Source: Acidimicrobiales bacterium (GTDB taxonomy: Bacteria; Actinomycetota; Acidimicrobiia; Acidimicrobiales; Bin134). From it: 64,000 nucleotides of DNA. The notes below the pieces were generated by a model. That model ran no database searches. It worked only from the letters and a program-made list of their open reading frames with translations, and had not been told where the DNA came from. Shown here one piece after another: positions 1 to 64,000 of this stretch. The position numbers and the translations under genes are program-made. Position 1 is the first letter of the stretch. Every line of letters begins with the position of its first letter. Location of the stretch: assembly GCA_965208785.1 (NCBI GenBank), contig OZ242356.1, positions 2,562,929-2,626,928 of the forward strand, in the 5' to 3' direction.

Positions 1-62
1 ATGGTGCCCATGTCCATCCGCATCTGCGGCATGAACACGCTGAACTGCGGTGTGCTGGTCAT
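1..62 (-). CDS. 5' end of an unidentified gene running off the window (MTSTPQFSVFMPQMRMDMGT...)
   Basis: ATG at 60-62 on the minus strand, one nt after the TAA of the upstream crotonase gene. The frame stays open to the window edge. Too short to assign a family. Confidence 0.3.
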   Translation of the reverse strand, partial: MTSTPQFSVFMPQMRMDMGT

Positions 63-63
63 C

Positions 64-843
64 TTAGGATCCCTTGCCCAGGCCGCGGCGCTGCATGTCT
101 TCGGTGTCTACCGTCCATCTGCGCATGGCTTCTTCTTCGACCTCTTTGGCCTCAGTGAAGCTCATTCCGTCGGTGTCGTCGTAGATCCGCATGGTGGCCG
201 CGGTGGCCGGAGTGGTGGCGGCCACCATCTGGGCCGCTAGATCCCGTGCGTGGGCTAGCAGCTCTCCGTGGGGGACCACGTGGTTGACCAGTCCGATGCG
301 CAGGGCTTCTTCGGCGTAGACGAAGCGGGCGGTGGCGGTCATCTCCTTGGCCATGCGCTTGCCCACCGCTCGGGGCAATAGCGCGGTCATGCCCCAGGCG
401 GCGATAACCCCGATCTTGGCGTGGGTGTCGGCGAATCGGGCTTGGTCGGAGGCCACGATGAAGTCGCAGCTCAGGGCGATCTCCAGGCCGCCGGTGACGC
501 AGGTTCCGTTCACCGCGCAGATCAATGGCTTGGCGGTGTCCCTACAGGACTGAGCCGGGTCCTCAGCCTGGCGCTTGTCCCCGCCGGGGGTTTCCGAGAC
601 CCCGTCGGCGGCCACCTCACGCAGGTCCACGCCGCCAGTGAACACCGGGTCGGCCCCGGTCAAGATGATGGCCTCGACCCCGTCGTCAGCGTCGCAGCCC
701 CGCAACGCGGCGCACAAGTCGTTGCGCATCCGCTTGGTCATGGCATTGCGGGCCTCGGGGCGGTTCAAAGTGATGGTGGCGATGCGGTCGCTGACCTCGA
801 CGAGCAGGTGCTGGTCTTCGAGGGTGATGGCTTTGTCGGTCAT
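64..843 (-). CDS. enoyl-CoA hydratase/isomerase (crotonase) family protein
   Basis: ORF 64..963 trimmed to the ATG at 843 (MTDKAITLED...). Crotonase-type segments ITLNRPEARNAM, ILTGADPVFTGGVDL and CAVNGTCVTGGLEIALSCDF. Lies 11 nt downstream of the aroC stop. Confidence 0.85.
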   Translation of the reverse strand: MTDKAITLEDQHLLVEVSDRIATITLNRPEARNAMTKRMRNDLCAALRGCDADDGVEAIILTGADPVFTGGVDLREVAADGVSETPGGDKRQAEDPAQSCRDTAKPLICAVNGTCVTGGLEIALSCDFIVASDQARFADTHAKIGVIAAWGMTALLPRAVGKRMAKEMTATARFVYAEEALRIGLVNHVVPHGELLAHARDLAAQMVAATTPATAATMRIYDDTDGMSFTEAKEVEEEAMRRWTVDTEDMQRRGLGKGS

Positions 844-854
844 GTGTTCGACAG

Positions 855-1952
855 TCAGCCTTCGCAGTCGATCACGCCCACCGCCTGCTGGCGCAGCCAG
901 TGATCGGCCAGCACCAGCAGCACCTGGGCCTCCACCATGGGCACTGCCCGAGGCAGCACGCACGGATCGTGGCGGCCCCTGGCCGCCAGCGTGACCGGGT
1001 TGTTATCCCGGTCCACGGTCTCCTGGGCCGAGGCGATGGTGGCGGTGGGCTTGAACCCCACTCGGATCACTATGTCCTCGCCGTTGCTGATGCCGCCCTG
1101 CACGCCGCCGGATCGGTTGGTGGCGGTGCGGGGACGGCCGTCGGGACCAGGGGTGAACGGGTCGTTGTGCTCCCGGCCGGTCATGGTCACCCCGGCGAAG
1201 CCCGAGCCGATCTCGAACCCCTTGGCCGCGGGCAGCGACAAGGCGGCCTTGGCCAAATCGGCATCCAACTTGTCGAACACCGGTTCGCCCAGGCCGGGGG
1301 GCACCTTTCGGGCCACGCATTCGACAATCCCGCCCAGGGAGTTGCCGTCGCGTCGAGCCGCCTCGATGGCCTCGGTCATGGCCTCCGCTTGCTCAGGAGA
1401 AGGACAGCGGGTGGCGTCGGCCTCCACATCGGCCAGAGTCACCGCCGCGAGGTCGACATCGGCAGTGATGGTGCCCACCTGGCGGACCCAGGCCAATACC
1501 TCGATGTCAGCCGCGGCCGCCAAGAGCTGGCGGGCGATGGCGCCGGCTGCCACTCGGCCGATGGTCTCCCGGGCGCTGGCCCGGCCTCCGCCCTGCCAGT
1601 TGCGGATGCCGTACTTGGCCTCGGTGGTGTAGTCGGCGTGGGAGGGGCGGTACATGTCCTTGAAGTCTTCGTAGGCGTTGGGCCGGGCATCGGTGTTGCC
1701 CACCAGCATGGCGATGGGCGACCCCAGTGTTCGGCCCTCGAACAACCCCGAGAGGATCGTCACTTTGTCGGCCTCGTCCCGCAAGGTGGTGAGCCGGCTC
1801 TGTCCTGGACGCCTCCGGTCCAGATCGTGCTGGACCATCTCCTCGTCCAGCGGAAGCCGGGGCGGGCAGCCGTCCACCACCGCGCCGATGCCGCCGCCGT
1901 GGGACTCCCCAAACGTCGTGACCCGGAACAACTGCCCCGTCGAACTGCTCAT
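855..1952 (-). CDS. aroC: chorismate synthase
   Basis: 365 aa. [24 protein letters not shown]-terminus, GGISNGE and GRHDPCV segments typical of AroC. Confidence 0.95.
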
Positions 1953-2191
1953 AGCGACACGATGGAAGGAAGGTCGATCGACGCAATCGGTGCTTCATCG
2001 GCATCCGGATCGCTCACCACGATCACCTCAGGTGAAGCGCCGCTCTCCGCGGCGGCCTCTGCGATCAACGTGGTCAGCTCTTCAAGGGTGTCAGCTCCCG
2101 CGTAGTAGGAGAAGTCGCCCATCTCGCCTTCCGCGCACCACGCGGATCCCCTGTCTGGGTTCTCATAGGCCTTTATCCTGGACATATTCAC
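1949..2191 (-). CDS. hicB: HicB-like antitoxin (N-terminal HicB/UPF0150 fold only, acidic tail)
   Basis: 80 aa, located 14 nt downstream of hicA. The ...[31 protein letters not shown] segment resembles the HicB antitoxin core. Its stop overlaps the aroC ATG (ATGA). No recognisable RHH/HTH tail. Confidence 0.65.
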
Positions 2192-2205
2192 CCTTCTGTC
2201 GAAGC

Positions 2206-2406
2206 TCAGAGTAGCGCGTCGATTTCAGGGTCAGACAGACCCGCGTCCTCGACGAGCAACTGCCGTAGAAGCCTCGGTGACAATTCTCGCCCCTTGTGCA
2301 TCGGCAAACAGATTGATTTTCTACCCTCTGCTCGCAGCCAAACGTGAGATCCCTTTCCCAGTCCTGGAACTTCCCGGTATCCGATCTTGTGCAACAGGCG
2401 CAGCAC
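2206..2406 (-). CDS. hicA: HicA-family mRNA interferase toxin
   Basis: 66 aa with a GTG start. The LLHKIGYREVPGLGKGSHVWLR...LPMHKGRELSPRLLRQLL segment matches the HicA pattern (G[FY]...GSH...P.H...l..g.l). Visibly lower GC than its neighbours. Confidence 0.75.
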   Translation of the reverse strand: MLRLLHKIGYREVPGLGKGSHVWLRAEGRKSICLPMHKGRELSPRLLRQLLVEDAGLSDPEIDALL

Positions 2407-2534
2407 TTTCGTGACCTTGAGGGCGGGAAATCTTGAAACAGGTCTAGGGATTAGATGAGAATATATCGATAGTGATTGAAAAGCTAACGATTTCCCTGAT
2501 GGTCGCGAGCCACACGCCTCTGTGCCAGAATTGG

Positions 2535-3320
2535 ATGATGGATTTGGGACTATCGGGCAAGGTGGCTTTGGTCACAGGGAGCTATCGGGGGACGGGGAGT
2601 GGGATTGCCCGGGTGTTGGCTGCTGAGGGTGCCGAGGTGGTGGTTCACGGCTTTGAGGAGGGGCAGGCCGATTGGTTGGCCGACGAGATGGGGTCGCCGG
2701 CTCGGGCGGTATGGGGGGATATCTGCACCGATGAAGGGGCTGAAGCGGTGGCCAGCCAGTGCGGCCCGGCGGACATCCTGGTCAACAACTACGGGGTGGC
2801 GGTGGGCGGCACGTGGGGGGACGACGGCACCGATGTGTGGGTTGACGCCTACAACCGCAACGTATTGAGCGCGGTGCGGATGACCCGGCTCATGGTTCCC
2901 GCCATGATGGAGCGGGGCTGGGGCCGAATTGTGCTGGTGTCCACGGTGGGGGCGACCCGCCCTGGCGACCGCATTCCGGGCTACTACGCGGCGAAAGGCG
3001 CCCTGCCTGCCATGACGGTAAGCCTGGCCCGGGAGCTGGCTGGCACTGGAGTGACGGTGAACTGTGTGAGCCCAGGGGCCATTGCCACTCCGGAATTGGT
3101 GGAGATGTGGACCCGCCAAGCCGAGCGGGAGGGCCGCTCCACCGATTGGAGCGATATCGAGCGCCATGTCACCACGGTGCAGATGCCTACGCTCACCGGG
3201 CGCATCGCTACCGTGTCCGACGTGGGGGAGCTGGTGGCCTTCGTGTGCAGCGACCGGGCCCGCCAGATCCACGGTGCCCACCTCCGTATCGACGGGGGTG
3301 CGGCCGACGTGGTGACGTGA
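2535..3320 (+). CDS. short-chain dehydrogenase/reductase (SDR)
   Basis: ORF 2472..3320 trimmed to ATG 2535 (MMDLGLSGKVALVTGSYRGTGSGIA). Rossmann TGxxxGxG and a YxxxK region (YYAAKGAL). Confidence 0.85.
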   Translation: MMDLGLSGKVALVTGSYRGTGSGIARVLAAEGAEVVVHGFEEGQADWLADEMGSPARAVWGDICTDEGAEAVASQCGPADILVNNYGVAVGGTWGDDGTDVWVDAYNRNVLSAVRMTRLMVPAMMERGWGRIVLVSTVGATRPGDRIPGYYAAKGALPAMTVSLARELAGTGVTVNCVSPGAIATPELVEMWTRQAEREGRSTDWSDIERHVTTVQMPTLTGRIATVSDVGELVAFVCSDRARQIHGAHLRIDGGAADVVT

Positions 3321-3348
3321 CCAAGCGGTCGGTCTAGGCTGCCCGGCG

Positions 3349-4866
3349 ATGCCGACCCTCTATGACGTTGTCCGGGATTTCAGTCGCACCTGGCCCGACA
3401 AGCTGGCCGTGCTCACCGAGCAGGACGGCCATCGCACCTACCAGGAGTTGGCCGCTCACGGTGGGGCGCTGGCTCACCAATTCCAAACCCGCTTCGGTCT
3501 GGGTTTGGGCGATCGGGCCTGCATCTGGATGCAAAACCGCCCCGAGTACATCGAGTGCCAGTTGGGAATGCAGGCCATCGGCCTAGCCGGTGTGCCAATA
3601 AACCCCGAGTGGACCGACCCGGAATTGGAGTTTGTGCTCAACCACTCCCGTTGTCGGCTGGTGTTCGCCGAGGCCGAGCGGGCCGAGCGGGCGGTGGCCC
3701 TGACCGCGGGAATGGACTCAATCGAGGCAGTGGTGAGCGTGGATGAGCCGGTGGACGGGGCCCTACTGCTGGCAGACCTCATCGGCGAATCGCCGGAGGG
3801 CGCTGGACTGGACCTGCCTCCGGTGGACGGGTTCGTGGAGGGCAACGTGCTCTACACATCGGGCACCACCACTGGGCGGCCCAAGGCGGTGCCGATGAGC
3901 CCCGAGCTGTTCGCCGGGGGAGCCGTGCCCTATGAGGAGATGTTCGGCCTGAGCCACACTGATCGGTCGCTGGTGGTGACCCCGCTGTTCCACGGCAACG
4001 CCATGGGCGGGGCCATGTCGGCGCTGAGCCGGGGGGCCAGCGTGGTCATGCCCCGCAAGTTCTCGGCGTCGCGCTTCTGGTCGCTGGTCGATCTGTACCG
4101 CCCCACCTACTTTCTCACCCTGGTGCCCATCATCAACATCTTGATGGCCCAGCCCCCCGGTCCCCACGAGAAGTCGCATTCGTTGCGGGTGATGATTCCG
4201 CTGGGCTGCGCGCCGATCATCGAGCAGATCGAGGAGCGCTACGGGGTGCCGTGCATGGACTGGTACGGCATGACCGAGGCGGGGTCGGGCACCTATACCC
4301 GGCTGGACGAGCCCCGCCGCCCCGGCTCAGTGGGCAAGCCGTTCGAGGGGTCGGTGCTGCGGATCTTCTTGCCTGATGGCTCAGAAGCGCCCACGGGGGA
4401 GACGGGGGAGATCTGCTTTCTGCGGTCCACCATCGGCTTCAACGGCTATATCGAAGACCCGGAGGCCACCGAGGCCGCCACCTCGGGCGACTGGTTCCGC
4501 ACCGGCGACCTGGGCTACGTGGACGACGACGGCTACCTCTACTTCGTGGACCGCCAGAAGGACATCGTGCGCCGGGGCGGAGAGAACCTCTCCACCATCG
4601 AGGTGGAAACCGCGCTGCGCACCCACCCCGCCGTGGGCGACATCGCCGTGGTGGCCCGCCCCGACCCGGTGCTGGGGGAGACGGTGGCCGCCTTCATCGT
4701 GGTGGCTGACGGCTGCGACCTCCCTACTGAGGACGACCTGCGGACCCACACCGAGGGAACCCTGGCCCCCTACAAGGTGCCCACCACCATTCAGCCCATC
4801 GACGAGCTCCCCCGCACCGGCAACGGCAAAGTAGAGAAGTTCCGCCTCCGCCATCAGTTCACCTGA
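3349..4866 (+). CDS. AMP-dependent acyl-CoA synthetase/ligase
   Basis: 505 aa. YTSGTTGRPKAV AMP-binding motif and WFRTGDLGYVDDDGYLYFVDRQKD. Confidence 0.9.
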   Translation: MPTLYDVVRDFSRTWPDKLAVLTEQDGHRTYQELAAHGGALAHQFQTRFGLGLGDRACIWMQNRPEYIECQLGMQAIGLAGVPINPEWTDPELEFVLNHSRCRLVFAEAERAERAVALTAGMDSIEAVVSVDEPVDGALLLADLIGESPEGAGLDLPPVDGFVEGNVLYTSGTTTGRPKAVPMSPELFAGGAVPYEEMFGLSHTDRSLVVTPLFHGNAMGGAMSALSRGASVVMPRKFSASRFWSLVDLYRPTYFLTLVPIINILMAQPPGPHEKSHSLRVMIPLGCAPIIEQIEERYGVPCMDWYGMTEAGSGTYTRLDEPRRPGSVGKPFEGSVLRIFLPDGSEAPTGETGEICFLRSTIGFNGYIEDPEATEAATSGDWFRTGDLGYVDDDGYLYFVDRQKDIVRRGGENLSTIEVETALRTHPAVGDIAVVARPDPVLGETVAAFIVVADGCDLPTEDDLRTHTEGTLAPYKVPTTIQPIDELPRTGNGKVEKFRLRHQFT

Positions 4867-6317
4867 TCCGCTGACCAGGGAAAACCGACAACATCTGCTA
4901 ATTTGACATCAACTAGTGGTGTTTCTTTGATGGCATTTGCGGTTTCGTTGGCTTGGGCTGCCTCTTGGGGCTCAATGAGGGCGAAGAGTCGATCTTGGAA
5001 ATCGTGGGCGGGGTGAAACTCGAACTTATTGCCTGCTTTGCTCTTGGTAAAGAGCCCTAGTTCCTCCAACCCGAGCAAGTCGGTGCGGGCTGATTGGTAC
5101 ACAACCCGATGGAGTTGTGCTTGACCTCCGATGGTGAATGTCTGGTACGGATCATTCAATGCGTCGCTGATGATGGAGAGTTGACGGTTGTTGAGTCCTA
5201 CAACGCTTTGCAGGAACTGCTTGGTCTTAGCGATCTCTGCTGTCTTCCGAGTCAGGTAGTCCCGGAGGCTGTCGATGGCCTGTTCGATAACCTCAAGCTG
5301 ATAGATGACGAAGTAGGTGGCGTCGTTGTTGTCGGTTTCGGCCTTCAAGTACGACTTCACATATTGCCCGGGCGCCTTTCTCAGAATCGCGGAGATGGAG
5401 ATGTACTGGGCCAGCCAGTAGCCCGACCGCAGCATGGACCAATAGAACAGCGCTCGAGCGGTGCGTCCGTTGCCGTCGACAAACGGATGGTCATAACCAA
5501 CCCAGAAGTGGACGAGAATCGCCCGTATCACAGGGTGGAGGAAGCCTTCTACGTTCTCACCGTTGGCGAAGGCGCATAGCTGTTCCAGCCGCTTTGGCAG
5601 TTCCTCGGCGGGCGGTGGCATGTGGAGCACCTTGTCGTCGAGGCCGACGACAAAGACTCGCTCTTCGTCTGGCTGTTGGAGGCGACCGGCATCCGAGTCG
5701 TTCTCCAGAGTGCCGTCGGTGACGACGCGGTGCAATTCCAACACATCGTCTGGTGTCAGCGGCCTGTGTTCGCGGGCCATTCGCTCGACTTCGAGCATCC
5801 CATTGAAGTTGTTGAAAACCATGCGCTCCCCATGGGTTCGAGGAGGTCGGCGGGTCTTCAGCATTTCTTTGGCGACTCGTCGGGTAGTCGCTGCGCCTTC
5901 CAACATGCTGGAAGTGATCGCCTCTTCGATAAGCGAGGAGACCAAGTAGCGATCGCTGGACTGCACGTTGGCAATCGCGTCATCTGTCTGAATCCGGCCA
6001 CCGGCGCACTTGTCGATGCTGTGGACTATTTCCTGAACGCGGTCGATATTGGAAAACCGGAATGGGTCTCCCTTCACGCTTTTCAGGGGCAGGAAGTGGG
6101 CGGAAGCAAACCTGCTGAGAGCAGTTCCCAGCCACCACTCGTCAAGGGTGAGTCCATCGGGCGGAGTCCGATGCCTCATTTCATCCCAGTGCAGGTACCT
6201 GCCCCTGGGATCGACCGGCTTCCCTGTGGAAAGCACCTCTAGGAGGCGTTGCGGACTCTCCTGGGAGTTCCTCGAGAACAGGTCGTTCCAATCCGGAGGT
6301 GGGAGCACCTTGGCCAC
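4854..6317 (-). CDS. Fic-family protein (class II, internal inhibitory helix; C-terminal wHTH-like tail)
   Basis: 487 aa with a GTG start. Fic core HPFVDGNGRTARAL. Upstream S-S-M-L-E-G fits the [ST]xxxE[GN] autoinhibition motif. Markedly A/T-richer than the flanks. Its 3' end overlaps the convergent ligase gene by 13 nt. Confidence 0.9.
   Translation of the reverse strand: MAKVLPPPDWNDLFSRNSQESPQRLLEVLSTGKPVDPRGRYLHWDEMRHRTPPDGLTLDEWWLGTALSRFASAHFLPLKSVKGDPFRFSNIDRVQEIVHSIDKCAGGRIQTDDAIANVQSSDRYLVSSLIEEAITSSMLEGAATTRRVAKEMLKTRRPPRTHGERMVFNNFNGMLEVERMAREHRPLTPDDVLELHRVVTDGTLENDSDAGRLQQPDEERVFVVGLDDKVLHMPPPAEELPKRLEQLCAFANGENVEGFLHPVIRAILVHFWVGYDHPFVDGNGRTARALFYWSMLRSGYWLAQYISISAILRKAPGQYVKSYLKAETDNNDATYFVIYQLEVIEQAIDSLRDYLTRKTAEIAKTKQFLQSVVGLNNRQLSIISDALNDPYQTFTIGGQAQLHRVVYQSARTDLLGLEELGLFTKSKAGNKFEFHPAHDFQDRLFALIEPQEAAQANETANAIKETPLVDVKLADVVGFPWSADQVN
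4867..4880. repeat. left copy of the imperfect direct repeat bracketing the Fic islet (TCCGCTGACCAGGG)
   Basis: Begins immediately after the stop codon of the ligase gene. Pairs with 6411..6426 (TCCGCTGGCCAAGGGG): 13 identical positions, one substitution and one 1-nt indel. Confidence 0.45.
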
Positions 6318-6350
6318 GTTGCCATTTTAGGGCCATTGCACGAGTGTTGC

Positions 6351-6384
6351 TACTAATTTTATATGAATTAGTACAAATTAGTAC
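6351..6384. promoter_or_regulatory. three copies of a 9-mer (one inverted TACTAATT, two direct AATTAGTAC) in the A/T-rich Fic upstream region
   Basis: GCTACTAATTTTATATGAATTAGTACAAATTAGTAC sits 34-67 nt upstream of the Fic GTG. Direct copies at 6366..6374 and 6376..6384, inverted copy at 6351..6358. Confidence 0.5.
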
Positions 6385-6410
6385 TTCACTGGTGTGGTTC
6401 GACCACCAAC

Positions 6411-6426
6411 TCCGCTGGCCAAGGGG
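6411..6426. repeat. right copy of the direct repeat bracketing the Fic islet (TCCGCTGGCCAAGGGG)
   Basis: See 4867..4880. Lies where base composition returns to high GC. Confidence 0.45.
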
Positions 6427-6525
6427 CTGCCTCCCATTTTCGGGGGGAACCTCGACAGCACCAGCGAGATCGGCTATGTCACACACCAATGGGACCGCAG
6501 TGCCACAGCGACACTTTTCTCACCG

Positions 6526-7689
6526 TCATTTGGGCGCAGCGAATTCGGCTCGGAGTTGGGGGCCGTGCTGGTTGAGGGCGGGGAGGGTGGGGGCGGTGTC
6601 GCCGGTGGGATTGTCCCAGTCGGCGGTGGTGGCGGGGGCGGGGAGGTCGACGGTGCCGTCGGGGTGGGTGACGGTGATCCGGTCGAGTTGGGGGTGAGCG
6701 GAGAGCCCGGCCACATCGTTGACTGCGCCGAAGGCCATGCGGCTCTTGGTGAGCTTGTCGCGGAGCGCGTCGGTGGGCAATAGGGCGAAAACCTCCCCGA
6801 CTGCTTCGTCTGTCTCCGCCCGGTTGGCGACTCGGGCCTTGTTGGTGGCGAAGCGGGGATGGTGGGCCAGCTCCGGCCGGTCGAGCACCTTCTCGCAAAG
6901 GGTGGCCCATTCCCGGTCGGACTGCACCGCGATGAGCAGGGTGGTGCCATCGGCGGTGGTGAAGCCGCCGTAGGGGGCGATGGACGGGTGGGCCAAACCC
7001 AATCGCTGGGGGCCATGCCCGAGGTAGTCGTGGTGCAGAAGAGGCACCGTCATCCATTCGGCCATGGTGGAGAACAGCGAGACCTCGATGCTGGCGCCCT
7101 CGCCAGTACGGGCCTGGCGGACCAGCGCCTGGCTGATGGCTCGGGCCGCGGCCTCGCCGGTGGCGATGTCGGCCACCGACACCCCGACTCGGCCCAGCGG
7201 CCCCGGTGCCCCGGACACTGAGACCAAGCCGCTTTCGGCCTGCACCAGGAGGTCGTATGCCTTCATGTCGGCATAGGGCCCGGTCGGCCCGTACCCCGAG
7301 ATATCGCAGGTGACCAGCCGGGGGTGCTGCTGGCGCAGAGCCTCAGAGCCGAATCCCAGCCGCTTTGCCGCACCCACGGCCAGGTTCTGGATGCAGACGT
7401 CGGCTTGGGCGACCATCCGACCCAGCATCGCTTGATCTTCATCGCCTTTGAGGTCGAGGACGATCGACTCCTTGCCCCGGTTCAACCAGGCGAAATAGCT
7501 GGCCAGCCCATCGGCGGCGGCGTCGTAGCCCCGGGAGAAGTCGCCCTCGGCCCGCTCTATCTTGATGACCCTGGCTCCGGCATCGGCCAACCGGCAGGAC
7601 GCCAATGGTCCCGCCACCGCTTGTTCGACAGAGACCACCAGCACGCCATCCAGAGGCTTTGCCGAGCTCACTCCAGCAACGTACCCCAC
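6526..7689 (-). CDS. CoA-transferase family III (CaiB/BaiF-type)
   Basis: 387 aa. The PLDGVLVVSVEQAVAGPLASCRLADAGARVIKIERAEGDFSRGYD N-terminus is typical of family III CoA-transferases. Confidence 0.9.
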   Translation of the reverse strand: MGYVAGVSSAKPLDGVLVVSVEQAVAGPLASCRLADAGARVIKIERAEGDFSRGYDAAADGLASYFAWLNRGKESIVLDLKGDEDQAMLGRMVAQADVCIQNLAVGAAKRLGFGSEALRQQHPRLVTCDISGYGPTGPYADMKAYDLLVQAESGLVSVSGAPGPLGRVGVSVADIATGEAAARAISQALVRQARTGEGASIEVSLFSTMAEWMTVPLLHHDYLGHGPQRLGLAHPSIAPYGGFTTADGTTLLIAVQSDREWATLCEKVLDRPELAHHPRFATNKARVANRAETDEAVGEVFALLPTDALRDKLTKSRMAFGAVNDVAGLSAHPQLDRITVTHPDGTVDLPAPATTADWDNPTGDTAPTLPALNQHGPQLRAEFAAPK

Positions 7690-7728
7690 TCGCCTATTGC
7701 AACTGCCAACGGGAATGGCCCTCGACAG

Positions 7729-7915
7729 CTAGTGGTCCGTCTGTGAACTGGCAGGGGCGGATTGCGACGGCAGGGGCGGATTGCGACGGCAGCGGCGTTC
7801 CTCGCAAGGCGCGCCGACGCAGCCATACCCGGAGTGTACGGCAAGGAGGAGCAACGCCGCGAGGGGCGTCGCTGCCTAGCAGGACGCCCTGACCAATTTG
7901 CAGACGGACCACTAG
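7729..7915. repeat. 187-bp inverted-repeat intergenic element (MITE-like, or a long rod-like RNA structure)
   Basis: Perfect 15-bp terminal inverted repeats CTAGTGGTCCGTCTG (7729..7743) and CAGACGGACCACTAG (7901..7915), extendable to 23 bp. Internal 19-bp tandem repeat GGCAGGGGCGGATTGCGAC x2.5 (7750..7797). Inner 18-bp stem 7788..7805 / 7859..7876. Confidence 0.55.
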
Positions 7916-7939
7916 GTCAGAGCACATCGCAATATCAGC

Positions 7940-9055
7940 TCAGTCGGGGCCTTCGGAGCTTGGCGCAATCGGCTTGGTGAGGCCGATCCGCTCGTAGGCC
8001 TCCGCGGGAATGGCCTCCAGGGACTTGTAGATCGTCCAGGTGCATTTTTTCGGCTCGGGACCAGACGTCTCCTCGGGATAGAGCGGAGAGTCGACCACTC
8101 TGATGGGATGACCCCACTGGCGGGCGGGCCACAGCTCCAAGGTGTAGCAGCAGTGGGCGCAGTAGTAGCAGACTCCCTTCTCGTTCCACGCCCAGTCATG
8201 TTCTTCGGAGGTGACTCCGAAGTTGTATGGCGGCGCCGAGCGGCTACCAGTTCCCTCGACGGGATCACCCCGCTGTCCCCGGTTCCCCGAGCCGCAGGGG
8301 TCGAATGAGATCACGTATTTGTCATCCTGTTCGGAGACCTCAATGTCGCCGGTTCGGTCAGGCCCGACGAGATGGGCCCGCATCCCCTCGAACGACAGAT
8401 AGAGGTTGCGGTAGAGGGTGTCCTCATAGGACTGGAGGCGCAGGTCGAAGGGTTGATAGCGCTCTTCGAGGTAGGGGGCAAGCACTTCGGAGTAGGCCTC
8501 ACCCACCGCGACCTCACCCAAGCGGTGGGCGACGAAGGTCAGCATACCCGATTGAAAGTCGGCGCCCCGGTCGTGGAGCTGACGCCATGCCTCTCGCAAC
8601 CGTTCCAAACGAATTAGTGCTTCTGACGCCTCGATCTCATAGGCCCGCAAGCCGTTGCCCAGCTCCCCGGCTTGCCGGGCCAGCTCTGCCCACCGGGGAT
8701 GGGAGTCAAACGGCTCATCGTCGGGAAAGGCCAGCAGTTCCCGCAAGCGAGCGGTTTCGCTGTCCAAGTCGTCTTCGCTGACACCCCGACTCGCCAGGAA
8801 CGAGCCCCAGCCCTCCCCCCACACCTGATAGATGACGTGGACCACTTTGGCCTCTTCCATCCAGTAATCCACGAGTTGGGCCGCGGTCTCCCAGTCTCCG
8901 GCATCGATGGCTTCGGTGATCTTGGCTGTGGTGGACACGGCTTGGTCGGTCCAGTCCCCGGTGCGGACCCGCTTGTTTATCTCCGTCGACCAGCTGAGGT
9001 GGGTCGGCGGGGCGGCAGATGTGCCAGAGATGCTTTTCTTGTGCTTCTGATCCAT
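7940..9055 (-). CDS. conserved cysteine-rich protein of unknown function (paralog A)
   Basis: ORF 7940..9514 trimmed to ATG 9055 (MDQKHKK...), with GGAG 8 nt upstream; the longer form would overlap the upstream SDR. 371 aa. Motifs GDWETAA, HLVGPDRTGD, FDPCGSG, GVCYYCAHC and KKCTW are shared with 30790..31908. Confidence 0.8.
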   Translation of the reverse strand: MDQKHKKSISGTSAAPPTHLSWSTEINKRVRTGDWTDQAVSTTAKITEAIDAGDWETAAQLVDYWMEEAKVVHVIYQVWGEGWGSFLASRGVSEDDLDSETARLRELLAFPDDEPFDSHPRWAELARQAGELGNGLRAYEIEASEALIRLERLREAWRQLHDRGADFQSGMLTFVAHRLGEVAVGEAYSEVLAPYLEERYQPFDLRLQSYEDTLYRNLYLSFEGMRAHLVGPDRTGDIEVSEQDDKYVISFDPCGSGNRGQRGDPVEGTGSRSAPPYNFGVTSEEHDWAWNEKGVCYYCAHCCYTLELWPARQWGHPIRVVDSPLYPEETSGPEPKKCTWTIYKSLEAIPAEAYERIGLTKPIAPSSEGPD

Positions 9056-9075
9056 CGGGGCTCCGGGAAGGCGAA

Positions 9076-9843
9076 TCAATACATCAGCATGGCACCGCTC
9101 ACGTTGATGGTGGCGCCGGAGATGAAAGAGGCGTGCCTGCTGGCCAGGAATACCACCGTGCCGGCCATTTCCTCGGGTTCGGCCACCCGACCCAGCGGGG
9201 TGGCATCGGTTAGTTGCTCGAACAGCTCGGGATCCAGGTCGGTGGTCAGCATCGGTGTGTTGATCTGGCCTGGCGACACGGCATTGACGGTGATCTGGTC
9301 GGGGCCGTAGGTGCGGGCCAGGCCGCGGACCATGGAGACGATGCCACCCTTGGATGCGCAGTAGACCACCGAGCCGCCGAACCCCCCTGTCCACCACCCC
9401 TGAGACGTGAATGCGATGATGCGACCGCCATCGCCTGCGTCGCGCATGGCGGAGGCTGCCGCCCGGCACAGAAAAAACGTGGCCTTCAGGTTGGTGTCCA
9501 CCTGGAAATCCCAATCCTGCTCGGTTACCTCGTCCACCGATGCCCGTCGTTTGAGAACCGCGGCGAGATGGGCCAAAACGTACACCTCTCCCAGGTGTCG
9601 CCGAGCCCGGTCGATCAGATCGCGGTGACCGTCCAAGTCGGAGAGATCAGCACCGACGCCGACATGGCCGGTCCCCTCCAGACCGGCGGCCACCTCCTCC
9701 GCGGCCTGCTGGCGGAGATCGACGGCCATGACCTTGGCGCCGGTGGAGGCAAATGCCTCGGCCACTGGCCGTCCCATGCCTCCCGCGGCGCCGGTCACGA
9801 TCACCCCCCGGCCCTCCAGTCCTGCTCCGACGCTCCATGTCAT
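9076..9843 (-). CDS. short-chain dehydrogenase/reductase (SDR)
   Basis: 255 aa. GVIVTGAAGGMGRPVA Rossmann motif and YCASKGG catalytic region. Confidence 0.9.
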   Translation of the reverse strand: MTWSVGAGLEGRGVIVTGAAGGMGRPVAEAFASTGAKVMAVDLRQQAAEEVAAGLEGTGHVGVGADLSDLDGHRDLIDRARRHLGEVYVLAHLAAVLKRRASVDEVTEQDWDFQVDTNLKATFFLCRAAASAMRDAGDGGRIIAFTSQGWWTGGFGGSVVYCASKGGIVSMVRGLARTYGPDQITVNAVSPGQINTPMLTTDLDPELFEQLTDATPLGRVAEPEEMAGTVVFLASRHASFISGATINVSGAMLMY

Positions 9844-9889
9844 GGCGCGACCCCCTTCGCTTCTTGGCCAGTGGCCTGGTCGGACCTGT

Positions 9890-11026
9890 TCAGCCCAGAA
9901 CCTTCTCGCTTCGGTACCGGTCTATCACCCGCTCGTCCACGTCGATGCCCAGTCCCGAGCCCGTGGGCGGGTAGACCCATCCATCGATGTGGACCAGGGG
10001 ATCAGGCACTAGCTCGTGTTGCATGGGGTTCTCCAGCGGCTTCAGCTCGAATAGGGTGCATGCCGAGCTGGAGAAGCTCACCGCCAGGCTGGCGGCCGAA
10101 ACGATGGCCGACGACCAGGCATGGGCGTTGGCCCGACGCCGGTGCAGCTCCACCAGATCGGTCACCCGCTTGAAGCCGGTGATCCCCTCGGCTCGACCGG
10201 GGTCGCACCCGACCACGTCTACCGTGCCGGTAGCCAGCACACGCTCGTACCCCTCTATGGTCCATTCCTTTTCGCCGTAGGCCATGGCGGCGACGGATTG
10301 GCTTCGCAATTCGGCGTAGCCCTGTGGATCCCAAGCGCCCAAAGGCTCCTCGATCCAGGCGATCCCATACTCGTCGAATGCCTGAGTTCGGCTCACCGCG
10401 GTGGGCACGTCCCATTTGATCACCCAGCCCAAATCGATCATGAGGTGTTTGGTCGGCCCAATGGCCTCCCGCATGGCTTTGACATAAGCCACATCGCGAT
10501 CATGCTCGAAGCCGAGGTGGGCGTTGCCTCGCTTGCCGAATCCGACCTTCATTCCCTGCAAGCCGGTGGACAGCCATTCGGAGGCCTCAACCGCCATGTC
10601 GGGAATGGACTCGTAGTGGGCGTGGGACGATGCGATGGCCGGCAAGCGTTCATGCACCGGGCCGCCCAACAGGTCCAGGACGCTGCACCCCAGCGCTTTG
10701 CCTTTCAAATCCCACAGCGCGATGTCGATGGCCGAGATGGCGAACGACGCGATGCCCCCGCCGTACCCGTACCACCACGCTCGGTCCTTGAGCGACCGGT
10801 AGATGGCGTCCAGGTGAAGCGGGCTCTGGCCGATCACCAGATCGGACATGCCCTCAATGACGGCTTTGGCGGCAAAGCTCGACTCCGGCCACATGGTGAC
10901 CGACTCGCCCCAGCCCACGGTGCCGTCGTCGGCTGTGATCTTGGCCAAGCACAGGTGGCGGATGGCGTCGAAATCGTTGGGCTCGGGGTAGCTGACCGGG
11001 ATGGCTTCGACGGAGGCTATTTTCAT
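9890..11026 (-). CDS. enolase-superfamily enzyme (mandelate racemase/muconate lactonizing family, acid-sugar dehydratase-like)
   Basis: 378 aa. MKIASVEAIPVSYPE...DGTVGWGES capping domain, followed by a barrel domain with MIDLGW / IEEP / GEKEW type segments. Confidence 0.9.
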   Translation of the reverse strand: MKIASVEAIPVSYPEPNDFDAIRHLCLAKITADDGTVGWGESVTMWPESSFAAKAVIEGMSDLVIGQSPLHLDAIYRSLKDRAWWYGYGGGIASFAISAIDIALWDLKGKALGCSVLDLLGGPVHERLPAIASSHAHYESIPDMAVEASEWLSTGLQGMKVGFGKRGNAHLGFEHDRDVAYVKAMREAIGPTKHLMIDLGWVIKWDVPTAVSRTQAFDEYGIAWIEEPLGAWDPQGYAELRSQSVAAMAYGEKEWTIEGYERVLATGTVDVVGCDPGRAEGITGFKRVTDLVELHRRRANAHAWSSAIVSAASLAVSFSSSACTLFELKPLENPMQHELVPDPLVHIDGWVYPPTGSGLGIDVDERVIDRYRSEKVLG

Positions 11027-11088
11027 GGCGTCTCGGGTTTCATGGCGTCTCGGGTTTCATGGCGTCTCGGGTTTCATGGCGTCTCGGG
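11021..11088. repeat. 4 x 17-bp perfect tandem repeat (coding-strand unit CCCGAGACGCCATGAAA) of a stop/start ATGA gene junction
   Basis: Copies at 11021-11037, 11038-11054, 11055-11071 and 11072-11088. The first copy on the minus strand supplies the VOC gene stop. The last copy supplies the enolase-family ATG. Confidence 0.95.
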
Positions 11089-11562
11089 CGGTGGTTGGAA
11101 CAGTTCGATGGTGATGCCGTCCAAGTCTCGAAGGTACCCGGCTTTGGCCCCCCGGTTGGGGCCGGTGGTGACCAGATTCGGCTCGGGGCTCATGGGTGTT
11201 GCCCCTGCGGCCACCGCGCGCTGCCACAGTGTGTCGATGTCGTCAACCCGCAAGCACAGGTGGACGTTGCCCGGGTTGGCGGTGCCCATGTCATTGGGGG
11301 CTTTGTCCTCGGTTTGGTAGTCGAGCAGTTCGAGGATCGCCCCTCCGGGCAACTCCACAATGCTGGCGTCAAGCTTCACCCCCGGATAACCGGTAACACC
11401 GGCCAGGTAGTCTCCGTCGAGCACCCGCCGCCATCGAGGCTCCGCACCCAGGAACTCCTTCCAGAAGGCCAGCGTCCTGTCGACGCTGGCCACGGTCATA
11501 CCGATGTGGTGTACGGCAACCGCGGTAGCCGGCGGGTGGTTTGTCGTCTGCGTGCTCACCAT
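11074..11562 (-). CDS. VOC (glyoxalase/bleomycin-resistance/dioxygenase) family protein
   Basis: 162 aa. VHHIGMTVASVDRTLAFWKEFLG ... HLCLRVDDID ... ELFQ pattern of VOC beta-alpha-beta-beta-beta modules. Confidence 0.8.
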   Translation of the reverse strand: MVSTQTTNHPPATAVAVHHIGMTVASVDRTLAFWKEFLGAEPRWRRVLDGDYLAGVTGYPGVKLDASIVELPGGAILELLDYQTEDKAPNDMGTANPGNVHLCLRVDDIDTLWQRAVAAGATPMSPEPNLVTTGPNRGAKAGYLRDLDGITIELFQPPPETP

Positions 11563-12302
11563 GTGACTAGTCCTCCGTCGAAGTTGATGGCCTGTCCGGT
11601 CATGTATCCGGCACCGTCAGAGAGCAAAAACCAGATCAGCTCGGCAATCTCATCCGGTGTGGCGCCGCGGCCGAGGGGCACCGATTCCTGCCGCTGATCG
11701 GAGAGCTGCTGGGGGCTGATCCCCCGCAGAGCCGATACCTGGTCAAGCACGGCGTCTTGCATGGGCGTGTCGATGATTCCTGGACAGATGGCGTTGACCC
11801 GTACCGGGATCGACGACAGGGCGTAGGCGAATGACCGGGTGATGGACAGCACGCCCGCCTTGGTAGCGGCGTAAGAGGCAGCCTCGGTTGTGTTGGACAA
11901 CTTGGCCGACGAGGACGAGATGTTCACGATCGCGCCCCCCGGCGGCATGGTGGGGCCGATGCCCTGGCAGCAGAAGAACACCGCCTCAGCATTGACCTGA
12001 AAGAGCTCACGCCAGTCTTCGACCGTGATGTCTGCTATGTCCTTCAGGCGGATGATCCCTGCGGCCTGCACGAGCCAGTCGACCCCTCGAGCCGCTTCGA
12101 TCACCTTGGATCGATCATCCGGGTCGCCCAAGTCGGCGACGAGGGGGGCGGCCCCTTGCTCTGCGAGCGCGTCGAGGCCCTGGGGGTTGACGTCGGCGGC
12201 GATCACGTCGGCGCCCGACTTGAGCAGGAACCGAGCGGCGCCTGCGCCGATCCCGCTGGCTGCCCCGGTTACCAGTGCTCGCCGCGTTCTCGGGCTGCTC
12301 AT
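11556..12302 (-). CDS. short-chain dehydrogenase/reductase (SDR)
   Basis: ORF 11556..12752 trimmed to ATG 12302 (MSSPRTRRALVTGAASGIGAGAA). YAATKAG catalytic region. Its 3' end overlaps the VOC start by 7 nt. Confidence 0.85.
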   Translation of the reverse strand: MSSPRTRRALVTGAASGIGAGAARFLLKSGADVIAADVNPQGLDALAEQGAAPLVADLGDPDDRSKVIEAARGVDWLVQAAGIIRLKDIADITVEDWRELFQVNAEAVFFCCQGIGPTMPPGGAIVNISSSSAKLSNTTEAASYAATKAGVLSITRSFAYALSSIPVRVNAICPGIIDTPMQDAVLDQVSALRGISPQQLSDQRQESVPLGRGATPDEIAELIWFLLSDGAGYMTGQAINFDGGLVTW

Positions 12303-12347
12303 GTCGATCTCCGTGTTCCGGTGTGCATTGCTCTCCAACCGGGCGGT

Positions 12348-12361
12348 TGGAAACGATTCTA
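12348..12361. promoter_or_regulatory. LacI-type operator candidate O1 (TGGAAACGATTCTA)
   Basis: 46-59 nt upstream of the SDR-VOC-dehydratase-SDR-Cys-rich operon. Member of the 7-site motif family. Confidence 0.6.
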
Positions 12362-12450
12362 GGGCAGCTTGGACGATAGCACCGGAACCGAGACAGGCCA
12401 TTGGAGCGGGGCCGATGACATGGGCAATCGACGGTCGGCTCGCTGAGCAG

Positions 12451-12478
12451 GTTGCATCGAGGGCCAAACGTGCTAGCT
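12451..12478 (+). promoter_or_regulatory. candidate sigma-70-type promoter TTGCAT-16 nt-TAGCTT for the ABC importer operon
   Basis: Hexamers read directly from the sequence. Operator O2 lies 8 nt downstream of the -10 element. Confidence 0.35.
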
Positions 12479-12485
12479 TTTCGCC

Positions 12486-12499
12486 TAGAAACGTTTCCA
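12486..12499. promoter_or_regulatory. LacI-type operator candidate O2 (TAGAAACGTTTCCA)
   Basis: 33-46 nt upstream of the SBP start. The core GAAACGTTTC is a perfect palindrome. Confidence 0.65.
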
Positions 12500-12531
12500 G
12501 CCACCGTAGTGTGTGACTGAGGGGGAGCAAA

Positions 12532-13659
12532 ATGATGAGCAAGAGCCTCAAGAGACTGATCGCTTTATTGGCAGTCATTGCCCTGTTTGTGGCGGCGTGC
12601 GGCAACGATGACGATGCCGCTGACGAGCCTGCGGCACCGGAGGCCACTGAGGCGCCGGCCGCACCGGAGGCCACTGAAGCGCCCGCGCCCACCGAGCCGC
12701 CCCCGCCGCCTCTTCCCGAAGTGTGCCAGGAGCAGGACGGCACCGGCCTCAAGGTGGGCTATGGCGATCTGACCGCTGGCATTCCCTTCGTGACCCAGGT
12801 GTTGGACAACATCAACGAAGTGGCTGAAGCGTGCAACTTGGAAATCGTCTACGCCGACAACAACCTCGACGGCGAGACGGCCTTGGAGAACGCCCGCACA
12901 TTCGTGTTGCAAGACGTGGACGGAGTGATCGAATTCCAGATCGACGCCGGCATTGAAGCTGCGCTGTGCGAAGAGCTGCGGTCAGAGAAGCCGGATCTTC
13001 CGGTCATCGCAATCGATATTGCCCACCCGTCATGTGCCCTGTTCTTCGGGGCTGACAACGGCTACGCGGGCGAGTTGGCCGGCGAGGCTCTCGGCCAATG
13101 GGCTCAGGAGAACTGGGGCTGCGAGGTGGACCTGATCGTCACCATGGAATCCTTCGTAGTGGGGCAGGTGAACATTGATCGGGCCAACGGTATGGTCCGC
13201 GGCATCTCGAATGTGTGCTCGGATCTGGCATTCGGCGATTTCGAGAACTGGGCCCCCGAAGTGTCTGACTCAATCGTCACTCGCATCAACGGCGGCGGCA
13301 CCACCGACGGCGCCTTCCCGCTGGTGCTGGACACGTTCACGGCCAACTCCAACGCCCGCATTCTGGTGGTAAGCCTCAACGACGACATGGGCTTGGCCGC
13401 ACTGGCCGCGGCCAACGAGTTGGGCATCGCCGACAATGTGGCCATTGCCAGCCAGGGTGCAGATGCAACCATCCACGAGGAGATCCGCGAGAACCCGAAT
13501 TACATCGGCTCTACCGGATACTTCCCGGAGTCATACGGCACGTATGTGGTGCCCGCCATCATGAAGATGATCAACGGCATCTCGGTGCCAGATCCGCTCT
13601 TTGTTGATCACGTTCTAATCAGCGAAGACAACATCGACGATTATTATCCGGCCGGCTGA
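12532..13659 (+). CDS. ABC sugar-binding lipoprotein (CUT2 / periplasmic-binding-protein type I)
   Basis: 375 aa. Signal peptide plus lipobox LFVAAC, then a Pro/Ala/Glu linker and a ribose-binding-protein-like fold (LKVGYGDL..., VVSLNDDMGLAALAAA). GGGGGAG Shine-Dalgarno sequence. Confidence 0.9.
   Translation: MMSKSLKRLIALLAVIALFVAACGNDDDAADEPAAPEATEAPAAPEATEAPAPTEPPPPPLPEVCQEQDGTGLKVGYGDLTAGIPFVTQVLDNINEVAEACNLEIVYADNNLDGETALENARTFVLQDVDGVIEFQIDAGIEAALCEELRSEKPDLPVIAIDIAHPSCALFFGADNGYAGELAGEALGQWAQENWGCEVDLIVTMESFVVGQVNIDRANGMVRGISNVCSDLAFGDFENWAPEVSDSIVTRINGGGTTDGAFPLVLDTFTANSNARILVVSLNDDMGLAALAAANELGIADNVAIASQGADATIHEEIRENPNYIGSTGYFPESYGTYVVPAIMKMINGISVPDPLFVDHVLISEDNIDDYYPAG
12634..12687 (+). 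repeat. 2 x 27-bp tandem repeat encoding APEATEAPA in the lipoprotein linker
   Basis: GCACCGGAGGCCACTGA(G/A)GCGCC... occurs twice in tandem. Confidence 0.85.
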
Positions 13660-13697
13660 CGCAGCAAGGGTGAGCACCCCGAGTTGCAGGCAAGCCG

Positions 13698-14696
13698 ATG
13701 ACCACAACCGAAACTGAGCACCCGCAAGCCGGGGCGGCGGGAGAAACGCTGGCCCAACGGGCGTCGCGCCTTTTCATCTCGGTGCCTCCAGAAGCAGTCC
13801 TGCTTGCGGTGCTCTTGGCCATGGGCGGGTGGTTCTGGAACAGCTCCGAAGTGTTCATGACCACCATCAACATGCGCAACGTGCTGTTGTCGGTATCGGT
13901 CTTGGGCATCTTGGCCGCCCCGTCCACGCTTCTTTTGATTTCAGGCAATTTCGACCTGTCCATTGCCTCCAACGCGGCCATGTGCGGCGTGGCTGTGGCC
14001 ATGGTTGCCGACGGGCATTCCACCGCGCTGGCCATCTTTGTCGCGGTTATCGCCGGCCTCCTGGCGGGGGCACTCAACGGCCTTCTGGTCTCCGGGCTGG
14101 GCATCGCATCCATCATCGTCACGCTGGGCACCTTCCAGGCCTATCGGGGGATCGCCCGATTGATGGCCAACGGTCAGACAATCCGGCTTCGGGGGGAGAT
14201 CGACTTCATTACCGATCGGATAGTCGGAATCCCTACCCAAGTAGTGCTGTTCATCATCATCACGGCAATCACCATGTTCGTTGTCCGCTACACCCGATTC
14301 GGCCGGGCGGTGTATGCCATCGGGTCCAATTTGGTTGCCGCCCGCCTGGCCGGCATCCGGCAGCGTCCAACGGTGTTCGTGCTGTTTTTGGTGAGCGGGG
14401 TGATGGCTGCTCTGGCCGGTTTGATCTTGGCCTCGCAGCTAGACGCCGCATCTCCCAACGCCGCGACCGGTGACGAGCTGAAGGTGGTGGCCGCGGTGAT
14501 TCTCGGTGGCGCCAGTCTCTCGGGGGGCCGGGGCACGATTATTGGAACACTGCTGGGAGTGCTGATTCTGGGGGTGCTGCAAAACGGCCTCACCCTGCTG
14601 AGCGTGACGTCGTTCTGGCGGGATGTGGCGACCGGCACCGTGCTCATCGCCGCGGTCGGCCTCGACCGCGTGCGGGTCATGCTCGGCGGGCAATAG
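13698..14696 (+). CDS. ABC sugar transporter permease (RbsC/AraH-like)
   Basis: 332 aa, multi-pass hydrophobic. GGASLSGGRGTIIGTLLG segment typical of CUT2 permeases. Confidence 0.9.
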   Translation: MTTTETEHPQAGAAGETLAQRASRLFISVPPEAVLLAVLLAMGGWFWNSSEVFMTTINMRNVLLSVSVLGILAAPSTLLLISGNFDLSIASNAAMCGVAVAMVADGHSTALAIFVAVIAGLLAGALNGLLVSGLGIASIIVTLGTFQAYRGIARLMANGQTIRLRGEIDFITDRIVGIPTQVVLFIIITAITMFVVRYTRFGRAVYAIGSNLVAARLAGIRQRPTVFVLFLVSGVMAALAGLILASQLDAASPNAATGDELKVVAAVILGGASLSGGRGTIIGTLLGVLILGVLQNGLTLLSVTSFWRDVATGTVLIAAVGLDRVRVMLGGQ

Positions 14697-14701
14697 CCGC
14701 G

Positions 14702-16246
14702 ATGGAAGGACAACCCGACTCTGGGCCACTGCGAGTGGCCGGGCGCGCCCTGCGCAAGAGCTTCGGGGGAATAGAGGTTCTGCACGGAGTGGATTTGGAG
14801 GCGGTGGGGGGCAGGGTTCTCGCCCTTCTGGGAGAGAACGGCGCAGGGAAGTCCACTGCGGTGAAGATCCTGGCGGGCGACTACCGCAGGGACAGCGGCG
14901 AGATTCTGGTGAACGATCAGCCGGTGGTCATTCGCTCGCCGCGCGATGCCTCCGATTTGGGCATCCGGGTGATCTACCAGGAGTTCTCCGATGCCCCCGA
15001 CCTGACTGTGTCCGAAAACCTCTCACTCGGCAATCTGCCTCGCAATCGCCTGGGCCTGGTGGACTGGGCCGCGATGCGGAGTGACGCCGAGGCCATCCTC
15101 GATGAGCTGGGCATCAATCTGGACCCCAAAGCAATCGTCGGGTCGCTGAGGGTGGCCGAGCGCCAAATCCTGGAGATCGCCCGAGCGCTGGCCGGCGACG
15201 CCCGAATGCTCATTCTCGACGAGCCCACCTCCGCTTTGACCATAGAGGAGACGCAGACCCTGTTCTCGTTCATCCGGCAATTGAAGGCCCAGGGAGCAGC
15301 CGTCATCTACATCACCCACCGCTTGGACGAAGTGGAGGAAATCGCCGACGACGTCTTGGTCTTCCGCGACGGTTATGTGGTCGCCGAGGGCCCTCGCTCG
15401 TCATTCACCCGCCACGACATGGCGGAAGCCATGGTGGGGGCGAAGCTGGACGAGACGGTGGCCAATCTTCATGCCGATCATGCCGAGCCCGGCCAGCCCA
15501 TGCTGGAACTGAGCGGCGTCACCATCGAGCCCTTCTTCGAGAATGTGGATCTGACGGTGAGGAGCGGTGAAATCGTCTCGCTGTTCGGCCGGTTGGGATG
15601 CGGCTCCATGGAGTTGGCCGAGTCGGTCTTCGGGCTGAAGCGGCTTGATTCGGGAGAGATGACCGTGGCCGGGGTCGAAGGCCAGGTGCGGTCGCCGACG
15701 GCTGCCGCCCGGCGAGGCGTGGGATTTGTGCCGGTGGACCGGAAGGAGGAGGGCCTGCTGACCGTTCTCTCCGTGGCGGAGAACCTCAGCGTTGCCTCGT
15801 GGTCGCTCCTCACCCGAATGGGCTTGCTGTCACCCAAAGCATCACTGAAGGTGTACGAGCGGTGGCAGGACAGGCTCGCCATCCGAGGCACTCGGGGCGC
15901 CCGCCAGGTGGTGTCGACGCTGTCGGGAGGCAACCAGCAGAAGGTGGTTCTGGGCCGCTGGCTGGAGCGGGATTCGAAGCTCTTGGTGATGGCTGAGCCC
16001 ACCAGGGGAGTGGATGTGGGCGCTCGGGCCGAAATCTACCGGGTGCTGCGGGGATTCGCCGACGAGGGACTGGCCATCCTGGTTGTGTCGTCGGACATCG
16101 AAGAAGTGCTGCGAATTTCCGACCGCATCATCGTCATGTCCAGGGGCGTGGTCGTGGCTGAGCATCCGGCGGGAGGAGTGGATCGGGCTCGGCTGGTGCG
16201 AGAGGCTGCCGCCAGCCACCACGAAGCCGCCGCGACGGGGGGATGA
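14702..16246 (+). CDS. ABC sugar transporter ATP-binding protein (duplicated ATPase, RbsA/MglA-like)
   Basis: 514 aa. Walker A GENGAGKST, signature LSGGNQQKVVLGRWL, two nucleotide-binding domains. Confidence 0.9.
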   Translation: MEGQPDSGPLRVAGRALRKSFGGIEVLHGVDLEAVGGRVLALLGENGAGKSTAVKILAGDYRRDSGEILVNDQPVVIRSPRDASDLGIRVIYQEFSDAPDLTVSENLSLGNLPRNRLGLVDWAAMRSDAEAILDELGINLDPKAIVGSLRVAERQILEIARALAGDARMLILDEPTSALTIEETQTLFSFIRQLKAQGAAVIYITHRLDEVEEIADDVLVFRDGYVVAEGPRSSFTRHDMAEAMVGAKLDETVANLHADHAEPGQPMLELSGVTIEPFFENVDLTVRSGEIVSLFGRLGCGSMELAESVFGLKRLDSGEMTVAGVEGQVRSPTAAARRGVGFVPVDRKEEGLLTVLSVAENLSVASWSLLTRMGLLSPKASLKVYERWQDRLAIRGTRGARQVVSTLSGGNQQKVVLGRWLERDSKLLVMAEPTRGVDVGARAEIYRVLRGFADEGLAILVVSSDIEEVLRISDRIIVMSRGVVVAEHPAGGVDRARLVREAAASHHEAAATGG

Positions 16247-17718
16247 CGGGACCAGGCCGGGTTGCGGTTGGCCAATTTCTGCTGGAGGCCAACACCTTTA
16301 CGCCACTGCGGTCAGAGCTTGACATCTTCGCGGCCGCCGGCCTTCTGGAGGGGCCTGGACTCGTTCGGGAAGGTTTGCCCGACGATGAGTTGGCGGCGGC
16401 TTGGGATGGTCTGGTCGCCCGCGGGTTTACGCCGGTTCCCACGGTGCGAGCATGGGCCGGGGCCGGTCCTCCCCTGACCGCCGCGGCCTTTGAGCAGATC
16501 ATGTCGGCCATCGTCGAGCCGATGGAGCCGACGCTGGCCGGCGTGCTGCTCTCTCTGCACGGCGCATCGGCAGCCGAGGGGGTGGACGATCCAGAGGGCG
16601 TGATCTTGGAGGAAGTCCGTCGTCGAATCGGAGGCGGTGTGCCGATGGCCGTGACGCTGGACTGCCACGCCGGCCTCACTGCTCGAATGCTCGAGAACGT
16701 CGACATCATCACCGGCTATCGCACCGTCCCCCATGTGGACCTGGCGCGAACCGGCGCCCAGGCAGCCCAACTGCTGTGTGATGCCATCGACGGTCTCATA
16801 CGCCCGGTGGTAAGGCATGCGGCCATTCCCATGCTTGCTCCGGCTGACCGCCAGAACAACGACCTTGAGCCCTTCCGGTCTCTCATGGGGGGTTGCACCG
16901 TCGCCGAGCAGCACCCCGGTGTGCTGGCCACTGCCTTTTTCCCCTCCCATCCTTGGCGTGACGTGCCCGAATTGGGGTGGAGCACCTGTTGCACCACCGA
17001 TGGAGACCCCGAGTTGGCCGCTGAGACGGCGTCAAGTCTGGCGGTGGCGGTCTGGGCGGCCCGAGAGGAGATGATCGGCGGCCGCCGGCCTCCATTGGAC
17101 AAGGCATTGACTGAGGCGCTGGATGGCACCGCGCCGTTTGTGGTGGCCGATGCCGGAGACAGCCCCAGCGGAGGCTCGCCGGGGGATTCCACCGAACTGC
17201 TGCGAACAGCCGACCGGATGAAGGACCGGGCCATTTGGCTTACCGTGCGGGATCCTGAGGCTGCTGAAGCAGCCGCGGCTGCCGGTGTGGGCGCGACTGT
17301 CAATGTGAGCCTGGGCCGCGGGGGAGCAGGAGAGTACAACCAGACCACCCGGCTGGAAGCCGAGGTGCTGGCCATTCCCGAAGGGAGCTTCGCCTATACC
17401 GGGTCGCTGGCCATGGGCAAGACCGGTGATCTCGGGGTTGCTGTGTTGTTGGCTGCGGGGAAGATGCGGGTGGTTGTCCACAGCCAGACAGTCATGGTGA
17501 TCGATCCCGCCCCCTATGTGGCTGCTGGATTGGACCCGGCCCAAGCGGAGGTCTTGCAAGCCAAGTCGCACGTTAGCTATCGAGAGGGCTTCGCCCCGAT
17601 CACCACCAGAAGCGTGGTTGCCAACACGGGCGGGCCCACTGCGGCCGATTTGGGGTTGCTGGAGTATCGGCGAAGGCCTGTTCCCATGTTCCCGTTCGAA
17701 TCCGACGTCCGCTTCTGA
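16243..17718 (+). CDS. M81 / MlrC-like (microcystinase C family) metallopeptidase-like protein
   Basis: 491 aa. RVAVGQFLLEANTFTP N-terminus typical of the MlrC/DUF1485 family. ATGA overlap with the ATPase gene. Confidence 0.75.
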   Translation: MTGPGRVAVGQFLLEANTFTPLRSELDIFAAAGLLEGPGLVREGLPDDELAAAWDGLVARGFTPVPTVRAWAGAGPPLTAAAFEQIMSAIVEPMEPTLAGVLLSLHGASAAEGVDDPEGVILEEVRRRIGGGVPMAVTLDCHAGLTARMLENVDIITGYRTVPHVDLARTGAQAAQLLCDAIDGLIRPVVRHAAIPMLAPADRQNNDLEPFRSLMGGCTVAEQHPGVLATAFFPSHPWRDVPELGWSTCCTTDGDPELAAETASSLAVAVWAAREEMIGGRRPPLDKALTEALDGTAPFVVADAGDSPSGGSPGDSTELLRTADRMKDRAIWLTVRDPEAAEAAAAAGVGATVNVSLGRGGAGEYNQTTRLEAEVLAIPEGSFAYTGSLAMGKTGDLGVAVLLAAGKMRVVVHSQTVMVIDPAPYVAAGLDPAQAEVLQAKSHVSYREGFAPITTRSVVANTGGPTAADLGLLEYRRRPVPMFPFESDVRF

Positions 17719-17739
17719 CCCCGCCCTAGACCGGCCAAA

Positions 17740-18450
17740 TCACCCCATAGACCAGCCGCCGCTGATATCGATTGTCGCCCCGTTGACAAAGCTGGCTTGG
17801 TCGCTGGCAAGAAAGGCCACCACGTCGCCAACATCGCGGCCCTCGCCCATCCGGCCGACCGGAATCTGGGACAGCACCCGCTCCAGGAGATCGGGATCCC
17901 GCTCGATCTGCATTTGAGCCATGGGCGTGTTGATGCCTCCGGGAAGTACCGCGTTGACCGTTATGCCTTGCGGTCCGTAGTGGCGGGCCAACGATTTGGT
18001 GAGGGCCACCAGTCCGGCCTTGGATGCGGCATAGGCCGCCGCGTGGGAGATCGCGCCAGTTCGGGCAGCCACACTGGCCACGTTGACAATCCGGCCCCAT
18101 CCTCTGCGGCCCATCGGCCCGATCAATCCCTGCGCCAACAGGAACGGGGCCCGCAGATTGACGGCGATCGTCTCGTTGAACTGCTCCAAGGTCACAGATT
18201 CGAATGGCACTTCGTGCAGGACGGCGGCGTTGTTCACCAGCACGTCCACCGGGGGAAGGTTGTCGATCAGCTCGGCGCAGGCGTTTGGATCGCCGAGATC
18301 GACCGCATGGGTCGAAAGAAACGGTCCCTCTTCGTGCTCGATGACGTCTACGCCGACGACCTGGTGGCCGAAACCGCTCAGCGCACTGGCACAGGCCAAG
18401 CCGATTCCCCGAGCTGATCCGGTGACCAGGGCGGTACGGGTTTTGCTCAT
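17740..18450 (-). CDS. short-chain dehydrogenase/reductase (SDR)
   Basis: 236 aa. ALVTGSARGIGLA Rossmann motif and YAASKAG catalytic region. Confidence 0.9.
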   Translation of the reverse strand: MSKTRTALVTGSARGIGLACASALSGFGHQVVGVDVIEHEEGPFLSTHAVDLGDPNACAELIDNLPPVDVLVNNAAVLHEVPFESVTLEQFNETIAVNLRAPFLLAQGLIGPMGRRGWGRIVNVASVAARTGAISHAAAYAASKAGLVALTKSLARHYGPQGITVNAVLPGGINTPMAQMQIERDPDLLERVLSQIPVGRMGEGRDVGDVVAFLASDQASFVNGATIDISGGWSMG

Positions 18451-18497
18451 GCTGCCTCCTGGCGATCAAGGGTGATCCCGCTCCCTGAGGGAAGGGC

Positions 18498-18511
18498 TGG
18501 AAACGTTTCGA
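18498..18511. promoter_or_regulatory. LacI-type operator candidate O3 (TGGAAACGTTTCGA)
   Basis: Lies in the divergent gap between SDR (start 18450) and amidohydrolase (start 18552). Core GAAACGTTTC is perfect. Confidence 0.65.
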
Positions 18512-18551
18512 GTAAGGTAGCGGGCCAAGCAATTTCAAGAAAGGACCGAGC

Positions 18552-19439
18552 ATGGCCGAACGGCTTGACTTCGTCGACACCCATGTCCACTTTTGGGAGC
18601 GACCGCATCCGAAGCTCCAATGGGCCTGGCTGGCCCCCGATGCTGTGCATCCGCTCTTGGGCGAGATCAAGCCGCTCAAAGAACTGACCAAGTACGTGGT
18701 CGATGATCTGCGGGCCGACACCGACGGCCTGAACGTCACCAAGATCGTTCACGTCCAAGCCGCCATTGGCTCCGCCGATCCAGTGGGCGAGACGGAGTGG
18801 TTGCAGGAGATGGCTGACGCCACCGGCTGGCCGACCGGCATCACCGGGGATGCCCGGCTTCAGCACGCCGATGTGGAGGGGGTGCTCGAACGCCACTGCG
18901 AGTTCCCCATCATGCGGGGCCTGCGCGACTTCGCCGAAGGCGACTATCTCGCAGACCCTGCCTTCCATCGGGGCTATGCCCTGTTGGAGAAGCACAACCT
19001 GGTCTACGACCTAGACGTGACCTGGGAGGACATGGGCAAGGCCGCTGATCTGGCCCGCAAGTTTCCGAACATCATCTTGATCTGCGACCACGCCGGCTTC
19101 CCCCACGAGCGCAATGACGAGTTTCTGGCCAATTGGCGGAAAGGCATCGCGGCACTGGCCGAAGCCGACAATGCAGTGGTGAAGATCTCCGGTTTGGGCA
19201 TGGGCGACCAGATGGCCGGCGGCAACTGGACCGTCGACAGTATTCGCCCCTACGTACACGGCTGCATCGAGGCATTCGGAGTGGAGCGGTCGTTTTTCGG
19301 CAGCAACTGGCCGGTAGATCGGATGTACTCCACGTACCAGGTCATGCTCGATGCCTATGTGGAGTTGGTGGCCGACTTCTCTCGAGACGAGCAGGTGGCG
19401 TTGTTCTCGGGCAACGCGGAGCGCATCTACCGGATCTAA
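18552..19439 (+). CDS. amidohydrolase-2 family metal-dependent hydrolase (sugar-lactonase-like)
   Basis: 295 aa. The FVDTHVHFW N-terminal metal motif and the DHAG / NWPVD segments match the family that includes L-fucono-1,5-lactonase. Confidence 0.8.
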   Translation: MAERLDFVDTHVHFWERPHPKLQWAWLAPDAVHPLLGEIKPLKELTKYVVDDLRADTDGLNVTKIVHVQAAIGSADPVGETEWLQEMADATGWPTGITGDARLQHADVEGVLERHCEFPIMRGLRDFAEGDYLADPAFHRGYALLEKHNLVYDLDVTWEDMGKAADLARKFPNIILICDHAGFPHERNDEFLANWRKGIAALAEADNAVVKISGLGMGDQMAGGNWTVDSIRPYVHGCIEAFGVERSFFGSNWPVDRMYSTYQVMLDAYVELVADFSRDEQVALFSGNAERIYRI

Positions 19440-19482
19440 GCGACTCTGGAGCAGGAGTCTTCGAACTCCGGCGGCCGCGCCG

Positions 19483-20601
19483 CTACTTGTCGTCGCGGTG
19501 GTGCTCGACGTAGTCCCAATCCAATTCCAACCCCCATCCCGGTCCTGACGGAACGGTGTACCTGCCGTTGGCAATTGGGGGGCGGTTGGCGATCAATTCC
19601 CAAAACAGGGGATCGCGGGTGGGGTGGAACACCTCCACATAAGTTCCGTGGGGCACCGAAGCCAGCATGTGGGCGGCGATCTGGGCTTCCTCGTGATGGC
19701 CCATCTCTACCCCGTAGACCTGGGCCATTCCCGCGATCCGGCGCCATTCAGTAGGCCCTCCCCCCCATGAGGCGTCGTAGTTGCACACGTCTATGGCCCC
19801 GGAGCTGATCAGCCCTCCAGCGCCTTGGCGGTTGAACTCGCTTTGACCGGCGGCTACCTGCACTCCGGCCATGAACCTCACGTCGCGCATCCCTCTCACG
19901 TCGTTGTACCAGCGCACCGGCTCTTCGAACCATCGGATGTGTTCGACTCCAACCAGGCGCACAAACTCCACTGCCTCAGTCACTGAATACCCCTGATTGG
20001 CGTCCACCGTGAACACGAAGTCGTCCCCGGCGGCGGCTTGGGCCACCTTGAAGCGATGAGCATCTTCGGCAGGGGAGAGGCCGCCGATCTTGAGCTTGCA
20101 ACCGCATAGATCCATATCGCGGTAGTCCTGCATCTCAGCGGCCAACTGGGCGTCGGTCTTGCCGTAGTATCCGCCGATGGCCATGATTGGCAGCTCGCGT
20201 CGATAACCGCCCCAGAGCTCGCTGACGGACAAGCCGGCTACTTTGCCGACAAGGTCCCACAAGGCGGAGTCAACTGCGGCGATGGCCATCACCACCAGCT
20301 TGCGGTTGCGGAGGATGTCGTAGGTGGGCGGCAGCATTGCCTCCCAGCACTGCTCCACCATGAGGGGATCGCGGCCCATGACGAGCGGCTGGAGCTCGTC
20401 GAGAATGATTCGGGCGATCTCGTGTTGGGTGTCGGGTTCGTCGCCGTTGTATGCCTCGCCCACCACGCCGTCATCGGTGAAGACGCGGGTGATCAGCGTG
20501 GCCCTTTCCGACATAGAGTATTTCGACCCTCGAAATGTCTCCGCCAACGGGACCACGATGGGGATGACCTCGATGTGCTTGATCTTCACGGCCTCGGCCA
20601 T
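19483..20601 (-). CDS. enolase-superfamily enzyme (acid-sugar dehydratase-like), second copy
   Basis: ORF 19483..20691 trimmed to ATG 20601 (MAEAVKIKHIEVIPIVVPL...). FTVDANQGY, WFEEP and AAGQSE segments are consistent with MR-subgroup metal ligands. Confidence 0.85.
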   Translation of the reverse strand: MAEAVKIKHIEVIPIVVPLAETFRGSKYSMSERATLITRVFTDDGVVGEAYNGDEPDTQHEIARIILDELQPLVMGRDPLMVEQCWEAMLPPTYDILRNRKLVVMAIAAVDSALWDLVGKVAGLSVSELWGGYRRELPIMAIGGYYGKTDAQLAAEMQDYRDMDLCGCKLKIGGLSPAEDAHRFKVAQAAAGDDFVFTVDANQGYSVTEAVEFVRLVGVEHIRWFEEPVRWYNDVRGMRDVRFMAGVQVAAGQSEFNRQGAGGLISSGAIDVCNYDASWGGGPTEWRRIAGMAQVYGVEMGHHEEAQIAAHMLASVPHGTYVEVFHPTRDPLFWELIANRPPIANGRYTVPSGPGWGLELDWDYVEHHRDDK

Positions 20602-20628
20602 CTCTTCGTCACTTGGTTCAAACAGTAC

Positions 20629-20642
20629 TGGTAACGTTTTCA
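20629..20642. promoter_or_regulatory. LacI-type operator candidate O4 (TGGTAACGTTTTCA)
   Basis: Divergent gap between the dehydratase-like gene (start 20601) and the LacI gene (start 20703). 10/14 palindromic. Confidence 0.55.
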
Positions 20643-20702
20643 GCAGACCAACCTGCCTATGATTTCTGGCTTGAGCGTCTGCCGCCGACAAGGAAGTGGC
20701 GC

Positions 20703-21740
20703 ATGAAACACGAGTACGTCACGATGAAGGGCGCCACCATGAAGGAGGTGGCGGCCCATGCCGGGGTGGCCTTGTCCTCAGTGTCGCGAGTGCTCAACAA
20801 CCACCCGGATGTCAGCGAGGCCATGCAGCGGCAAGTACACGATGCCATCGCCGCTGTCGGCTACGAGCCCAACCTCTTGGCCTCCAGTTTGCGGCGGGGA
20901 TCCACCGAGACAGTGGGCTTCATCGCCAGCGACATCTCCAACCCGCTCTTCGCCGAGATCGTCCTCGGGGCAGAGCGCAGACTGGACGAATCCGGGTATT
21001 CCATGGTTCTCACCAACTCTGAGGGCAATCCCGAGCGCGATGAGGCCATGATCCGCCTCTTGAGGCGCCGGCGCATCGACGGGCTCATCTTGTCGGTGGC
21101 CGACGAGGACAGGCCGGGGACGATAGCCGAATTGTCCAAGCTGGCTGAGCCGGTGGTGCTCATCGACCGCGAGGTCAGCGGCTTCCACACCGCTTCGGCG
21201 GTATTCACTGATCATTCCGGCGGTATGCGGGCAGCCAGCGAGCACCTGCTCAGCCTGGGACATCGTCGAATTGCATTGATCTCAGGAGCTCGCAGCTTGC
21301 GCCCGGTTCGTGAGCGGCTCAAGGGCTTCGAAGCGGCCTTTGCAACTCGGGGCCTTCAGGTTCCCGAAGACCTCCTTCGCTTCGGCAGCTTCTCAGCGCC
21401 GTTCGGCCAGCAGGCCACCGCCGAACTGCTGGCCCTGGATGATCCGCCCACCGCAATCATCTCTGGCGGCAATCTCTTGCTCACCGGGGTGCTGCGAGCC
21501 CTGCAAGCGGGCCAACGGTCGGTTGGCGGGGATATCTCGCTCATATCCTGCGACGACGTCCCACTGGCTGAGCTCCACACACCTCCCATTTCCGTCGTCG
21601 ACCGAGACGCGGTGCAGATGGGCGATGCCGCCGCTAGTTTGCTGCTCGATCTTCTGGCTGGCGGGGATCGTCCCCGCGTGGCCGAAGTGCCCACCCATCT
21701 GCTTCTACGGGGTTCTACGCAACCGCTGGCCGTCGATTGA
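20703..21740 (+). CDS. LacI-family transcriptional regulator
   Basis: ATG 20703 has AAGGAAG 6 nt upstream. HTH segment ATMKEVAAHAGVALSSVSRVLNN...YEPNLLASSLRRG followed by a periplasmic-binding-protein-like effector domain. Confidence 0.9.
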   Translation: MKHEYVTMKGATMKEVAAHAGVALSSVSRVLNNHPDVSEAMQRQVHDAIAAVGYEPNLLASSLRRGSTETVGFIASDISNPLFAEIVLGAERRLDESGYSMVLTNSEGNPERDEAMIRLLRRRRIDGLILSVADEDRPGTIAELSKLAEPVVLIDREVSGFHTASAVFTDHSGGMRAASEHLLSLGHRRIALISGARSLRPVRERLKGFEAAFATRGLQVPEDLLRFGSFSAPFGQQATAELLALDDPPTAIISGGNLLLTGVLRALQAGQRSVGGDISLISCDDVPLAELHTPPISVVDRDAVQMGDAAASLLLDLLAGGDRPRVAEVPTHLLLRGSTQPLAVD

Positions 21741-21754
21741 GGGACTGCTATTGC

Positions 21755-21994
21755 TCAGTCGGAGGCGATGATGGCGATAGGAGCGCCAATGCCCACCTCA
21801 TCGTCCACGGCGACAAGGTGCTCGGCGAGCGTTCCCGACACCGGCGAGGGAACGTCGGAGTCCACCTTGTCGGTCTCGACCCGCAGCAAATCGTCCCCAG
21901 CGGCCACGGTGTCTCCAACCTCAGCGAGCCACTCCAGAACCACCACTTCTTCGGTGGTGTCGCCGAGCTTGGGAAGCTTGATGGTGAAACGCAT
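21755..21994 (-). CDS. free-standing lipoyl-attachment domain protein (79 aa)
   Basis: MRFTIKLPKLGDTTEEVVVLEWL...LLRVETDKVDSDVPSPVSG contains the ETDKV lipoyl-lysine motif. No E2 catalytic domain follows. An alternative TTG start at 22009 overlaps the E1-alpha stop. Confidence 0.8.
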   Translation of the reverse strand: MRFTIKLPKLGDTTEEVVVLEWLAEVGDTVAAGDDLLRVETDKVDSDVPSPVSGTLAEHLVAVDDEVGIGAPIAIIASD

Positions 21995-22005
21995 GGTGGG
22001 CGGGG

Positions 22006-22998
22006 TCAAGGAGCGAGCACGTTGTCGAACATGGCGGCCAACGGGGGTGGCGGGCTGGACAGGACGGTCTCTACCGCGGCGGCGATGCTCTCGTCGACCA
22101 GAGTCTTCACCGCATCCAATTCGTCACCGCTCAACAGCCCCTCGTCTACCAGTCGGCGGCCGTAGTTGACGATCGGATCCTTCTCGTACCACCGCTCGAA
22201 CTCGCCTTCCGGACGATAAGGCGCGGTGTCGGCCCGGGAGTGGCCCGCATACCGGTATGTCTTCATCTCGACCAGGGTGGGGCCGCCGCCGGCTCGGGCT
22301 CGCTCAAGTGCGGCGGCGACCGCGGCGGCCGCATTGTCGGGGTCCTGCCCGTCGACGACCTCGCAGGGCAGGTCATAGGCCTGGGCTCGCACGGCGATGT
22401 CGTCCACCGGCGTGGTCAGATCGATGCGGCTGTACTCACCGTATTGGTTGTTCTCGCAGACGAAAACCACCGGCAAGTTCCATACAGAGGCCAAGTTGAG
22501 CGCCTCGTGAAAGGCGCCGATATTGGTGGCGCCGTCGCCGAACACTGCTAGTGCGGCATCGTCGGTTCCCCGCACCTGGGCGGTGAGAGCGGCCCCGGCG
22601 GCGACCGGGATCCCCGCGCCGACGATGGCGAAGGTGGGCAGCAACCCGACATCGGGTTCGCTGAGGTGCATGGAGCCGCCAATGCCACCGATCGACCCGG
22701 CTTCTCGGCCCAGTATCTCGCCCAGCAGATCGACTGGGGTCAATCCCAGGGCTAAGGCCACACCGTGGCCCCGATAGGTGCAGGTCACGGTGTCGGACAC
22801 CCGGGCGGCCGCGGCCACGCCAACGGCGACGGCCTCCTGGCCGAGGCACAGATGGGTGGTGCCGTGGACCAGTCCTTCGTCGAAGAGGTCTTGGACCTTG
22901 TTCTCCAAGGCCCTTATCTCAACCATCCGCTCGTAACGGGCGCGTCGGTCGTCTTGTAGCGCTTGGCGCCTTTCCAATCGATTGGCGGGCATGCTCAT
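22006..22998 (-). CDS. thiamine-diphosphate-dependent 2-oxoacid/acetoin dehydrogenase E1 alpha subunit
   Basis: ORF trimmed to ATG 22998 (MSMPANR...), which overlaps the E1-beta stop as ATGA. TPP motif GDGATNIGAFHEALNLASVWNLPVVFVCENN. Confidence 0.9.
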   Translation of the reverse strand: MSMPANRLERRQALQDDRRARYERMVEIRALENKVQDLFDEGLVHGTTHLCLGQEAVAVGVAAAARVSDTVTCTYRGHGVALALGLTPVDLLGEILGREAGSIGGIGGSMHLSEPDVGLLPTFAIVGAGIPVAAGAALTAQVRGTDDAALAVFGDGATNIGAFHEALNLASVWNLPVVFVCENNQYGEYSRIDLTTPVDDIAVRAQAYDLPCEVVDGQDPDNAAAAVAAALERARAGGGPTLVEMKTYRYAGHSRADTAPYRPEGEFERWYEKDPIVNYGRRLVDEGLLSGDELDAVKTLVDESIAAAVETVLSSPPPPLAAMFDNVLAP

Positions 22999-24011
22999 GG
23001 GCTTCCTTTCTCTGCCTCCCACCAGGGGGGCGGAACCCGACCGGTTTGCAACAGCCCGGCGACTTGCTCGTCGATGTAGTCCGAAGACGGCATGTACCGT
23101 TCTTCGAGTTCCTTCCCGAAGGGGACCGGCACGTCGGGTGCGGTGATCCGCAGGGGAGGCCCCTCGAGCTCGCCGAACAGGTCGGCGGCCACCGCAGCAA
23201 CGATGTCGGCCCCCCATCCCCCGAACAGCGGATTCTCCTCTACCGTCACCAATCGACCGGTGCGGGCCACTGACTCATAGACCATGTCGCGGTCCCAGGG
23301 TTGGAGGCTCTGGAGATCAATGACTTCGGCAGACCACGAGGCCGCGGCTTCAGCCTGCGCGGCGGTGCCCACGGTGGACCCCAGCGCCACAATTGTGGCG
23401 TCGTTGCCGCCGACTACCTGGCGAGCTGTTCCCAGGGGGATTACACCCTCGGGTCCGGTGGTGACGTTCTCGCGTTGGGCGTACAGCCGCCGGGGCTCGA
23501 GCACCACGGTGGGGTTGTCGTCTCGGATGGCGGCCCGCATGAGTCCGTAGGCTGTGGCTGGGCCCGAGGCCACCGCCAGCTTGAGGCCGGGCGTGCCCAT
23601 CACCCAGCCTTCCAGCGTCTGCGAATGCTGGGTGCCGAATCCCAATCCGGCGCCTACCGAGGCCCGGACGGTGAGGGGGACGGTGACCCGCCCGCCCGAC
23701 AGGTAGTGGAACTTGGCTCCTTCGGTAGACAGCTGATCCAGTGCGACGCCTAGGAACTCCACGAACATGATCTCGACCACCGGCCTCAGGCCCGTGGCGG
23801 CAGCGCCTACTGCTGCGCCCAGAAAACCCATCTCGGAGATGGGGGTGTCTCGGACCCGAAGCGGTCCGAACTCGTCCAGCAAGCCGGCTGAAGTCTTGAA
23901 CGGCCCCTCGGCCACCGCCACGTCTTCACCCAAGACGATCACATCGGGATCAGCCCGCATTTCGTCGGCGATGGCCGCCGAAATGGCCTGGTTCATTCTC
24001 ATCCGGGGCAC
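22995..24011 (-). CDS. 2-oxoacid/acetoin dehydrogenase E1 beta subunit (transketolase-like)
   Basis: 338 aa. GTG start with AAGGAGGA 5 nt upstream. VIVLGEDVA...RVRDTPISEMGFLGAAVGAA...VVEIMFVEF. Confidence 0.9.
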   Translation of the reverse strand: MPRMRMNQAISAAIADEMRADPDVIVLGEDVAVAEGPFKTSAGLLDEFGPLRVRDTPISEMGFLGAAVGAAATGLRPVVEIMFVEFLGVALDQLSTEGAKFHYLSGGRVTVPLTVRASVGAGLGFGTQHSQTLEGWVMGTPGLKLAVASGPATAYGLMRAAIRDDNPTVVLEPRRLYAQRENVTTGPEGVIPLGTARQVVGGNDATIVALGSTVGTAAQAEAAASWSAEVIDLQSLQPWDRDMVYESVARTGRLVTVEENPLFGGWGADIVAAVAADLFGELEGPPLRITAPDVPVPFGKELEERYMPSSDYIDEQVAGLLQTGRVPPPWWEAEKGSP

Positions 24012-24087
24012 GGAATCCTCCTTGTTTCACAGTTCGCCGAAGAACCGGTGGCACGAGTAGCTGTCTACGCCGATTCGCACGCCGGCC

Positions 24088-25185
24088 TCAGCCGCCGATT
24101 CGAATCACAGCACCCGTCTGGGCGCTGCGAACCGCGGCGTCCACCACCTCCACAGTGCGGGCACCGAGATCGGCAGTTGAGCGGTTGGGGGCGCCTCGGC
24201 CCAGGGTGAGGTCGATCAGTGTGTCTGGCGGTCCCACACACTGGTAGAGGCCGGCATGGCGAGGCAGGTCGACTTTGAGGTCGAGCCCGTCTTCTCGGTA
24301 GAGCCACAGGAAGTCTCGCTCCAAATCGGCAATCAGCTGCCCTTCCGATCCGAAGATTCGGACTTGGAGCTGATGTCGGGACCACGGCTCGTCGGGGTCG
24401 TCGATGGCGTTGGCCGTTGCCGGACAGCTTGCTCCGCTTATCGAACCGGTTGCGCCCGACTGATAGCGCATCGAGATGGCGTCATGCATGTCGACTCGGG
24501 CGCTCAGGTTGTTCATAAATGCGAACACCTCTTGGGCCCGGTCGCCGGTCAGCCACATGGCCAGCCCCATGGCGTGCGAGATCTGAGCGGGGGCATATCC
24601 GCCTCCCGACACTCCCGGATCGGTCCAAGTCTCGGCTTCGGGAGCGAAGCCCTCGGCCGACCCCTCGTAGCCGCCACCGCCGGTCGAGGTGAGCAGCTCT
24701 CTGGTCCCCGATGCCATCGCCACCAAAACGTGCTCGACTTGGCCCACGCCGCCCTCGGACTCCATCAAGCGCTTGGCCTCGATCCCAAGCGGTCCATAGT
24801 TCCAGCCAAAAGACAACAGCAGGTGGCGGCCCAAACGCTCGGCGGTGTGGTGCAGATCCCAGGCATCGTCGGGGTCGACGGTGAAGGGCTTCTCGCACAG
24901 CACGTTGGCGCCCGACTCCATGGCCGCCTTGGCGTGCTCATGGTGCAGACCTGATGGGCTGGCCACGATCACGGCGTCGAGCCCTTGGTCCAAGGCGTCT
25001 CGGTAGTCCTCGCTTACATGGGCGAAGCCGAACCGGTCGCCAATGGCCTCCAGCGCCTCACGTCCCTTGCGCACGGCAGAGACCAGTTCGACATCGTCTC
25101 TCTCTGCCAAGACAGGAATGTGGTTGCTGACGGCCCACGACCCTGCACCAATGACCCCCACACGGACCTTTCTGCTGGTCGCCAC
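24088..25185 (-). CDS. Gfo/Idh/MocA-family NAD(P)-dependent oxidoreductase
   Basis: ORF 24088..26133 trimmed to GTG 25185 (GGGAGGA 7 nt upstream). KVRVGVIGAGSWAVSNHIP Rossmann motif and CEKPF segment. Confidence 0.85.
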   Translation of the reverse strand: MATSRKVRVGVIGAGSWAVSNHIPVLAERDDVELVSAVRKGREALEAIGDRFGFAHVSEDYRDALDQGLDAVIVASPSGLHHEHAKAAMESGANVLCEKPFTVDPDDAWDLHHTAERLGRHLLLSFGWNYGPLGIEAKRLMESEGGVGQVEHVLVAMASGTRELLTSTGGGGYEGSAEGFAPEAETWTDPGVSGGGYAPAQISHAMGLAMWLTGDRAQEVFAFMNNLSARVDMHDAISMRYQSGATGSISGASCPATANAIDDPDEPWSRHQLQVRIFGSEGQLIADLERDFLWLYREDGLDLKVDLPRHAGLYQCVGPPDTLIDLTLGRGAPNRSTADLGARTVEVVDAAVRSAQTGAVIRIGG

Positions 25186-25204
25186 GGTCGTCCTCCCTCT
25201 GCGC

Positions 25205-25218
25205 CGGTAACGTTTCCA
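25205..25218. promoter_or_regulatory. LacI-type operator candidate O5 (CGGTAACGTTTCCA)
   Basis: Divergent 63-bp gap between the Gfo/Idh/MocA gene and the SDR gene. Confidence 0.6.
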
Positions 25219-25248
25219 AGCGTAGAAGGCGAGCAAGGAGCGGGCAAA

Positions 25249-25995
25249 GTGGTCTCCAATGGGATGGCACAGGGGAAAGGGGTGGCCGGGAGGACGGCCG
25301 CGGTCACCGGCGCAGCCCGGGGCATTGGCCGGGCGGTGGCCGAATGCCTGGTGGACGGCGGTGCTCGAGTGGCCCTGCTCGACATCCAGGCGCCGACCGA
25401 CGAAGCGGCCCTGAATCAGTCTGACGACACGATGTTCGTGTTGTGCGACGTGACCGATGAGCAGTCTGTCGGCCACGCGGTCCGGCAAATCGAAGCGGTG
25501 TGGGACGGGGTGGACATCCTGGTCAACAATGCGGGGATCTTCGCCATTGAACCGCTGGAGCAGACCACGCTGGAGGGCTGGAACCGCATGCTCGCGGTCA
25601 ACCTCACGGGGAGCTTCCTGTGCAGTCGACGAGTCTTGCCCGGGATGCGCGACCAGGGGTGGGGCCGGATCATCTCCATGGGGTCGAGCGCGGGCAAGAC
25701 AGGCGGGTCGAAGAACACCGCGGCTTACGGCGCGGCCAAGGCGGGTGTCATGGCACTGGCAAAAGCCATCGCCACCGAATATGCCCCGTGGGGGATCACG
25801 TCGAACGCGATGGCGCCGGCGCTCATAGAAACCGACATGGTGGCAGGAATAGCCGACCTGGCTGATGGCATTCCAGTGGGGCGCCTCGGCCAACCGGCCG
25901 ATGTCGCCCATGCCGTGCGGTTCCTGGCCAGTGAAGAGGCGGGCTACATCACCGGCGAGGTGATGGATGTCAACGGGGGGTTCCTGATCGACTGA
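25249..25995 (+). CDS. short-chain dehydrogenase/reductase (SDR)
   Basis: GTG 25249 with AAGGAG 8 nt upstream; the in-frame ATG 25264 is an alternative start. AAVTGAARGIGRA Rossmann motif and YGAAKAG catalytic region. Confidence 0.85.
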   Translation: MVSNGMAQGKGVAGRTAAVTGAARGIGRAVAECLVDGGARVALLDIQAPTDEAALNQSDDTMFVLCDVTDEQSVGHAVRQIEAVWDGVDILVNNAGIFAIEPLEQTTLEGWNRMLAVNLTGSFLCSRRVLPGMRDQGWGRIISMGSSAGKTGGSKNTAAYGAAKAGVMALAKAIATEYAPWGITSNAMAPALIETDMVAGIADLADGIPVGRLGQPADVAHAVRFLASEEAGYITGEVMDVNGGFLID

Positions 25996-26067
25996 CGCGC
26001 ATGACGCGGGGCGGGTTGGGCCAGACCTGCTGGCAACGCTTCCCGGTGGGCGATAGCTTGCCTGGCC

Positions 26068-26382
26068 ATGGAACGCGCCTGCTTCACCTTCGAGATCTAC
26101 CCCGACGCCGCCGACGAGTACAAGAAGCGCCACGACGAGATCTGGCCTGAGCTCGTTGAGGCCATTCAGGCGGCCGGGCTCAAGAACTACTCCCTATTCC
26201 GCCGGGGGACTCAGGTCATCGCCTATGTGGAATGCCACCCTGACGTGGAGACGGCGTTCGGCAAGATCGGTGAAACCGAGGTCAATGGACGCTGGGCGAC
26301 GTGGTTCGAGGATGTGATCGTCTCCCTGGCCGACGACGACGGCAACCTGTACTGGGCCGACGAGGTGTGGCACTTGGATTGA
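26068..26382 (+). CDS. rhaM: L-rhamnose mutarotase family protein
   Basis: 104 aa. YKKRHDEIWPEL...AGLKNYSLF...WHLD pattern typical of the RhaM/YiiL family. Confidence 0.75.
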   Translation: MERACFTFEIYPDAADEYKKRHDEIWPELVEAIQAAGLKNYSLFRRGTQVIAYVECHPDVETAFGKIGETEVNGRWATWFEDVIVSLADDDGNLYWADEVWHLD

Positions 26383-26409
26383 GGAGATGGCACGGCCTGC
26401 CTTGGCCGC

Positions 26410-27828
26410 TCAGTGCGTGACGGCGATCAGCTCCACGCAGGTGTCCACCAGGATCTGCTCGCTCTCAGGGGCGATCTGCTCGACGAGGCCATACGAGTGG
26501 TGGGCGTAGTCGCATTCGTAGCCCCCGTCGGGATATTCCACGGCAGTGGGCAAATAGGTGAGCACGCCGTTCGTGTAGCCCGCGAACAGCGTGGTGGCCG
26601 CAACAGAGCGCCGCTTGACCTCGATGGCCAATTCTGAGAATGCCTCGCCGGGCATGGTGGCAATGACCGTGTCTCCAATCCGCATGGCTTGCAGGAACGC
26701 CGGAACTTGTGACGCAGTGTCGCCGCGGCGTGTCTGCTCGATGGCGTCTTCAGCCCAGTTGAGGTGGTACTCGACGGGGTTGAGTGCCACCTGATCAGCG
26801 CCGGACGACCGAATCCGATCTACTTCTTTCTGGTAGCCGTCCCGTTCGGCCTCAAGTTGGGCCAGAGTGGGGAGAGGTTTGAGGGGAAGCTGCACGGTGC
26901 GACCGCAGGCGGCCAGCGTTTGCACCGGTTGGGGATCGGCGGCCACCTGACGGTGCAGCACGATAGGGGTGACCGAGCCGTAGTCGATGCGCTCGATGCG
27001 GAGCTCAGTGGGAGTGAGCTGCTCGAGGACATGCAGCACTTCCACCCCTAGCTTGCGGCCGAATGCCACTTCGGGACCGGTGTGGTCGAAGAATCCTTCG
27101 AGCGGGAGCACGTTTCCGCAGGCCCCTTGCAAGAACAGGCACGTCGCGCCGGTCACTTGTTCGACCAGGTCGCGCATTGGGCCGGGATAATCGGGGTTCA
27201 CCCCGGCATCCTCCGGGCCGACCACCACCGGGTGGCAGGCGTAGCTGACCAGCACGGCGAGCGTCGAGCCGTCCAAACGGTCGATGCGCAGCACTCCCAC
27301 GTCACGGTCCACTGCCTTGTCGGGGTTCCAACCCAAGATCACCCGCCCCTCGGCGTTCTTCTCCCGCCGGTTCACTGCCAGATCCAAGGTTCCGACCCCA
27401 CCGGCGACTCGGACCGGTTCAAGCTGGGCCGCGGCTTGGGTGGCGACTTCTTTGATCTGCCGAGGAAAGGAGTCTATGAAGGCCAGCTCATTGGCGGATC
27501 GCGCTCGCTGCTGCCCGCCGATTTTCACACCCTGGGAATCGGTCATCGGGCCGGCATGGGTGTGGCTCACCCCGATCATGACGTGATCGGGAGAAGTGTC
27601 AATAGCGGCACCGATCTCCGCCCGCAAGCGGTCGGCATGATGGGGGGTCAGGAAGGGCACATCGGCGGCCAATATGGCCACCCGGGTGGGGCCCAACTCC
27701 ACAACCAACGCGGTGGCCGTGAGCCGGCCTCGAATTTCCGAGGCCGGCTCGACTCGTCGGGAATAACCCACCACATCAATTGGAACCGATGGGGTGATGT
27801 CGACACGGGAGACCCCGGCACTAAGCAT
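26410..27828 (-). CDS. neutral/alkaline ceramidase-like amidohydrolase
   Basis: 472 aa. RVDITPSVPIDVVGYSRR N-terminus and GVSHTHAGP zinc-site-like motif resemble the neutral ceramidase N-terminal domain. Confidence 0.65.
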   Translation of the reverse strand: MLSAGVSRVDITPSVPIDVVGYSRRVEPASEIRGRLTATALVVELGPTRVAILAADVPFLTPHHADRLRAEIGAAIDTSPDHVMIGVSHTHAGPMTDSQGVKIGGQQRARSANELAFIDSFPRQIKEVATQAAAQLEPVRVAGGVGTLDLAVNRREKNAEGRVILGWNPDKAVDRDVGVLRIDRLDGSTLAVLVSYACHPVVVGPEDAGVNPDYPGPMRDLVEQVTGATCLFLQGACGNVLPLEGFFDHTGPEVAFGRKLGVEVLHVLEQLTPTELRIERIDYGSVTPIVLHRQVAADPQPVQTLAACGRTVQLPLKPLPTLAQLEAERDGYQKEVDRIRSSGADQVALNPVEYHLNWAEDAIEQTRRGDTASQVPAFLQAMRIGDTVIATMPGEAFSELAIEVKRRSVAATTLFAGYTNGVLTYLPTAVEYPDGGYECDYAHHSYGLVEQIAPESEQILVDTCVELIAVTH

Positions 27829-27841
27829 GGGGGCATTGTGC

Positions 27842-27855
27842 CAGAATCGTTTCCA
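27842..27855. promoter_or_regulatory. LacI-type operator candidate O6 (CAGAATCGTTTCCA)
   Basis: Divergent 56-bp gap between the ceramidase-like and isomerase-like genes. An extra TGGAAA half-site lies at 27862..27867. Confidence 0.5.
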
Positions 27856-27884
27856 GAGTGTTGGAAAGAGAGAGGCGGAAAGGG

Positions 27885-29285
27885 ATGACTCCCCTAAAGA
27901 TCGGCCAATTGTCTGCGTATTTCGGACTGTTCGATGAAGCTATGCCGGCCGGGTTCCGCCAAACGCGCCGAGACTATGCCGCCGCGGTTGGCGACATGCT
28001 GGCGGCGTACGGTGAAGTCGTTGCGCCCGGTCTGGTGGACAACCTGGACAGCGCCGCTGAAGCGAACGAAGCGTTCGTCAAAGAAGGGGTGGACGTTGTG
28101 GTCTTCGCTCCCACCATGGCGGCGCCCCCCGGATGGGCGGCGCGGGCATTGGATGGCTTGGATGTGCCGGTTGTCGTGCTAGGGGCCCAGGAGAGCGGGA
28201 CTGTGCCCGACGACTACGACACCGAGACGGCCACCGCTCGCAGTCTGCCGGTGGGGCTGGTCATGTTCACCAATGTGCTTGTCCGGCGACGGCGGTCGTT
28301 CACCGCTGTGGTAGGCGAGTTGGGGTCGCCGACGCTGACAGTCTCGCTGGGCCGGGCCATGAGGGCAGCAGCGGCCGTAGCCACCATTCGCGGCCGGCCC
28401 ATTGCCCAAGTTGGCGAGGCCATCGGGGGCTACGACGATGTCATGGCCTCTGAGCAGGAGCTGGCCTTGCTGGGAGTGCGAACGGTGTCGATCACGGCCG
28501 AGAAGCTGACTGAGGCGTTCCAGTCGGTCTCGCCAACCCGGGTGAAGGCGGTTGCCGACGAGGTCCGGGCGACCGCAGACGCCGACGCGGTTCCCCCCGA
28601 GGTCTTGGACAGGTCGTGCCAGCTGAGCGCGGCGCTGGAAGACCTGTGTGATGCCTATCGGGTTTGCGGTGGGACGGTGAACTGCCACGGGCCGGTGATG
28701 CGCTGGAACCCGGGAGTGGGAATCACCGCGTGTTTGGGCGTCACCCGGCTCAGCGAGCGGGGCATCCCGTTCTCCTGCACCGGCGATGTCCCCACGGCCA
28801 TTGCGCTCTCGCTATGCAAGTCGGTGGCCGGGGCCGCGTTGTACTGCGAGCTGTATCAGATGGACTTCGCCGGAGACTGGATCCTGGTGGCCAACGGCGG
28901 GGAGGGAGATCCAACCGGCCGCGCCCCGGGGTCGGCGATACGCTTGCTGCCCGAGGACCACTATTCGGGAGAGCATGGCCCCGGTACCGCCTCGGCTTTC
29001 GAGCTGGCTGAAGGCCCGTCCACCTTGGTGAGCCTGACTCCGGCCGCAGCCGCTGTGGGCGGCTGGCTCTTGGTCGTGGCCGAGGGCGAGATCATCGGCG
29101 CACGCCATCGCCGAATGGAGGGGCCAAACGGCATGTTCCGGTTTTCTGCCGCGCCAGTGGCTGAGGCTTATCAGGCCTGGTGCCAGGCAGGCGCTACCCA
29201 CCATGCGGTGCTGGTGCCCGGGGCTCGTCAAGATGATCTGGCGTGCGTTGCCGATCTGTTGGGAATTGAGCTGGCCGCGGTCTAG
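27885..29285 (+). CDS. L-arabinose/L-fucose isomerase-family protein (putative sugar isomerase), paralog 1
   Basis: ATG 27885 with GGAAAGGG upstream. 466 aa. Overall pattern (N-terminal Rossmann-like VVVFAPTMA..., central CHGP, GDVPTA, C-terminal HHAVLVPG) resembles the AraA/FucI superfamily. The assignment is tentative. Confidence 0.55.
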   Translation: MTPLKIGQLSAYFGLFDEAMPAGFRQTRRDYAAAVGDMLAAYGEVVAPGLVDNLDSAAEANEAFVKEGVDVVVFAPTMAAPPGWAARALDGLDVPVVVLGAQESGTVPDDYDTETATARSLPVGLVMFTNVLVRRRRSFTAVVGELGSPTLTVSLGRAMRAAAAVATIRGRPIAQVGEAIGGYDDVMASEQELALLGVRTVSITAEKLTEAFQSVSPTRVKAVADEVRATADADAVPPEVLDRSCQLSAALEDLCDAYRVCGGTVNCHGPVMRWNPGVGITACLGVTRLSERGIPFSCTGDVPTAIALSLCKSVAGAALYCELYQMDFAGDWILVANGGEGDPTGRAPGSAIRLLPEDHYSGEHGPGTASAFELAEGPSTLVSLTPAAAAVGGWLLVVAEGEIIGARHRRMEGPNGMFRFSAAPVAEAYQAWCQAGATHHAVLVPGARQDDLACVADLLGIELAAV

Positions 29286-29308
29286 AAAGTGAAGGCGGAC
29301 TGGCCGGA

Positions 29309-30754
29309 TTACACCACGGTGCAGTCAACGTTTGCGAAATTGGCTACTGCGGCCACTGCTGATGCCAAGTGCCCAGGGGAGATGGCACTGTGGTGGTTGA
29401 CCCCGGAAGCCGTCCACCGGGCCCATGCTTCGGCCACTGACCCGTTGGAGAAGCGGAACACGCCTCCGACGGTGGGGTTGGCGGGCAGTTCTCGGCCGGT
29501 GATCTCCCCTTCGGCCACGACGAAGCCGAACCCTGACGGATGTTCCGGTTGGGGGGCGAACCCGACCAGCGATGCCGGCCCAGTCGGCAATTCGAAATGG
29601 GCCCGATACCCGGTGCGCTGATCGGCGTCATACCAGGGGTTGGGTCCCAGCTTCGGCACTCGGCCATCCGAGCACCAGTCCAGGTCATGCTCCCCTGAGT
29701 TGGCCACCGCCACCTCACCGGTCTTGAAGTCGATGGCCTCGATTTCGTGGTAGAGGGCCGCACCGGAAAGCTGCTTGGCCACCAGCATGGCCACTGCGGT
29801 GAGCACATCCCCGGTACACGTCCAAGGCACTCCCCGAGTGGTTTCGCAGCCCAGCCCGAAACAAGGTGTCAGTCCGGGGTCGGGTCCGAAGCGGATCTCC
29901 GGAACATGGCAGTTCATTGCTCCGGCGGCGAAATCGCCCTCTCGGTCCAGGGCCTCGAGTGCGGCCGCCAGACGAAGGGACCTGTCGAGGTCGTCCTCCG
30001 GTCCCGGTTCTATCTCAAATGAGCCGACCACCCGTTGGCGCCAAGAGGCGGCCTGGGCGTCGTCGACCGCGGCGTAGTGCCGCAGCACATCGTGTGGGGT
30101 CAGGGCTACGACTTCTATCCCCAGAGACCGCCCCAGTTCTTCGTCGTCGGCGTCGACGCATCCGTAGCCATCCAGGGGGCGGCCGACCCGAGCCAATCGA
30201 GCTCGGCGCAAGCGAGTCGCCACGGCTGCGGCTCGAAGCCGGTCGGCCACCTCGGCTGCGCCCCGCTCGCTCCCTTCGGGGGAGACCACCAGCTCGAAAG
30301 CTCGCCGGGTCCGGTGGAGCATGTTGGTGATCATCGGAGTGCCCACGGTCGCCCCCAGAGACGTGACATGACCAGCATTGAAGTCAGCAGGGATGACCGC
30401 CGACCTCTGCACCGCCCAGATGACGACCGGCCGAGGGAGATGATCGAGGAGGCCTAATGCATGAGAGGGAGGCACTGCCATCGACTGAACTACCAATACA
30501 GCTTCGGGGCCGCGGGCCGCGGCCTCTTCAGCGCCGCGGACGCCCTGTTCGGGACCGTCGACCAGTCCCTGCCAAACGACATCGATGTTCCGTTCTCCAA
30601 GGAGGTCACCCACAGACCGCAGCAGATTCTCGCGGTCACTTCGAAAATCTGGCCCGACGCTCGATTCCCAAAAATCCCAATAGGGAACGACGACTGCGGC
30701 TCTCGGCGCGGCCTTCTGGTGGTAGCCAGGCTCGCCATCGATCGGTATAGTCAT
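29309..30754 (-). CDS. L-arabinose/L-fucose isomerase-family protein, paralog 2
   Basis: ATG 30754 (MTIPIDG...). 481 aa. Colinear with 27885..29285 (MNCHVPE.., CTGDVLTAVAML, NHHSAISPGH). Confidence 0.55.
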   Translation of the reverse strand: MTIPIDGEPGYHQKAAPRAAVVVPYWDFWESSVGPDFRSDRENLLRSVGDLLGERNIDVVWQGLVDGPEQGVRGAEEAAARGPEAVLVVQSMAVPPSHALGLLDHLPRPVVIWAVQRSAVIPADFNAGHVTSLGATVGTPMITNMLHRTRRAFELVVSPEGSERGAAEVADRLRAAAVATRLRRARLARVGRPLDGYGCVDADDEELGRSLGIEVVALTPHDVLRHYAAVDDAQAASWRQRVVGSFEIEPGPEDDLDRSLRLAAALEALDREGDFAAGAMNCHVPEIRFGPDPGLTPCFGLGCETTRGVPWTCTGDVLTAVAMLVAKQLSGAALYHEIEAIDFKTGEVAVANSGEHDLDWCSDGRVPKLGPNPWYDADQRTGYRAHFELPTGPASLVGFAPQPEHPSGFGFVVAEGEITGRELPANPTVGGVFRFSNGSVAEAWARWTASGVNHHSAISPGHLASAVAAVANFANVDCTVV

Positions 30755-30757
30755 TGC

Positions 30758-30771
30758 TGGAAACGTTACCA
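30758..30771. promoter_or_regulatory. LacI-type operator candidate O7 (TGGAAACGTTACCA)
   Basis: Fills most of the 35-bp divergent gap between isomerase-like paralog 2 and Cys-rich paralog B. Confidence 0.6.
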
Positions 30772-30789
30772 AGGAGAAGGAAACGGCAG

Positions 30790-31908
30790 ATGTCAGAGAC
30801 CAGGATCGAATTCTCCGAAGTGCTGGGGCGACGGGTGCGCCTGGGGCCCTGGGAAGATCAGAAGATCTCGACTTATCGAAAGATAATAGAGAGCATTGAC
30901 CAAGGGGATTGGGAGACAGCGGCCGATCTTGCCGACTACTTCACCGACGAGGCCAACGTCTGCTTCACCCTCTACCGCCAATGGATCAATGATTTGCGCG
31001 GGTTTCTGCGGGATAGCGGTGCATCCGCTGAAGAGGTGGCATCCATTGATGCCGATGTTCAATCCAAGCTCACCTGCCCCGACGGACGGGAGTGGAATGC
31101 CCACCGCCATTGGGACCAGTACCGAGATGAACAGCGCCGACTCTTGGCCACCATCTACCGGGAAGATGCCGAGCAGGCCCGAGAGCACCTGGCGACCATG
31201 AAGGAGACCTGGCGCCAGACCCACGACCGTGATGTGGATCACACATATGGGCTCATGTCAGCCATTCAGGCCCGCCACGGAGCCCAGGGCATCGCCGATA
31301 TGTACCAACGGGTGCTCGTGCCGCTCTTCTCGTGGCGGTACAACAAGTTCGATATCGACCAGCATCCGTGGGACGAGGCGTTGGAGACGCTGATGCTGGT
31401 GGCCTGCGAAGCCATGAGAGGCCATTTGGTCGGACCGGAGCGCACCGGTGACTTTGAACTGATCGAGGCCGATGACCGCTTCATCCTGCGGTTCGATCCC
31501 TGCGGGTCGGGTCAGCGGATTGTCCGCGGCGACTGGATCGAAGACACCCCGGCCCGGATAGAGCCCCCCTACAACTGGGAGGTGGCAAAAGAGGAGGCAT
31601 CTTGGAACCACTTCACAAAGGGGGTCTGCCTCTATTGCGCCCACTGCATTGTGCTGATGGAAGAACTGCCCATCGACCGCTTCGGCTATCCGGTGCGAGT
31701 GATCGACCCGCCGGTGTACCCCGACACCGACCCTGACCCTGAGGTGCGTCAGAAGTGTCAATGGCAGATGTTCAAGGATCCCACCACCGTTCCTGAGGAG
31801 TATTACCTTCGGGTGGGCCGGAAAAAGCCCAAAGTATTCGGGTCGAGCAACTTTGATGCCCCCGAACTGCCCGACGCCGGAGCACTCGGGCTCCCTGGCA
31901 CAGGCTGA
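30790..31908 (+). CDS. conserved cysteine-rich protein of unknown function (paralog B)
   Basis: ATG 30790 preceded by AAGGAGAAGGA. 372 aa. GDWETAA, HLVGPERTGD, FDPCGSG, GVCLYCAHC and QKCQW are colinear with 7940..9055. Confidence 0.8.
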   Translation: MSETRIEFSEVLGRRVRLGPWEDQKISTYRKIIESIDQGDWETAADLADYFTDEANVCFTLYRQWINDLRGFLRDSGASAEEVASIDADVQSKLTCPDGREWNAHRHWDQYRDEQRRLLATIYREDAEQAREHLATMKETWRQTHDRDVDHTYGLMSAIQARHGAQGIADMYQRVLVPLFSWRYNKFDIDQHPWDEALETLMLVACEAMRGHLVGPERTGDFELIEADDRFILRFDPCGSGQRIVRGDWIEDTPARIEPPYNWEVAKEEASWNHFTKGVCLYCAHCIVLMEELPIDRFGYPVRVIDPPVYPDTDPDPEVRQKCQWQMFKDPTTVPEEYYLRVGRKKPKVFGSSNFDAPELPDAGALGLPGTG

Positions 31909-31914
31909 CCTTCC

Positions 31915-32937
31915 ATGAAGGCAGCAGTGCTTCGCGGCTATGGAGAACCCCTGGAGCTGGTCGAGCGCGAGCCGCTAATGCCCGGCACCGGCCAAGTGGT
32001 GGTTGAGGTCAAGGCCTGCGGCGTCTGCGGCAGCGACGTGTTCCTTCGCAAGGGAGGGTTCGACTCGGTGCTGCCGATTGTGCCCGGTCACGAGGCATCC
32101 GGCGTGGTGGCTCGTGTCGGCCCCGACGTGGAAGGTCTACGGGTTGGCGATCCGGTAGCCGCCTACTACATCGAGCACTGCGGGCAATGCCCCCTGTGCG
32201 TTCAGGGGCGGGTGAACATGTGCTTGTCTGTGCGGCGCATGGGGGTGGAGTTCGACGGGGCCTTTGCCGGCGAAGTGCTGATTCCGGCGCGCAACGCCAT
32301 AGCAGTAGAGCCGGGCGACGATCTTGCCGCGGTGGCGGTGCTGACCGACGCGGTTGCCACTCCGTACCACGCCCTGGTCCGCGTGGCCGGAGTTGAGCCG
32401 GGGATGACGGTTGTCGTGCTGGGGGTGGGGGGAATCGGCTCAAACGCGGTGCAGTTGGCTGCTCACCTTGGCTGCGAAGTGATCGCGGTGAGCCGCTCGC
32501 CGGCCAAGCTGGACCTCGCGGAGCAACTCGGGGCTCGGGCCGTGGTTTCGGCCGCGGATGGCGAGGGCAGGATGCTCGACGGAATCAGACAGGCTTGCAG
32601 CCCAGCCGGGCCCCAGGTTGTGGTCCAGACGGTGGGATCAGCGGATGTGGACTCCCAGGCGCTAGAAGCGGTGGGCATCGGGGGCAAGGTATTGCTCATC
32701 GGGGCCAGCATGGAGCCGTTCTCCGTTCGGGCGGTGGATCTCATCTGGAAGGAGGCGTCCGTCCACGGTTCGCGGGGTTTCGTGCCCGATGATATTCGCG
32801 AGGTTTTGGATCTCTACCGACACGGTGCGGTACGCGTCGACCACTTGTTGCGCAGGCAGCGACCGCTTGAGGAGGCAAACCAGGCCCTCGACGAGCTTGA
32901 AGCCGGCCAAGTGCTCCGGTCGGTGTTGATCCCCTAG
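31915..32937 (+). CDS. zinc-dependent alcohol dehydrogenase (MDR family)
   Basis: 340 aa. CGVCGSD and GHEASGVV zinc motifs, GVGGIG NAD-binding motif. Confidence 0.9.
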   Translation: MKAAVLRGYGEPLELVEREPLMPGTGQVVVEVKACGVCGSDVFLRKGGFDSVLPIVPGHEASGVVARVGPDVEGLRVGDPVAAYYIEHCGQCPLCVQGRVNMCLSVRRMGVEFDGAFAGEVLIPARNAIAVEPGDDLAAVAVLTDAVATPYHALVRVAGVEPGMTVVVLGVGGIGSNAVQLAAHLGCEVIAVSRSPAKLDLAEQLGARAVVSAADGEGRMLDGIRQACSPAGPQVVVQTVGSADVDSQALEAVGIGGKVLLIGASMEPFSVRAVDLIWKEASVHGSRGFVPDDIREVLDLYRHGAVRVDHLLRRQRPLEEANQALDELEAGQVLRSVLIP

Positions 32938-32941
32938 TGGT

Positions 32942-33049
32942 GTGTCCCCGCGGTTGGAGCGGGTCGAGTACGAGTTCTGGCCGATGGGCATGGGGTTCAC
33001 CGGCGGCGATCTGGCCCGGGCTTTCTATCTGGAGCAGTATCCGCTCTAG
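32942..33049 (+). CDS. possible 35-aa small ORF or gene remnant (VSPRLERVEYEFWPMGMGFTGGDLARAFYLEQYPL)
   Basis: GTG start. Third-codon positions are almost all G/C, like real genes here. Fills the 108-bp convergent gap, and its TAG overlaps the TAG of the opposing ligase gene. Confidence 0.3.
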   Translation: MSPRLERVEYEFWPMGMGFTGGDLARAFYLEQYPL

Positions 33050-34545
33050 CCCAGCAGGTGCTTCTGCACCTTGCCCAGGGCGTTGCGGGGGAGTTCTTCG
33101 ACGAGGTGGAGGAGGCGGGGGTGTTTGAAGTCGGCGCACACGCCTTCTAGGTGGGATCGCAGATCTTTCAGCTTTGGGGACTTGCCAGGGGCGGGTACTA
33201 CCCAGGCGGTGACCTGCTCGCCCCATTCTTCGTCGGGGGTCCCGGTGATGGCTACATCGTCGACTTCGGGGTGGGAGCGCAGGGCGTCCTCTACTTCGCG
33301 GGGGTAGACGTTCAGGCCTCCGGAGATCACCAATTCCTTGGCCCGGCCCCGCAGCCGTAGATAGCCGTCCTCGTCGAACTCACCGAGGTCGCCGGTGCGG
33401 AACCAGCCATCTAGGTCAAATGCCTCCTCGGTGGCCTCGGGGCGGCGCCAGTATCCGGCAAATACGTTTGGCCCCCGCACCATCACTTCGCCACTGTCGG
33501 GAGCCAACCGCAGCTCCACGCCGGGGAGGGGGAATCCCACTGTTCCGGCGCGGCGCTCCTCGTCGTAGGGATTGGACACCAGCATGATGGTCTCGGTCAT
33601 GCCGTAGCGCTCCAGCACCCGCACTCCGGCGGCCTCTTGCAGGCGGCGATGCAGATCAGCCGACAGGGGAGCGGAGCCGGCTACGCATAATCGCAGCCGG
33701 GAAAGCTCCCCGGTCCTGTCCGATTGGGCCAGCCGGGTGTACATGGTGGGCACGCCGAAGAACAGGGTGGCGTCGTGGGCTTGGGCTGCATCCAGCACGG
33801 CGTCGGGGGAGAACCCATCGAGCAGCACTGCGGAAGCGCCGGTCAAGAGAGTGCCATGCAGGCCGACGCCTAGGCCGTGCATGTGAAATAGGGGCAGCGC
33901 CAGAACTAGGCGGTCGTCGGGCGTCCACCGCCAGGCAATGCGCACCGACTCGGCCCCGGCCAGCAAGTTACCGTGGGTCAGCACCGCTCCTTTGGGCACT
34001 CCAGTGGTTCCCGATGTATAGCCCAGCAGTGCGGGATCGCCGGCGGAGAGCTGGTCAAGACTGGGAGCCTGGCCCTCGTCGATGTCCAGCCGGGGGGATA
34101 CCACGGTCATCTCGGGGGCAAGCTCGGCCAGCCACCGCACCCATTCGGGCTTGTCCACCACCGCGGCCCGAGGATCGGCGTCCCCCACGATGTGGGCCAA
34201 CTCGGCCTGCTGGTAGGCCCCGTTCACCGGCACCACGATCAGCCCCAACCGCAGGGCAGCTATATGGGCCACCGCCAAATCGACCGACGCCGCGGCCGAG
34301 AGGATGATCCGGTCGCCCTTGCGAAGTCCTGCACCGTAGAGCCGCCCGGCTGCGGCCTTCGTACGCTGAGCCAGGTCGCCCCTTGTGATCCACCCAGTTC
34401 CCGGGTCCCACAACGTCGGCTTGGATGCCCCGGAAGCCCAGCGCTTGCTCCATGCCGCTGGCAGGCTGATTTCGTCCAACAAGTCCCCGCCATCGGGGTC
34501 GACCCCCCTTGGGAAGTGGACAGCATCGGCTCGGGCAGTGCTCAC
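33046..34545 (-). CDS. AMP-dependent acyl-CoA synthetase/ligase
   Basis: 499 aa. GYTSGTTGVPKGAVLTH and WFRTGDLGEFDEDGYLRLRGRAKE. Confidence 0.9.
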   Translation of the reverse strand: MSTARADAVHFPRGVDPDGGDLLDEISLPAAWSKRWASGASKPTLWDPGTGWITRGDLAQRTKAAAGRLYGAGLRKGDRIILSAAASVDLAVAHIAALRLGLIVVPVNGAYQQAELAHIVGDADPRAAVVDKPEWVRWLAELAPEMTVVSPRLDIDEGQAPSLDQLSAGDPALLGYTSGTTGVPKGAVLTHGNLLAGAESVRIAWRWTPDDRLVLALPLFHMHGLGVGLHGTLLTGASAVLLDGFSPDAVLDAAQAHDATLFFGVPTMYTRLAQSDRTGELSRLRLCVAGSAPLSADLHRRLQEAAGVRVLERYGMTETIMLVSNPYDEERRAGTVGFPLPGVELRLAPDSGEVMVRGPNVFAGYWRRPEATEEAFDLDGWFRTGDLGEFDEDGYLRLRGRAKELVISGGLNVYPREVEDALRSHPEVDDVAITGTPDEEWGEQVTAWVVPAPGKSPKLKDLRSHLEGVCADFKHPRLLHLVEELPRNALGKVQKHLLG

Positions 34546-34556
34546 GACTCACGATA

Positions 34557-36200
34557 ATGTCACTCCCCGTGCCCTTGAACCTGGCCACAGCGTGGGAAGC
34601 GGCTGCGGAGGTGGTGCCGGACGCTGACGCGGTGGTGTGCGATCCGGTGACACGGACATGGCGAGAGTTCGAGGATCGGGCCGCTCGACTAGCGACTGCT
34701 CTGGGAGAACTCGGCATCTGTGCGGGCGACAACGTGGGGTTGTACCTGTACAACGGCAATCCCTACTCCGAGATCACCTTCGGGTCGTTCAAGTCGAGGG
34801 TTGCCCCCTGCAACGTGAATTACCGCTACCTGGCGGGGGAGTTGCGCCATCTGTTGGAGGACGCTGACGCCAAGGCGGTGTTCTTCTCTCCCGAGCTGGC
34901 CGACCGGGTGGACGAGGCCAGAGCAGACCTTCCCCTGTTGCGGGCGGCTGTCCAGGTGGGCGGGGCGGGCGATCCAGTGCCCGACTGGGCGTTGGACTAC
35001 GAACAGGTGATCGCCGGCCACGAGCCGGCTCCGCCCATCGACCGCAGCTCCGACGACCTTTGGATCCTCTACACCGGCGGCACCACCGGCAATCCCAAGG
35101 GGGTCATGTGGCCCCACAGCTCGCTGATCGGCGCCATGGCCCCCAACTTCAAGGCGTTGAAGCTGCCGGTCCCGGAGAATCTGGAGCAGGTTAAGTCCAA
35201 CATCGCCGCCATCTACGACAGCAACCGGGTGTCCCGTCAGCTTGCCGCCTCTCCGCTGATGCACGGCACGGCCAGCATCGTGTCGCTGTCGACCTTCACC
35301 CAGGGCGGATCGGTGATCACCATGGCCGAGCGCAGCTTCGACGCCGACGCGCTGTGGCGCTGTGTAGCGCGCGACCGGGCATCGGTGCTCACCATCGTGG
35401 GCGACGCCTTCGGCCGACCCATGGCAAAGGCGCTGGACGCAGCCGCCGCCCGGGGCGAGCCCTACGACCTGTCGTCGGTGTTCATGATCATGTCGTCGGG
35501 GGTGATCTGGAGCCAGCCTGCCAAAGAGGCCTTGCTGGTGCACAAAAACATGAAACTGGTGGACTCCTTGGGCTCCAGTGAGGGCACCGGTACCGGCATG
35601 AGGATCAGCGACCGGGAGGGCGGATCAGCAACCGCTCGGTTCACCCTGGGGGAGAACGCCGCGGTGTTCGACGAGGACGGCCTCCCGGTCGAGCCGGGCT
35701 CAGGGCAGCAGGGCATGGTGGCGGTAGGCGGCCCCATCCCCATCGGCTACTACAAGGACCCGGAGAAGACGGCAGCCACGTTTCGCACTATCGGCGGGCG
35801 GCGCTGGTCGGTGCCTGGGGATTGGGCCACTGTTGAAGCCGATGGAACCATCACGCTGCTGGGCCGGGGCTCTGCCTGCATCAACAGCGCGGGAGAGAAG
35901 ATCTATCCCGAGGAAGTGGAAGAGGCGGTGAAGGCCCATCCCGCAGTGGCCGACTGCCTGGTAGTGGGAGTGCCCGATCCGAAGTGGGGCGAGGCTGTCA
36001 CTGCGGTGGTGCAGTTGGCCGGCGACCCGGCGTCTCAAGCGGTGGGCGACGACGAGGTCATTGCCGACGCCCGCACCCGCTTGGCGGCCTACAAGCTCCC
36101 CAAGTCGCTCATCCGGGCCGATGCCGTCCAGCGTGGAGCCAATGGCAAGCCCGACTACCAGTGGGCTAAGCAGTTCGCCCTCGACTCTCTGTCGGAGTAG
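34557..36200 (+). CDS. AMP-dependent acyl-CoA synthetase/ligase
   Basis: ATG 34557 (MSLPVPLN...). ILYTGGTTGNPKGVMWPH and GDWATVEADGTITLLGRGS. Confidence 0.9.
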   Translation: MSLPVPLNLATAWEAAAEVVPDADAVVCDPVTRTWREFEDRAARLATALGELGICAGDNVGLYLYNGNPYSEITFGSFKSRVAPCNVNYRYLAGELRHLLEDADAKAVFFSPELADRVDEARADLPLLRAAVQVGGAGDPVPDWALDYEQVIAGHEPAPPIDRSSDDLWILYTGGTTGNPKGVMWPHSSLIGAMAPNFKALKLPVPENLEQVKSNIAAIYDSNRVSRQLAASPLMHGTASIVSLSTFTQGGSVITMAERSFDADALWRCVARDRASVLTIVGDAFGRPMAKALDAAAARGEPYDLSSVFMIMSSGVIWSQPAKEALLVHKNMKLVDSLGSSEGTGTGMRISDREGGSATARFTLGENAAVFDEDGLPVEPGSGQQGMVAVGGPIPIGYYKDPEKTAATFRTIGGRRWSVPGDWATVEADGTITLLGRGSACINSAGEKIYPEEVEEAVKAHPAVADCLVVGVPDPKWGEAVTAVVQLAGDPASQAVGDDEVIADARTRLAAYKLPKSLIRADAVQRGANGKPDYQWAKQFALDSLSE

Positions 36201-36224
36201 GCCCCGATCTGGAAACATAGAGCC

Positions 36225-37034
36225 ATGAGCATCAAAGTGACTGCGCTGCCGGCGGCCTTGGGCGCCACGGTGGAAGGGCTCGATGCCGATCACCTCGACG
36301 ACGGGGCAGCGGCCGAGTTGCGGGAGGCGTTCTGGGCCCACAAAGTGCTGTTCTTCCCCCAGATTCACCTGACCGACGAACAGCACGTGGCCCTGGGCTC
36401 GCTGTTCGGCGACCTGGAGGCGGTGAGCAACGATGACACCGACCATCGAGATCATCACACGGTGGACGACGAGGGAAAGATCCTGGTGTTGGACAGCTCC
36501 AACGAATACTCGCGGGCCAACTTCTGGCACACCGACGTGACGTTCGCCCGCCAGCCCCCGCTGGGGTCTCTGCTGTCTATGAAGGAGTCACCGCCCTCCG
36601 GTGGCGACACCATGTGGGCCAACACCCAGGCCGCCTACGAGGGCCTGTCCGATCCGATCAAGGCGGCTCTCGAAGGGGTTGTCGCCCGCCACGGCCGGGC
36701 CGGTCTGACCGAGTTCACCGATCACCCGGCGATAACCACCCACCCCGAGACCGGCAAGCGGATCCTGTTTGTGAACCGGGGCTGGACGTCATCGCTTCAG
36801 GGCATGAGCCACCTGGAGAGCAGGTGCCTATTGGCGCTGCTGTGCGATCACATGGAGCAGCCCGAATACGTTGTGAGATGGCGATGGAGCGACGGAGACG
36901 CTGCCTTGTGGGACAACCGCTGCACTATGCACTACGCCATCGACGACTACGGCACCGACCACCGCCGCATCCACAGGGTCACCATCTACGACCCCTCCGG
37001 CGCGGGCCCGGTGGCCGCCGCCCCTGCGGCGTAG
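36225..37034 (+). CDS. TauD/TfdA-family Fe(II)/2-oxoglutarate dioxygenase
   Basis: 269 aa. WHTDVTF (HxD) and GGDTMWAN segments. Confidence 0.85.
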   Translation: MSIKVTALPAALGATVEGLDADHLDDGAAAELREAFWAHKVLFFPQIHLTDEQHVALGSLFGDLEAVSNDDTDHRDHHTVDDEGKILVLDSSNEYSRANFWHTDVTFARQPPLGSLLSMKESPPSGGDTMWANTQAAYEGLSDPIKAALEGVVARHGRAGLTEFTDHPAITTHPETGKRILFVNRGWTSSLQGMSHLESRCLLALLCDHMEQPEYVVRWRWSDGDAALWDNRCTMHYAIDDYGTDHRRIHRVTIYDPSGAGPVAAAPAA

Positions 37035-38393
37035 CTAGAGCTCCAAGAGCGCCTGTTCGACCACCTCGGTCAACGCGGGGTGGATGTAGAGCTGGCCTCG
37101 GGCCATCTCCTCCACGGTGAGACCGAACTGCATTCCCTGGATGAGCTGCTGGATCAAGGTGGGGGCCTGAGGGCCGATGATGTGGGCGCCCAGCAAGAGC
37201 CGGGTATCGGGATCGGCCAGCACCTTGGCGAAGCTGGTGGTGTCCTCCATGGCCCAGCCATAGGCGGTACCGCTGTAAGGGCGAACGGCTCGGAGATAGG
37301 GCCGCCCCTCGGCTCGCAATGCCTGCTCAGTAGCTCCGACCGCGGCCACCTGCGGATAAGCGAACACCGCGTGGGGAATGCCGGAGTGATCGGGCGCCCG
37401 CAGGTCGTCGGGGTGGGCGATGTTGTGGGCCACCGCCCGGGTGTCCTCGTTGGCGGTGTGCTTGAGCTGGGCCGCATGGCAGATGTCGCCCAGCGCCCAC
37501 ACCCCTTCGACACTGGTGCGGAGAAACTCATCGGTCGCCACATAGCCGGAGTCGTCCAATTCAATTCCTGAGCGGGTCACGCCGAGCTGCTCGCCGTTGG
37601 GTATCCGGCCGGTGGCCAGCAGCAGCACATCGCCGGCCACATCCCGGGCTTCGGTGTGGACGGTGATCTGCGACCCACCCTGGGACACGCCGGCGATGGG
37701 GGATCCCAAGGCGCAGTCCATCCGCTGGGACACGATGTCGGTGAACGCGGCCGACACCTCCTCGTCCTCGGCCCGCAGCAACCGGTCTGAGCGGTTCACG
37801 ATGGACACCGACACCCCCATGGCCTCGAACACGTGGCCCAGCTCGGCGGCGATGTAGCCCCCGCCCAGGATCACCAGCCGCTCGGGCAGCGACTCCAGGC
37901 GCATGACGGTGTCGGAGGTGTGGTAGGGAACCTGGTCCAAACCGGGGATCGGGGGGATGAACGGCCGGGCCCCGGCGGCCAGCACGATGTGGTCGCCGGT
38001 GAGCTGGCGCCCGTTCACCTCCAGCGCCTTGTGGCCGACAAAGCGGGCGTCGCCGTTGAACACGGTGATGTTGTCGAGGCTGTGGCGGTAGTCCTCCCCG
38101 CCCTGGGCGATGGGGTCGATGCGCCCGAACACCCGGCCCACGATCTCGGGCCAGCGCACCCCGTCCAGCGAGCTGTCCACCCCCAAGTGCCCGGTGCGGC
38201 CGGCCTGGTGGGCCGTGTCGGCGGCGTACACGAACATCTTGGAGGGGATGCAGCCCCGGTTGAGGCAGGTGCCGCCGAAGGCGTCCCGTTCGATCAGCGC
38301 CACCCGCCAGTGGTCGAAATCGGGGGTCAAGACGCTGTTGCCCGACCCGGTTCCCACCACCACCAGGTCGAAGTGCTCGGGTGACTCAGGCAT
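37035..38393 (-). CDS. mtr: mycothione reductase-like pyridine nucleotide-disulfide oxidoreductase
   Basis: 452 aa. FDLVVVGTGSGNS...GGTCLNRGCIPSKMFVYAAD closely resembles the actinobacterial Mtr N-terminus as I recall it, with a CxxxxC redox centre. Confidence 0.7.
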   Translation of the reverse strand: MPESPEHFDLVVVGTGSGNSVLTPDFDHWRVALIERDAFGGTCLNRGCIPSKMFVYAADTAHQAGRTGHLGVDSSLDGVRWPEIVGRVFGRIDPIAQGGEDYRHSLDNITVFNGDARFVGHKALEVNGRQLTGDHIVLAAGARPFIPPIPGLDQVPYHTSDTVMRLESLPERLVILGGGYIAAELGHVFEAMGVSVSIVNRSDRLLRAEDEEVSAAFTDIVSQRMDCALGSPIAGVSQGGSQITVHTEARDVAGDVLLLATGRIPNGEQLGVTRSGIELDDSGYVATDEFLRTSVEGVWALGDICHAAQLKHTANEDTRAVAHNIAHPDDLRAPDHSGIPHAVFAYPQVAAVGATEQALRAEGRPYLRAVRPYSGTAYGWAMEDTTSFAKVLADPDTRLLLGAHIIGPQAPTLIQQLIQGMQFGLTVEEMARGQLYIHPALTEVVEQALLEL

Positions 38394-38430
38394 GATCAGG
38401 AGTGCCAGGCCTCTTGAGGGACGTCAGCCA

Positions 38431-39321
38431 TCAGCCGGCTTGGGGTGGCCCCTTGGCGGTTTGGTCCTCGTCTATGAGCTGGCCCCGGAAGCTGGGGTTG
38501 CGGCCCTGCTGGATGTCCTCGTGGCGCTTCATGATGGCCGGGGCGTACACATAGTCGGTCCAGATGTAGAACTGCTCGTCGAGCACGGCCTGATACACCA
38601 GCTCGGCCACCTCGGGCGGCTTGATCGCATCCTCGTAGATGGCCAGCATCATCTGTGCCCGCTCTTCGTCTTCAGGGGTGGGGTCGGGCGGGATGATCGG
38701 CGAGCGCAGCGTTTCGGGGCGGTTGCGCTCTGAGGTGATGATGTTGGTGTGTACCAGCCCGGGGCACAGCACCGACACCCCCACGGTGGAGCCCTGGTCT
38801 TGGAGCTCGTTGTAGAGCGTCTCGGAGATGGTCACCACCGCATGCTTGGAGGCGTTGTAGGGGCCGATGTTGGGGTACGAGGTGTGGCCGGCCACCGAGC
38901 CGGTGTTCACGATGTGGCCGTCGCCGTGCTCCATCATGTGGGGCAGGAACACCCGGATGCCGTGGATCACCCCCCACAGGTTCACCCCGAGAATCCACTG
39001 CCAGTCGGCGGTGGTCAGGGTGTGCATCAGGCCGCCCGAACCCACCCCGGCGTTGTTGCACACCACGTTGACCTGCCCGAACCGGGAGAAGGCCGCCTCG
39101 GCCAGATCGTCCATGTCCCGCTCCGAGCTCACGTCGGTGAGCACCCCCACCGCGTCCACCCCGGCGTCGTTCAACTCGGCCACCGCGGCGTCCATGGCCG
39201 GGCCCTCCACGTCGGCGATCATGAGGCGGGCCCCGGCTGCTCCGAACCGGTCGGCCATGGCCCGGCCCATACCGCTGGCCCCGCCGGTGATGACTGCTGC
39301 TTTGCCCTCAAGAGTGTCCAT
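38431..39321 (-). CDS. short-chain dehydrogenase/reductase (SDR) with C-terminal extension
   Basis: 296 aa. AAVITGGASGMGRA Rossmann motif and YNASKHA catalytic region. Confidence 0.9.
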   Translation of the reverse strand: MDTLEGKAAVITGGASGMGRAMADRFGAAGARLMIADVEGPAMDAAVAELNDAGVDAVGVLTDVSSERDMDDLAEAAFSRFGQVNVVCNNAGVGSGGLMHTLTTADWQWILGVNLWGVIHGIRVFLPHMMEHGDGHIVNTGSVAGHTSYPNIGPYNASKHAVVTISETLYNELQDQGSTVGVSVLCPGLVHTNIITSERNRPETLRSPIIPPDPTPEDEERAQMMLAIYEDAIKPPEVAELVYQAVLDEQFYIWTDYVYAPAIMKRHEDIQQGRNPSFRGQLIDEDQTAKGPPQAG

Positions 39322-39353
39322 GAGCCGACGCTACTGGTTGCCTGCGGTGGGAG

Positions 39354-40421
39354 ATGGTGTCGGAAACTAGGGTTCCCGCCGTGACCAAGCTCAACGCGGT
39401 TGTGATGTACCCGCTGGCCATGGATGAGTCGGAGCTCGACGAACTGCACCGGCGATTCCCAGGCGTGCAGTTCCACAACATCGCCTACTTCGAGCCCCAT
39501 GGGCTGCGAGACGCCAAGGCCAAAGGCCGTGTCACCGAGGGGCTGTTGGCCACGGCGCCGTCGCTGACAGAGTCCGAGAGGGAGACCATCGCAGGTGCCG
39601 ATGTGCTGATGGCCCTAGACCTGCCTCCGGGGATCAGGGATTGGGCGCCCCGACTGCGGTGGGTGCAGGCCATCGGGGCGGGTATCGGCCAACTGGAGCC
39701 GGCCAAGCTGACAGCCAAGGGCATTGCATTGACCAACGCGGCCGGGGTGGCCTCTGCCCCCATCGCCGAGTTCGCCATCGGCCGCCTGCTGGAGGTGTGG
39801 AAGGACATCAGGGTGCTGGAGCGCCAGCAGAGGGATCACCACTGGCAGATGCACCAGGGGCTGCTGGTGAAAGGGAAGACCGTCGGCATAGTTGGCCTGG
39901 GGGCCATCGGACGGGACGTGGCCCGTCGGGCCAGAGCCTTTGAGACCACCGTGCTGGGCAACCGCCGATCGGCCCGACCCGGCGACTCCGATCCCGACGT
40001 CGACGAGCTTTATGGCCTCGACGGCCTCGACGAGATGCTGTCCCGCTGCGATGCGGTGGTGCTGTGCGCGCCGCACACTCCGGAAACCATCGACTTGTTA
40101 GACGCAGAGCGCCTGGGTCGGCTCAAGCCGGGGGCTGTGGTGGTAAACGTGGGACGGGGATCGATCATCGACGAGGCCGCGCTGGTAGGCGCATTGAAGT
40201 CGGGACAGGTGGGCGCCGCAGTGCTGGACGTGACGCGCGAGGAGCCACTGCCGGCGGACAGTCCCTTGTGGGACGCGCCCAACATGTACTTGTCGCCCCA
40301 TTGCTCCACTGCCCGAGAGGGCTACAACGAAGCGCTGATGGAGCTGTTCTGCGAAAATCTGGAGCGCTTTCTGGCCAACGAGCCGCTACGCAACGTGGTA
40401 GACTCCGACCGGGGCTACTGA
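39354..40421 (+). CDS. D-isomer-specific 2-hydroxyacid dehydrogenase family protein
   Basis: 355 aa. GKTVGIVGLGAIGRDVA NAD-binding motif and VVNVGRGSIIDE...AVLDV. Confidence 0.85.
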   Translation: MVSETRVPAVTKLNAVVMYPLAMDESELDELHRRFPGVQFHNIAYFEPHGLRDAKAKGRVTEGLLATAPSLTESERETIAGADVLMALDLPPGIRDWAPRLRWVQAIGAGIGQLEPAKLTAKGIALTNAAGVASAPIAEFAIGRLLEVWKDIRVLERQQRDHHWQMHQGLLVKGKTVGIVGLGAIGRDVARRARAFETTVLGNRRSARPGDSDPDVDELYGLDGLDEMLSRCDAVVLCAPHTPETIDLLDAERLGRLKPGAVVVNVGRGSIIDEAALVGALKSGQVGAAVLDVTREEPLPADSPLWDAPNMYLSPHCSTAREGYNEALMELFCENLERFLANEPLRNVVDSDRGY

Positions 40422-40437
40422 GAAAAGGGAGAAAGAG

Positions 40438-40581
40438 ATGCCATCAGACGCCTACAACGGTGCGGTGGAGTTCCGCCCCTGGCAGGACATGATGCACGTC
40501 TGGCACCTGTTTGCCGGTGTCGCCCCCGAAGCCGAAGAGGGCATCTCCGAGCTGGCCGCGTACATCTCGACCCGCGTCTGA
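40438..40581 (+). CDS. possible 47-aa small protein (MPSDAYNGAVEFRPWQDMMHVWHLFAGVAPEAEEGISELAAYISTRV)
   Basis: Below the ORF-track size cutoff. ATG preceded by AAAAGGGAGAAAGAG. G/C-rich third codon positions. Lies 16 nt downstream of the dehydrogenase stop. Confidence 0.4.
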   Translation: MPSDAYNGAVEFRPWQDMMHVWHLFAGVAPEAEEGISELAAYISTRV

Positions 40582-40675
40582 TGCAGCAATAGAACTACAA
40601 ATATCAGATTATACGAGCAAAATATATAGCATTACAGCTACTACAAACGCTACAATTCATGATGCGCCGACCACG

Positions 40676-41261
40676 CTAACCCCTGCTGGCTATGTCGAGC
40701 GGATCGCGGACTAGGAGATCGCCGAAGCCCTGGAGAGCGCCCCGGTAGTGGTAATCGAGGGGGCAAAGGCATGCGGCAAGACGTGGTCCGGGAGAAATCA
40801 TGCTTGTAGCGAGGCCTCGTTTGAGCAGGATGAGCAGGCGCGGACACAAGCTCGGTTGTTGCCTCGGCAATTCTTGGAGGGTCCAGAACCAAGGCTGATC
40901 GATGAGTGGCAGATCGTACCAGAGGTTTGGAACAGCATCCGTCATATGGCGGATGAGGAGCGCCGCTACGGAAGATTCATCCTCACCGGCACGGCCCGCC
41001 CGGCTGATGACGGCATTCGCCATTCGTCGGAGTGCCAGAGGTGGTACAGGAACTTTGCCGGGGTGGTTGGCGGTGGAGGTAAAACTCGGATCTATGGACG
41101 CCATCGACGAAGCCGCAGACACCCTCAACCGAGTATGTGAAAAAGTGGACTACGACTTGACCGGACCTCCCGCCCGCAAAGTAGTCATCACCGCCAGCGG
41201 CTACGGATACGACCGACCCGATGGGGTGGCGGTGGCACCGCTGACTGCGCTGACTGTGTGA
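40676..41261 (+). pseudogene. degraded AAA-ATPase (AAA_14/DUF4143-type) gene
   Basis: YVERIAD*EIAEALESAPVVVIEGAKACGKT (in-frame TAG at 40712), LIDEWQIVPEVWNSIRHMADE and GRFILTGTARP are followed by a frame change. A C-terminal piece (AVEVKLG...) sits in another frame (40902..41261). Total length is about half that of intact family members. A/T-rich patch. Confidence 0.6.
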
Positions 41262-41334
41262 ATCGCTATGGCCGTCTCGCGACATGCATGGCGCATAACC
41301 GTCGTGCCGGCAGCTCAGCGAGCGTTGTGACGGC

Positions 41335-42444
41335 TCAGCTGGCGGCTAGGCGTGCCCCCAGGGTGCGGAGCTGCTGGGTGCCGGCGCCCAGGGAGCACTC
41401 GATGTGCTTGTTCCACAGGGTGTAGCGGTGGAGGGGGTAGTCGACGCTCACCCCCATGCCGCCGTGGACGTGCTGGGTGGCGTGGGCCACATCATGGGCC
41501 CAGTGGGAGGCGTACCACTTGGCGATGGGCAGCCGTACTGAGGCGTCGTTGCCCTTGGTCAGGTCGTAGAGAACGGCGTTGGCACACAGCCGCACCGCCT
41601 CCACATGCATGAACTGGTCGGCGAGGCGCTGGGTGACAGCTTGGAAGGTGGCCACCGGACGGCCGAACTGCTCGCGCTCGGTGGTGTAGTCGGCGGCCAG
41701 GCGCAGCGCCCGGTCGACCACGCCCGCCTGGGTGGCGCACAGCAGGGCCACGGCTCGATCGGCCAGCCACGCCACTGAGACGCCATCGGCCGGACCCAGA
41801 GGCTCGCAGGGTGCCCCGTAGAAGCTCACCTGATGCACAGGCTGAAGCCGGGTGGACACGCCCGGTTCCATGGTGATCCCGGGGTCGGACAGGTCCACCA
41901 CGAACAGCCCGGTTCCGCTGATGATGCCGTTGTCAGTGCCGTCGTCGAGGCCGGCCACCACCACGATCTTGGACGACTCGGCGGCGAACTCCACCACCTC
42001 TTTGGTTCCCACCATCTTGCCGTCCACCACCCGAGCCGTGGGGCTGGTGATGTCGTCGTTCAAGTACTCCTGGAGACCGAGGGTCAGCAGGTTCGACCCG
42101 TCGGCGCAGCCGGGCAGTTCTCGCCGGCGCTGCTCGTCGGATCCGAAGGCGTCCACCGCCAGCGCGGCCAGCATTCCGTTCCACAGCGGCAGCGGGGCCA
42201 CATGGCGGCCCTGGGCCTCCAGCACCTGGCCGACGGCGATCAGGTCGAGGCCGCCGCCACCCACGTCCTCGCCCAGGCCGATGCCCACGAGCCCGGCCGC
42301 GGCCAGCTCGCCGTAGAGAGCCCGGTCGAACCACTCGTCGGCGGCTTCGATCTCCATGAGCCGCTCCATGCCGAGACGGTCGCCCATGATCCGATCGGCC
42401 AGATCGGCCACCGCCTGCTGCTCTTCGTTGAGGGTGAAATCCAT
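41335..42444 (-). CDS. acyl-CoA dehydrogenase family protein
   Basis: 369 aa. ACAD N/M/C-domain pattern (REQFGRPVATFQAV, HGGMG). Confidence 0.9.
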   Translation of the reverse strand: MDFTLNEEQQAVADLADRIMGDRLGMERLMEIEAADEWFDRALYGELAAAGLVGIGLGEDVGGGGLDLIAVGQVLEAQGRHVAPLPLWNGMLAALAVDAFGSDEQRRRELPGCADGSNLLTLGLQEYLNDDITSPTARVVDGKMVGTKEVVEFAAESSKIVVVAGLDDGTDNGIISGTGLFVVDLSDPGITMEPGVSTRLQPVHQVSFYGAPCEPLGPADGVSVAWLADRAVALLCATQAGVVDRALRLAADYTTEREQFGRPVATFQAVTQRLADQFMHVEAVRLCANAVLYDLTKGNDASVRLPIAKWYASHWAHDVAHATQHVHGGMGVSVDYPLHRYTLWNKHIECSLGAGTQQLRTLGARLAAS

Positions 42445-42462
42445 CGCCTTGCCTCCTGCCTG

Positions 42463-43650
42463 CTACTTGCGGCGCTTCTCGCGGGGCAGGCCGAGGCCGG
42501 CCATGCCGATGATGTCGCGCTGGATCTCGTTGGTTCCACCGCCGAAGGTCAAGATCCAACAACCCCGGTACGACTCCTCCATCCGGTGGGAGAAGTCGGC
42601 GTGGGGCGAGCCCTTCTTCAGATGCCCGGTGGCCCCCACCACCTCGGTCAGCCCCGAGTAGATGAGATGCATCGATTCTGAGCCCCACACCTTGATGGTG
42701 GATGCCAATGCGGGGTTCAAGTTGGCGCCCACCGTGGACTCGTAGGCCACCTTCCAGTTCAGCAGGTCCAAGAACTCCACCCGGGCCCGGCACTCGGCCA
42801 GCTTCACCTGCACCCACTCCTGGTCGATCACCCGGCGGCCGTCGGACAGCTTGGCCTCTTTGGCCCACTCAACCGCTTGGTTGACCAGGTTGGCGATTCC
42901 ACCGGAGGCGCACAGCGACACCCGCTCGTGGTTGAGCTGGTTGGTGATGAGGCCCCAGCCCCCGTTCACCTCGCCCACCCGCAGCCAGTCGGGCACCCGC
43001 ACGTTGTCGTAGAACGTGGCCGTGGTGTGGCTGTTGCCCATGGTGATGAACGGCTGGATGTCGAAGCCGGGATCGTCGGTGGGGGCCAAGAACATGGTGA
43101 TGCCCTTGTGGGCCGGGGCGTCGGGGTCGGTGCGGGCGGCCAGCCAGATGTAGTCGGCGTCGTAGGCCAGGCTGGTGAACATCTTCTGCCCGTTGATGAT
43201 CCACTCGTCGCCGTCTCGCACCGCCCGGGTTTTGAGCGCGGCCAGGTCGGTTCCCGCGGTGGGCTCGGAGTAGCCGATGGAGAAGTGCATCTCGCCGGCC
43301 AGGATCTTCTTCAAGAAGAAGTCCTTCTGGCGGTCGGTGCCGTAATCCCGGATGGTGGGGCCCACGGTGTTGATGGTGAGGAACGGCACCGGCACCTGGG
43401 CGGCCCACGACTCGTTGAAGAAGATGTACTGCTCGATGGGGGTGAAACCCTTGCCGCCGTATTCCACGGGCCAACCCACCCCCAGCCAGCCGTCGCGTCC
43501 GATCTGGCGGATCAGCGTCTTGTAGTCCTCGTTGGCCTCGGTCTCGGCGTGGCGGATCTTCTCGCGCACCTCGTCGGTCATGAGGTTGGCGAAATACGTC
43601 CGCAGCTCCTGCTGGAGCTCCAGTTGGTCATCGGTCAACTCGACGCGCAT
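42463..43650 (-). CDS. acyl-CoA dehydrogenase family protein
   Basis: 395 aa. GWLGVGWPVEYGG, INGQKMFTS and FGGGTNEIQRDII. Lies 18 nt upstream of the next ACAD. Confidence 0.9.
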   Translation of the reverse strand: MRVELTDDQLELQQELRTYFANLMTDEVREKIRHAETEANEDYKTLIRQIGRDGWLGVGWPVEYGGKGFTPIEQYIFFNESWAAQVPVPFLTINTVGPTIRDYGTDRQKDFFLKKILAGEMHFSIGYSEPTAGTDLAALKTRAVRDGDEWIINGQKMFTSLAYDADYIWLAARTDPDAPAHKGITMFLAPTDDPGFDIQPFITMGNSHTTATFYDNVRVPDWLRVGEVNGGWGLITNQLNHERVSLCASGGIANLVNQAVEWAKEAKLSDGRRVIDQEWVQVKLAECRARVEFLDLLNWKVAYESTVGANLNPALASTIKVWGSESMHLIYSGLTEVVGATGHLKKGSPHADFSHRMEESYRGCWILTFGGGTNEIQRDIIGMAGLGLPREKRRK

Positions 43651-43722
43651 GGCCCAAGTCTGGCAGCCCCGGCCAGATTAGGGCTATCCAGGGTTGACGG
43701 CTATGCCGATAGCCTCTCGGCA

Positions 43723-44334
43723 ATGCTGGTCATTGGGCTCACGGGGGGGATCGGGGCGGGGAAGTCCACCGCGGCGGCCCGGTTTGCCGAGTTGGGGGCG
43801 GCGGTGATCGACGTGGACGCCATCGGGCGCGACGTGCTGGCCCCCCGAGGGAGGGCCGAGCGGGAGGTGATCGACGCCTTCGGGCCGGGGATTCTGGGCG
43901 AGGACGGCCATATCGATCGGGCCAAGGTGGCCGCCGAGGTGTTTGGGCGGCCCGAGCGGCTGACTGCGCTGGAGGCCATCAGCCATCCGGCCATCAACGC
44001 CGAACTGGAAATCAGGCTTCGGGGCTTGGCTGATGGGGGAGAGGCGCAGGTGGCGGTGCTCGACATGGCGGTTTTGACCGAGAGCCGGCTAGGGCAACTG
44101 GAGTCGGGGAGGGGCTACACCCAGGTGGTGGTGGTGGAAGCGCCTGAGGAAGTGCGCTTGCCCCGGCTTCTTGAGCGAGGCCTCACCAAGGAGCAGGCCC
44201 GGGCCCGCATGGCCAGCCAGGCCACCGACCGACAGCGCCGGGCGGCGGCCGATTACGTGATCGTGAACGACGGCACTCCCGAGGAGCTGTCGGCGGCCGT
44301 CGACGAAGTTTGGGCAGGGCTGACCGGCGGTTAG
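43723..44334 (+). CDS. coaE: dephospho-CoA kinase
   Basis: ORF 42877..44334 trimmed to ATG 43723. MLVIGLTGGIGAGKST P-loop and ISHPAI segment. Confidence 0.9.
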   Translation: MLVIGLTGGIGAGKSTAAARFAELGAAVIDVDAIGRDVLAPRGRAEREVIDAFGPGILGEDGHIDRAKVAAEVFGRPERLTALEAISHPAINAELEIRLRGLADGGEAQVAVLDMAVLTESRLGQLESGRGYTQVVVVEAPEEVRLPRLLERGLTKEQARARMASQATDRQRRAAADYVIVNDGTPEELSAAVDEVWAGLTGG

Positions 44335-44344
44335 ACCGAGCCGG

Positions 44345-45553
44345 TCAGGAGCGGGGGACCTGCTCCCACGGCTGTCCCTTGAAGGGATCGGGTTCTTTGG
44401 GCAAGCCCAGAACCCGCTCGCCGATGATGTTGCGCTGCACCTCGTTGGTGCCCCCGGCGATGGCCATGGCCGGCGCGCCGATGACGGCGCTGGCCCATTC
44501 GCCGGCGCCGTCTTCGGCGGCATCCCAGGCCTGGCCGGACGCCCCGGCCAGCTCGATGGCCACATTGGACGCCTGCCGGCTCAACAGAGCCGCGTTCAGC
44601 TTGGCGATGGAGCCCTCGGGCCCCGGTGCTCGGCCCGACTCAGCCGCCTGGCGGATCCGCATGCCGATGAAGCTCTGGATGCGCTCGCGTATGTAGAGGT
44701 CGGCCAGCGCGTCGCGCACCACCGGGTCGCCGTTGCGGTCCCTCTGCCGGGCCTCTTCGATGAGCGTGGCGCTGCCCATGGATCGGGACATGGCCCCGCT
44801 GCCCCCGGCCCCGATGGCCACCCGCTCGTACATGAGCATGGCCACCGCCACGTTCCAGCCGTTTCCCTCGCCCCCGACCAGGCAATCGTGGCCCACGCTC
44901 ACATCGGTGAGGTAGATCTCGTTGAAATGCGAGCTCCCGCTGATCTGGCGCAGCGGCCTGATGTCCACGCCGGGCAGCGACAGGTCCACTATGAACATGG
45001 ACAGCCCCCGGTGCTTGGGCTGGGCGGGGTCGGTGCGGGCCACGCACAGCCCGTACTCGCAGTACTGGGCGCCCGAGGTCCACACCTTCTGGCCGTTCAG
45101 CACCCACTGGTCGCCGTCGCGCACCGCCCGGGTGGACAGCGAGGCCACATCGGAGCCGGCGCCGGGCTCGGAGAACATCTGGCACCAGATCTCGTCGCAC
45201 CGGATGATCCGGGCCTGGTGGCGGGCCTTCTGCTCGGGGGCGCCGAAGTCGTTCATCACCGGCAGGCACATTCCATGCGAGATGGCGGCGGGCACCAGGG
45301 GCGCCTGGTATTGGGACAGCTCCCGGTTGAACACCTCCAGATAGCTCTTGTCGAGGCCCTGTCCGCCGTACTCCGCCGGGTAGGTGATGCCCCCCAGCCC
45401 GGCGTCGGCCAGCGCCTGGTGGAACAGGCGGCATTCGGCCACCAGCGATTCTTCGGTCCACTCCACCGGCGGCTGGCTGCGGGGCACGGCGTTGGCCTCG
45501 AGGAACTCCCTGGCCCGCTCTTGGAAGTCCTCGTGGGTGATGGTCATGGCCAA
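44345..45553 (-). CDS. acyl-CoA dehydrogenase family protein
   Basis: 402 aa. LNGQKVWTSGA and AGGTNEVQRNIIGERVLGLP. Confidence 0.9.
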   Translation of the reverse strand: MAMTITHEDFQERAREFLEANAVPRSQPPVEWTEESLVAECRLFHQALADAGLGGITYPAEYGGQGLDKSYLEVFNRELSQYQAPLVPAAISHGMCLPVMNDFGAPEQKARHQARIIRCDEIWCQMFSEPGAGSDVASLSTRAVRDGDQWVLNGQKVWTSGAQYCEYGLCVARTDPAQPKHRGLSMFIVDLSLPGVDIRPLRQISGSSHFNEIYLTDVSVGHDCLVGGEGNGWNVAVAMLMYERVAIGAGGSGAMSRSMGSATLIEEARQRDRNGDPVVRDALADLYIRERIQSFIGMRIRQAAESGRAPGPEGSIAKLNAALLSRQASNVAIELAGASGQAWDAAEDGAGEWASAVIGAPAMAIAGGTNEVQRNIIGERVLGLPKEPDPFKGQPWEQVPRS

Positions 45554-45617
45554 AGACTATGAAAGAGCGGGCGGTCCGAACTAGTGGTGCGTCCCGGAAA
45601 CAGCAGCTCGTGTCCTC

Positions 45618-46820
45618 CTAGGCGGCGGGCCGAACGGCCTCGGCGGGATCCATGCGGGAAGCCCGCCATGAGGGATACATTCCGGCCACCAGCCCCACTC
45701 CCAGGGTGACTCCCAGGCCGATGCCGATGAACGACAACTCCACCATCATCGGCCAGTCCAGTATTCGGGTGGCCGCGGCCACCACGGCGACACCGAGCAC
45801 GGTGCCCGCCAGGCCGCCGAGCAGGGTCAGCAGCATCGACTCGATGAGGAACTGCGCGGCGATGTGCTTCTTCTGGGCGCCGAGAGCCCGACGCACCCCG
45901 ATCTCACCCCGCCGCTCCAGCACCGAGATCAGCATGATGTTGCCCACCCCGATGGCGCCCACCACGATGATCACCACCACCAGCAGGCTGAGCAGCGACT
46001 CGAAGTTCTCGCTGATGATCTCCCGGGCCTCGAGATCAAGCGATGACACCGCCACCTCGCCGGGCGCCTCGGGGTTGGCCTGGCGGGGCAGCAACTGCCG
46101 AACCTGCTCGATCACGTCGAGGTCGGCCTGCACCCAGATGCGCTCGGGGTTGTCGTCGGCGTCGTAGAGCTCTTCGGCGACGGGGAATCCAATCAGGGCG
46201 GCCCGGTTCAAGGTGAGCCCCTGGCTGATGGTGAAGGGTTCCAGCACGCCGATCACCGCGAACTCGTGACCGGAGATGTGGACGGTGGGATTGGCGTAGA
46301 GCTGGTCGAAACCCAGAACCCCGGCGGTGTCGGACCCGAGGACAACCGTGGGCACCTGCAAGGTGGCGGCATCGTGAAACCGGCCGTGTGCCACTCCGCC
46401 CCGCAGCGGAATCATAAGGTCCAAGTCGTCGACTCCTACCGCGAACAGGCGGATGCCTCCCGTCTCCACTTCAGGGATGAGGTCGGTCTTGCGCATCGTG
46501 GCCGGTACCCGGCGGATGGATGCCACCGCATCCACCAGATCCCGCATGTGGGTGTCGATGGCGGCGGCGGCCCCGGGCAGCAGCTCGGGATCTTCGGCAA
46601 AAGAGGTGCCAGGGGTCAGCTCAAGCACGTCGATGCCCTGCTCCAGCAGATCCCGCTGGGCGTCGGCCTCCCCGGAGTTGATGATGCCGACCAACGCCAC
46701 CAGCGAGGCCACGCCGATGGCGATGCCGACTGCGGCCATGGCCGTGCGGCCCTTGCGGGTACGGAGTCCCAGCGTCCCCAATGACAGCGCATCGCGGGCT
46801 CGCAGTTTGCTGCGCGCCAT
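45618..46820 (-). CDS. ABC exporter permease (FtsX/MacB-type)
   Basis: Trimmed to ATG 46820 (MARSKLRARDAL...), 1 nt after the ATPase stop. N-terminal TM helix, large extracytoplasmic domain, and a C-terminal FtsX 3-TM bundle with RRGEIGVRRALGA. Confidence 0.85.
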   Translation of the reverse strand: MARSKLRARDALSLGTLGLRTRKGRTAMAAVGIAIGVASLVALVGIINSGEADAQRDLLEQGIDVLELTPGTSFAEDPELLPGAAAAIDTHMRDLVDAVASIRRVPATMRKTDLIPEVETGGIRLFAVGVDDLDLMIPLRGGVAHGRFHDAATLQVPTVVLGSDTAGVLGFDQLYANPTVHISGHEFAVIGVLEPFTISQGLTLNRAALIGFPVAEELYDADDNPERIWVQADLDVIEQVRQLLPRQANPEAPGEVAVSSLDLEAREIISENFESLLSLLVVVIIVVGAIGVGNIMLISVLERRGEIGVRRALGAQKKHIAAQFLIESMLLTLLGGLAGTVLGVAVVAAATRILDWPMMVELSFIGIGLGVTLGVGLVAGMYPSWRASRMDPAEAVRPAA

Positions 46821-46821
46821 A

Positions 46822-47559
46822 TCAGGCTTCCGCCGAGTCTCGGCTGCCGGCCGCGGGGTCACTCGGATCGGTTGCCGAGTCGTGGCTGATGCGGCCGTCG
46901 AGAATGGCCACCGATCGGGGCATCCGGGCGGCCAGATCCCGATCGTGGGTGATTATCACGATGGTGGAGCCCGCTCGATTGAGCTCCAAGAAGAGCCCCA
47001 CGATCTCCTCGGTGGTCTGGGAGTCGAGGTTGCCGGTGGGCTCGTCGGCCAGCACAATGGCCGGGTCGCCCAGCAGGGCGCGTGCGATGGCCACCCGCTG
47101 GCGCTCACCGCCGGAGAGCTTTCCCGGCCGATGGCCCACTCGCTGGCCGAGCCCGACCCGCTCCAGCACCTCGCGGGCCATCTGCCGCCGCCAACGCAGG
47201 CTGGCTCCCTGATAGAGGGCGCCGGTGGCCACGTTGTCGAGCGCCGACAACCCCTCCAACAGGTGGAACTGCTGGAACACGAAGCCGATGCGCCGTCCTC
47301 GGACCGCGGCCACCTCCCGGTCGCGGACCCGCGACAGCGACTGCCCGTCCACCACCACCTCGCCCGAGCTGGGGCGGTCGAGCGCCCCCATGATGTTCAA
47401 CATGGTGCTCTTGCCCGACCCCGAGGGGCCGACCACCGCCACCAGCTCGCCGGCTCGAATCACCAGGTCGACCCCGTCTAGGGCCCGAACCGGCGGCGAG
47501 CCCGGATAGTGCTTTACCACCTGGTGCAGCTCCAGCACCTTGCGGGGCTCAATCGTCAT
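46822..47559 (-). CDS. ABC exporter ATP-binding protein (MacB/LolD-like)
   Basis: 245 aa. GPSGSGKST and [15 protein letters not shown]. Confidence 0.9.
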
Positions 47560-47604
47560 CAGGACTCGCCTTTGGCTGCTGTACGGCTCGGGGCCGTACC
47601 GGCA

Positions 47605-49452
47605 TCAGGGGATGCGCACCAGGTCGCCCACCTCGAGGTCGCCGGCAGTGATCTCGACGAAGGCATCGACGAACGTGCCCACCTCAACCGGCACCAAGGT
47701 GGTCGACCCGTTGGCGACCACCTCCACCGCGAAGTCGCCGTCCACCGTGGCGATCAGCGCCGATGCGGGCACCACCAGGGCGTCGGGGGTTACCTGCTTG
47801 GTGATGGTCCAATTGACCGGCGCCGCGTCGAAGCGGGCAGAGGCCTCCTCGTCCAGCAAGATGATGATGACCTCGATGGTGGGATCGGCCAGCCCGCCGG
47901 TCTGAGCATTGGGCAGCCGCTTGGCCACCCTGGCCACCTCCGACACGATGCCGGGACTGACCCGGCCATCGGGCAGCTCCACCTCCACCTCGTCCATTTC
48001 GTTCACGATCTCGGCATCGCCGGGATCGATGTTGCTGACGATCTCCTGGTACTGGCCGGTGATGGAGAACGCGGCCGCTTGGGGGCCCAATTGCTGGCCC
48101 ACCGTGACATTCACCGACGAGATGCGGAAGGGCTCTTCGATGAACACCACGAAGCCCATGTCGATGATGCCGGTCTCGTCCACACCCAGGCGGTTCTGCC
48201 ACTCTTGCACCACATCCTCGGTGACCGGGGTGAAGTTCTCGTTGACGGTCATCTCCTCATAGCCGGGAATCTCCATGTCGGCCAGCGCCTGCTCGAGCTG
48301 CTGAACGTCGGGCCCGTCTTCCATCTGGCTCTGGAAGGGCCGGTACATGGGGCGGTCTCCCCGCAGCAAAACAACCGGATAGCTGTTCACCTCGAAGAGG
48401 GTGGCGCCCACGTCGAGCACCTCGCCCTCTTCGGGCAGGCGCCCGGTGACGATGCCGGAGGTGTTGGTGTAGAGCGGTTCGGGGTCGCCGAAGCCCAGCG
48501 TGCCCGAGAACTCCTCGGTGTCGATCAGATCGCGCCGCACCACTTCTGCGGTGTTCAGCTCCTCGGTGTCGCGCAGGATCCTCTCAGGGATCGAAGAAGA
48601 GGCCGAAGGCGTAGTCACGCCATCGGTTCTCGGCGCGGGGAGTTGGGTTCTGGCGATGCTCTGGGTGGCTGTTGTGGTGGCCGGCACCGGAGGGGCTGGG
48701 GTTTCGGGAGGCGCAGCAGCGGCTTGGTTGGGCTCGGCTCCCCCAAGCACCGGCAGGCACACCCGCAACGCCGCCTGGATCTCATCGGTTGCGCCGGAGC
48801 CGTCGCCTTGTCCGGGGAAGCCGGTGTTGGGATATTGGCCGAAGTCGGGGTCGGGGAAGTCGTCCACCCCCTGATTCCGCATGCACTGGGAGAACGCCAC
48901 CGCGTTCTCTTCTCGTTCCGCCTGTTGCACGTTGGCGTCCTGCTGGGGCGCGAGGGCGATCAGCTCGCTGAAGACGCTGGCGCAGGTTTGGAGCGCGGGG
49001 GCCAAACCGGGCTGGGTGAAGCTCACGCCGGCCTCCTGCATGGCTCTGAGGAACGAGGCCTGGTCCACGATCTGCGAGCTGTCGATGTCGGGGAAGTCGG
49101 GGAAACCCTCGTCGCGGATGCAGCGGGAGAAGTCCACGAAAACCTCGTCGCGCAGCCTCAGCAGCTCTTCCTCGGACAGCTCGGCCTCGCCTTCGGTGTC
49201 GGCTTGGGCGGGAACCAGCGGTTCCACCGCTTCGTCCGGCTGCACTTCAGCCGGAGCGGGCGCCGGCGTGGGCGCAACCGGGGGATTGGCCGCGTTCTCC
49301 AGGGCCTCGAACAGCCCATCGGGCAGCACCTCGCCCAAGTCGGTGGTGGTTACCTCGTTGGTCTCTTGGCCCGCGGCACCACAGGCACCGGCAACCAAGG
49401 CCAGGGCCAGCAGGGCGGCGGACATCCATCGGATTTGTCTTGAGTGCTTCAT
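47605..49452 (-). CDS. lipoprotein periplasmic-adaptor (HlyD/MFP-like) with a long N-terminal extension
   Basis: Start at ATG 49452 (MKHSRQIRWMSAALLALALVAGAC lipobox). The C-terminal beta-barrel-like segment (ALVVPASALIATVDGDFAVEVV...VEVGTFVDAFVEITAGDLEVGDLVRIP) is typical of membrane-fusion proteins. Confidence 0.7.
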   Translation of the reverse strand: MKHSRQIRWMSAALLALALVAGACGAAGQETNEVTTTDLGEVLPDGLFEALENAANPPVAPTPAPAPAEVQPDEAVEPLVPAQADTEGEAELSEEELLRLRDEVFVDFSRCIRDEGFPDFPDIDSSQIVDQASFLRAMQEAGVSFTQPGLAPALQTCASVFSELIALAPQQDANVQQAEREENAVAFSQCMRNQGVDDFPDPDFGQYPNTGFPGQGDGSGATDEIQAALRVCLPVLGGAEPNQAAAAPPETPAPPVPATTTATQSIARTQLPAPRTDGVTTPSASSSIPERILRDTEELNTAEVVRRDLIDTEEFSGTLGFGDPEPLYTNTSGIVTGRLPEEGEVLDVGATLFEVNSYPVVLLRGDRPMYRPFQSQMEDGPDVQQLEQALADMEIPGYEEMTVNENFTPVTEDVVQEWQNRLGVDETGIIDMGFVVFIEEPFRISSVNVTVGQQLGPQAAAFSITGQYQEIVSNIDPGDAEIVNEMDEVEVELPDGRVSPGIVSEVARVAKRLPNAQTGGLADPTIEVIIILLDEEASARFDAAPVNWTITKQVTPDALVVPASALIATVDGDFAVEVVANGSTTLVPVEVGTFVDAFVEITAGDLEVGDLVRIP

Positions 49453-49466
49453 GATGTTGGACACAA

Positions 49467-50267
49467 TCACCTCCGTTTGAACTCCGGCTTCCTCTTCTGG
49501 CTGAAGGCTAGAGGCCCCTCTTTGGAGTCCTCGCTCTGGAATACCCTCCAGCCGTACTCGAACTCGTGATCCAGGGCCTCTTGCTCGGTCATGCCGTCGG
49601 TCTCGTGCAGGGTGCGCAGAATGGCCTCCACCGCCAGGGGCCCGTTCTCGCAGATTGTCGCCGCGATCTCCTTGGCTTTGGCCAGGGCCTGGCCGTCGGG
49701 GACGACATGGCCGATGAGGCCGATGTCTTTGGCCTCGGCCGCGGTGATGTGCTTGCCGGTGAGCAGGATCTCTGCGGCGTGGGTGTAGGGGATCTGGCGG
49801 CGCAGCCGCACCGCCGAGCCACCCATCGGATACAGCGACCAGCGGGCCTCCGACACCCCGAACCGGGCGCTCTCACCGGCCACTCTGATGTCCATGGCCT
49901 GGAGTATCTCGGTGCCCCCGGCGATGGCCACCCCCTCGACGGCGGCGATGATCGGCTTGGTGGGCCGGTAGCTGCGCAACAGCGCCTTCCAGTGGAGCTC
50001 GGGGTCGGCAGCTTGGCGGGCGGCCATATCGATCTCGGGGTCGGAGTTGCCGGCGTCGCCGCTCATGGCCTTGAGGTCGGCGCCCGAGCTGAAGTTGCCC
50101 CCCGCGCCGGTCACGATGATGCAGCGGATGTCGTCGCTGTTGGATGCCTCCTCGTAGGCGTCCAGCATTCGCACCAGCATCGCCCCCGACAAGGCGTTGT
50201 ACCGCTCGGGGCGGTTCATGGTGATGATGATGGTTTGACCATCTCGTTCCACAATTGCGTCGGGCAC
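49467..50267 (-). CDS. enoyl-CoA hydratase/isomerase (crotonase) family protein
   Basis: 266 aa. [27 protein letters not shown] and [15 protein letters not shown]. Confidence 0.9.
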
Positions 50268-50352
50268 CGGCTCATCTCCTTTGTCGTGCCTTGGCCCGCG
50301 GCCCCGCGCACCTTGGCAAACTAGTGGGCCGGCCGTTGCCGGAGCAAAACGG

Positions 50353-53259
<2,907 letters not shown>

Positions 53260-53274
53260 GGGCGATCGGATGGC

Positions 53275-54372
53275 TCAGGGGGCAACCGCAGCCGCGTCGG
53301 TCAGCCCGTAGCGGTTGAAGGGCCCGAAGAAGCCGTGCTCATACAGGCCGTAGCCCACGTTGCCGTCGTAGGTGTAGCGGGCCACATGATCCACCACCCC
53401 GTATTGGCCGATCGGCTTGACCTCTTTCTCCACGCTCAGCACCTTGCCCTGCACTACCAGGTCGGGCCCCTGGTACATGCCATGGCGCCAGTCGGCGTCC
53501 ATGCCGTATCCGGTGCCCACAGATACGAAGTTTACCAGCAGGGGCTGGCAGTCGATCTCGATACCGGCTTCGGGGAACGTGATAGCGGAGTGGGTGAGCA
53601 CCCGGGTGCCCGACTCGAAGGTGTGGCTGTGCTCGGGACGGCCCAAGTCCTCGTCGGGGCGGCCGTCGGCCCACACCCGCCTGCCCTCCACCAGCCGCCG
53701 GCTGCCGTCGTCAGCCTCGTTGTTCATGTAGAGCACGGCGTGGTCGTCGAAACCCATCGGAAAGTAGTTCCACATGCCGGACATCACGTTGACCCCCTGG
53801 CGGATGCCGTCGCCTTCGGGCTCGCCCACTGGGCGGATCCCCCACGAGCGGTCTCGGGCGCCGCCCCACCGGTCGGGGGTTACCGCGTAGTCCTCACCGC
53901 CCACCGACAGGGTGCCCTCCCACCGGCCGAGTTGGGCGAAACGCTGGGTGTTGAACACCACCCGCCCTTCGCTGCGGATGAACTGGTTGGGCTCCTCGAT
54001 GGCCCGGATGGCGGCGTCCCAGGTCACATCCATGGCGATGGTGTGCTCGTTGGGCTCCACGATGAAGCGCACCTTCTGGAGGGGTTCGATCACCTCGATC
54101 CGCATGGGGCCTACCGACATGTCCATGCGGTCGGTGAGGGGCCGGGAGCCTCGGATCACATGGTGCTCGTCGCCCCGGCGCACACAGCAGAAGGCGTCGT
54201 GGACGCCCAGATTGGGATACTGGCCCATGCCGAAGATGGCGAAAAGCTCGTCGCTGGAGCCGTGCATGCAGAAGTAGTTGCGGTCGTAGAAGTTCCGGTC
54301 GGAAGTGGCGGCGTTGCGGATCCAGTCAGGGGACTGGTGAACCGGGAACTCATCCCAAGAGGAGATGGCCAT
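53275..54372 (-). CDS. conserved hypothetical protein (365 aa)
   Basis: Long ORF with the codon bias of neighbouring genes, ending 15 nt upstream of gcvP. I could not assign a family (WDEFPVHQSPDWIRN..., RDRSWGIRP...). Confidence 0.7.
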   Translation of the reverse strand: MAISSWDEFPVHQSPDWIRNAATSDRNFYDRNYFCMHGSSDELFAIFGMGQYPNLGVHDAFCCVRRGDEHHVIRGSRPLTDRMDMSVGPMRIEVIEPLQKVRFIVEPNEHTIAMDVTWDAAIRAIEEPNQFIRSEGRVVFNTQRFAQLGRWEGTLSVGGEDYAVTPDRWGGARDRSWGIRPVGEPEGDGIRQGVNVMSGMWNYFPMGFDDHAVLYMNNEADDGSRRLVEGRRVWADGRPDEDLGRPEHSHTFESGTRVLTHSAITFPEAGIEIDCQPLLVNFVSVGTGYGMDADWRHGMYQGPDLVVQGKVLSVEKEVKPIGQYGVVDHVARYTYDGNVGYGLYEHGFFGPFNRYGLTDAAAVAP

Positions 54373-54467
54373 TGCTGTCCTTTCAGTAGCCGTTGCGCGG
54401 TGGCCTACCTTATGCCCTCGCAGCGACAGCTACAGAAGGAAGGCAGCAATGGCAGACATGGTGGCCT

Positions 54468-54490
54468 TGGTTGCCAGCGGTGGTTGCCAG
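54468..54490. promoter_or_regulatory. 10-bp direct repeat TGGTTGCCAG x2 (3-bp spacer) in a divergent promoter gap
   Basis: Copies at 54468..54477 and 54481..54490. Lies between the hypothetical-gcvP operon and the DUF35-thiolase-P450 operon. Confidence 0.3.
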
Positions 54491-54533
54491 TGGTGTTGGC
54501 GGGCCGAGTGCAGTTCGTGCCTAAGCTTCGGCC

Positions 54534-54986
54534 ATGACGAGGCGCCAAATGGCCGCGGTGGAGGGGCTGTTTACGCTGGATGCTGATGAGCCTCGGTTGA
54601 TCGGGGGAAGGGCTCGTAGCCGGGGCTCTTACTTCTTTCCTAAATCGTTGGCGGGCTCGGATCCGGCTTGTCTGGGCGACGAGATCGACGAAGTGCTGCT
54701 GAGCCGCACTGGGCGGCTGTGGTCGTTCACCACCGGTGAGTACGCCCCGCCCGCGCCCTATGTGATTCCCGACGACGAGTTCGAACCCTACGTCGTTGCC
54801 GCGGTGCGGCTGGCCGAGGAGAGCTTGGTGGTGCTGGGCCAAGTGGTGGCGGGCGTTTCGGTGAGTGATCTTTCGGTGGGAATGGAGATGGAATTGGCCC
54901 TTGGTGTGCTCTATTCCGACGACGAGCATGACTACTTGGTGTGGAAGTGGGCGCCAGTGGGGATGAGCGAGAACGGAGAAGGGTGA
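54534..54986 (+). CDS. DUF35 OB-fold / zinc-ribbon acyl-CoA-associated protein
   Basis: 150 aa. Size, OB-like C-terminal half and position directly upstream of an SCPx-type thiolase match the usual DUF35-thiolase pairing. Confidence 0.75.
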   Translation: MTRRQMAAVEGLFTLDADEPRLIGGRARSRGSYFFPKSLAGSDPACLGDEIDEVLLSRTGRLWSFTTGEYAPPAPYVIPDDEFEPYVVAAVRLAEESLVVLGQVVAGVSVSDLSVGMEMELALGVLYSDDEHDYLVWKWAPVGMSENGEG

Positions 54987-55014
54987 TGGACGAGGTTGGT
55001 CAGAAGGGAAGCGG

Positions 55015-56214
55015 GTGAACCAGAAGATGGACGAGATCGCCATTCTCGGGGTGGGCATGCACCCGTGGGGCAAGTGGGGCCGCAACTTCGTGGAGTACGG
55101 GGTGAAGGCGGCCCGCGACGCGCTGGCCGACGCCGAGGTGGGCTGGGACGAGATCCAGTTCGTGTCAGGGGCCAACAGCGTGCGCTGCGGCTACCCCGGT
55201 TATGTGTCGGCATCCACCTTCGCCAACGCTCTGGGGTTCACCGGTTGCCAGCTGGCCAGCTCTTATGCGGCCTGTGCTTCGGGGGCCACTGCGCTCAGCA
55301 TCGCCCGTGCCCAGATTCTGTCGGGGGTGTGCGACGTGGCTCTGGTGGTGGGTGCTGAGTCAACCCCCAAGGGGTTTTTCGCGCCCAACGCCGGGGAGCG
55401 CCATGAAGACCCCGATTGGCTCCGGTTCCATCTGGTGGGAGCTACCAATCCGACGTATTTCGCCCTCTATGCCCGGCGTCGAATGGAGTTGTATGGCGAC
55501 ACGTCCGAGGACTTTGCCGCGGTCAAGGTGAAAAATTCCCGCCACGGGGTGTTCAACCCCAACGCCCGCTACACCAAGGAATACGACGCCGAAGACATCG
55601 CCAACTCCCCGATGGTGGCCGACCCGCTGCGGCTGCTGGAGATCTGCGCCACCTCCGACGGGGGCGCAGCGCTGGTGGTGTCCAGTCTGGAATGGGCCGC
55701 CGGCCGGGGGATCGACGACCCGGTGCGGGTGTCGGGCATCTCCACGGTGAGCCCGACCTATCCCAACAGCGTGATCGAACTGCCATATCTGGCGTCGGAC
55801 TCGTGGGCCGCGGTGGGCGATGAGACCATGACATTCAAGGACAACATCGCCTCCCGGGCTTACGAGGAGGCCTCGGTTTCGCCCGACGACCTGGACTTCG
55901 CCGAGGTGTACGACCTGTCTTCCGCCTACGAGCTCGACTGGTACGAGCACATAGGGCTGTGCGAGCGGGGCGACGCCGCCAAACTGCTGCGGGCCGGCGA
56001 CACATCGCTGGGCGGGCGCATCCCGGTGAACCCGTCGGGCGGGCTGGGGGCCTTCGGGGAAGCGGTACCCGCCCAGGCCATCGCCCAGGTGTGCGAGATG
56101 GTGTGGCAGCTACGGGGCGAGGCCGGCCACCGTCAGGTGGACGGCGCCAAAGTGGGCCTGTCCATCAACCACGGCATGTTCGGCCACGGATCGTCGGTGA
56201 TCTGCACCCGCTGA
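55015..56214 (+). CDS. thiolase-like protein (SCP-x / nonspecific lipid-transfer type)
   Basis: GTG 55015 with AAGGGA upstream. 399 aa. IAILGVGMHPWGKW, CASGATAL and NPSGGL segments. Confidence 0.85.
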   Translation: MNQKMDEIAILGVGMHPWGKWGRNFVEYGVKAARDALADAEVGWDEIQFVSGANSVRCGYPGYVSASTFANALGFTGCQLASSYAACASGATALSIARAQILSGVCDVALVVGAESTPKGFFAPNAGERHEDPDWLRFHLVGATNPTYFALYARRRMELYGDTSEDFAAVKVKNSRHGVFNPNARYTKEYDAEDIANSPMVADPLRLLEICATSDGGAALVVSSLEWAAGRGIDDPVRVSGISTVSPTYPNSVIELPYLASDSWAAVGDETMTFKDNIASRAYEEASVSPDDLDFAEVYDLSSAYELDWYEHIGLCERGDAAKLLRAGDTSLGGRIPVNPSGGLGAFGEAVPAQAIAQVCEMVWQLRGEAGHRQVDGAKVGLSINHGMFGHGSSVICTR

Positions 56215-56249
56215 TCGGACAGCCCCACTCTGGGAGGCACCGGAGTCCA

Positions 56250-57485
56250 ATGGCTAAAGTGCCTGTCATGGCGCCACCTGATCTGCTCAGCTCCGACGAA
56301 GACCGCTACGAGGTGTATCGGGTCTACCGGGACGAATACCCGTGCTTCCACGACGAGGCTTCCGATACCTGGTTCGTGAGCCGCTACGCCGACGTGGAGC
56401 ACGTGTTCAAGAATCCGGAATTCAGCACCGACATGTACGAATGGATGATCGAGCCGGCCCATGGGCCGACACTGCTGTCCAAGCACGGCGCCGAGCACTC
56501 CCGCTACCGCAACCTGGTGGCACCCTTCTTTCGGGGGGCATTGCTGGAGGCCGACTTCATGCCCATGATCGAGGCCCAGGCCAAGTCGATGATCGGCCAG
56601 TGGCTGGCTGACGGGAGCTGCGACCTGGTCGAGGGGCTCTCGCGGTACCTGCCCATCAAGGTGATCGTGGCCATGCTGGGCCTGCCCGACGAGGACCACC
56701 CCAAGTTCCAGAACTGGTACGAGTCGATCAACCGGTTCGTGTCCAACATCAACCAGGATCCCGACATCATCGCCGAGGGAGAGCAGACCCGGGCGGAGTT
56801 CGAGGAGTACCTGATGCCGGTGATCGCCGAGCGCCGCCGCAACCCCGCCGACGACCTGCTGTCGAACCTGGCCACCGCCGAGATCGACGGCAGCGGCCTT
56901 TCCGACATCGAGGTCAAGTCGTTCACCAGCCTGCTGTTGACCGCCGGGGGAGAGACCACCGACAAAGCCATCGCCAGCTTGTTCAAGAACCTGCTGGAGC
57001 ACCCCGACCAGCTCGATCAGGTGCGCGACGACCGCTCCATGGTCACAATGGCAGTGGCCGAGACCCTGCGCTACAGCCCCCCGGCCCACTGGATCCAGCG
57101 TCTGCCCCATGAGGAGGCCGAGCTGCCGTCGGGCACCGGCACCATCCCGGCCGGGGCCACGGTGACCGGGATCATCGGGGCGGCCAACCGGGACGAGCGC
57201 AAGTACACCCACACCGATCCCGAACTGTTCGACATCAACCGCAAAGACCTGCCCGCAGCCAGCGCTTTCGCGGCCAACGCCGAGCACACCACCTTCTGCT
57301 TCGGGCGGCACCACTGCGTGGGCTCGTATTTGGCCAAAGCCGAGATTGAGGCCGCGCTCAATATTGTCCTCGATTGCACCGAGAACCTTCGCCTGGCCGA
57401 GGGCTTCAAGGCCAAAGAGGTGGGCGTGTTCCTGAGGGCTCCCGCCGAGCTTCAAGTGGAGTTCGACCCAGTGGCGAGCCGATGA
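56250..57485 (+). CDS. cytochrome P450
   Basis: ORF 55959..57485 trimmed to ATG 56250. I-helix LLTAGGETT, EXXR (ETLR) and heme loop FCFGRHHCVGSYLA. Confidence 0.9.
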   Translation: MAKVPVMAPPDLLSSDEDRYEVYRVYRDEYPCFHDEASDTWFVSRYADVEHVFKNPEFSTDMYEWMIEPAHGPTLLSKHGAEHSRYRNLVAPFFRGALLEADFMPMIEAQAKSMIGQWLADGSCDLVEGLSRYLPIKVIVAMLGLPDEDHPKFQNWYESINRFVSNINQDPDIIAEGEQTRAEFEEYLMPVIAERRRNPADDLLSNLATAEIDGSGLSDIEVKSFTSLLLTAGGETTDKAIASLFKNLLEHPDQLDQVRDDRSMVTMAVAETLRYSPPAHWIQRLPHEEAELPSGTGTIPAGATVTGIIGAANRDERKYTHTDPELFDINRKDLPAASAFAANAEHTTFCFGRHHCVGSYLAKAEIEAALNIVLDCTENLRLAEGFKAKEVGVFLRAPAELQVEFDPVASR

Positions 57486-57578
57486 GGAGTCAGGGGATTG
57501 GTACTGCATAGACGGATTTCCTACTATTAGAAGCTCACACCTTGGACAGCTCTTGAATCGTCCAGAGAGGGGAAAACA

Positions 57579-58883
57579 ATGAAACGATCCTTGTGGAAAC
57601 TGCTCGCTGTCTTGCTGGCGTTCACCCTCATTGCTGTCTCGTGCGGTAATGACGATGACGACGCTGCCGACGAGCCGGCTCCGGCTCCGGCCGCCGAGGA
57701 GCCCATGGATGACGCCGAGGAGCCCATGGATGACGCCGAGGAGCCCATGGACGACGAGCCCATGGATGACGCCGAGGAGCCCATGGACGACGAGCCCATG
57801 GATGACGCCGAGGAGCCCATGGACGACGAGCCCATGGATGACGCCGAGGAGCCCATGGACGACGAGCCCATGGACGACGAGCCCATGTCCTCCGAGCTGC
57901 CGCATATCAAGATCGGCTATCTCCAGTGGATTTACGCTGATGAGGCCGGCAAGCGCATCGAAGATGCGGCCAAAGAGGCGGTTGACTTCCTCGGTTGGGA
58001 CTACGAGACCTGTGATGCGGCTGGCGACCCGGCCCAAATGCCGGTCTGTGGCAACCAGCTCCTAGATGCTGACATCGATGTGATGCTCACTGACGGCATC
58101 CCTGAGGCGTTTATCACCGACGTGCTTGAGCGGGCCGAAGAAGAGGGTATCCCTGTGTTGTCGGCAGGCGGCGAGGTGGACCCCCGCGACTTCTACATCG
58201 CCAGCTTTGCCTCTGACGACACCGACCTAGGTGTGCAGCTCGCGAACTACCTGCTTGAGCAATTCCCCGATGGCGCACGCATCATTGTTCAGGAGGTGCC
58301 GACCGCTTGGAGCGATAAGCGCATTGAGGGACTCAACTCCGTAATCGACGGCAACAACATCGAGATTGTGGATCTCTGGGAAGGTGATTTCAACAACCTG
58401 GTAGCTGGAACAGAGGCCGACGTCACTACCAAGCTCCAGCAGTTCGAGGACATCGACGCTGTGTGGATCAACTTCTCGGTGGCGTCCATCGGAGCGGCGT
58501 CGGCCATTGGCGCCCTTTACCCCGATGGCGATGATCCCGACCGTCCGCAACTGCTGACGTTCTACGCCAACCCAACCACTGTGAATGACATTCGCGGTGG
58601 ACGCGTGGATGCCGCGGTGGACGAGAAGCTGGAGTGGCAGAGTTGGGCCCAGGTGGATGCTGTTGCCGAATGGCTAGTATTCGGCACCACCCCGAGCCAG
58701 GAGCGGGCTCCGGATTATGACGGGCGGAACTTCTCTGTGCGGCAGGTGGTGACCATTGACACAGTCAATGCGATGCCAGCCGACAGCACCGAGGTGCCTG
58801 CGCCCGACCCCCCAGGTGACTACGAGGAACACTTCCGCAACAAGTGGTGCGGACAATTCACCGGAATTGCAAACTGCGGCTGA
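57579..58883 (+). CDS. ABC sugar-binding lipoprotein (type I PBP) with an acidic EPMDD-repeat tether
   Basis: 434 aa. Lipobox LIAVSC, then the repeat tract, then a PBP-like domain (IKIGYLQW..., IPVLSAGG). Confidence 0.85.
   Translation: MKRSLWKLLAVLLAFTLIAVSCGNDDDDAADEPAPAPAAEEPMDDAEEPMDDAEEPMDDEPMDDAEEPMDDEPMDDAEEPMDDEPMDDAEEPMDDEPMDDEPMSSELPHIKIGYLQWIYADEAGKRIEDAAKEAVDFLGWDYETCDAAGDPAQMPVCGNQLLDADIDVMLTDGIPEAFITDVLERAEEEGIPVLSAGGEVDPRDFYIASFASDDTDLGVQLANYLLEQFPDGARIIVQEVPTAWSDKRIEGLNSVIDGNNIEIVDLWEGDFNNLVAGTEADVTTKLQQFEDIDAVWINFSVASIGAASAIGALYPDGDDPDRPQLLTFYANPTTVNDIRGGRVDAAVDEKLEWQSWAQVDAVAEWLVFGTTPSQERAPDYDGRNFSVRQVVTIDTVNAMPADSTEVPAPDPPGDYEEHFRNKWCGQFTGIANCG
57696..57887 (+). repeat. 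in-frame tandem repeat tract (21-bp EEPMDDA units and 36-bp EEPMDDEPMDDA units)
   Basis: GAGGAGCCCATGGATGACGCC x2, then GAGGAGCCCATGGACGACGAGCCCATGGATGACGCC x3, then a partial unit. Total 192 bp = 64 codons. Confidence 0.95.
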
Positions 58884-58925
58884 AGATCTGAACTAGCACC
58901 ATTGGTGTAGGAGAATGCGACCAAT

Positions 58926-58957
58926 GGGCCGGTGGCGAGTTTGACCGCCACCGGCCC
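58926..58957 (+). other. intercistronic stem-loop (12-bp perfect stem, 8-nt loop) between the SBP and permease genes
   Basis: GGGCCGGTGGCG-AGTTTGAC-CGCCACCGGCCC. No U-tract follows. Preceded by a second 8-bp stem (58899..58906 / 58920..58927). Confidence 0.5.
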
Positions 58958-58991
58958 AGTCGCTTTCTAGCGACAACAGGAGGCTTTAGAC

Positions 58992-60005
58992 GTGTCTGAA
59001 ACGGCTTCTACTCCGAAGACATCGGGCCGTTTGGGGAGTTGGCGGGGAGAATTTGATCTTCTTGGGGTGATTTCGCGGTACGGAGTGATCATCACCCTGC
59101 TGGGCAGCATCCTGACCTTCACCGTCCTCAACGACCGATTCATTGAAATCGATGGTATTCGGACCAGTCTAAATCTGGCTTCCCCATTGCTCATGCTGGC
59201 TCTCGGCCTCACCGTCGTCCTGGCCATGGGCGATTTCGATTTATCGATTACCGGCATACAGTCTGCCGCCGGTGCCATGGTGGTGATTTTCATTGTGAAT
59301 CACGACTGGTCATGGCTGCTCGCCATTGTAGTGGGATTGCTGTTTTGCCTGTTCGCTGGATCGCTGAACGGCCTGCTCGTCTCTTATGCAGGCATGCCGT
59401 CATTCATCACCACACTGGCTACGGGCCTCATATTGATTGGGACCAGATATGAGTCAGCCGATGGACGGAATATCACAGGGTCGCAAGACCTGCCAGACAT
59501 CTATCGCGACTTTGGTGTCGGCAAACCAGATCCATGGTTAGAGCTCAATACACCGGTGTGGATTGCCGCTGGCCTAGCCATTCTGATGTGGCTGCTCATG
59601 TCCAAAACCGAGGTTGGGCGCTATATGTACGCCATCGGAGGCAATCCCGAGGCGGCACGACTGTCTGGAATAAATGTCAAGGCATTGCGGGCTTTGGGAT
59701 TTACGGCTGTAGGTTTCATGGCTCTGTTTGCCGCGGTTACTACAACGGCGAGAACTGCTTCGTCGGTGGCAGATAGCGGCTTTTCTACGCTTCTCGGGGC
59801 CTATGCAGCAGCCTTCTTGGGGGCAGCGTCCTCAAAGCGGACGTTGTTCAATGTGCCAGGAACAGTGCTAGGTGTGATCTTCCTGCAAGCAGTCGACAGA
59901 GGACTGATCTTGGAGGGGTACAGCACCGGCGTTCGGGACATTGCCAAGGGCTGCATCCTCTTGTTAGCCATGGCATTCACCCGTATCGGAGCTTCCCGAC
60001 AATGA
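58992..60005 (+). CDS. ABC sugar transporter permease (RbsC-like)
   Basis: GTG start with AGGAGG 8 nt upstream. 337 aa, multi-pass hydrophobic. Confidence 0.85.
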   Translation: MSETASTPKTSGRLGSWRGEFDLLGVISRYGVIITLLGSILTFTVLNDRFIEIDGIRTSLNLASPLLMLALGLTVVLAMGDFDLSITGIQSAAGAMVVIFIVNHDWSWLLAIVVGLLFCLFAGSLNGLLVSYAGMPSFITTLATGLILIGTRYESADGRNITGSQDLPDIYRDFGVGKPDPWLELNTPVWIAAGLAILMWLLMSKTEVGRYMYAIGGNPEAARLSGINVKALRALGFTAVGFMALFAAVTTTARTASSVADSGFSTLLGAYAAAFLGAASSKRTLFNVPGTVLGVIFLQAVDRGLILEGYSTGVRDIAKGCILLLAMAFTRIGASRQ

Positions 60006-61546
60006 CGGTTAATGTCCCAGAAGCGACCGCCCCGCTACTCGAAGTCTCTGAGGTCACCAAGCGCTATCCCGGGGTGTTGGCTGTCGACGACGTGACACTG
60101 ACATTGGCGGCAGGCCAGATCATCGGGCTGGTTGGGAAGAACGGCGCCGGAAAGAGCACGCTAATAAAGATCATTGCCGGGGCTGAGCATGCCGACGAAG
60201 GCCATTTGTGGCTCAACGGCGAGCCGCTGGTGCTGCACCGTCCCCACGATGCAACCGTGGCCGGACTGGCCTTTGTCCACCAAGACTTGCAGGACGTTGG
60301 TGATTTGTCGGTGGCCGAGAACGTGATGCTGGGCTTGGGCTATCCCCGCAAGATGGGGCTGTTTGTGGACTGGGCCGAGTTGTACCGCATGGCCGCCGAG
60401 CCCATTTCCCGGCTGGAAGCAGATATCGATCCCCGCGAACCAGTTGGAGAGCTGAGCGTGGCCAAGCAGCGACTGGTGATGATCGCCCGAGGTTTGGCTC
60501 AGCGGGCCCAGTTACTAGTGCTAGACGAGCCCAGCGCCTCGCTAACCGATGAGGAGATTGACCATCTGTTCGCGGTGGTACGGCGGTTGCGGGATGACGG
60601 AATGGCCGTTGTCTATGTGTCGCATCGGCTGGAGGAGATATTTCAGCTCACCGAGCGGGTGATTGTGATGCGCAACGGCCAACTTGTGGCTGACGAACCT
60701 ACCGCATCACTCAATCGGTCCTCGTTGATCTCTCATATCACCGGCCATGAGCACGCTCAAACAGCTGCCGAACGAAGGGCTAGCCGAGGAGTGGGCGGTC
60801 GCCCCGATACCGATGCGATGTTGGAGGTTGAAGGGCTGAATGCCGATACCGGTGTCCACGACTGCTCGTTCGACGTCCGCAAGGGAGAGATCCTTGGGTT
60901 GGGCGGACTGATGGGCAGCGGCCGAACAGAGATGGTTCGGGCGGTGTTCGGGGCCGATCACCGCCTAGAGGGCACGGTGCGGGTTCACGGCCGGGAAATA
61001 GGCGGCAACCACCCGTCAGAGTCCATGTCGGCGGGCCTGGCGTTGCTGCCCGAAGACCGCAAAACCCAGGGCAACATCATGGACTTCAGCGTGCGCAACA
61101 ACATCACGCTGGCTTCGTTGGATCGCCACCGGGTGCGGCCGCGGGTGCCTTTCCCATCGAGCAGGTCAGAGAAGCAGGCAGCCGACGGTAGAATCGGCCG
61201 CTTGAGCATCGCCACCCCCCACGACCGCCAGCTCGTTCGCCTGCTGTCGGGCGGGAACCAGCAGAAGGTGGTTATTGCCAAATGGCTGGAGCAGGGGGCC
61301 GACGTGCTGATCTTCGACGAGCCGACCATTGGAGTGGACGTGGACGGCAAGGAGGAGATCTACGACATAATGGAGGAGCTGGCCGCTGAGGGGAAGGCCG
61401 TGGTGTTCATCTCCTCGGAGTTCTCTGAGCTGGTCGGCGTGTGCCACCGGGTGCTGGTGCTGCATGAGGGCCGCATCGTGGGCGAGTTGGAGGGCGATGC
61501 TGTGACCGAGCCCGCCATCGTTGAGATCTGCTACAGCCAACACTGA
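60002..61546 (+). CDS. ABC sugar transporter ATP-binding protein (duplicated ATPase)
   Basis: 514 aa. GKNGAGKST and LSGGNQQKVVIAKWL. ATGA overlap with the permease gene. Confidence 0.9.
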   Translation: MTVNVPEATAPLLEVSEVTKRYPGVLAVDDVTLTLAAGQIIGLVGKNGAGKSTLIKIIAGAEHADEGHLWLNGEPLVLHRPHDATVAGLAFVHQDLQDVGDLSVAENVMLGLGYPRKMGLFVDWAELYRMAAEPISRLEADIDPREPVGELSVAKQRLVMIARGLAQRAQLLVLDEPSASLTDEEIDHLFAVVRRLRDDGMAVVYVSHRLEEIFQLTERVIVMRNGQLVADEPTASLNRSSLISHITGHEHAQTAAERRASRGVGGRPDTDAMLEVEGLNADTGVHDCSFDVRKGEILGLGGLMGSGRTEMVRAVFGADHRLEGTVRVHGREIGGNHPSESMSAGLALLPEDRKTQGNIMDFSVRNNITLASLDRHRVRPRVPFPSSRSEKQAADGRIGRLSIATPHDRQLVRLLSGGNQQKVVIAKWLEQGADVLIFDEPTIGVDVDGKEEIYDIMEELAAEGKAVVFISSEFSELVGVCHRVLVLHEGRIVGELEGDAVTEPAIVEICYSQH

Positions 61547-61644
61547 ATGTCTGGCGCTGGTGCGGATTATGTCACTGCTGGTCGGTACTGTGTTCGGCCA
61601 CGGGCTCATTTGAGCCGAGTGCAAGACTGGCCACAGAGGCGGCT

Positions 61645-64000
61645 ATGAAGAAACTACTAATCCTGTTGCTCAGCACAGCCTTGATCGCGTCCTCCTGCTC
61701 GGACAGCGAATCGCATATTCCGATAACCGGGCAGATGAACGCGGGCGAAGCCACGGCGACCGGCGAGGCGGAACCGACTCCTGAGGGCACCGTAGAGCCC
61801 GCAGCGCCGGCTGAGGCTGGCGAAGAAGAGGCAGAGACAGCCCAAACTGAGGCACCGCAACCAGATGACGGGTGCCAGACAACCGGATTTGACGGGGCCG
61901 CAGGCGGGGAGGGCCTCCTGCCGGTGGACCCCGACGTGAAGATCGGAGAGCTCGACAACGGACTCACGTACTACCTGCGGTCCAACGCCAGTCCGGGCAA
62001 TGCGCTGTCGTTGCGGCTGGTGGTCAACGCAGGATCCCTCAATGAGCCGATTGCCGGCGCGGGCTATGCCCATTTCTTGGAGCACATGCTGTTCAACGGC
62101 ACCGAGAAGTATCCCGGCAACGAGATCACCGACGCCCTTCAGAGCATAGGGGTGGAGTTCGGCCCCGACATCAACGCCTACACCTCCTACGACGAGACCG
62201 TCTACATGCTCGATCTGGTTATCGACGAGGAGGAGGGCTCGGTGGACACCGCCTTCGACGTGCTGGCCCAGTGGGCCCACGCCGCCACGATCACGCCCGA
62301 GGATGTGGAGGAGGAGCGGGGCATAATCCGAGATGAGTACCGCCTGGGGCGGGAGTCGGGTGACGGGATCATCTTTCAGGTATTCGATGAGATGTATACC
62401 GATGACTCCCCCTACGCGGGGATGACGCCGATCGGCACGGTGGAGGTCATCGAGGCGACCACCGCGGAGGATCTCCGAGCCTTCTATGAGACGTGGTACG
62501 TGCCCTCCAATATGGCGGTGGTGGCAGTGGGCGATCTGCCCATCGAAACGCTGGAGGCTTTGGTTGAGCAGCACTTCTGCGGCCTCGCAGCCGACGATGC
62601 CCCAGATGCCCCCGACAACTGGTCTGCACTGAACCCGCAGCCGGCATTCGACATCGCCACCTCCCCCGAGCAGCCGTATTCCTACCTCTCACTGGATATC
62701 CGCCTGCCGTCGTGGGATCCCAACACCATCGACGGGGACCGAGAGCTGTGGATCGAGCAAGTCATCAGCATCATGGTGGGAAACCGCTTGCAGGACGGCT
62801 ACGAGCAGGGCTTCTTATCGCAGATCGATCCGACGCACTGGTCGGAGTTCTCCTACACCAGGGGCCTGCGGTACTACGGCACCAACCTGCGGGCCGAGGA
62901 CTTCTCCGCCGCCCTCACCGACTACTGGTCGCTGCTGTTGAGCCTGGCCGAGCACGGCTTCGCCGACGCCGACCTGGATCGAGCGATCAACACGATCAGA
63001 GCCGATCTGCAATCGGCGGTCGAGGCAGCGCCCACCATCCAGGATCCCCAGCACGCCAGCCGGTATGCCTCGCACTTCTTGGAGGGCCGCGACATCGGGG
63101 CCATCGAGGACACCGCGGCCCGCGTAGACGCGCTGCTCGGGGAGCTTGAGGTTGACGACCTCACTGAACGCTACCGGGAGATCCTCGACGCCAGCGGAGT
63201 TATCTTGATCGCGGTGGGCCCCGGCCCCTCAGAGGTGCCCAGCATTGAGGAAATGCGGGCTGCGCTCGATGCGGCTGAGCCGGGGGAGCTGCCGGAACAG
63301 CCCGGCGAGGCCGCCGAGCTGCTGTCGGCGCCCGAACCGGTTGACCCGGCGAGCGAGGGAGTGGTCGACGCCCTGGCCGACGAGTTGGACGACGTGTATG
63401 AATGGGTGTTCGCCAACGGTGCCCGCGTGACCTATGCCTACTCCGACATAGCCGAGAACGAGGTGAACCTGGACGCGACCTCCTGGGGTGGCTGGTCGTC
63501 GCTCCAAGAAGGTGACCGGCCGCTGGCCCAGTATTTGGCCACCCGGGCCGTGGTCAACAGCGGTCTGGGCGATCTGACCCCCTCCCAGATATCCCGCTAC
63601 CTAGACGACCACAACGCCGCGGTGTCGCCGTACGTCGCGGAGACCACCGAGGGCTTCTCAGGAGCCTCCGACACTGCGGGCGTCGAAACGATGTTCCAGC
63701 TCATGCACTTGTACATGACCCAGGCCCGTATCGACGATCAGGCGTTCACAGAAGCAGCCGACATCGGTGGCATCCTCCTCTCGCTGTCGCAGGCCGATCC
63801 CGACTGGCAGGGGGCGCTGGCCTACCTGGAGGCGCGATTCGGCGATGCGTTCGGCTGGTTCAACCTGGCCGCCCCCCAGGAGAGGCTCGACACCCTGACG
63901 GCCGATGAGATTCTGGAGATTTACCGCAGCCGCTTCGGCGGAGTGGACGACCTCGAGGTGATCGTCGTCGGCGATGTGGACCGCGACACAGTGGATCGGA
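61645..64000 (+). CDS. M16 (pitrilysin/insulinase) family zinc peptidase lipoprotein, 3'-truncated by the window edge
   Basis: Not in the ORF track because no stop is reached. ATG 61645, MKKLLILLLSTALIASSC lipobox-like signal, inverted zinc motif HFLEHMLFNGT. The frame is open to position 64000 (...LEVIVVGDVDRDTVDR). Confidence 0.85.
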   Translation, partial: MKKLLILLLSTALIASSCSDSESHIPITGQMNAGEATATGEAEPTPEGTVEPAAPAEAGEEEAETAQTEAPQPDDGCQTTGFDGAAGGEGLLPVDPDVKIGELDNGLTYYLRSNASPGNALSLRLVVNAGSLNEPIAGAGYAHFLEHMLFNGTEKYPGNEITDALQSIGVEFGPDINAYTSYDETVYMLDLVIDEEEGSVDTAFDVLAQWAHAATITPEDVEEERGIIRDEYRLGRESGDGIIFQVFDEMYTDDSPYAGMTPIGTVEVIEATTAEDLRAFYETWYVPSNMAVVAVGDLPIETLEALVEQHFCGLAADDAPDAPDNWSALNPQPAFDIATSPEQPYSYLSLDIRLPSWDPNTIDGDRELWIEQVISIMVGNRLQDGYEQGFLSQIDPTHWSEFSYTRGLRYYGTNLRAEDFSAALTDYWSLLLSLAEHGFADADLDRAINTIRADLQSAVEAAPTIQDPQHASRYASHFLEGRDIGAIEDTAARVDALLGELEVDDLTERYREILDASGVILIAVGPGPSEVPSIEEMRAALDAAEPGELPEQPGEAAELLSAPEPVDPASEGVVDALADELDDVYEWVFANGARVTYAYSDIAENEVNLDATSWGGWSSLQEGDRPLAQYLATRAVVNSGLGDLTPSQISRYLDDHNAAVSPYVAETTEGFSGASDTAGVETMFQLMHLYMTQARIDDQAFTEAADIGGILLSLSQADPDWQGALAYLEARFGDAFGWFNLAAPQERLDTLTADEILEIYRSRFGGVDDLEVIVVGDVDRDTVDR

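Follow-up and report, generated by a model that had tools for sequence, protein, structure and literature searches.

The strict partner of paralog B, a 372-residue member of an unnamed superfamily, is the divergently encoded L-arabinose isomerase-like protein Iso2 and not the alcohol dehydrogenase (ADH) downstream, an outcome absent from the expectations of a preliminary description of this DNA. Because B always occurs with Iso2, and usually just 5' of the ADH in sugar-breakdown clusters, it is probably an undescribed metal-dependent enzyme. Five observations are new here: the co-occurrence of B with Iso2, the pairing of B with the ADH in Acidimicrobiia, the pairing of the second copy, paralog A, with a short-chain dehydrogenase (SDR), a reciprocal exchange of cysteines in the superfamily, and a conserved tail that only B carries. 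In the following, the window is the whole stretch of 64,000 nucleotides that was analysed.

Gene B and its control region

The genes and sites in and around B are as follows, with the basis of each assignment in brackets.

30790..31908, plus strand: paralog B, unnamed Cys-motif superfamily member, 372 aa (open reading frame and translation)
29309..30754, minus strand: Iso2, divergent AraA-like protein, strict co-occurring partner of B (family profile against PDB)
31915..32937, plus strand: AdhP-like Zn-dependent alcohol dehydrogenase, beginning 6 nt past the stop of B (Pfam ADH_N, ADH_zinc_N)
30758..30771, strandless: LacI-type operator O7, TGGAAACGTTACCA (palindrome in the gap between B and Iso2)
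30723..30751, plus strand: promoter-like -35 TAGCCA and -10 TATAGT for B, within the opening codons of Iso2 (consensus scan)
20613..21740, plus strand: LacI-family regulator, candidate repressor for the operators (Pfam LacI and Peripla_BP)

The reading frame of B extends from an ATG at 30790 to a TGA at 31906-31908, which gives 372 aa. A TTG at 30754 that would start a longer protein is unsupported, since the orthologue alignment begins at about residue 4 counted from the ATG. The gene product is real and cytoplasmic, and belongs to the B-type orthologous group of its superfamily. The layout given in the preliminary description was largely accurate: the gap to the divergent AraA-like gene measures 35 nt (30755-30789, with the minus-strand ATG at 30754), and the ATG of the Zn-ADH lies at 31915, 6 nt past the stop codon of B. 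Operator O7 is indeed present in the gap, but it covers 14 of the 35 nt and not quite most of them as had been claimed. The label 'cysteine-rich' was overstated for a protein with 8 Cys, but 5 of these are invariant in A- and B-type sequences.

By its sequence, O7 qualifies as a LacI/GalR operator: it is a 14-bp palindrome with a central CG, it is repeated in the regulon and conserved among orthologues, and a LacI gene lies nearby. Sites with at most 2 mismatches from TGGAAACGTTTCCA occur 6 times in the window against 0.08 expected, and 11 related loci repeat the O7 14-mer at position -32 relative to the ATG, or -30 in one of them. With a consensus scan that returned 2 promoter sites against 0.5 expected, the predicted transcription start of B falls at O7. 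Expression of B would be controlled via a LacI-type operator at the start point of the predicted promoter, to which a repressor is predicted to bind.

A large superfamily with no named relative

We found 646 homologues of B, the best 120 of which are all at least 64% identical to it and all annotated as 'hypothetical'. Across phyla the identity of B is 64-70%, a sign of strong constraint. At 50% identity the superfamily falls into 874 clusters; hundreds of its members are close to full length, and its carriers are soil Chloroflexota, Actinomycetota and sponge symbionts. Membership was defined by the blocks WRxxHD, MRGHLxGP, FDPCGSGxR, GVCxYCxHC and KCxWxxYK in a full-length alignment (A, B, C, D, E and F types); B aligns over its full length, reaches 885 bits with its own cluster and is 39% identical to A.

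Both the family and the fold of B are new, with no named relative in the Pfam, NCBIfam, PDB or Foldseek searches. Scans of B and A against Pfam (E ≤ 0.01) and NCBIfam gave zero matches, and Pfam at E ≤ 5 on 46 diverse superfamily members gave scattered noise with nothing consistent. Searches of the PDB by sequence and by profile retrieved only de novo designed helical proteins, in matches driven by composition, and Foldseek returned no match at E < 0.001 for the whole B model or for a separately modelled C-terminal domain (pLDDT 79). In the literature searched, the family of B is nowhere described.

Several specific assignments were rejected. A corrinoid cap (B12-binding_2, PF02607) was matched by 3 of the 46 members with a best E of 0.033, which is noise, and the B model has neither a Rossmann domain nor a DxHxxG motif. 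The FAH family (PF01557), class II aldolases (PF00596), HpcH/HpaI (PF03328) and GHKL/PDK-like kinases had no Pfam match in B or A, and the families listed from the scan of 46 members include neither FAA_hydrolase nor HATPase_c nor either aldolase family. The aldolase families also had no structural match; for the kinases the best histidine-kinase row in Foldseek had E > 1 and a TM of ~0.2, and the C-domain of B is not a Bergerat fold. B carries C280-x2-C283-x2-C286 and is not a 4Fe-4S ferredoxin, as the fourth Cys-Pro is absent; Fer4 gave no Pfam match in B or A at E ≤ 0.01 and is likewise missing from the families listed for the 46 members. The seemingly fused long representatives, P0374 among them, proved to result from frameshifts, from translation of low-complexity sequence or from tandem self-duplication of the family, and none of them fuses the family to Iso2 or to any enzyme domain.

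A predicted metal site and a B-specific tail

Two regions of B were distinguished by their conservation.

31501..31758, plus strand: predicted metal-site codons (C238 at 31501-03, C280 at 31627-29, C283 at 31636-38, H285, C286 at 31645-47, C323 at 31756-58)
31837..31905, plus strand: B-specific C-terminal tail FGS-x8-P-x5-G-x-PG-x-G (conservation in 77 B sequences)

The AlphaFold (AF2) model of B (pLDDT 92) has a beta-hairpin at the N-terminus, then a long bundle of helices and a small alpha/beta domain, which is built of one long helix and four short strands. Residues C238, C280, C283, C286 and C323 are invariant in 42 A- and B-type sequences, and across the superfamily C238, C286, C323 and H285 are each at least 90% conserved. 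Several subfamilies have Pro, Ser or Asp instead of C280, and variant subfamilies have C241 in place of C283; the occurrence of Cys241 and Cys283 is reciprocal, the four classes numbering 395, 5, 3 and 1 sequences. This swapping across the superfamily indicates that the alpha/beta domain carries a single predicted four-ligand metal site, whose ligands would be C238, C323 and two of C283, C286, H285 and C280. Zn, Fe and Fe-S would all look alike at this predicted site from sequence alone. A further set of near-universal polar residues, the helical-bundle set (H145, D146, H212, R17, E54, R183, R210, R218, R243, Y282 and R303), forms a pattern that resembles an active site. The B-type group is monophyletic apart from A (SH-aLRT 99) and is marked by the C-terminal tail, in which all 77 B sequences have F350, G351, S352, P361, G367, P369, G370 and G372. 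This tail is predicted to be disordered (pLDDT 30-55), and paralog A does not have it.

Iso2 is the strict partner of B

The window also contains a second gene of the Iso2 kind.

27858..29285, plus strand: Iso1, second AraA-like paralog, 34% identical to Iso2 (Pfam, paralog comparison)

A family profile of Iso2 matched the L-arabinose isomerases of the PDB with an E of 6.7e-17 over positions 26-450, and Iso2 scores far below the curated NCBIfam cut-offs. In the AraA tetrad of E306, E333, H350 and H450, the equivalent of Glu306 is Thr (CTGD) and the other three residues are conserved. The Iso2 family furthermore has three invariant Cys.

Iso2 was present in all of the 34 diverse genomes that carry B, nearly always on the same contig and within ~15 kb, although these genomes are not independent: they represent ~19 lineages at 85% identity, and in 14 of the 19 Iso2 lies within 10 kb. 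Counted by locus, an AraA-like gene lies within 6 kb of B in 54/77 cases. Among 61 relatives, Iso2 and the A plus B pair were found in exactly the same 12 genomes and neither in the other 49; within the genus, this co-occurrence is the inheritance of one island. In Chloroflexota the operon divergent from B encodes an EamA transporter, a RhaM mutarotase and Iso2, in that order. From this comparative genomics we infer that B works together with Iso2.

The link to the ADH is of a different extent. The ADH has the catalytic Cys38/His59 and the structural Cys89/92/95/103 of a Zn-dependent MDR alcohol dehydrogenase, and its best PDB match is 1rjw (E 2.6e-43); in sequence it is like AdhP/1rjw, enzymes for small alcohols and aldehydes, and not like polyol or glucose dehydrogenases. 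A Zn-ADH lies within 6 kb of B in 48/77 loci, and immediately downstream on the same strand in 42/77. Tight pairing is limited to Acidimicrobiia, where the ADH is directly behind B in 47/49 loci, against 4/31 elsewhere (within 6 kb). The ADH is followed by an esterase or PTE-type lactonase in 26 loci (Abhydrolase_3 in 11, PTE in 15). A P450 adjoins B in 9 loci, where no ferredoxin was seen. E1 alpha/beta was rejected as an obligate partner: 31/34 B genomes have it, but in Spongiisociaceae it is not linked to B, and paralogs make the count less certain.

The neighbour tallies contain no sugar kinase, known aldolase or FAH hydrolase. The organism's own genome has 5 FAH and 2 HpcH genes, all outside the window, so an argument from non-orthologous displacement is weak. 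Matching of the neighbouring SDRs, dehydratases and lactonase to NCBIfam equivalogs stayed far below cut-off throughout, and no sugar could be assigned.

A and B are ancient paralogs

The second copy lies in an operon of its own.

7940..9055, minus strand: paralog A, in the operon VOC - enolase-type dehydratase - SDR - A - CoA-transferase III (paralog search)

The preliminary description had taken A and B for two copies of 'clearly partial' identity, and for members of one regulon that did not arise by recent duplication. These points are borne out: A and B are 39% identical over 355 aa (E 9e-94), the operator repeats place both in one operator-marked regulon, and the A (24 rows) and B (77 rows) sequences form separate clades (SH-aLRT 99). 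Since each of these clades includes both Actinomycetota and Chloroflexota, the paralogy is ancient. The same description had made its reading depend on homologues being linked to sugar-catabolic genes. This linkage is retained in homologues of both types, with a lactonase, enolase-type dehydratases, RhaM and sugar ABC transporters nearby, so the reading survives this check. Its suggestion that each type keeps its own partners holds in part: B goes with AraA-like and Zn-ADH genes and A with SDRs (18/24 A loci, an adjacent ADH being found in 0/24), but the tightness of B and ADH is confined to Acidimicrobiia and some loci are mixed. In other phyla, B and A share one operon at locus L081, and at L082 B stands behind an enolase-type dehydratase and ahead of SDRs. 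A was found in 22/30 B genomes, and the complete Spongiisociaceae chromosomes carry B without A. More distant subfamilies of the superfamily reside in amino-acid- or peptide-type clusters and not in sugar clusters. Across subfamilies, the neighbouring genes encode enzymes that make or use carbonyls (SDR, Zn-ADH, 2-hydroxyacid dehydrogenase, aminotransferase, enolase-type dehydratase and E1 alpha/beta).

Possible functions of B

Our leading but tentative proposal, possible and short of probable, is that B is a new metalloenzyme acting on a carbonyl intermediate between Iso2 and the AdhP-like ADH. We infer the type of reaction from gene neighbours only, and it has no biochemical or structural precedent. 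Following the Chloroflexota gene order, EamA would take up a rhamnose-like 6-deoxyhexose, RhaM would mutarotate it and Iso2 would isomerise it before it reaches B. B would then convert the ketose or other carbonyl made by Iso2, most likely by a retro-aldol-type C-C cleavage, a guess at the chemistry that we expect to be wrong more often than right. Such a cleavage would replace the kinase and aldolase steps that are absent from these clusters, and would release a small aldehyde that the adjacent ADH may oxidise or reduce. In Acidimicrobiia, comparative genomics suggests that B hands on to an AdhP-like Zn-ADH with which it would be translationally coupled, and the floppy C-terminal tail conserved only in B may dock on Iso2 or on the ADH. 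A more specific form of the proposal, in which B and the Cys-bearing Iso2 make up a two-protein metalloenzyme that isomerises a 6-deoxyhexose, cleaves a C-C bond of the unphosphorylated ketose and passes the aldehyde to the ADH, is very unlikely to hold as a whole.

Several observations speak against the retro-aldol ketose reading. The ADH link is lineage-specific, the esterase or PTE-type lactonase genes behind the ADH (26 loci) are left unexplained, and distant subfamilies lie outside sugar clusters. In some genomes B comes after an enolase-type dehydratase and before SDRs, exactly like A, a layout with which cleavage of a 2-keto-3-deoxy acid agrees no less well than that of a ketose. A and B might both be C-C cleaving enzymes that release pyruvate in an oxidative, non-phosphorylative deoxyhexose route and differ only in substrate, either as 4-hydroxy-2-oxo acid aldolases or as 2,4-diketo-3-deoxy acid hydrolases, standing in for the FAH-family hydrolase or HpcH/DHDPS aldolase missing from the clusters. 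The enolase-type dehydratase directly upstream of A in the window, of B in L082 and of D-type members (with stop/start overlap) fits this, as do the SDR beside A in 18/24 loci, the recurrence with A, B, D and E types of E1 alpha/beta, a possible consumer of pyruvate or 2-oxoacids, and the absence of FAH and aldolase genes from the island. We nevertheless consider it rather unlikely, given the strict AraA-like tie of B but not of A, the five FAH genes elsewhere in the genome, and a family that resembles no aldolase or FAH in sequence or fold. Alternatively, the family may not be a stand-alone enzyme but may serve as accessory, electron-transfer or Fe-S subunit to a partner such as the atypical AraA-like protein, an E2-less E1 alpha/beta or a P450, B forming a two-component enzyme with Iso2. 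Besides the strict co-occurrence, this would suit an Iso2 that has lost one catalytic/metal-binding Glu of AraA and has three invariant Cys, the 9 loci with a P450 and no ferredoxin seen, a D-type member directly followed by E1 alpha/beta and then ETF, the docking-like tail of B, and tandem-duplicated family members that suggest a dimer as the working unit. We judge it quite unlikely: B and Iso2 are divergently transcribed, not co-translated, and no fusion of the two was found; the conserved Arg, His and Asp of the helical bundle look like a substrate site; ligand swapping is a pattern seen more with mononuclear Cys4 sites than with clusters; and E1 is unlinked to B in Spongiisociaceae.

It seems highly improbable that B makes a thiol adduct (hemithioacetal, mycothiol or CoA) of an aldehyde, which the adjacent dehydrogenase would turn into a thioester, to be cleaved by the following esterase/PTE or passed to a CoA-transferase. 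The layout is like that of the Gfa system, with B and the Zn-ADH followed by Abhydrolase_3 (11 loci) or PTE (15 loci); a CoA-transferase III lies behind A, VOC/glyoxalase genes recur, and the many invariant Arg could bind CoA or thiol cofactors. This is analogy only, since B has no similarity to Gfa; the ADH scores 150 bits against a cut-off of 513 for the mycothiol-dependent formaldehyde dehydrogenase (FDH), and the link to Iso2 is not accounted for. Least probable is a non-catalytic B with a role in regulation or sensing, or as metallochaperone to Iso2 or the ADH. Its gene is divergent from that of its partner, and it has a helical-bundle architecture without a recognisable catalytic fold. 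However, Pfam detected no DNA-binding domain in B and A or in the 46-member scan, the LacI regulator and operators already account for control, and 64-70% identity between phyla together with an ancient paralog radiation is typical of enzymes.

Significance and comparison with known systems

The superfamily of B is large and strongly constrained, yet invisible to the curated libraries and the structure comparison searched, and in operons for the catabolism of carbohydrates and 2-oxoacids it takes a constant position at which one step has no assigned enzyme. To determine the reaction of B would close a gap in non-canonical deoxy-sugar catabolism, and would provide a function for an atypical branch of the arabinose-isomerase superfamily along with a new metalloprotein fold. 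The strict pairing of B with Iso2 offers experimenters a concrete two-protein system.

Four known systems come closest to that of B. PDK/BCKDK-type kinases are of similar length and likewise have a helical bundle followed by an alpha/beta part, and the superfamily is often found near E1 alpha/beta and a free lipoyl protein. Gfa with a class III Zn-ADH and S-formylglutathione hydrolase offers an analogy in gene order, namely a Cys-ligated metal protein, a Zn-ADH and an esterase-type hydrolase. Gfa, however, is about half the size of B, the ADH beside B is not a thiol-dependent FDH equivalog, and Pfam GFA was unmatched by B and A at E ≤ 0.01 and not among the 25 most-matched families listed for the 46 members at E ≤ 5. 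The FAH-family 2,4-diketo-3-deoxy-L-fuconate and -L-rhamnonate hydrolases and the HpcH/DHDPS-type 2-keto-3-deoxy-acid aldolases would share with B the role of final C-C cleaving enzyme in oxidative deoxyhexose clusters, alongside a lactonase, an enolase-type dehydratase and SDRs. Their sequences and folds are unrelated to the sequence and predicted fold of B, which is also tied to an isomerase-like protein that those pathways need not have.

The pathway slot proposed for B is occupied in the classical pathways by FucK/FucA and RhaB/RhaD, a ketose kinase and a class II Zn aldolase, with the lactaldehyde reductase FucO or RhaZ. Like these, B comes after a transporter, a RhaM mutarotase and an isomerase of the AraA/FucI superfamily and before an alcohol or aldehyde dehydrogenase, and a metal dependence is plausible. 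Unlike these, B has no sequence or fold similarity to them and no kinase or ATP motif, and as one protein it is proposed to perform two steps on an unphosphorylated sugar. If this is true, B and Iso2 would constitute a kinase-free, ATP-independent alternative to the classical fuc and rha pathways, built on a fold without known relative.

B is a regulated gene paired with an alcohol dehydrogenase

The gene for the 372-aa protein B, whose paralog A is encoded at 7940-9055 on the reverse strand, is divergent from the gene for an AraA-like protein, Iso2 (29309-30754, reverse strand). The following features were located at this junction:

30723-30751, promoter-like -35/-10 pair
30754, reverse strand, ATG start codon of Iso2, leaving a 35-nt gap to B
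30758-30771, palindrome TGGAAACGTTACCA, in the gap
30771-30776, Shine-Dalgarno sequence AAGGAG, in the gap
30790 (ATG) to 31906-31908 (TGA), forward strand, open reading frame of B, 372 aa by translation

These positions agree with the preliminary description of a 372-aa protein lying 35 nt from a divergent AraA-like gene. An alternative, longer form of B would start at a TTG codon at 30754; orthologues align from residue ~4 of the ATG form. The operator previously assigned to the gap is indeed present, as a LacI-type palindrome at 30758-30771, but with 14 of the 35 nt it does not take up the greater part of the gap. Sites matching TGGAAACGTTTCCA with at most two mismatches occur six times in the window (G+C content 64.8%) versus 0.08 expected, and 11 species-level relatives have the identical operator 14-mer, always at -32 except for one case at -30. 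The promoter-like pair, predicted by a consensus scan only, lies within the first codons of the divergent gene and would place the transcription start of B on the operator. B is a real, regulated gene.

As had also been proposed, a Zn-dependent MDR alcohol dehydrogenase (ADH; 31915-32937, forward strand) begins 6 nt past the B stop codon, as judged from the ORF positions and the domain match. Both its catalytic and its structural zinc ligands were found in the sequence, and its nearest solved relatives are tetrameric alcohol dehydrogenases of the AdhP/1rjw type. The B-ADH pair is followed by two divergent acyl-CoA ligase genes (33046-36200) and a TauD-family dioxygenase gene (36225-37034, forward strand). 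Since these genes occur at this place only in the genome under study and its closest relative (L001), they fall outside the conserved module.

A and B belong to a new family with a new predicted fold

A and B are 39% identical over 355 residues, and neither matched Pfam-A, the NCBIfam models or PDB sequences. Each has a set of orthologues of its own. The search with B found 646 proteins, and identity does not fall below 64% among the best 120; with A it found 508, and the corresponding lower bound is 62%. All of these best matches are annotated as 'hypothetical'. When 1.84 billion cluster representatives were searched with a profile, 874 clusters, many represented by fragments, matched at E≤0.001; these make up the superfamily.

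In the confident AlphaFold2 model of B (pLDDT 92, pTM 0.90, from a 42-sequence alignment), a hairpin at the N terminus precedes a helical bundle (residues 28-212), one helix of which is 60 residues long, and a small alpha/beta domain (220-345); the C-terminal tail is of low confidence. Foldseek searches against the PDB returned nothing at E<0.001, either for the whole chain or for the separately modelled C-terminal domain. A profile of 46 diverse members matched only designed helical proteins in the PDB, and these members gave no consistent weak signal against Pfam. The superfamily thus constitutes a new family with a new predicted fold. A resemblance to GHKL proteins was considered and rejected, as Foldseek gave no PDB match at E<0.001.

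Five members of 440-550 aa (P0288, P0289, P0316, P0386 and P0389) contain internal tandem duplications of the C-terminal two-thirds, a hint at a dimeric working unit.

Ligand swapping indicates one cysteine-based metal site

In A- and B-type sequences, C238, C280, C283, C286, C323 and H285 are invariant (numbering of B). The 46 superfamily members extend to identities as low as 21%, and the sole residue that all of them share is Y282. Conservation is 90% or higher for D146, H212, C238, H285, C286 and C323; several subfamilies have Pro, Ser or Asp in place of C280. We next tallied Cys241 and Cys283 in 404 family sequences. Cys283 was present and Cys241 absent in 395, and the reverse held in five, where a C238-x2-C241 knuckle is formed; three sequences had neither residue and one had both. 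This swapping of ligands points to one four-ligand metal site, and the family has one Cys-based site. The sequences indicate that it would be formed by C238, C323 and two movable partners, with Zn, Fe or a cluster fitting alike.

The helical bundle carries near-universal polar residues (R17, E54, W65, H145, D146, R183, R210, H212, R218, R243 and R303), and we read these as a substrate or catalytic site. The tail of B (residues 350-372) is predicted to be disordered and is missing from A. Its residues F350, G351, S352, P361, G367, P369, G370 and G372, the last of the protein, nevertheless show 100% conservation among 77 B sequences that represent several phyla. This tail may serve to dock B onto a partner protein, which would be Iso2 or ADH.

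The A/B paralogy is ancient

A maximum-likelihood tree (111 rows, built with the quick search of IQ-TREE) resolved separate clades for the 77 B-type and the 24 A-type sequences. Each clade had an SH-aLRT of 99 and included both Actinomycetota and Chloroflexota. The duplication is therefore ancient, which upholds the earlier view that it was not recent. The distribution is patchy: a strong match was found in 2 of 151 genomes sampled across the class, and in the genus itself A and B occur in 12 of 37 genomes, never one without the other.

A third, very distant paralog (309 aa) is present in the genome under study and in most of the genus, including genomes that lack the A/B island:

G000:C1:1665794-1666141 (L086 1513-2442), reverse strand, third paralog, outside the window

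It has a CGTCG knuckle and lacks the CxxCxxC motif, and its start overlaps the end of a luciferase-like monooxygenase gene by 8 nt. In two Chloroflexia genomes (L060 14715-15860, L073 15338-16474), a second copy that lies 5 kb away from B belongs to a further clade, X, which is 41-44% identical to both A and B; its operon partners are VOC, enolase, SDR and GFO genes.

B is strictly associated with Iso2

Each of the 34 diverse genomes with B that were examined has an Iso2 orthologue (≥45% identity), nearly always on the same contig within ~15 kb of B; in two assemblies the orthologue is truncated or split. Among 61 relatives, Iso2 and the A+B pair coincide exactly: both are present in the same 12 genomes and both are absent from the remaining 49. 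These samples are phylogenetically non-independent; at 85% identity they reduce to ~19 B lineages, 14 of which have Iso2 within 10 kb. B is strictly associated with Iso2. An A-type gene was present in only 22 of 30 B genomes, and complete Spongiisociaceae chromosomes have B, Iso2 and ADH but not A, so that B can do without A. An E1 alpha orthologue (≥49% identity) occurs in 31 of the 34 B genomes, unlinked in Spongiisociaceae.

A profile of Iso2 and its paralog Iso1 (27858-29285, forward strand) aligned end to end with solved L-arabinose isomerases (E 6.7e-17), and by this criterion both are true but distant homologues of these enzymes. The equivalents of AraA E333, H350 and H450 are retained, and that of Glu306 is Thr, within an invariant C-T-G-D motif; C282, C298 and C313 are invariant. 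The Thr substitution and the invariant cysteines mark Iso2 as an atypical member of the isomerase superfamily, and Iso1 and Iso2 are probably not canonical isomerases.

A and B keep different neighbours

Neighbourhoods were analysed at 80 B-type loci, taken from species-representative genomes, and in 20 regions surrounding A-type genes; the tallies cover 77 non-identical B loci and 24 A loci. Neighbours were counted with a purpose-written ORF caller and BLAST clustering, and cluster identities were checked with Pfam; the caller sometimes merges or trims genes, the SDR of the window being absorbed into an over-long A ORF. Within 6 kb of B, an AraA-like gene was found at 54 of 77 loci, a Zn-ADH at 48 (directly downstream on the same strand at 42) and an SDR at 35. 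Amidohydro_2 lactonases (18 loci), PTE-family hydrolases (15), Abhydrolase_3 proteins (11), P450s (9) and tandem-domain RhaM genes (9) also occurred near B, with single-domain RhaM genes within 9 kb at 13 further loci. Around A, an SDR was present within 6 kb at 18 of 24 loci (adjacent in 7), an AraA-like gene at only 6, and an adjoining ADH at none.

B and ADH lay within 6 kb of each other at 47 of 49 Acidimicrobiia loci versus 4 of 31 elsewhere, and the coupling of B to an AdhP-like ADH is thus lineage-specific, essentially confined to Acidimicrobiia. In Chloroflexota, the genes for Iso2, RhaM and an EamA transporter typically share one strand and face B, behind which a convergent lactonase gene is located. 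Exceptions occur. L082 has the order LacI-SDR-A-HpcH-CoA transferase-MaoC-lipoyl-E2-E1 alpha-E1 beta, a lactonase on the opposite strand, and then enolase-B-SDR-SDR. L081 combines B-unknown-A-SDR-LacI in one Chloroflexia operon, where the protein between B and A (11154-11930, 258 aa) has no Pfam match.

In the window, GFO/IDH/MocA oxidoreductase domains of a 681-aa ORF (24088-26133, reverse strand) begin only at residue ~320; the N-terminal 320 residues matched no family and could reflect either a start placed too far upstream or an unrecognised domain.

Distant subfamilies also lie in catabolic operons

Other subfamilies, 25-40% identical to A and B, are likewise found within catabolic operons. 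D-type genes are preceded by an enolase-type dehydratase and followed by a MetE-like gene (three loci), or preceded by a class III aminotransferase and followed by E1 alpha/beta plus ETF or by SDR-Lyase_1-E1, or arranged as SDR-D-SDR-VOC-SDR. An E-type gene is followed by a 2-hydroxyacid dehydrogenase, and the F type is divergent from GntR and followed by two glutamine-synthetase-like genes and an SDR. Common to these contexts are an adjoining NAD(P)-dependent dehydrogenase, enolase-type dehydratases, E2-poor E1 alpha/beta and VOC proteins. Because such neighbours make or consume ketones, aldehydes or 2-oxo acids, we place the chemistry of the family at a carbonyl intermediate.

E1 alpha/beta genes without a nearby E2 recur beside distant members (L108 9001-12009, L113 8001-13148, L109 2977-4948), in one case followed by ETF alpha/beta; their E1 alpha is 45-48% identical to E1 alpha genes in the BLAST cluster that also contains the window's E1 alpha (best match in L069, near A/B). 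The MetE-like (Meth_synt_2) genes lie directly 3' of D-type members in soil metagenome loci L107, L110 and L114. At L037 (15401-20832) and ~7 related Spongiisociaceae loci, B-ADH-PTE-SDR is followed 5-9 kb downstream by a complete corrinoid methyltransferase set, made up of a URO-D/MtaA-like protein, a corrinoid protein that binds B12, a RACo activase and an unassigned 341-aa protein. A methyl-transfer theme around the family is possible.

A proposed role for B

We propose that B would catalyse the step that follows the isomerase in the conversion of a rhamnose-like 6-deoxy sugar, and would pass a small carbonyl product to ADH. The neighbour tallies of B and A loci contained no sugar kinase, known aldolase or FAH hydrolase, which makes kinase-free C-C cleavage by B the most economical guess, albeit a tentative one that we would not favour over all other readings combined. 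Its main rival is that both paralogs cleave the 2-keto-3-deoxy or 2,4-diketo acids of an oxidative route; this would account for the enolase and SDR neighbours but leaves the link to Iso2 unexplained. Alternatively, B could be an accessory or Fe-S subunit forming a two-component enzyme with Iso2, have a thiol-adduct role, or act non-catalytically.

Pfam, NCBIfam, PDB and literature searches found no curated family, solved structure or publication describing A or B. The present analysis contributes their phylogeny, quantified partner preferences and the strict co-occurrence of B and Iso2. It also describes the altered catalytic residue of Iso2, the ligand swapping that points to a single metal site, the conserved tail of B and the gene contexts of distant subfamilies, and it rejects a GHKL resemblance.
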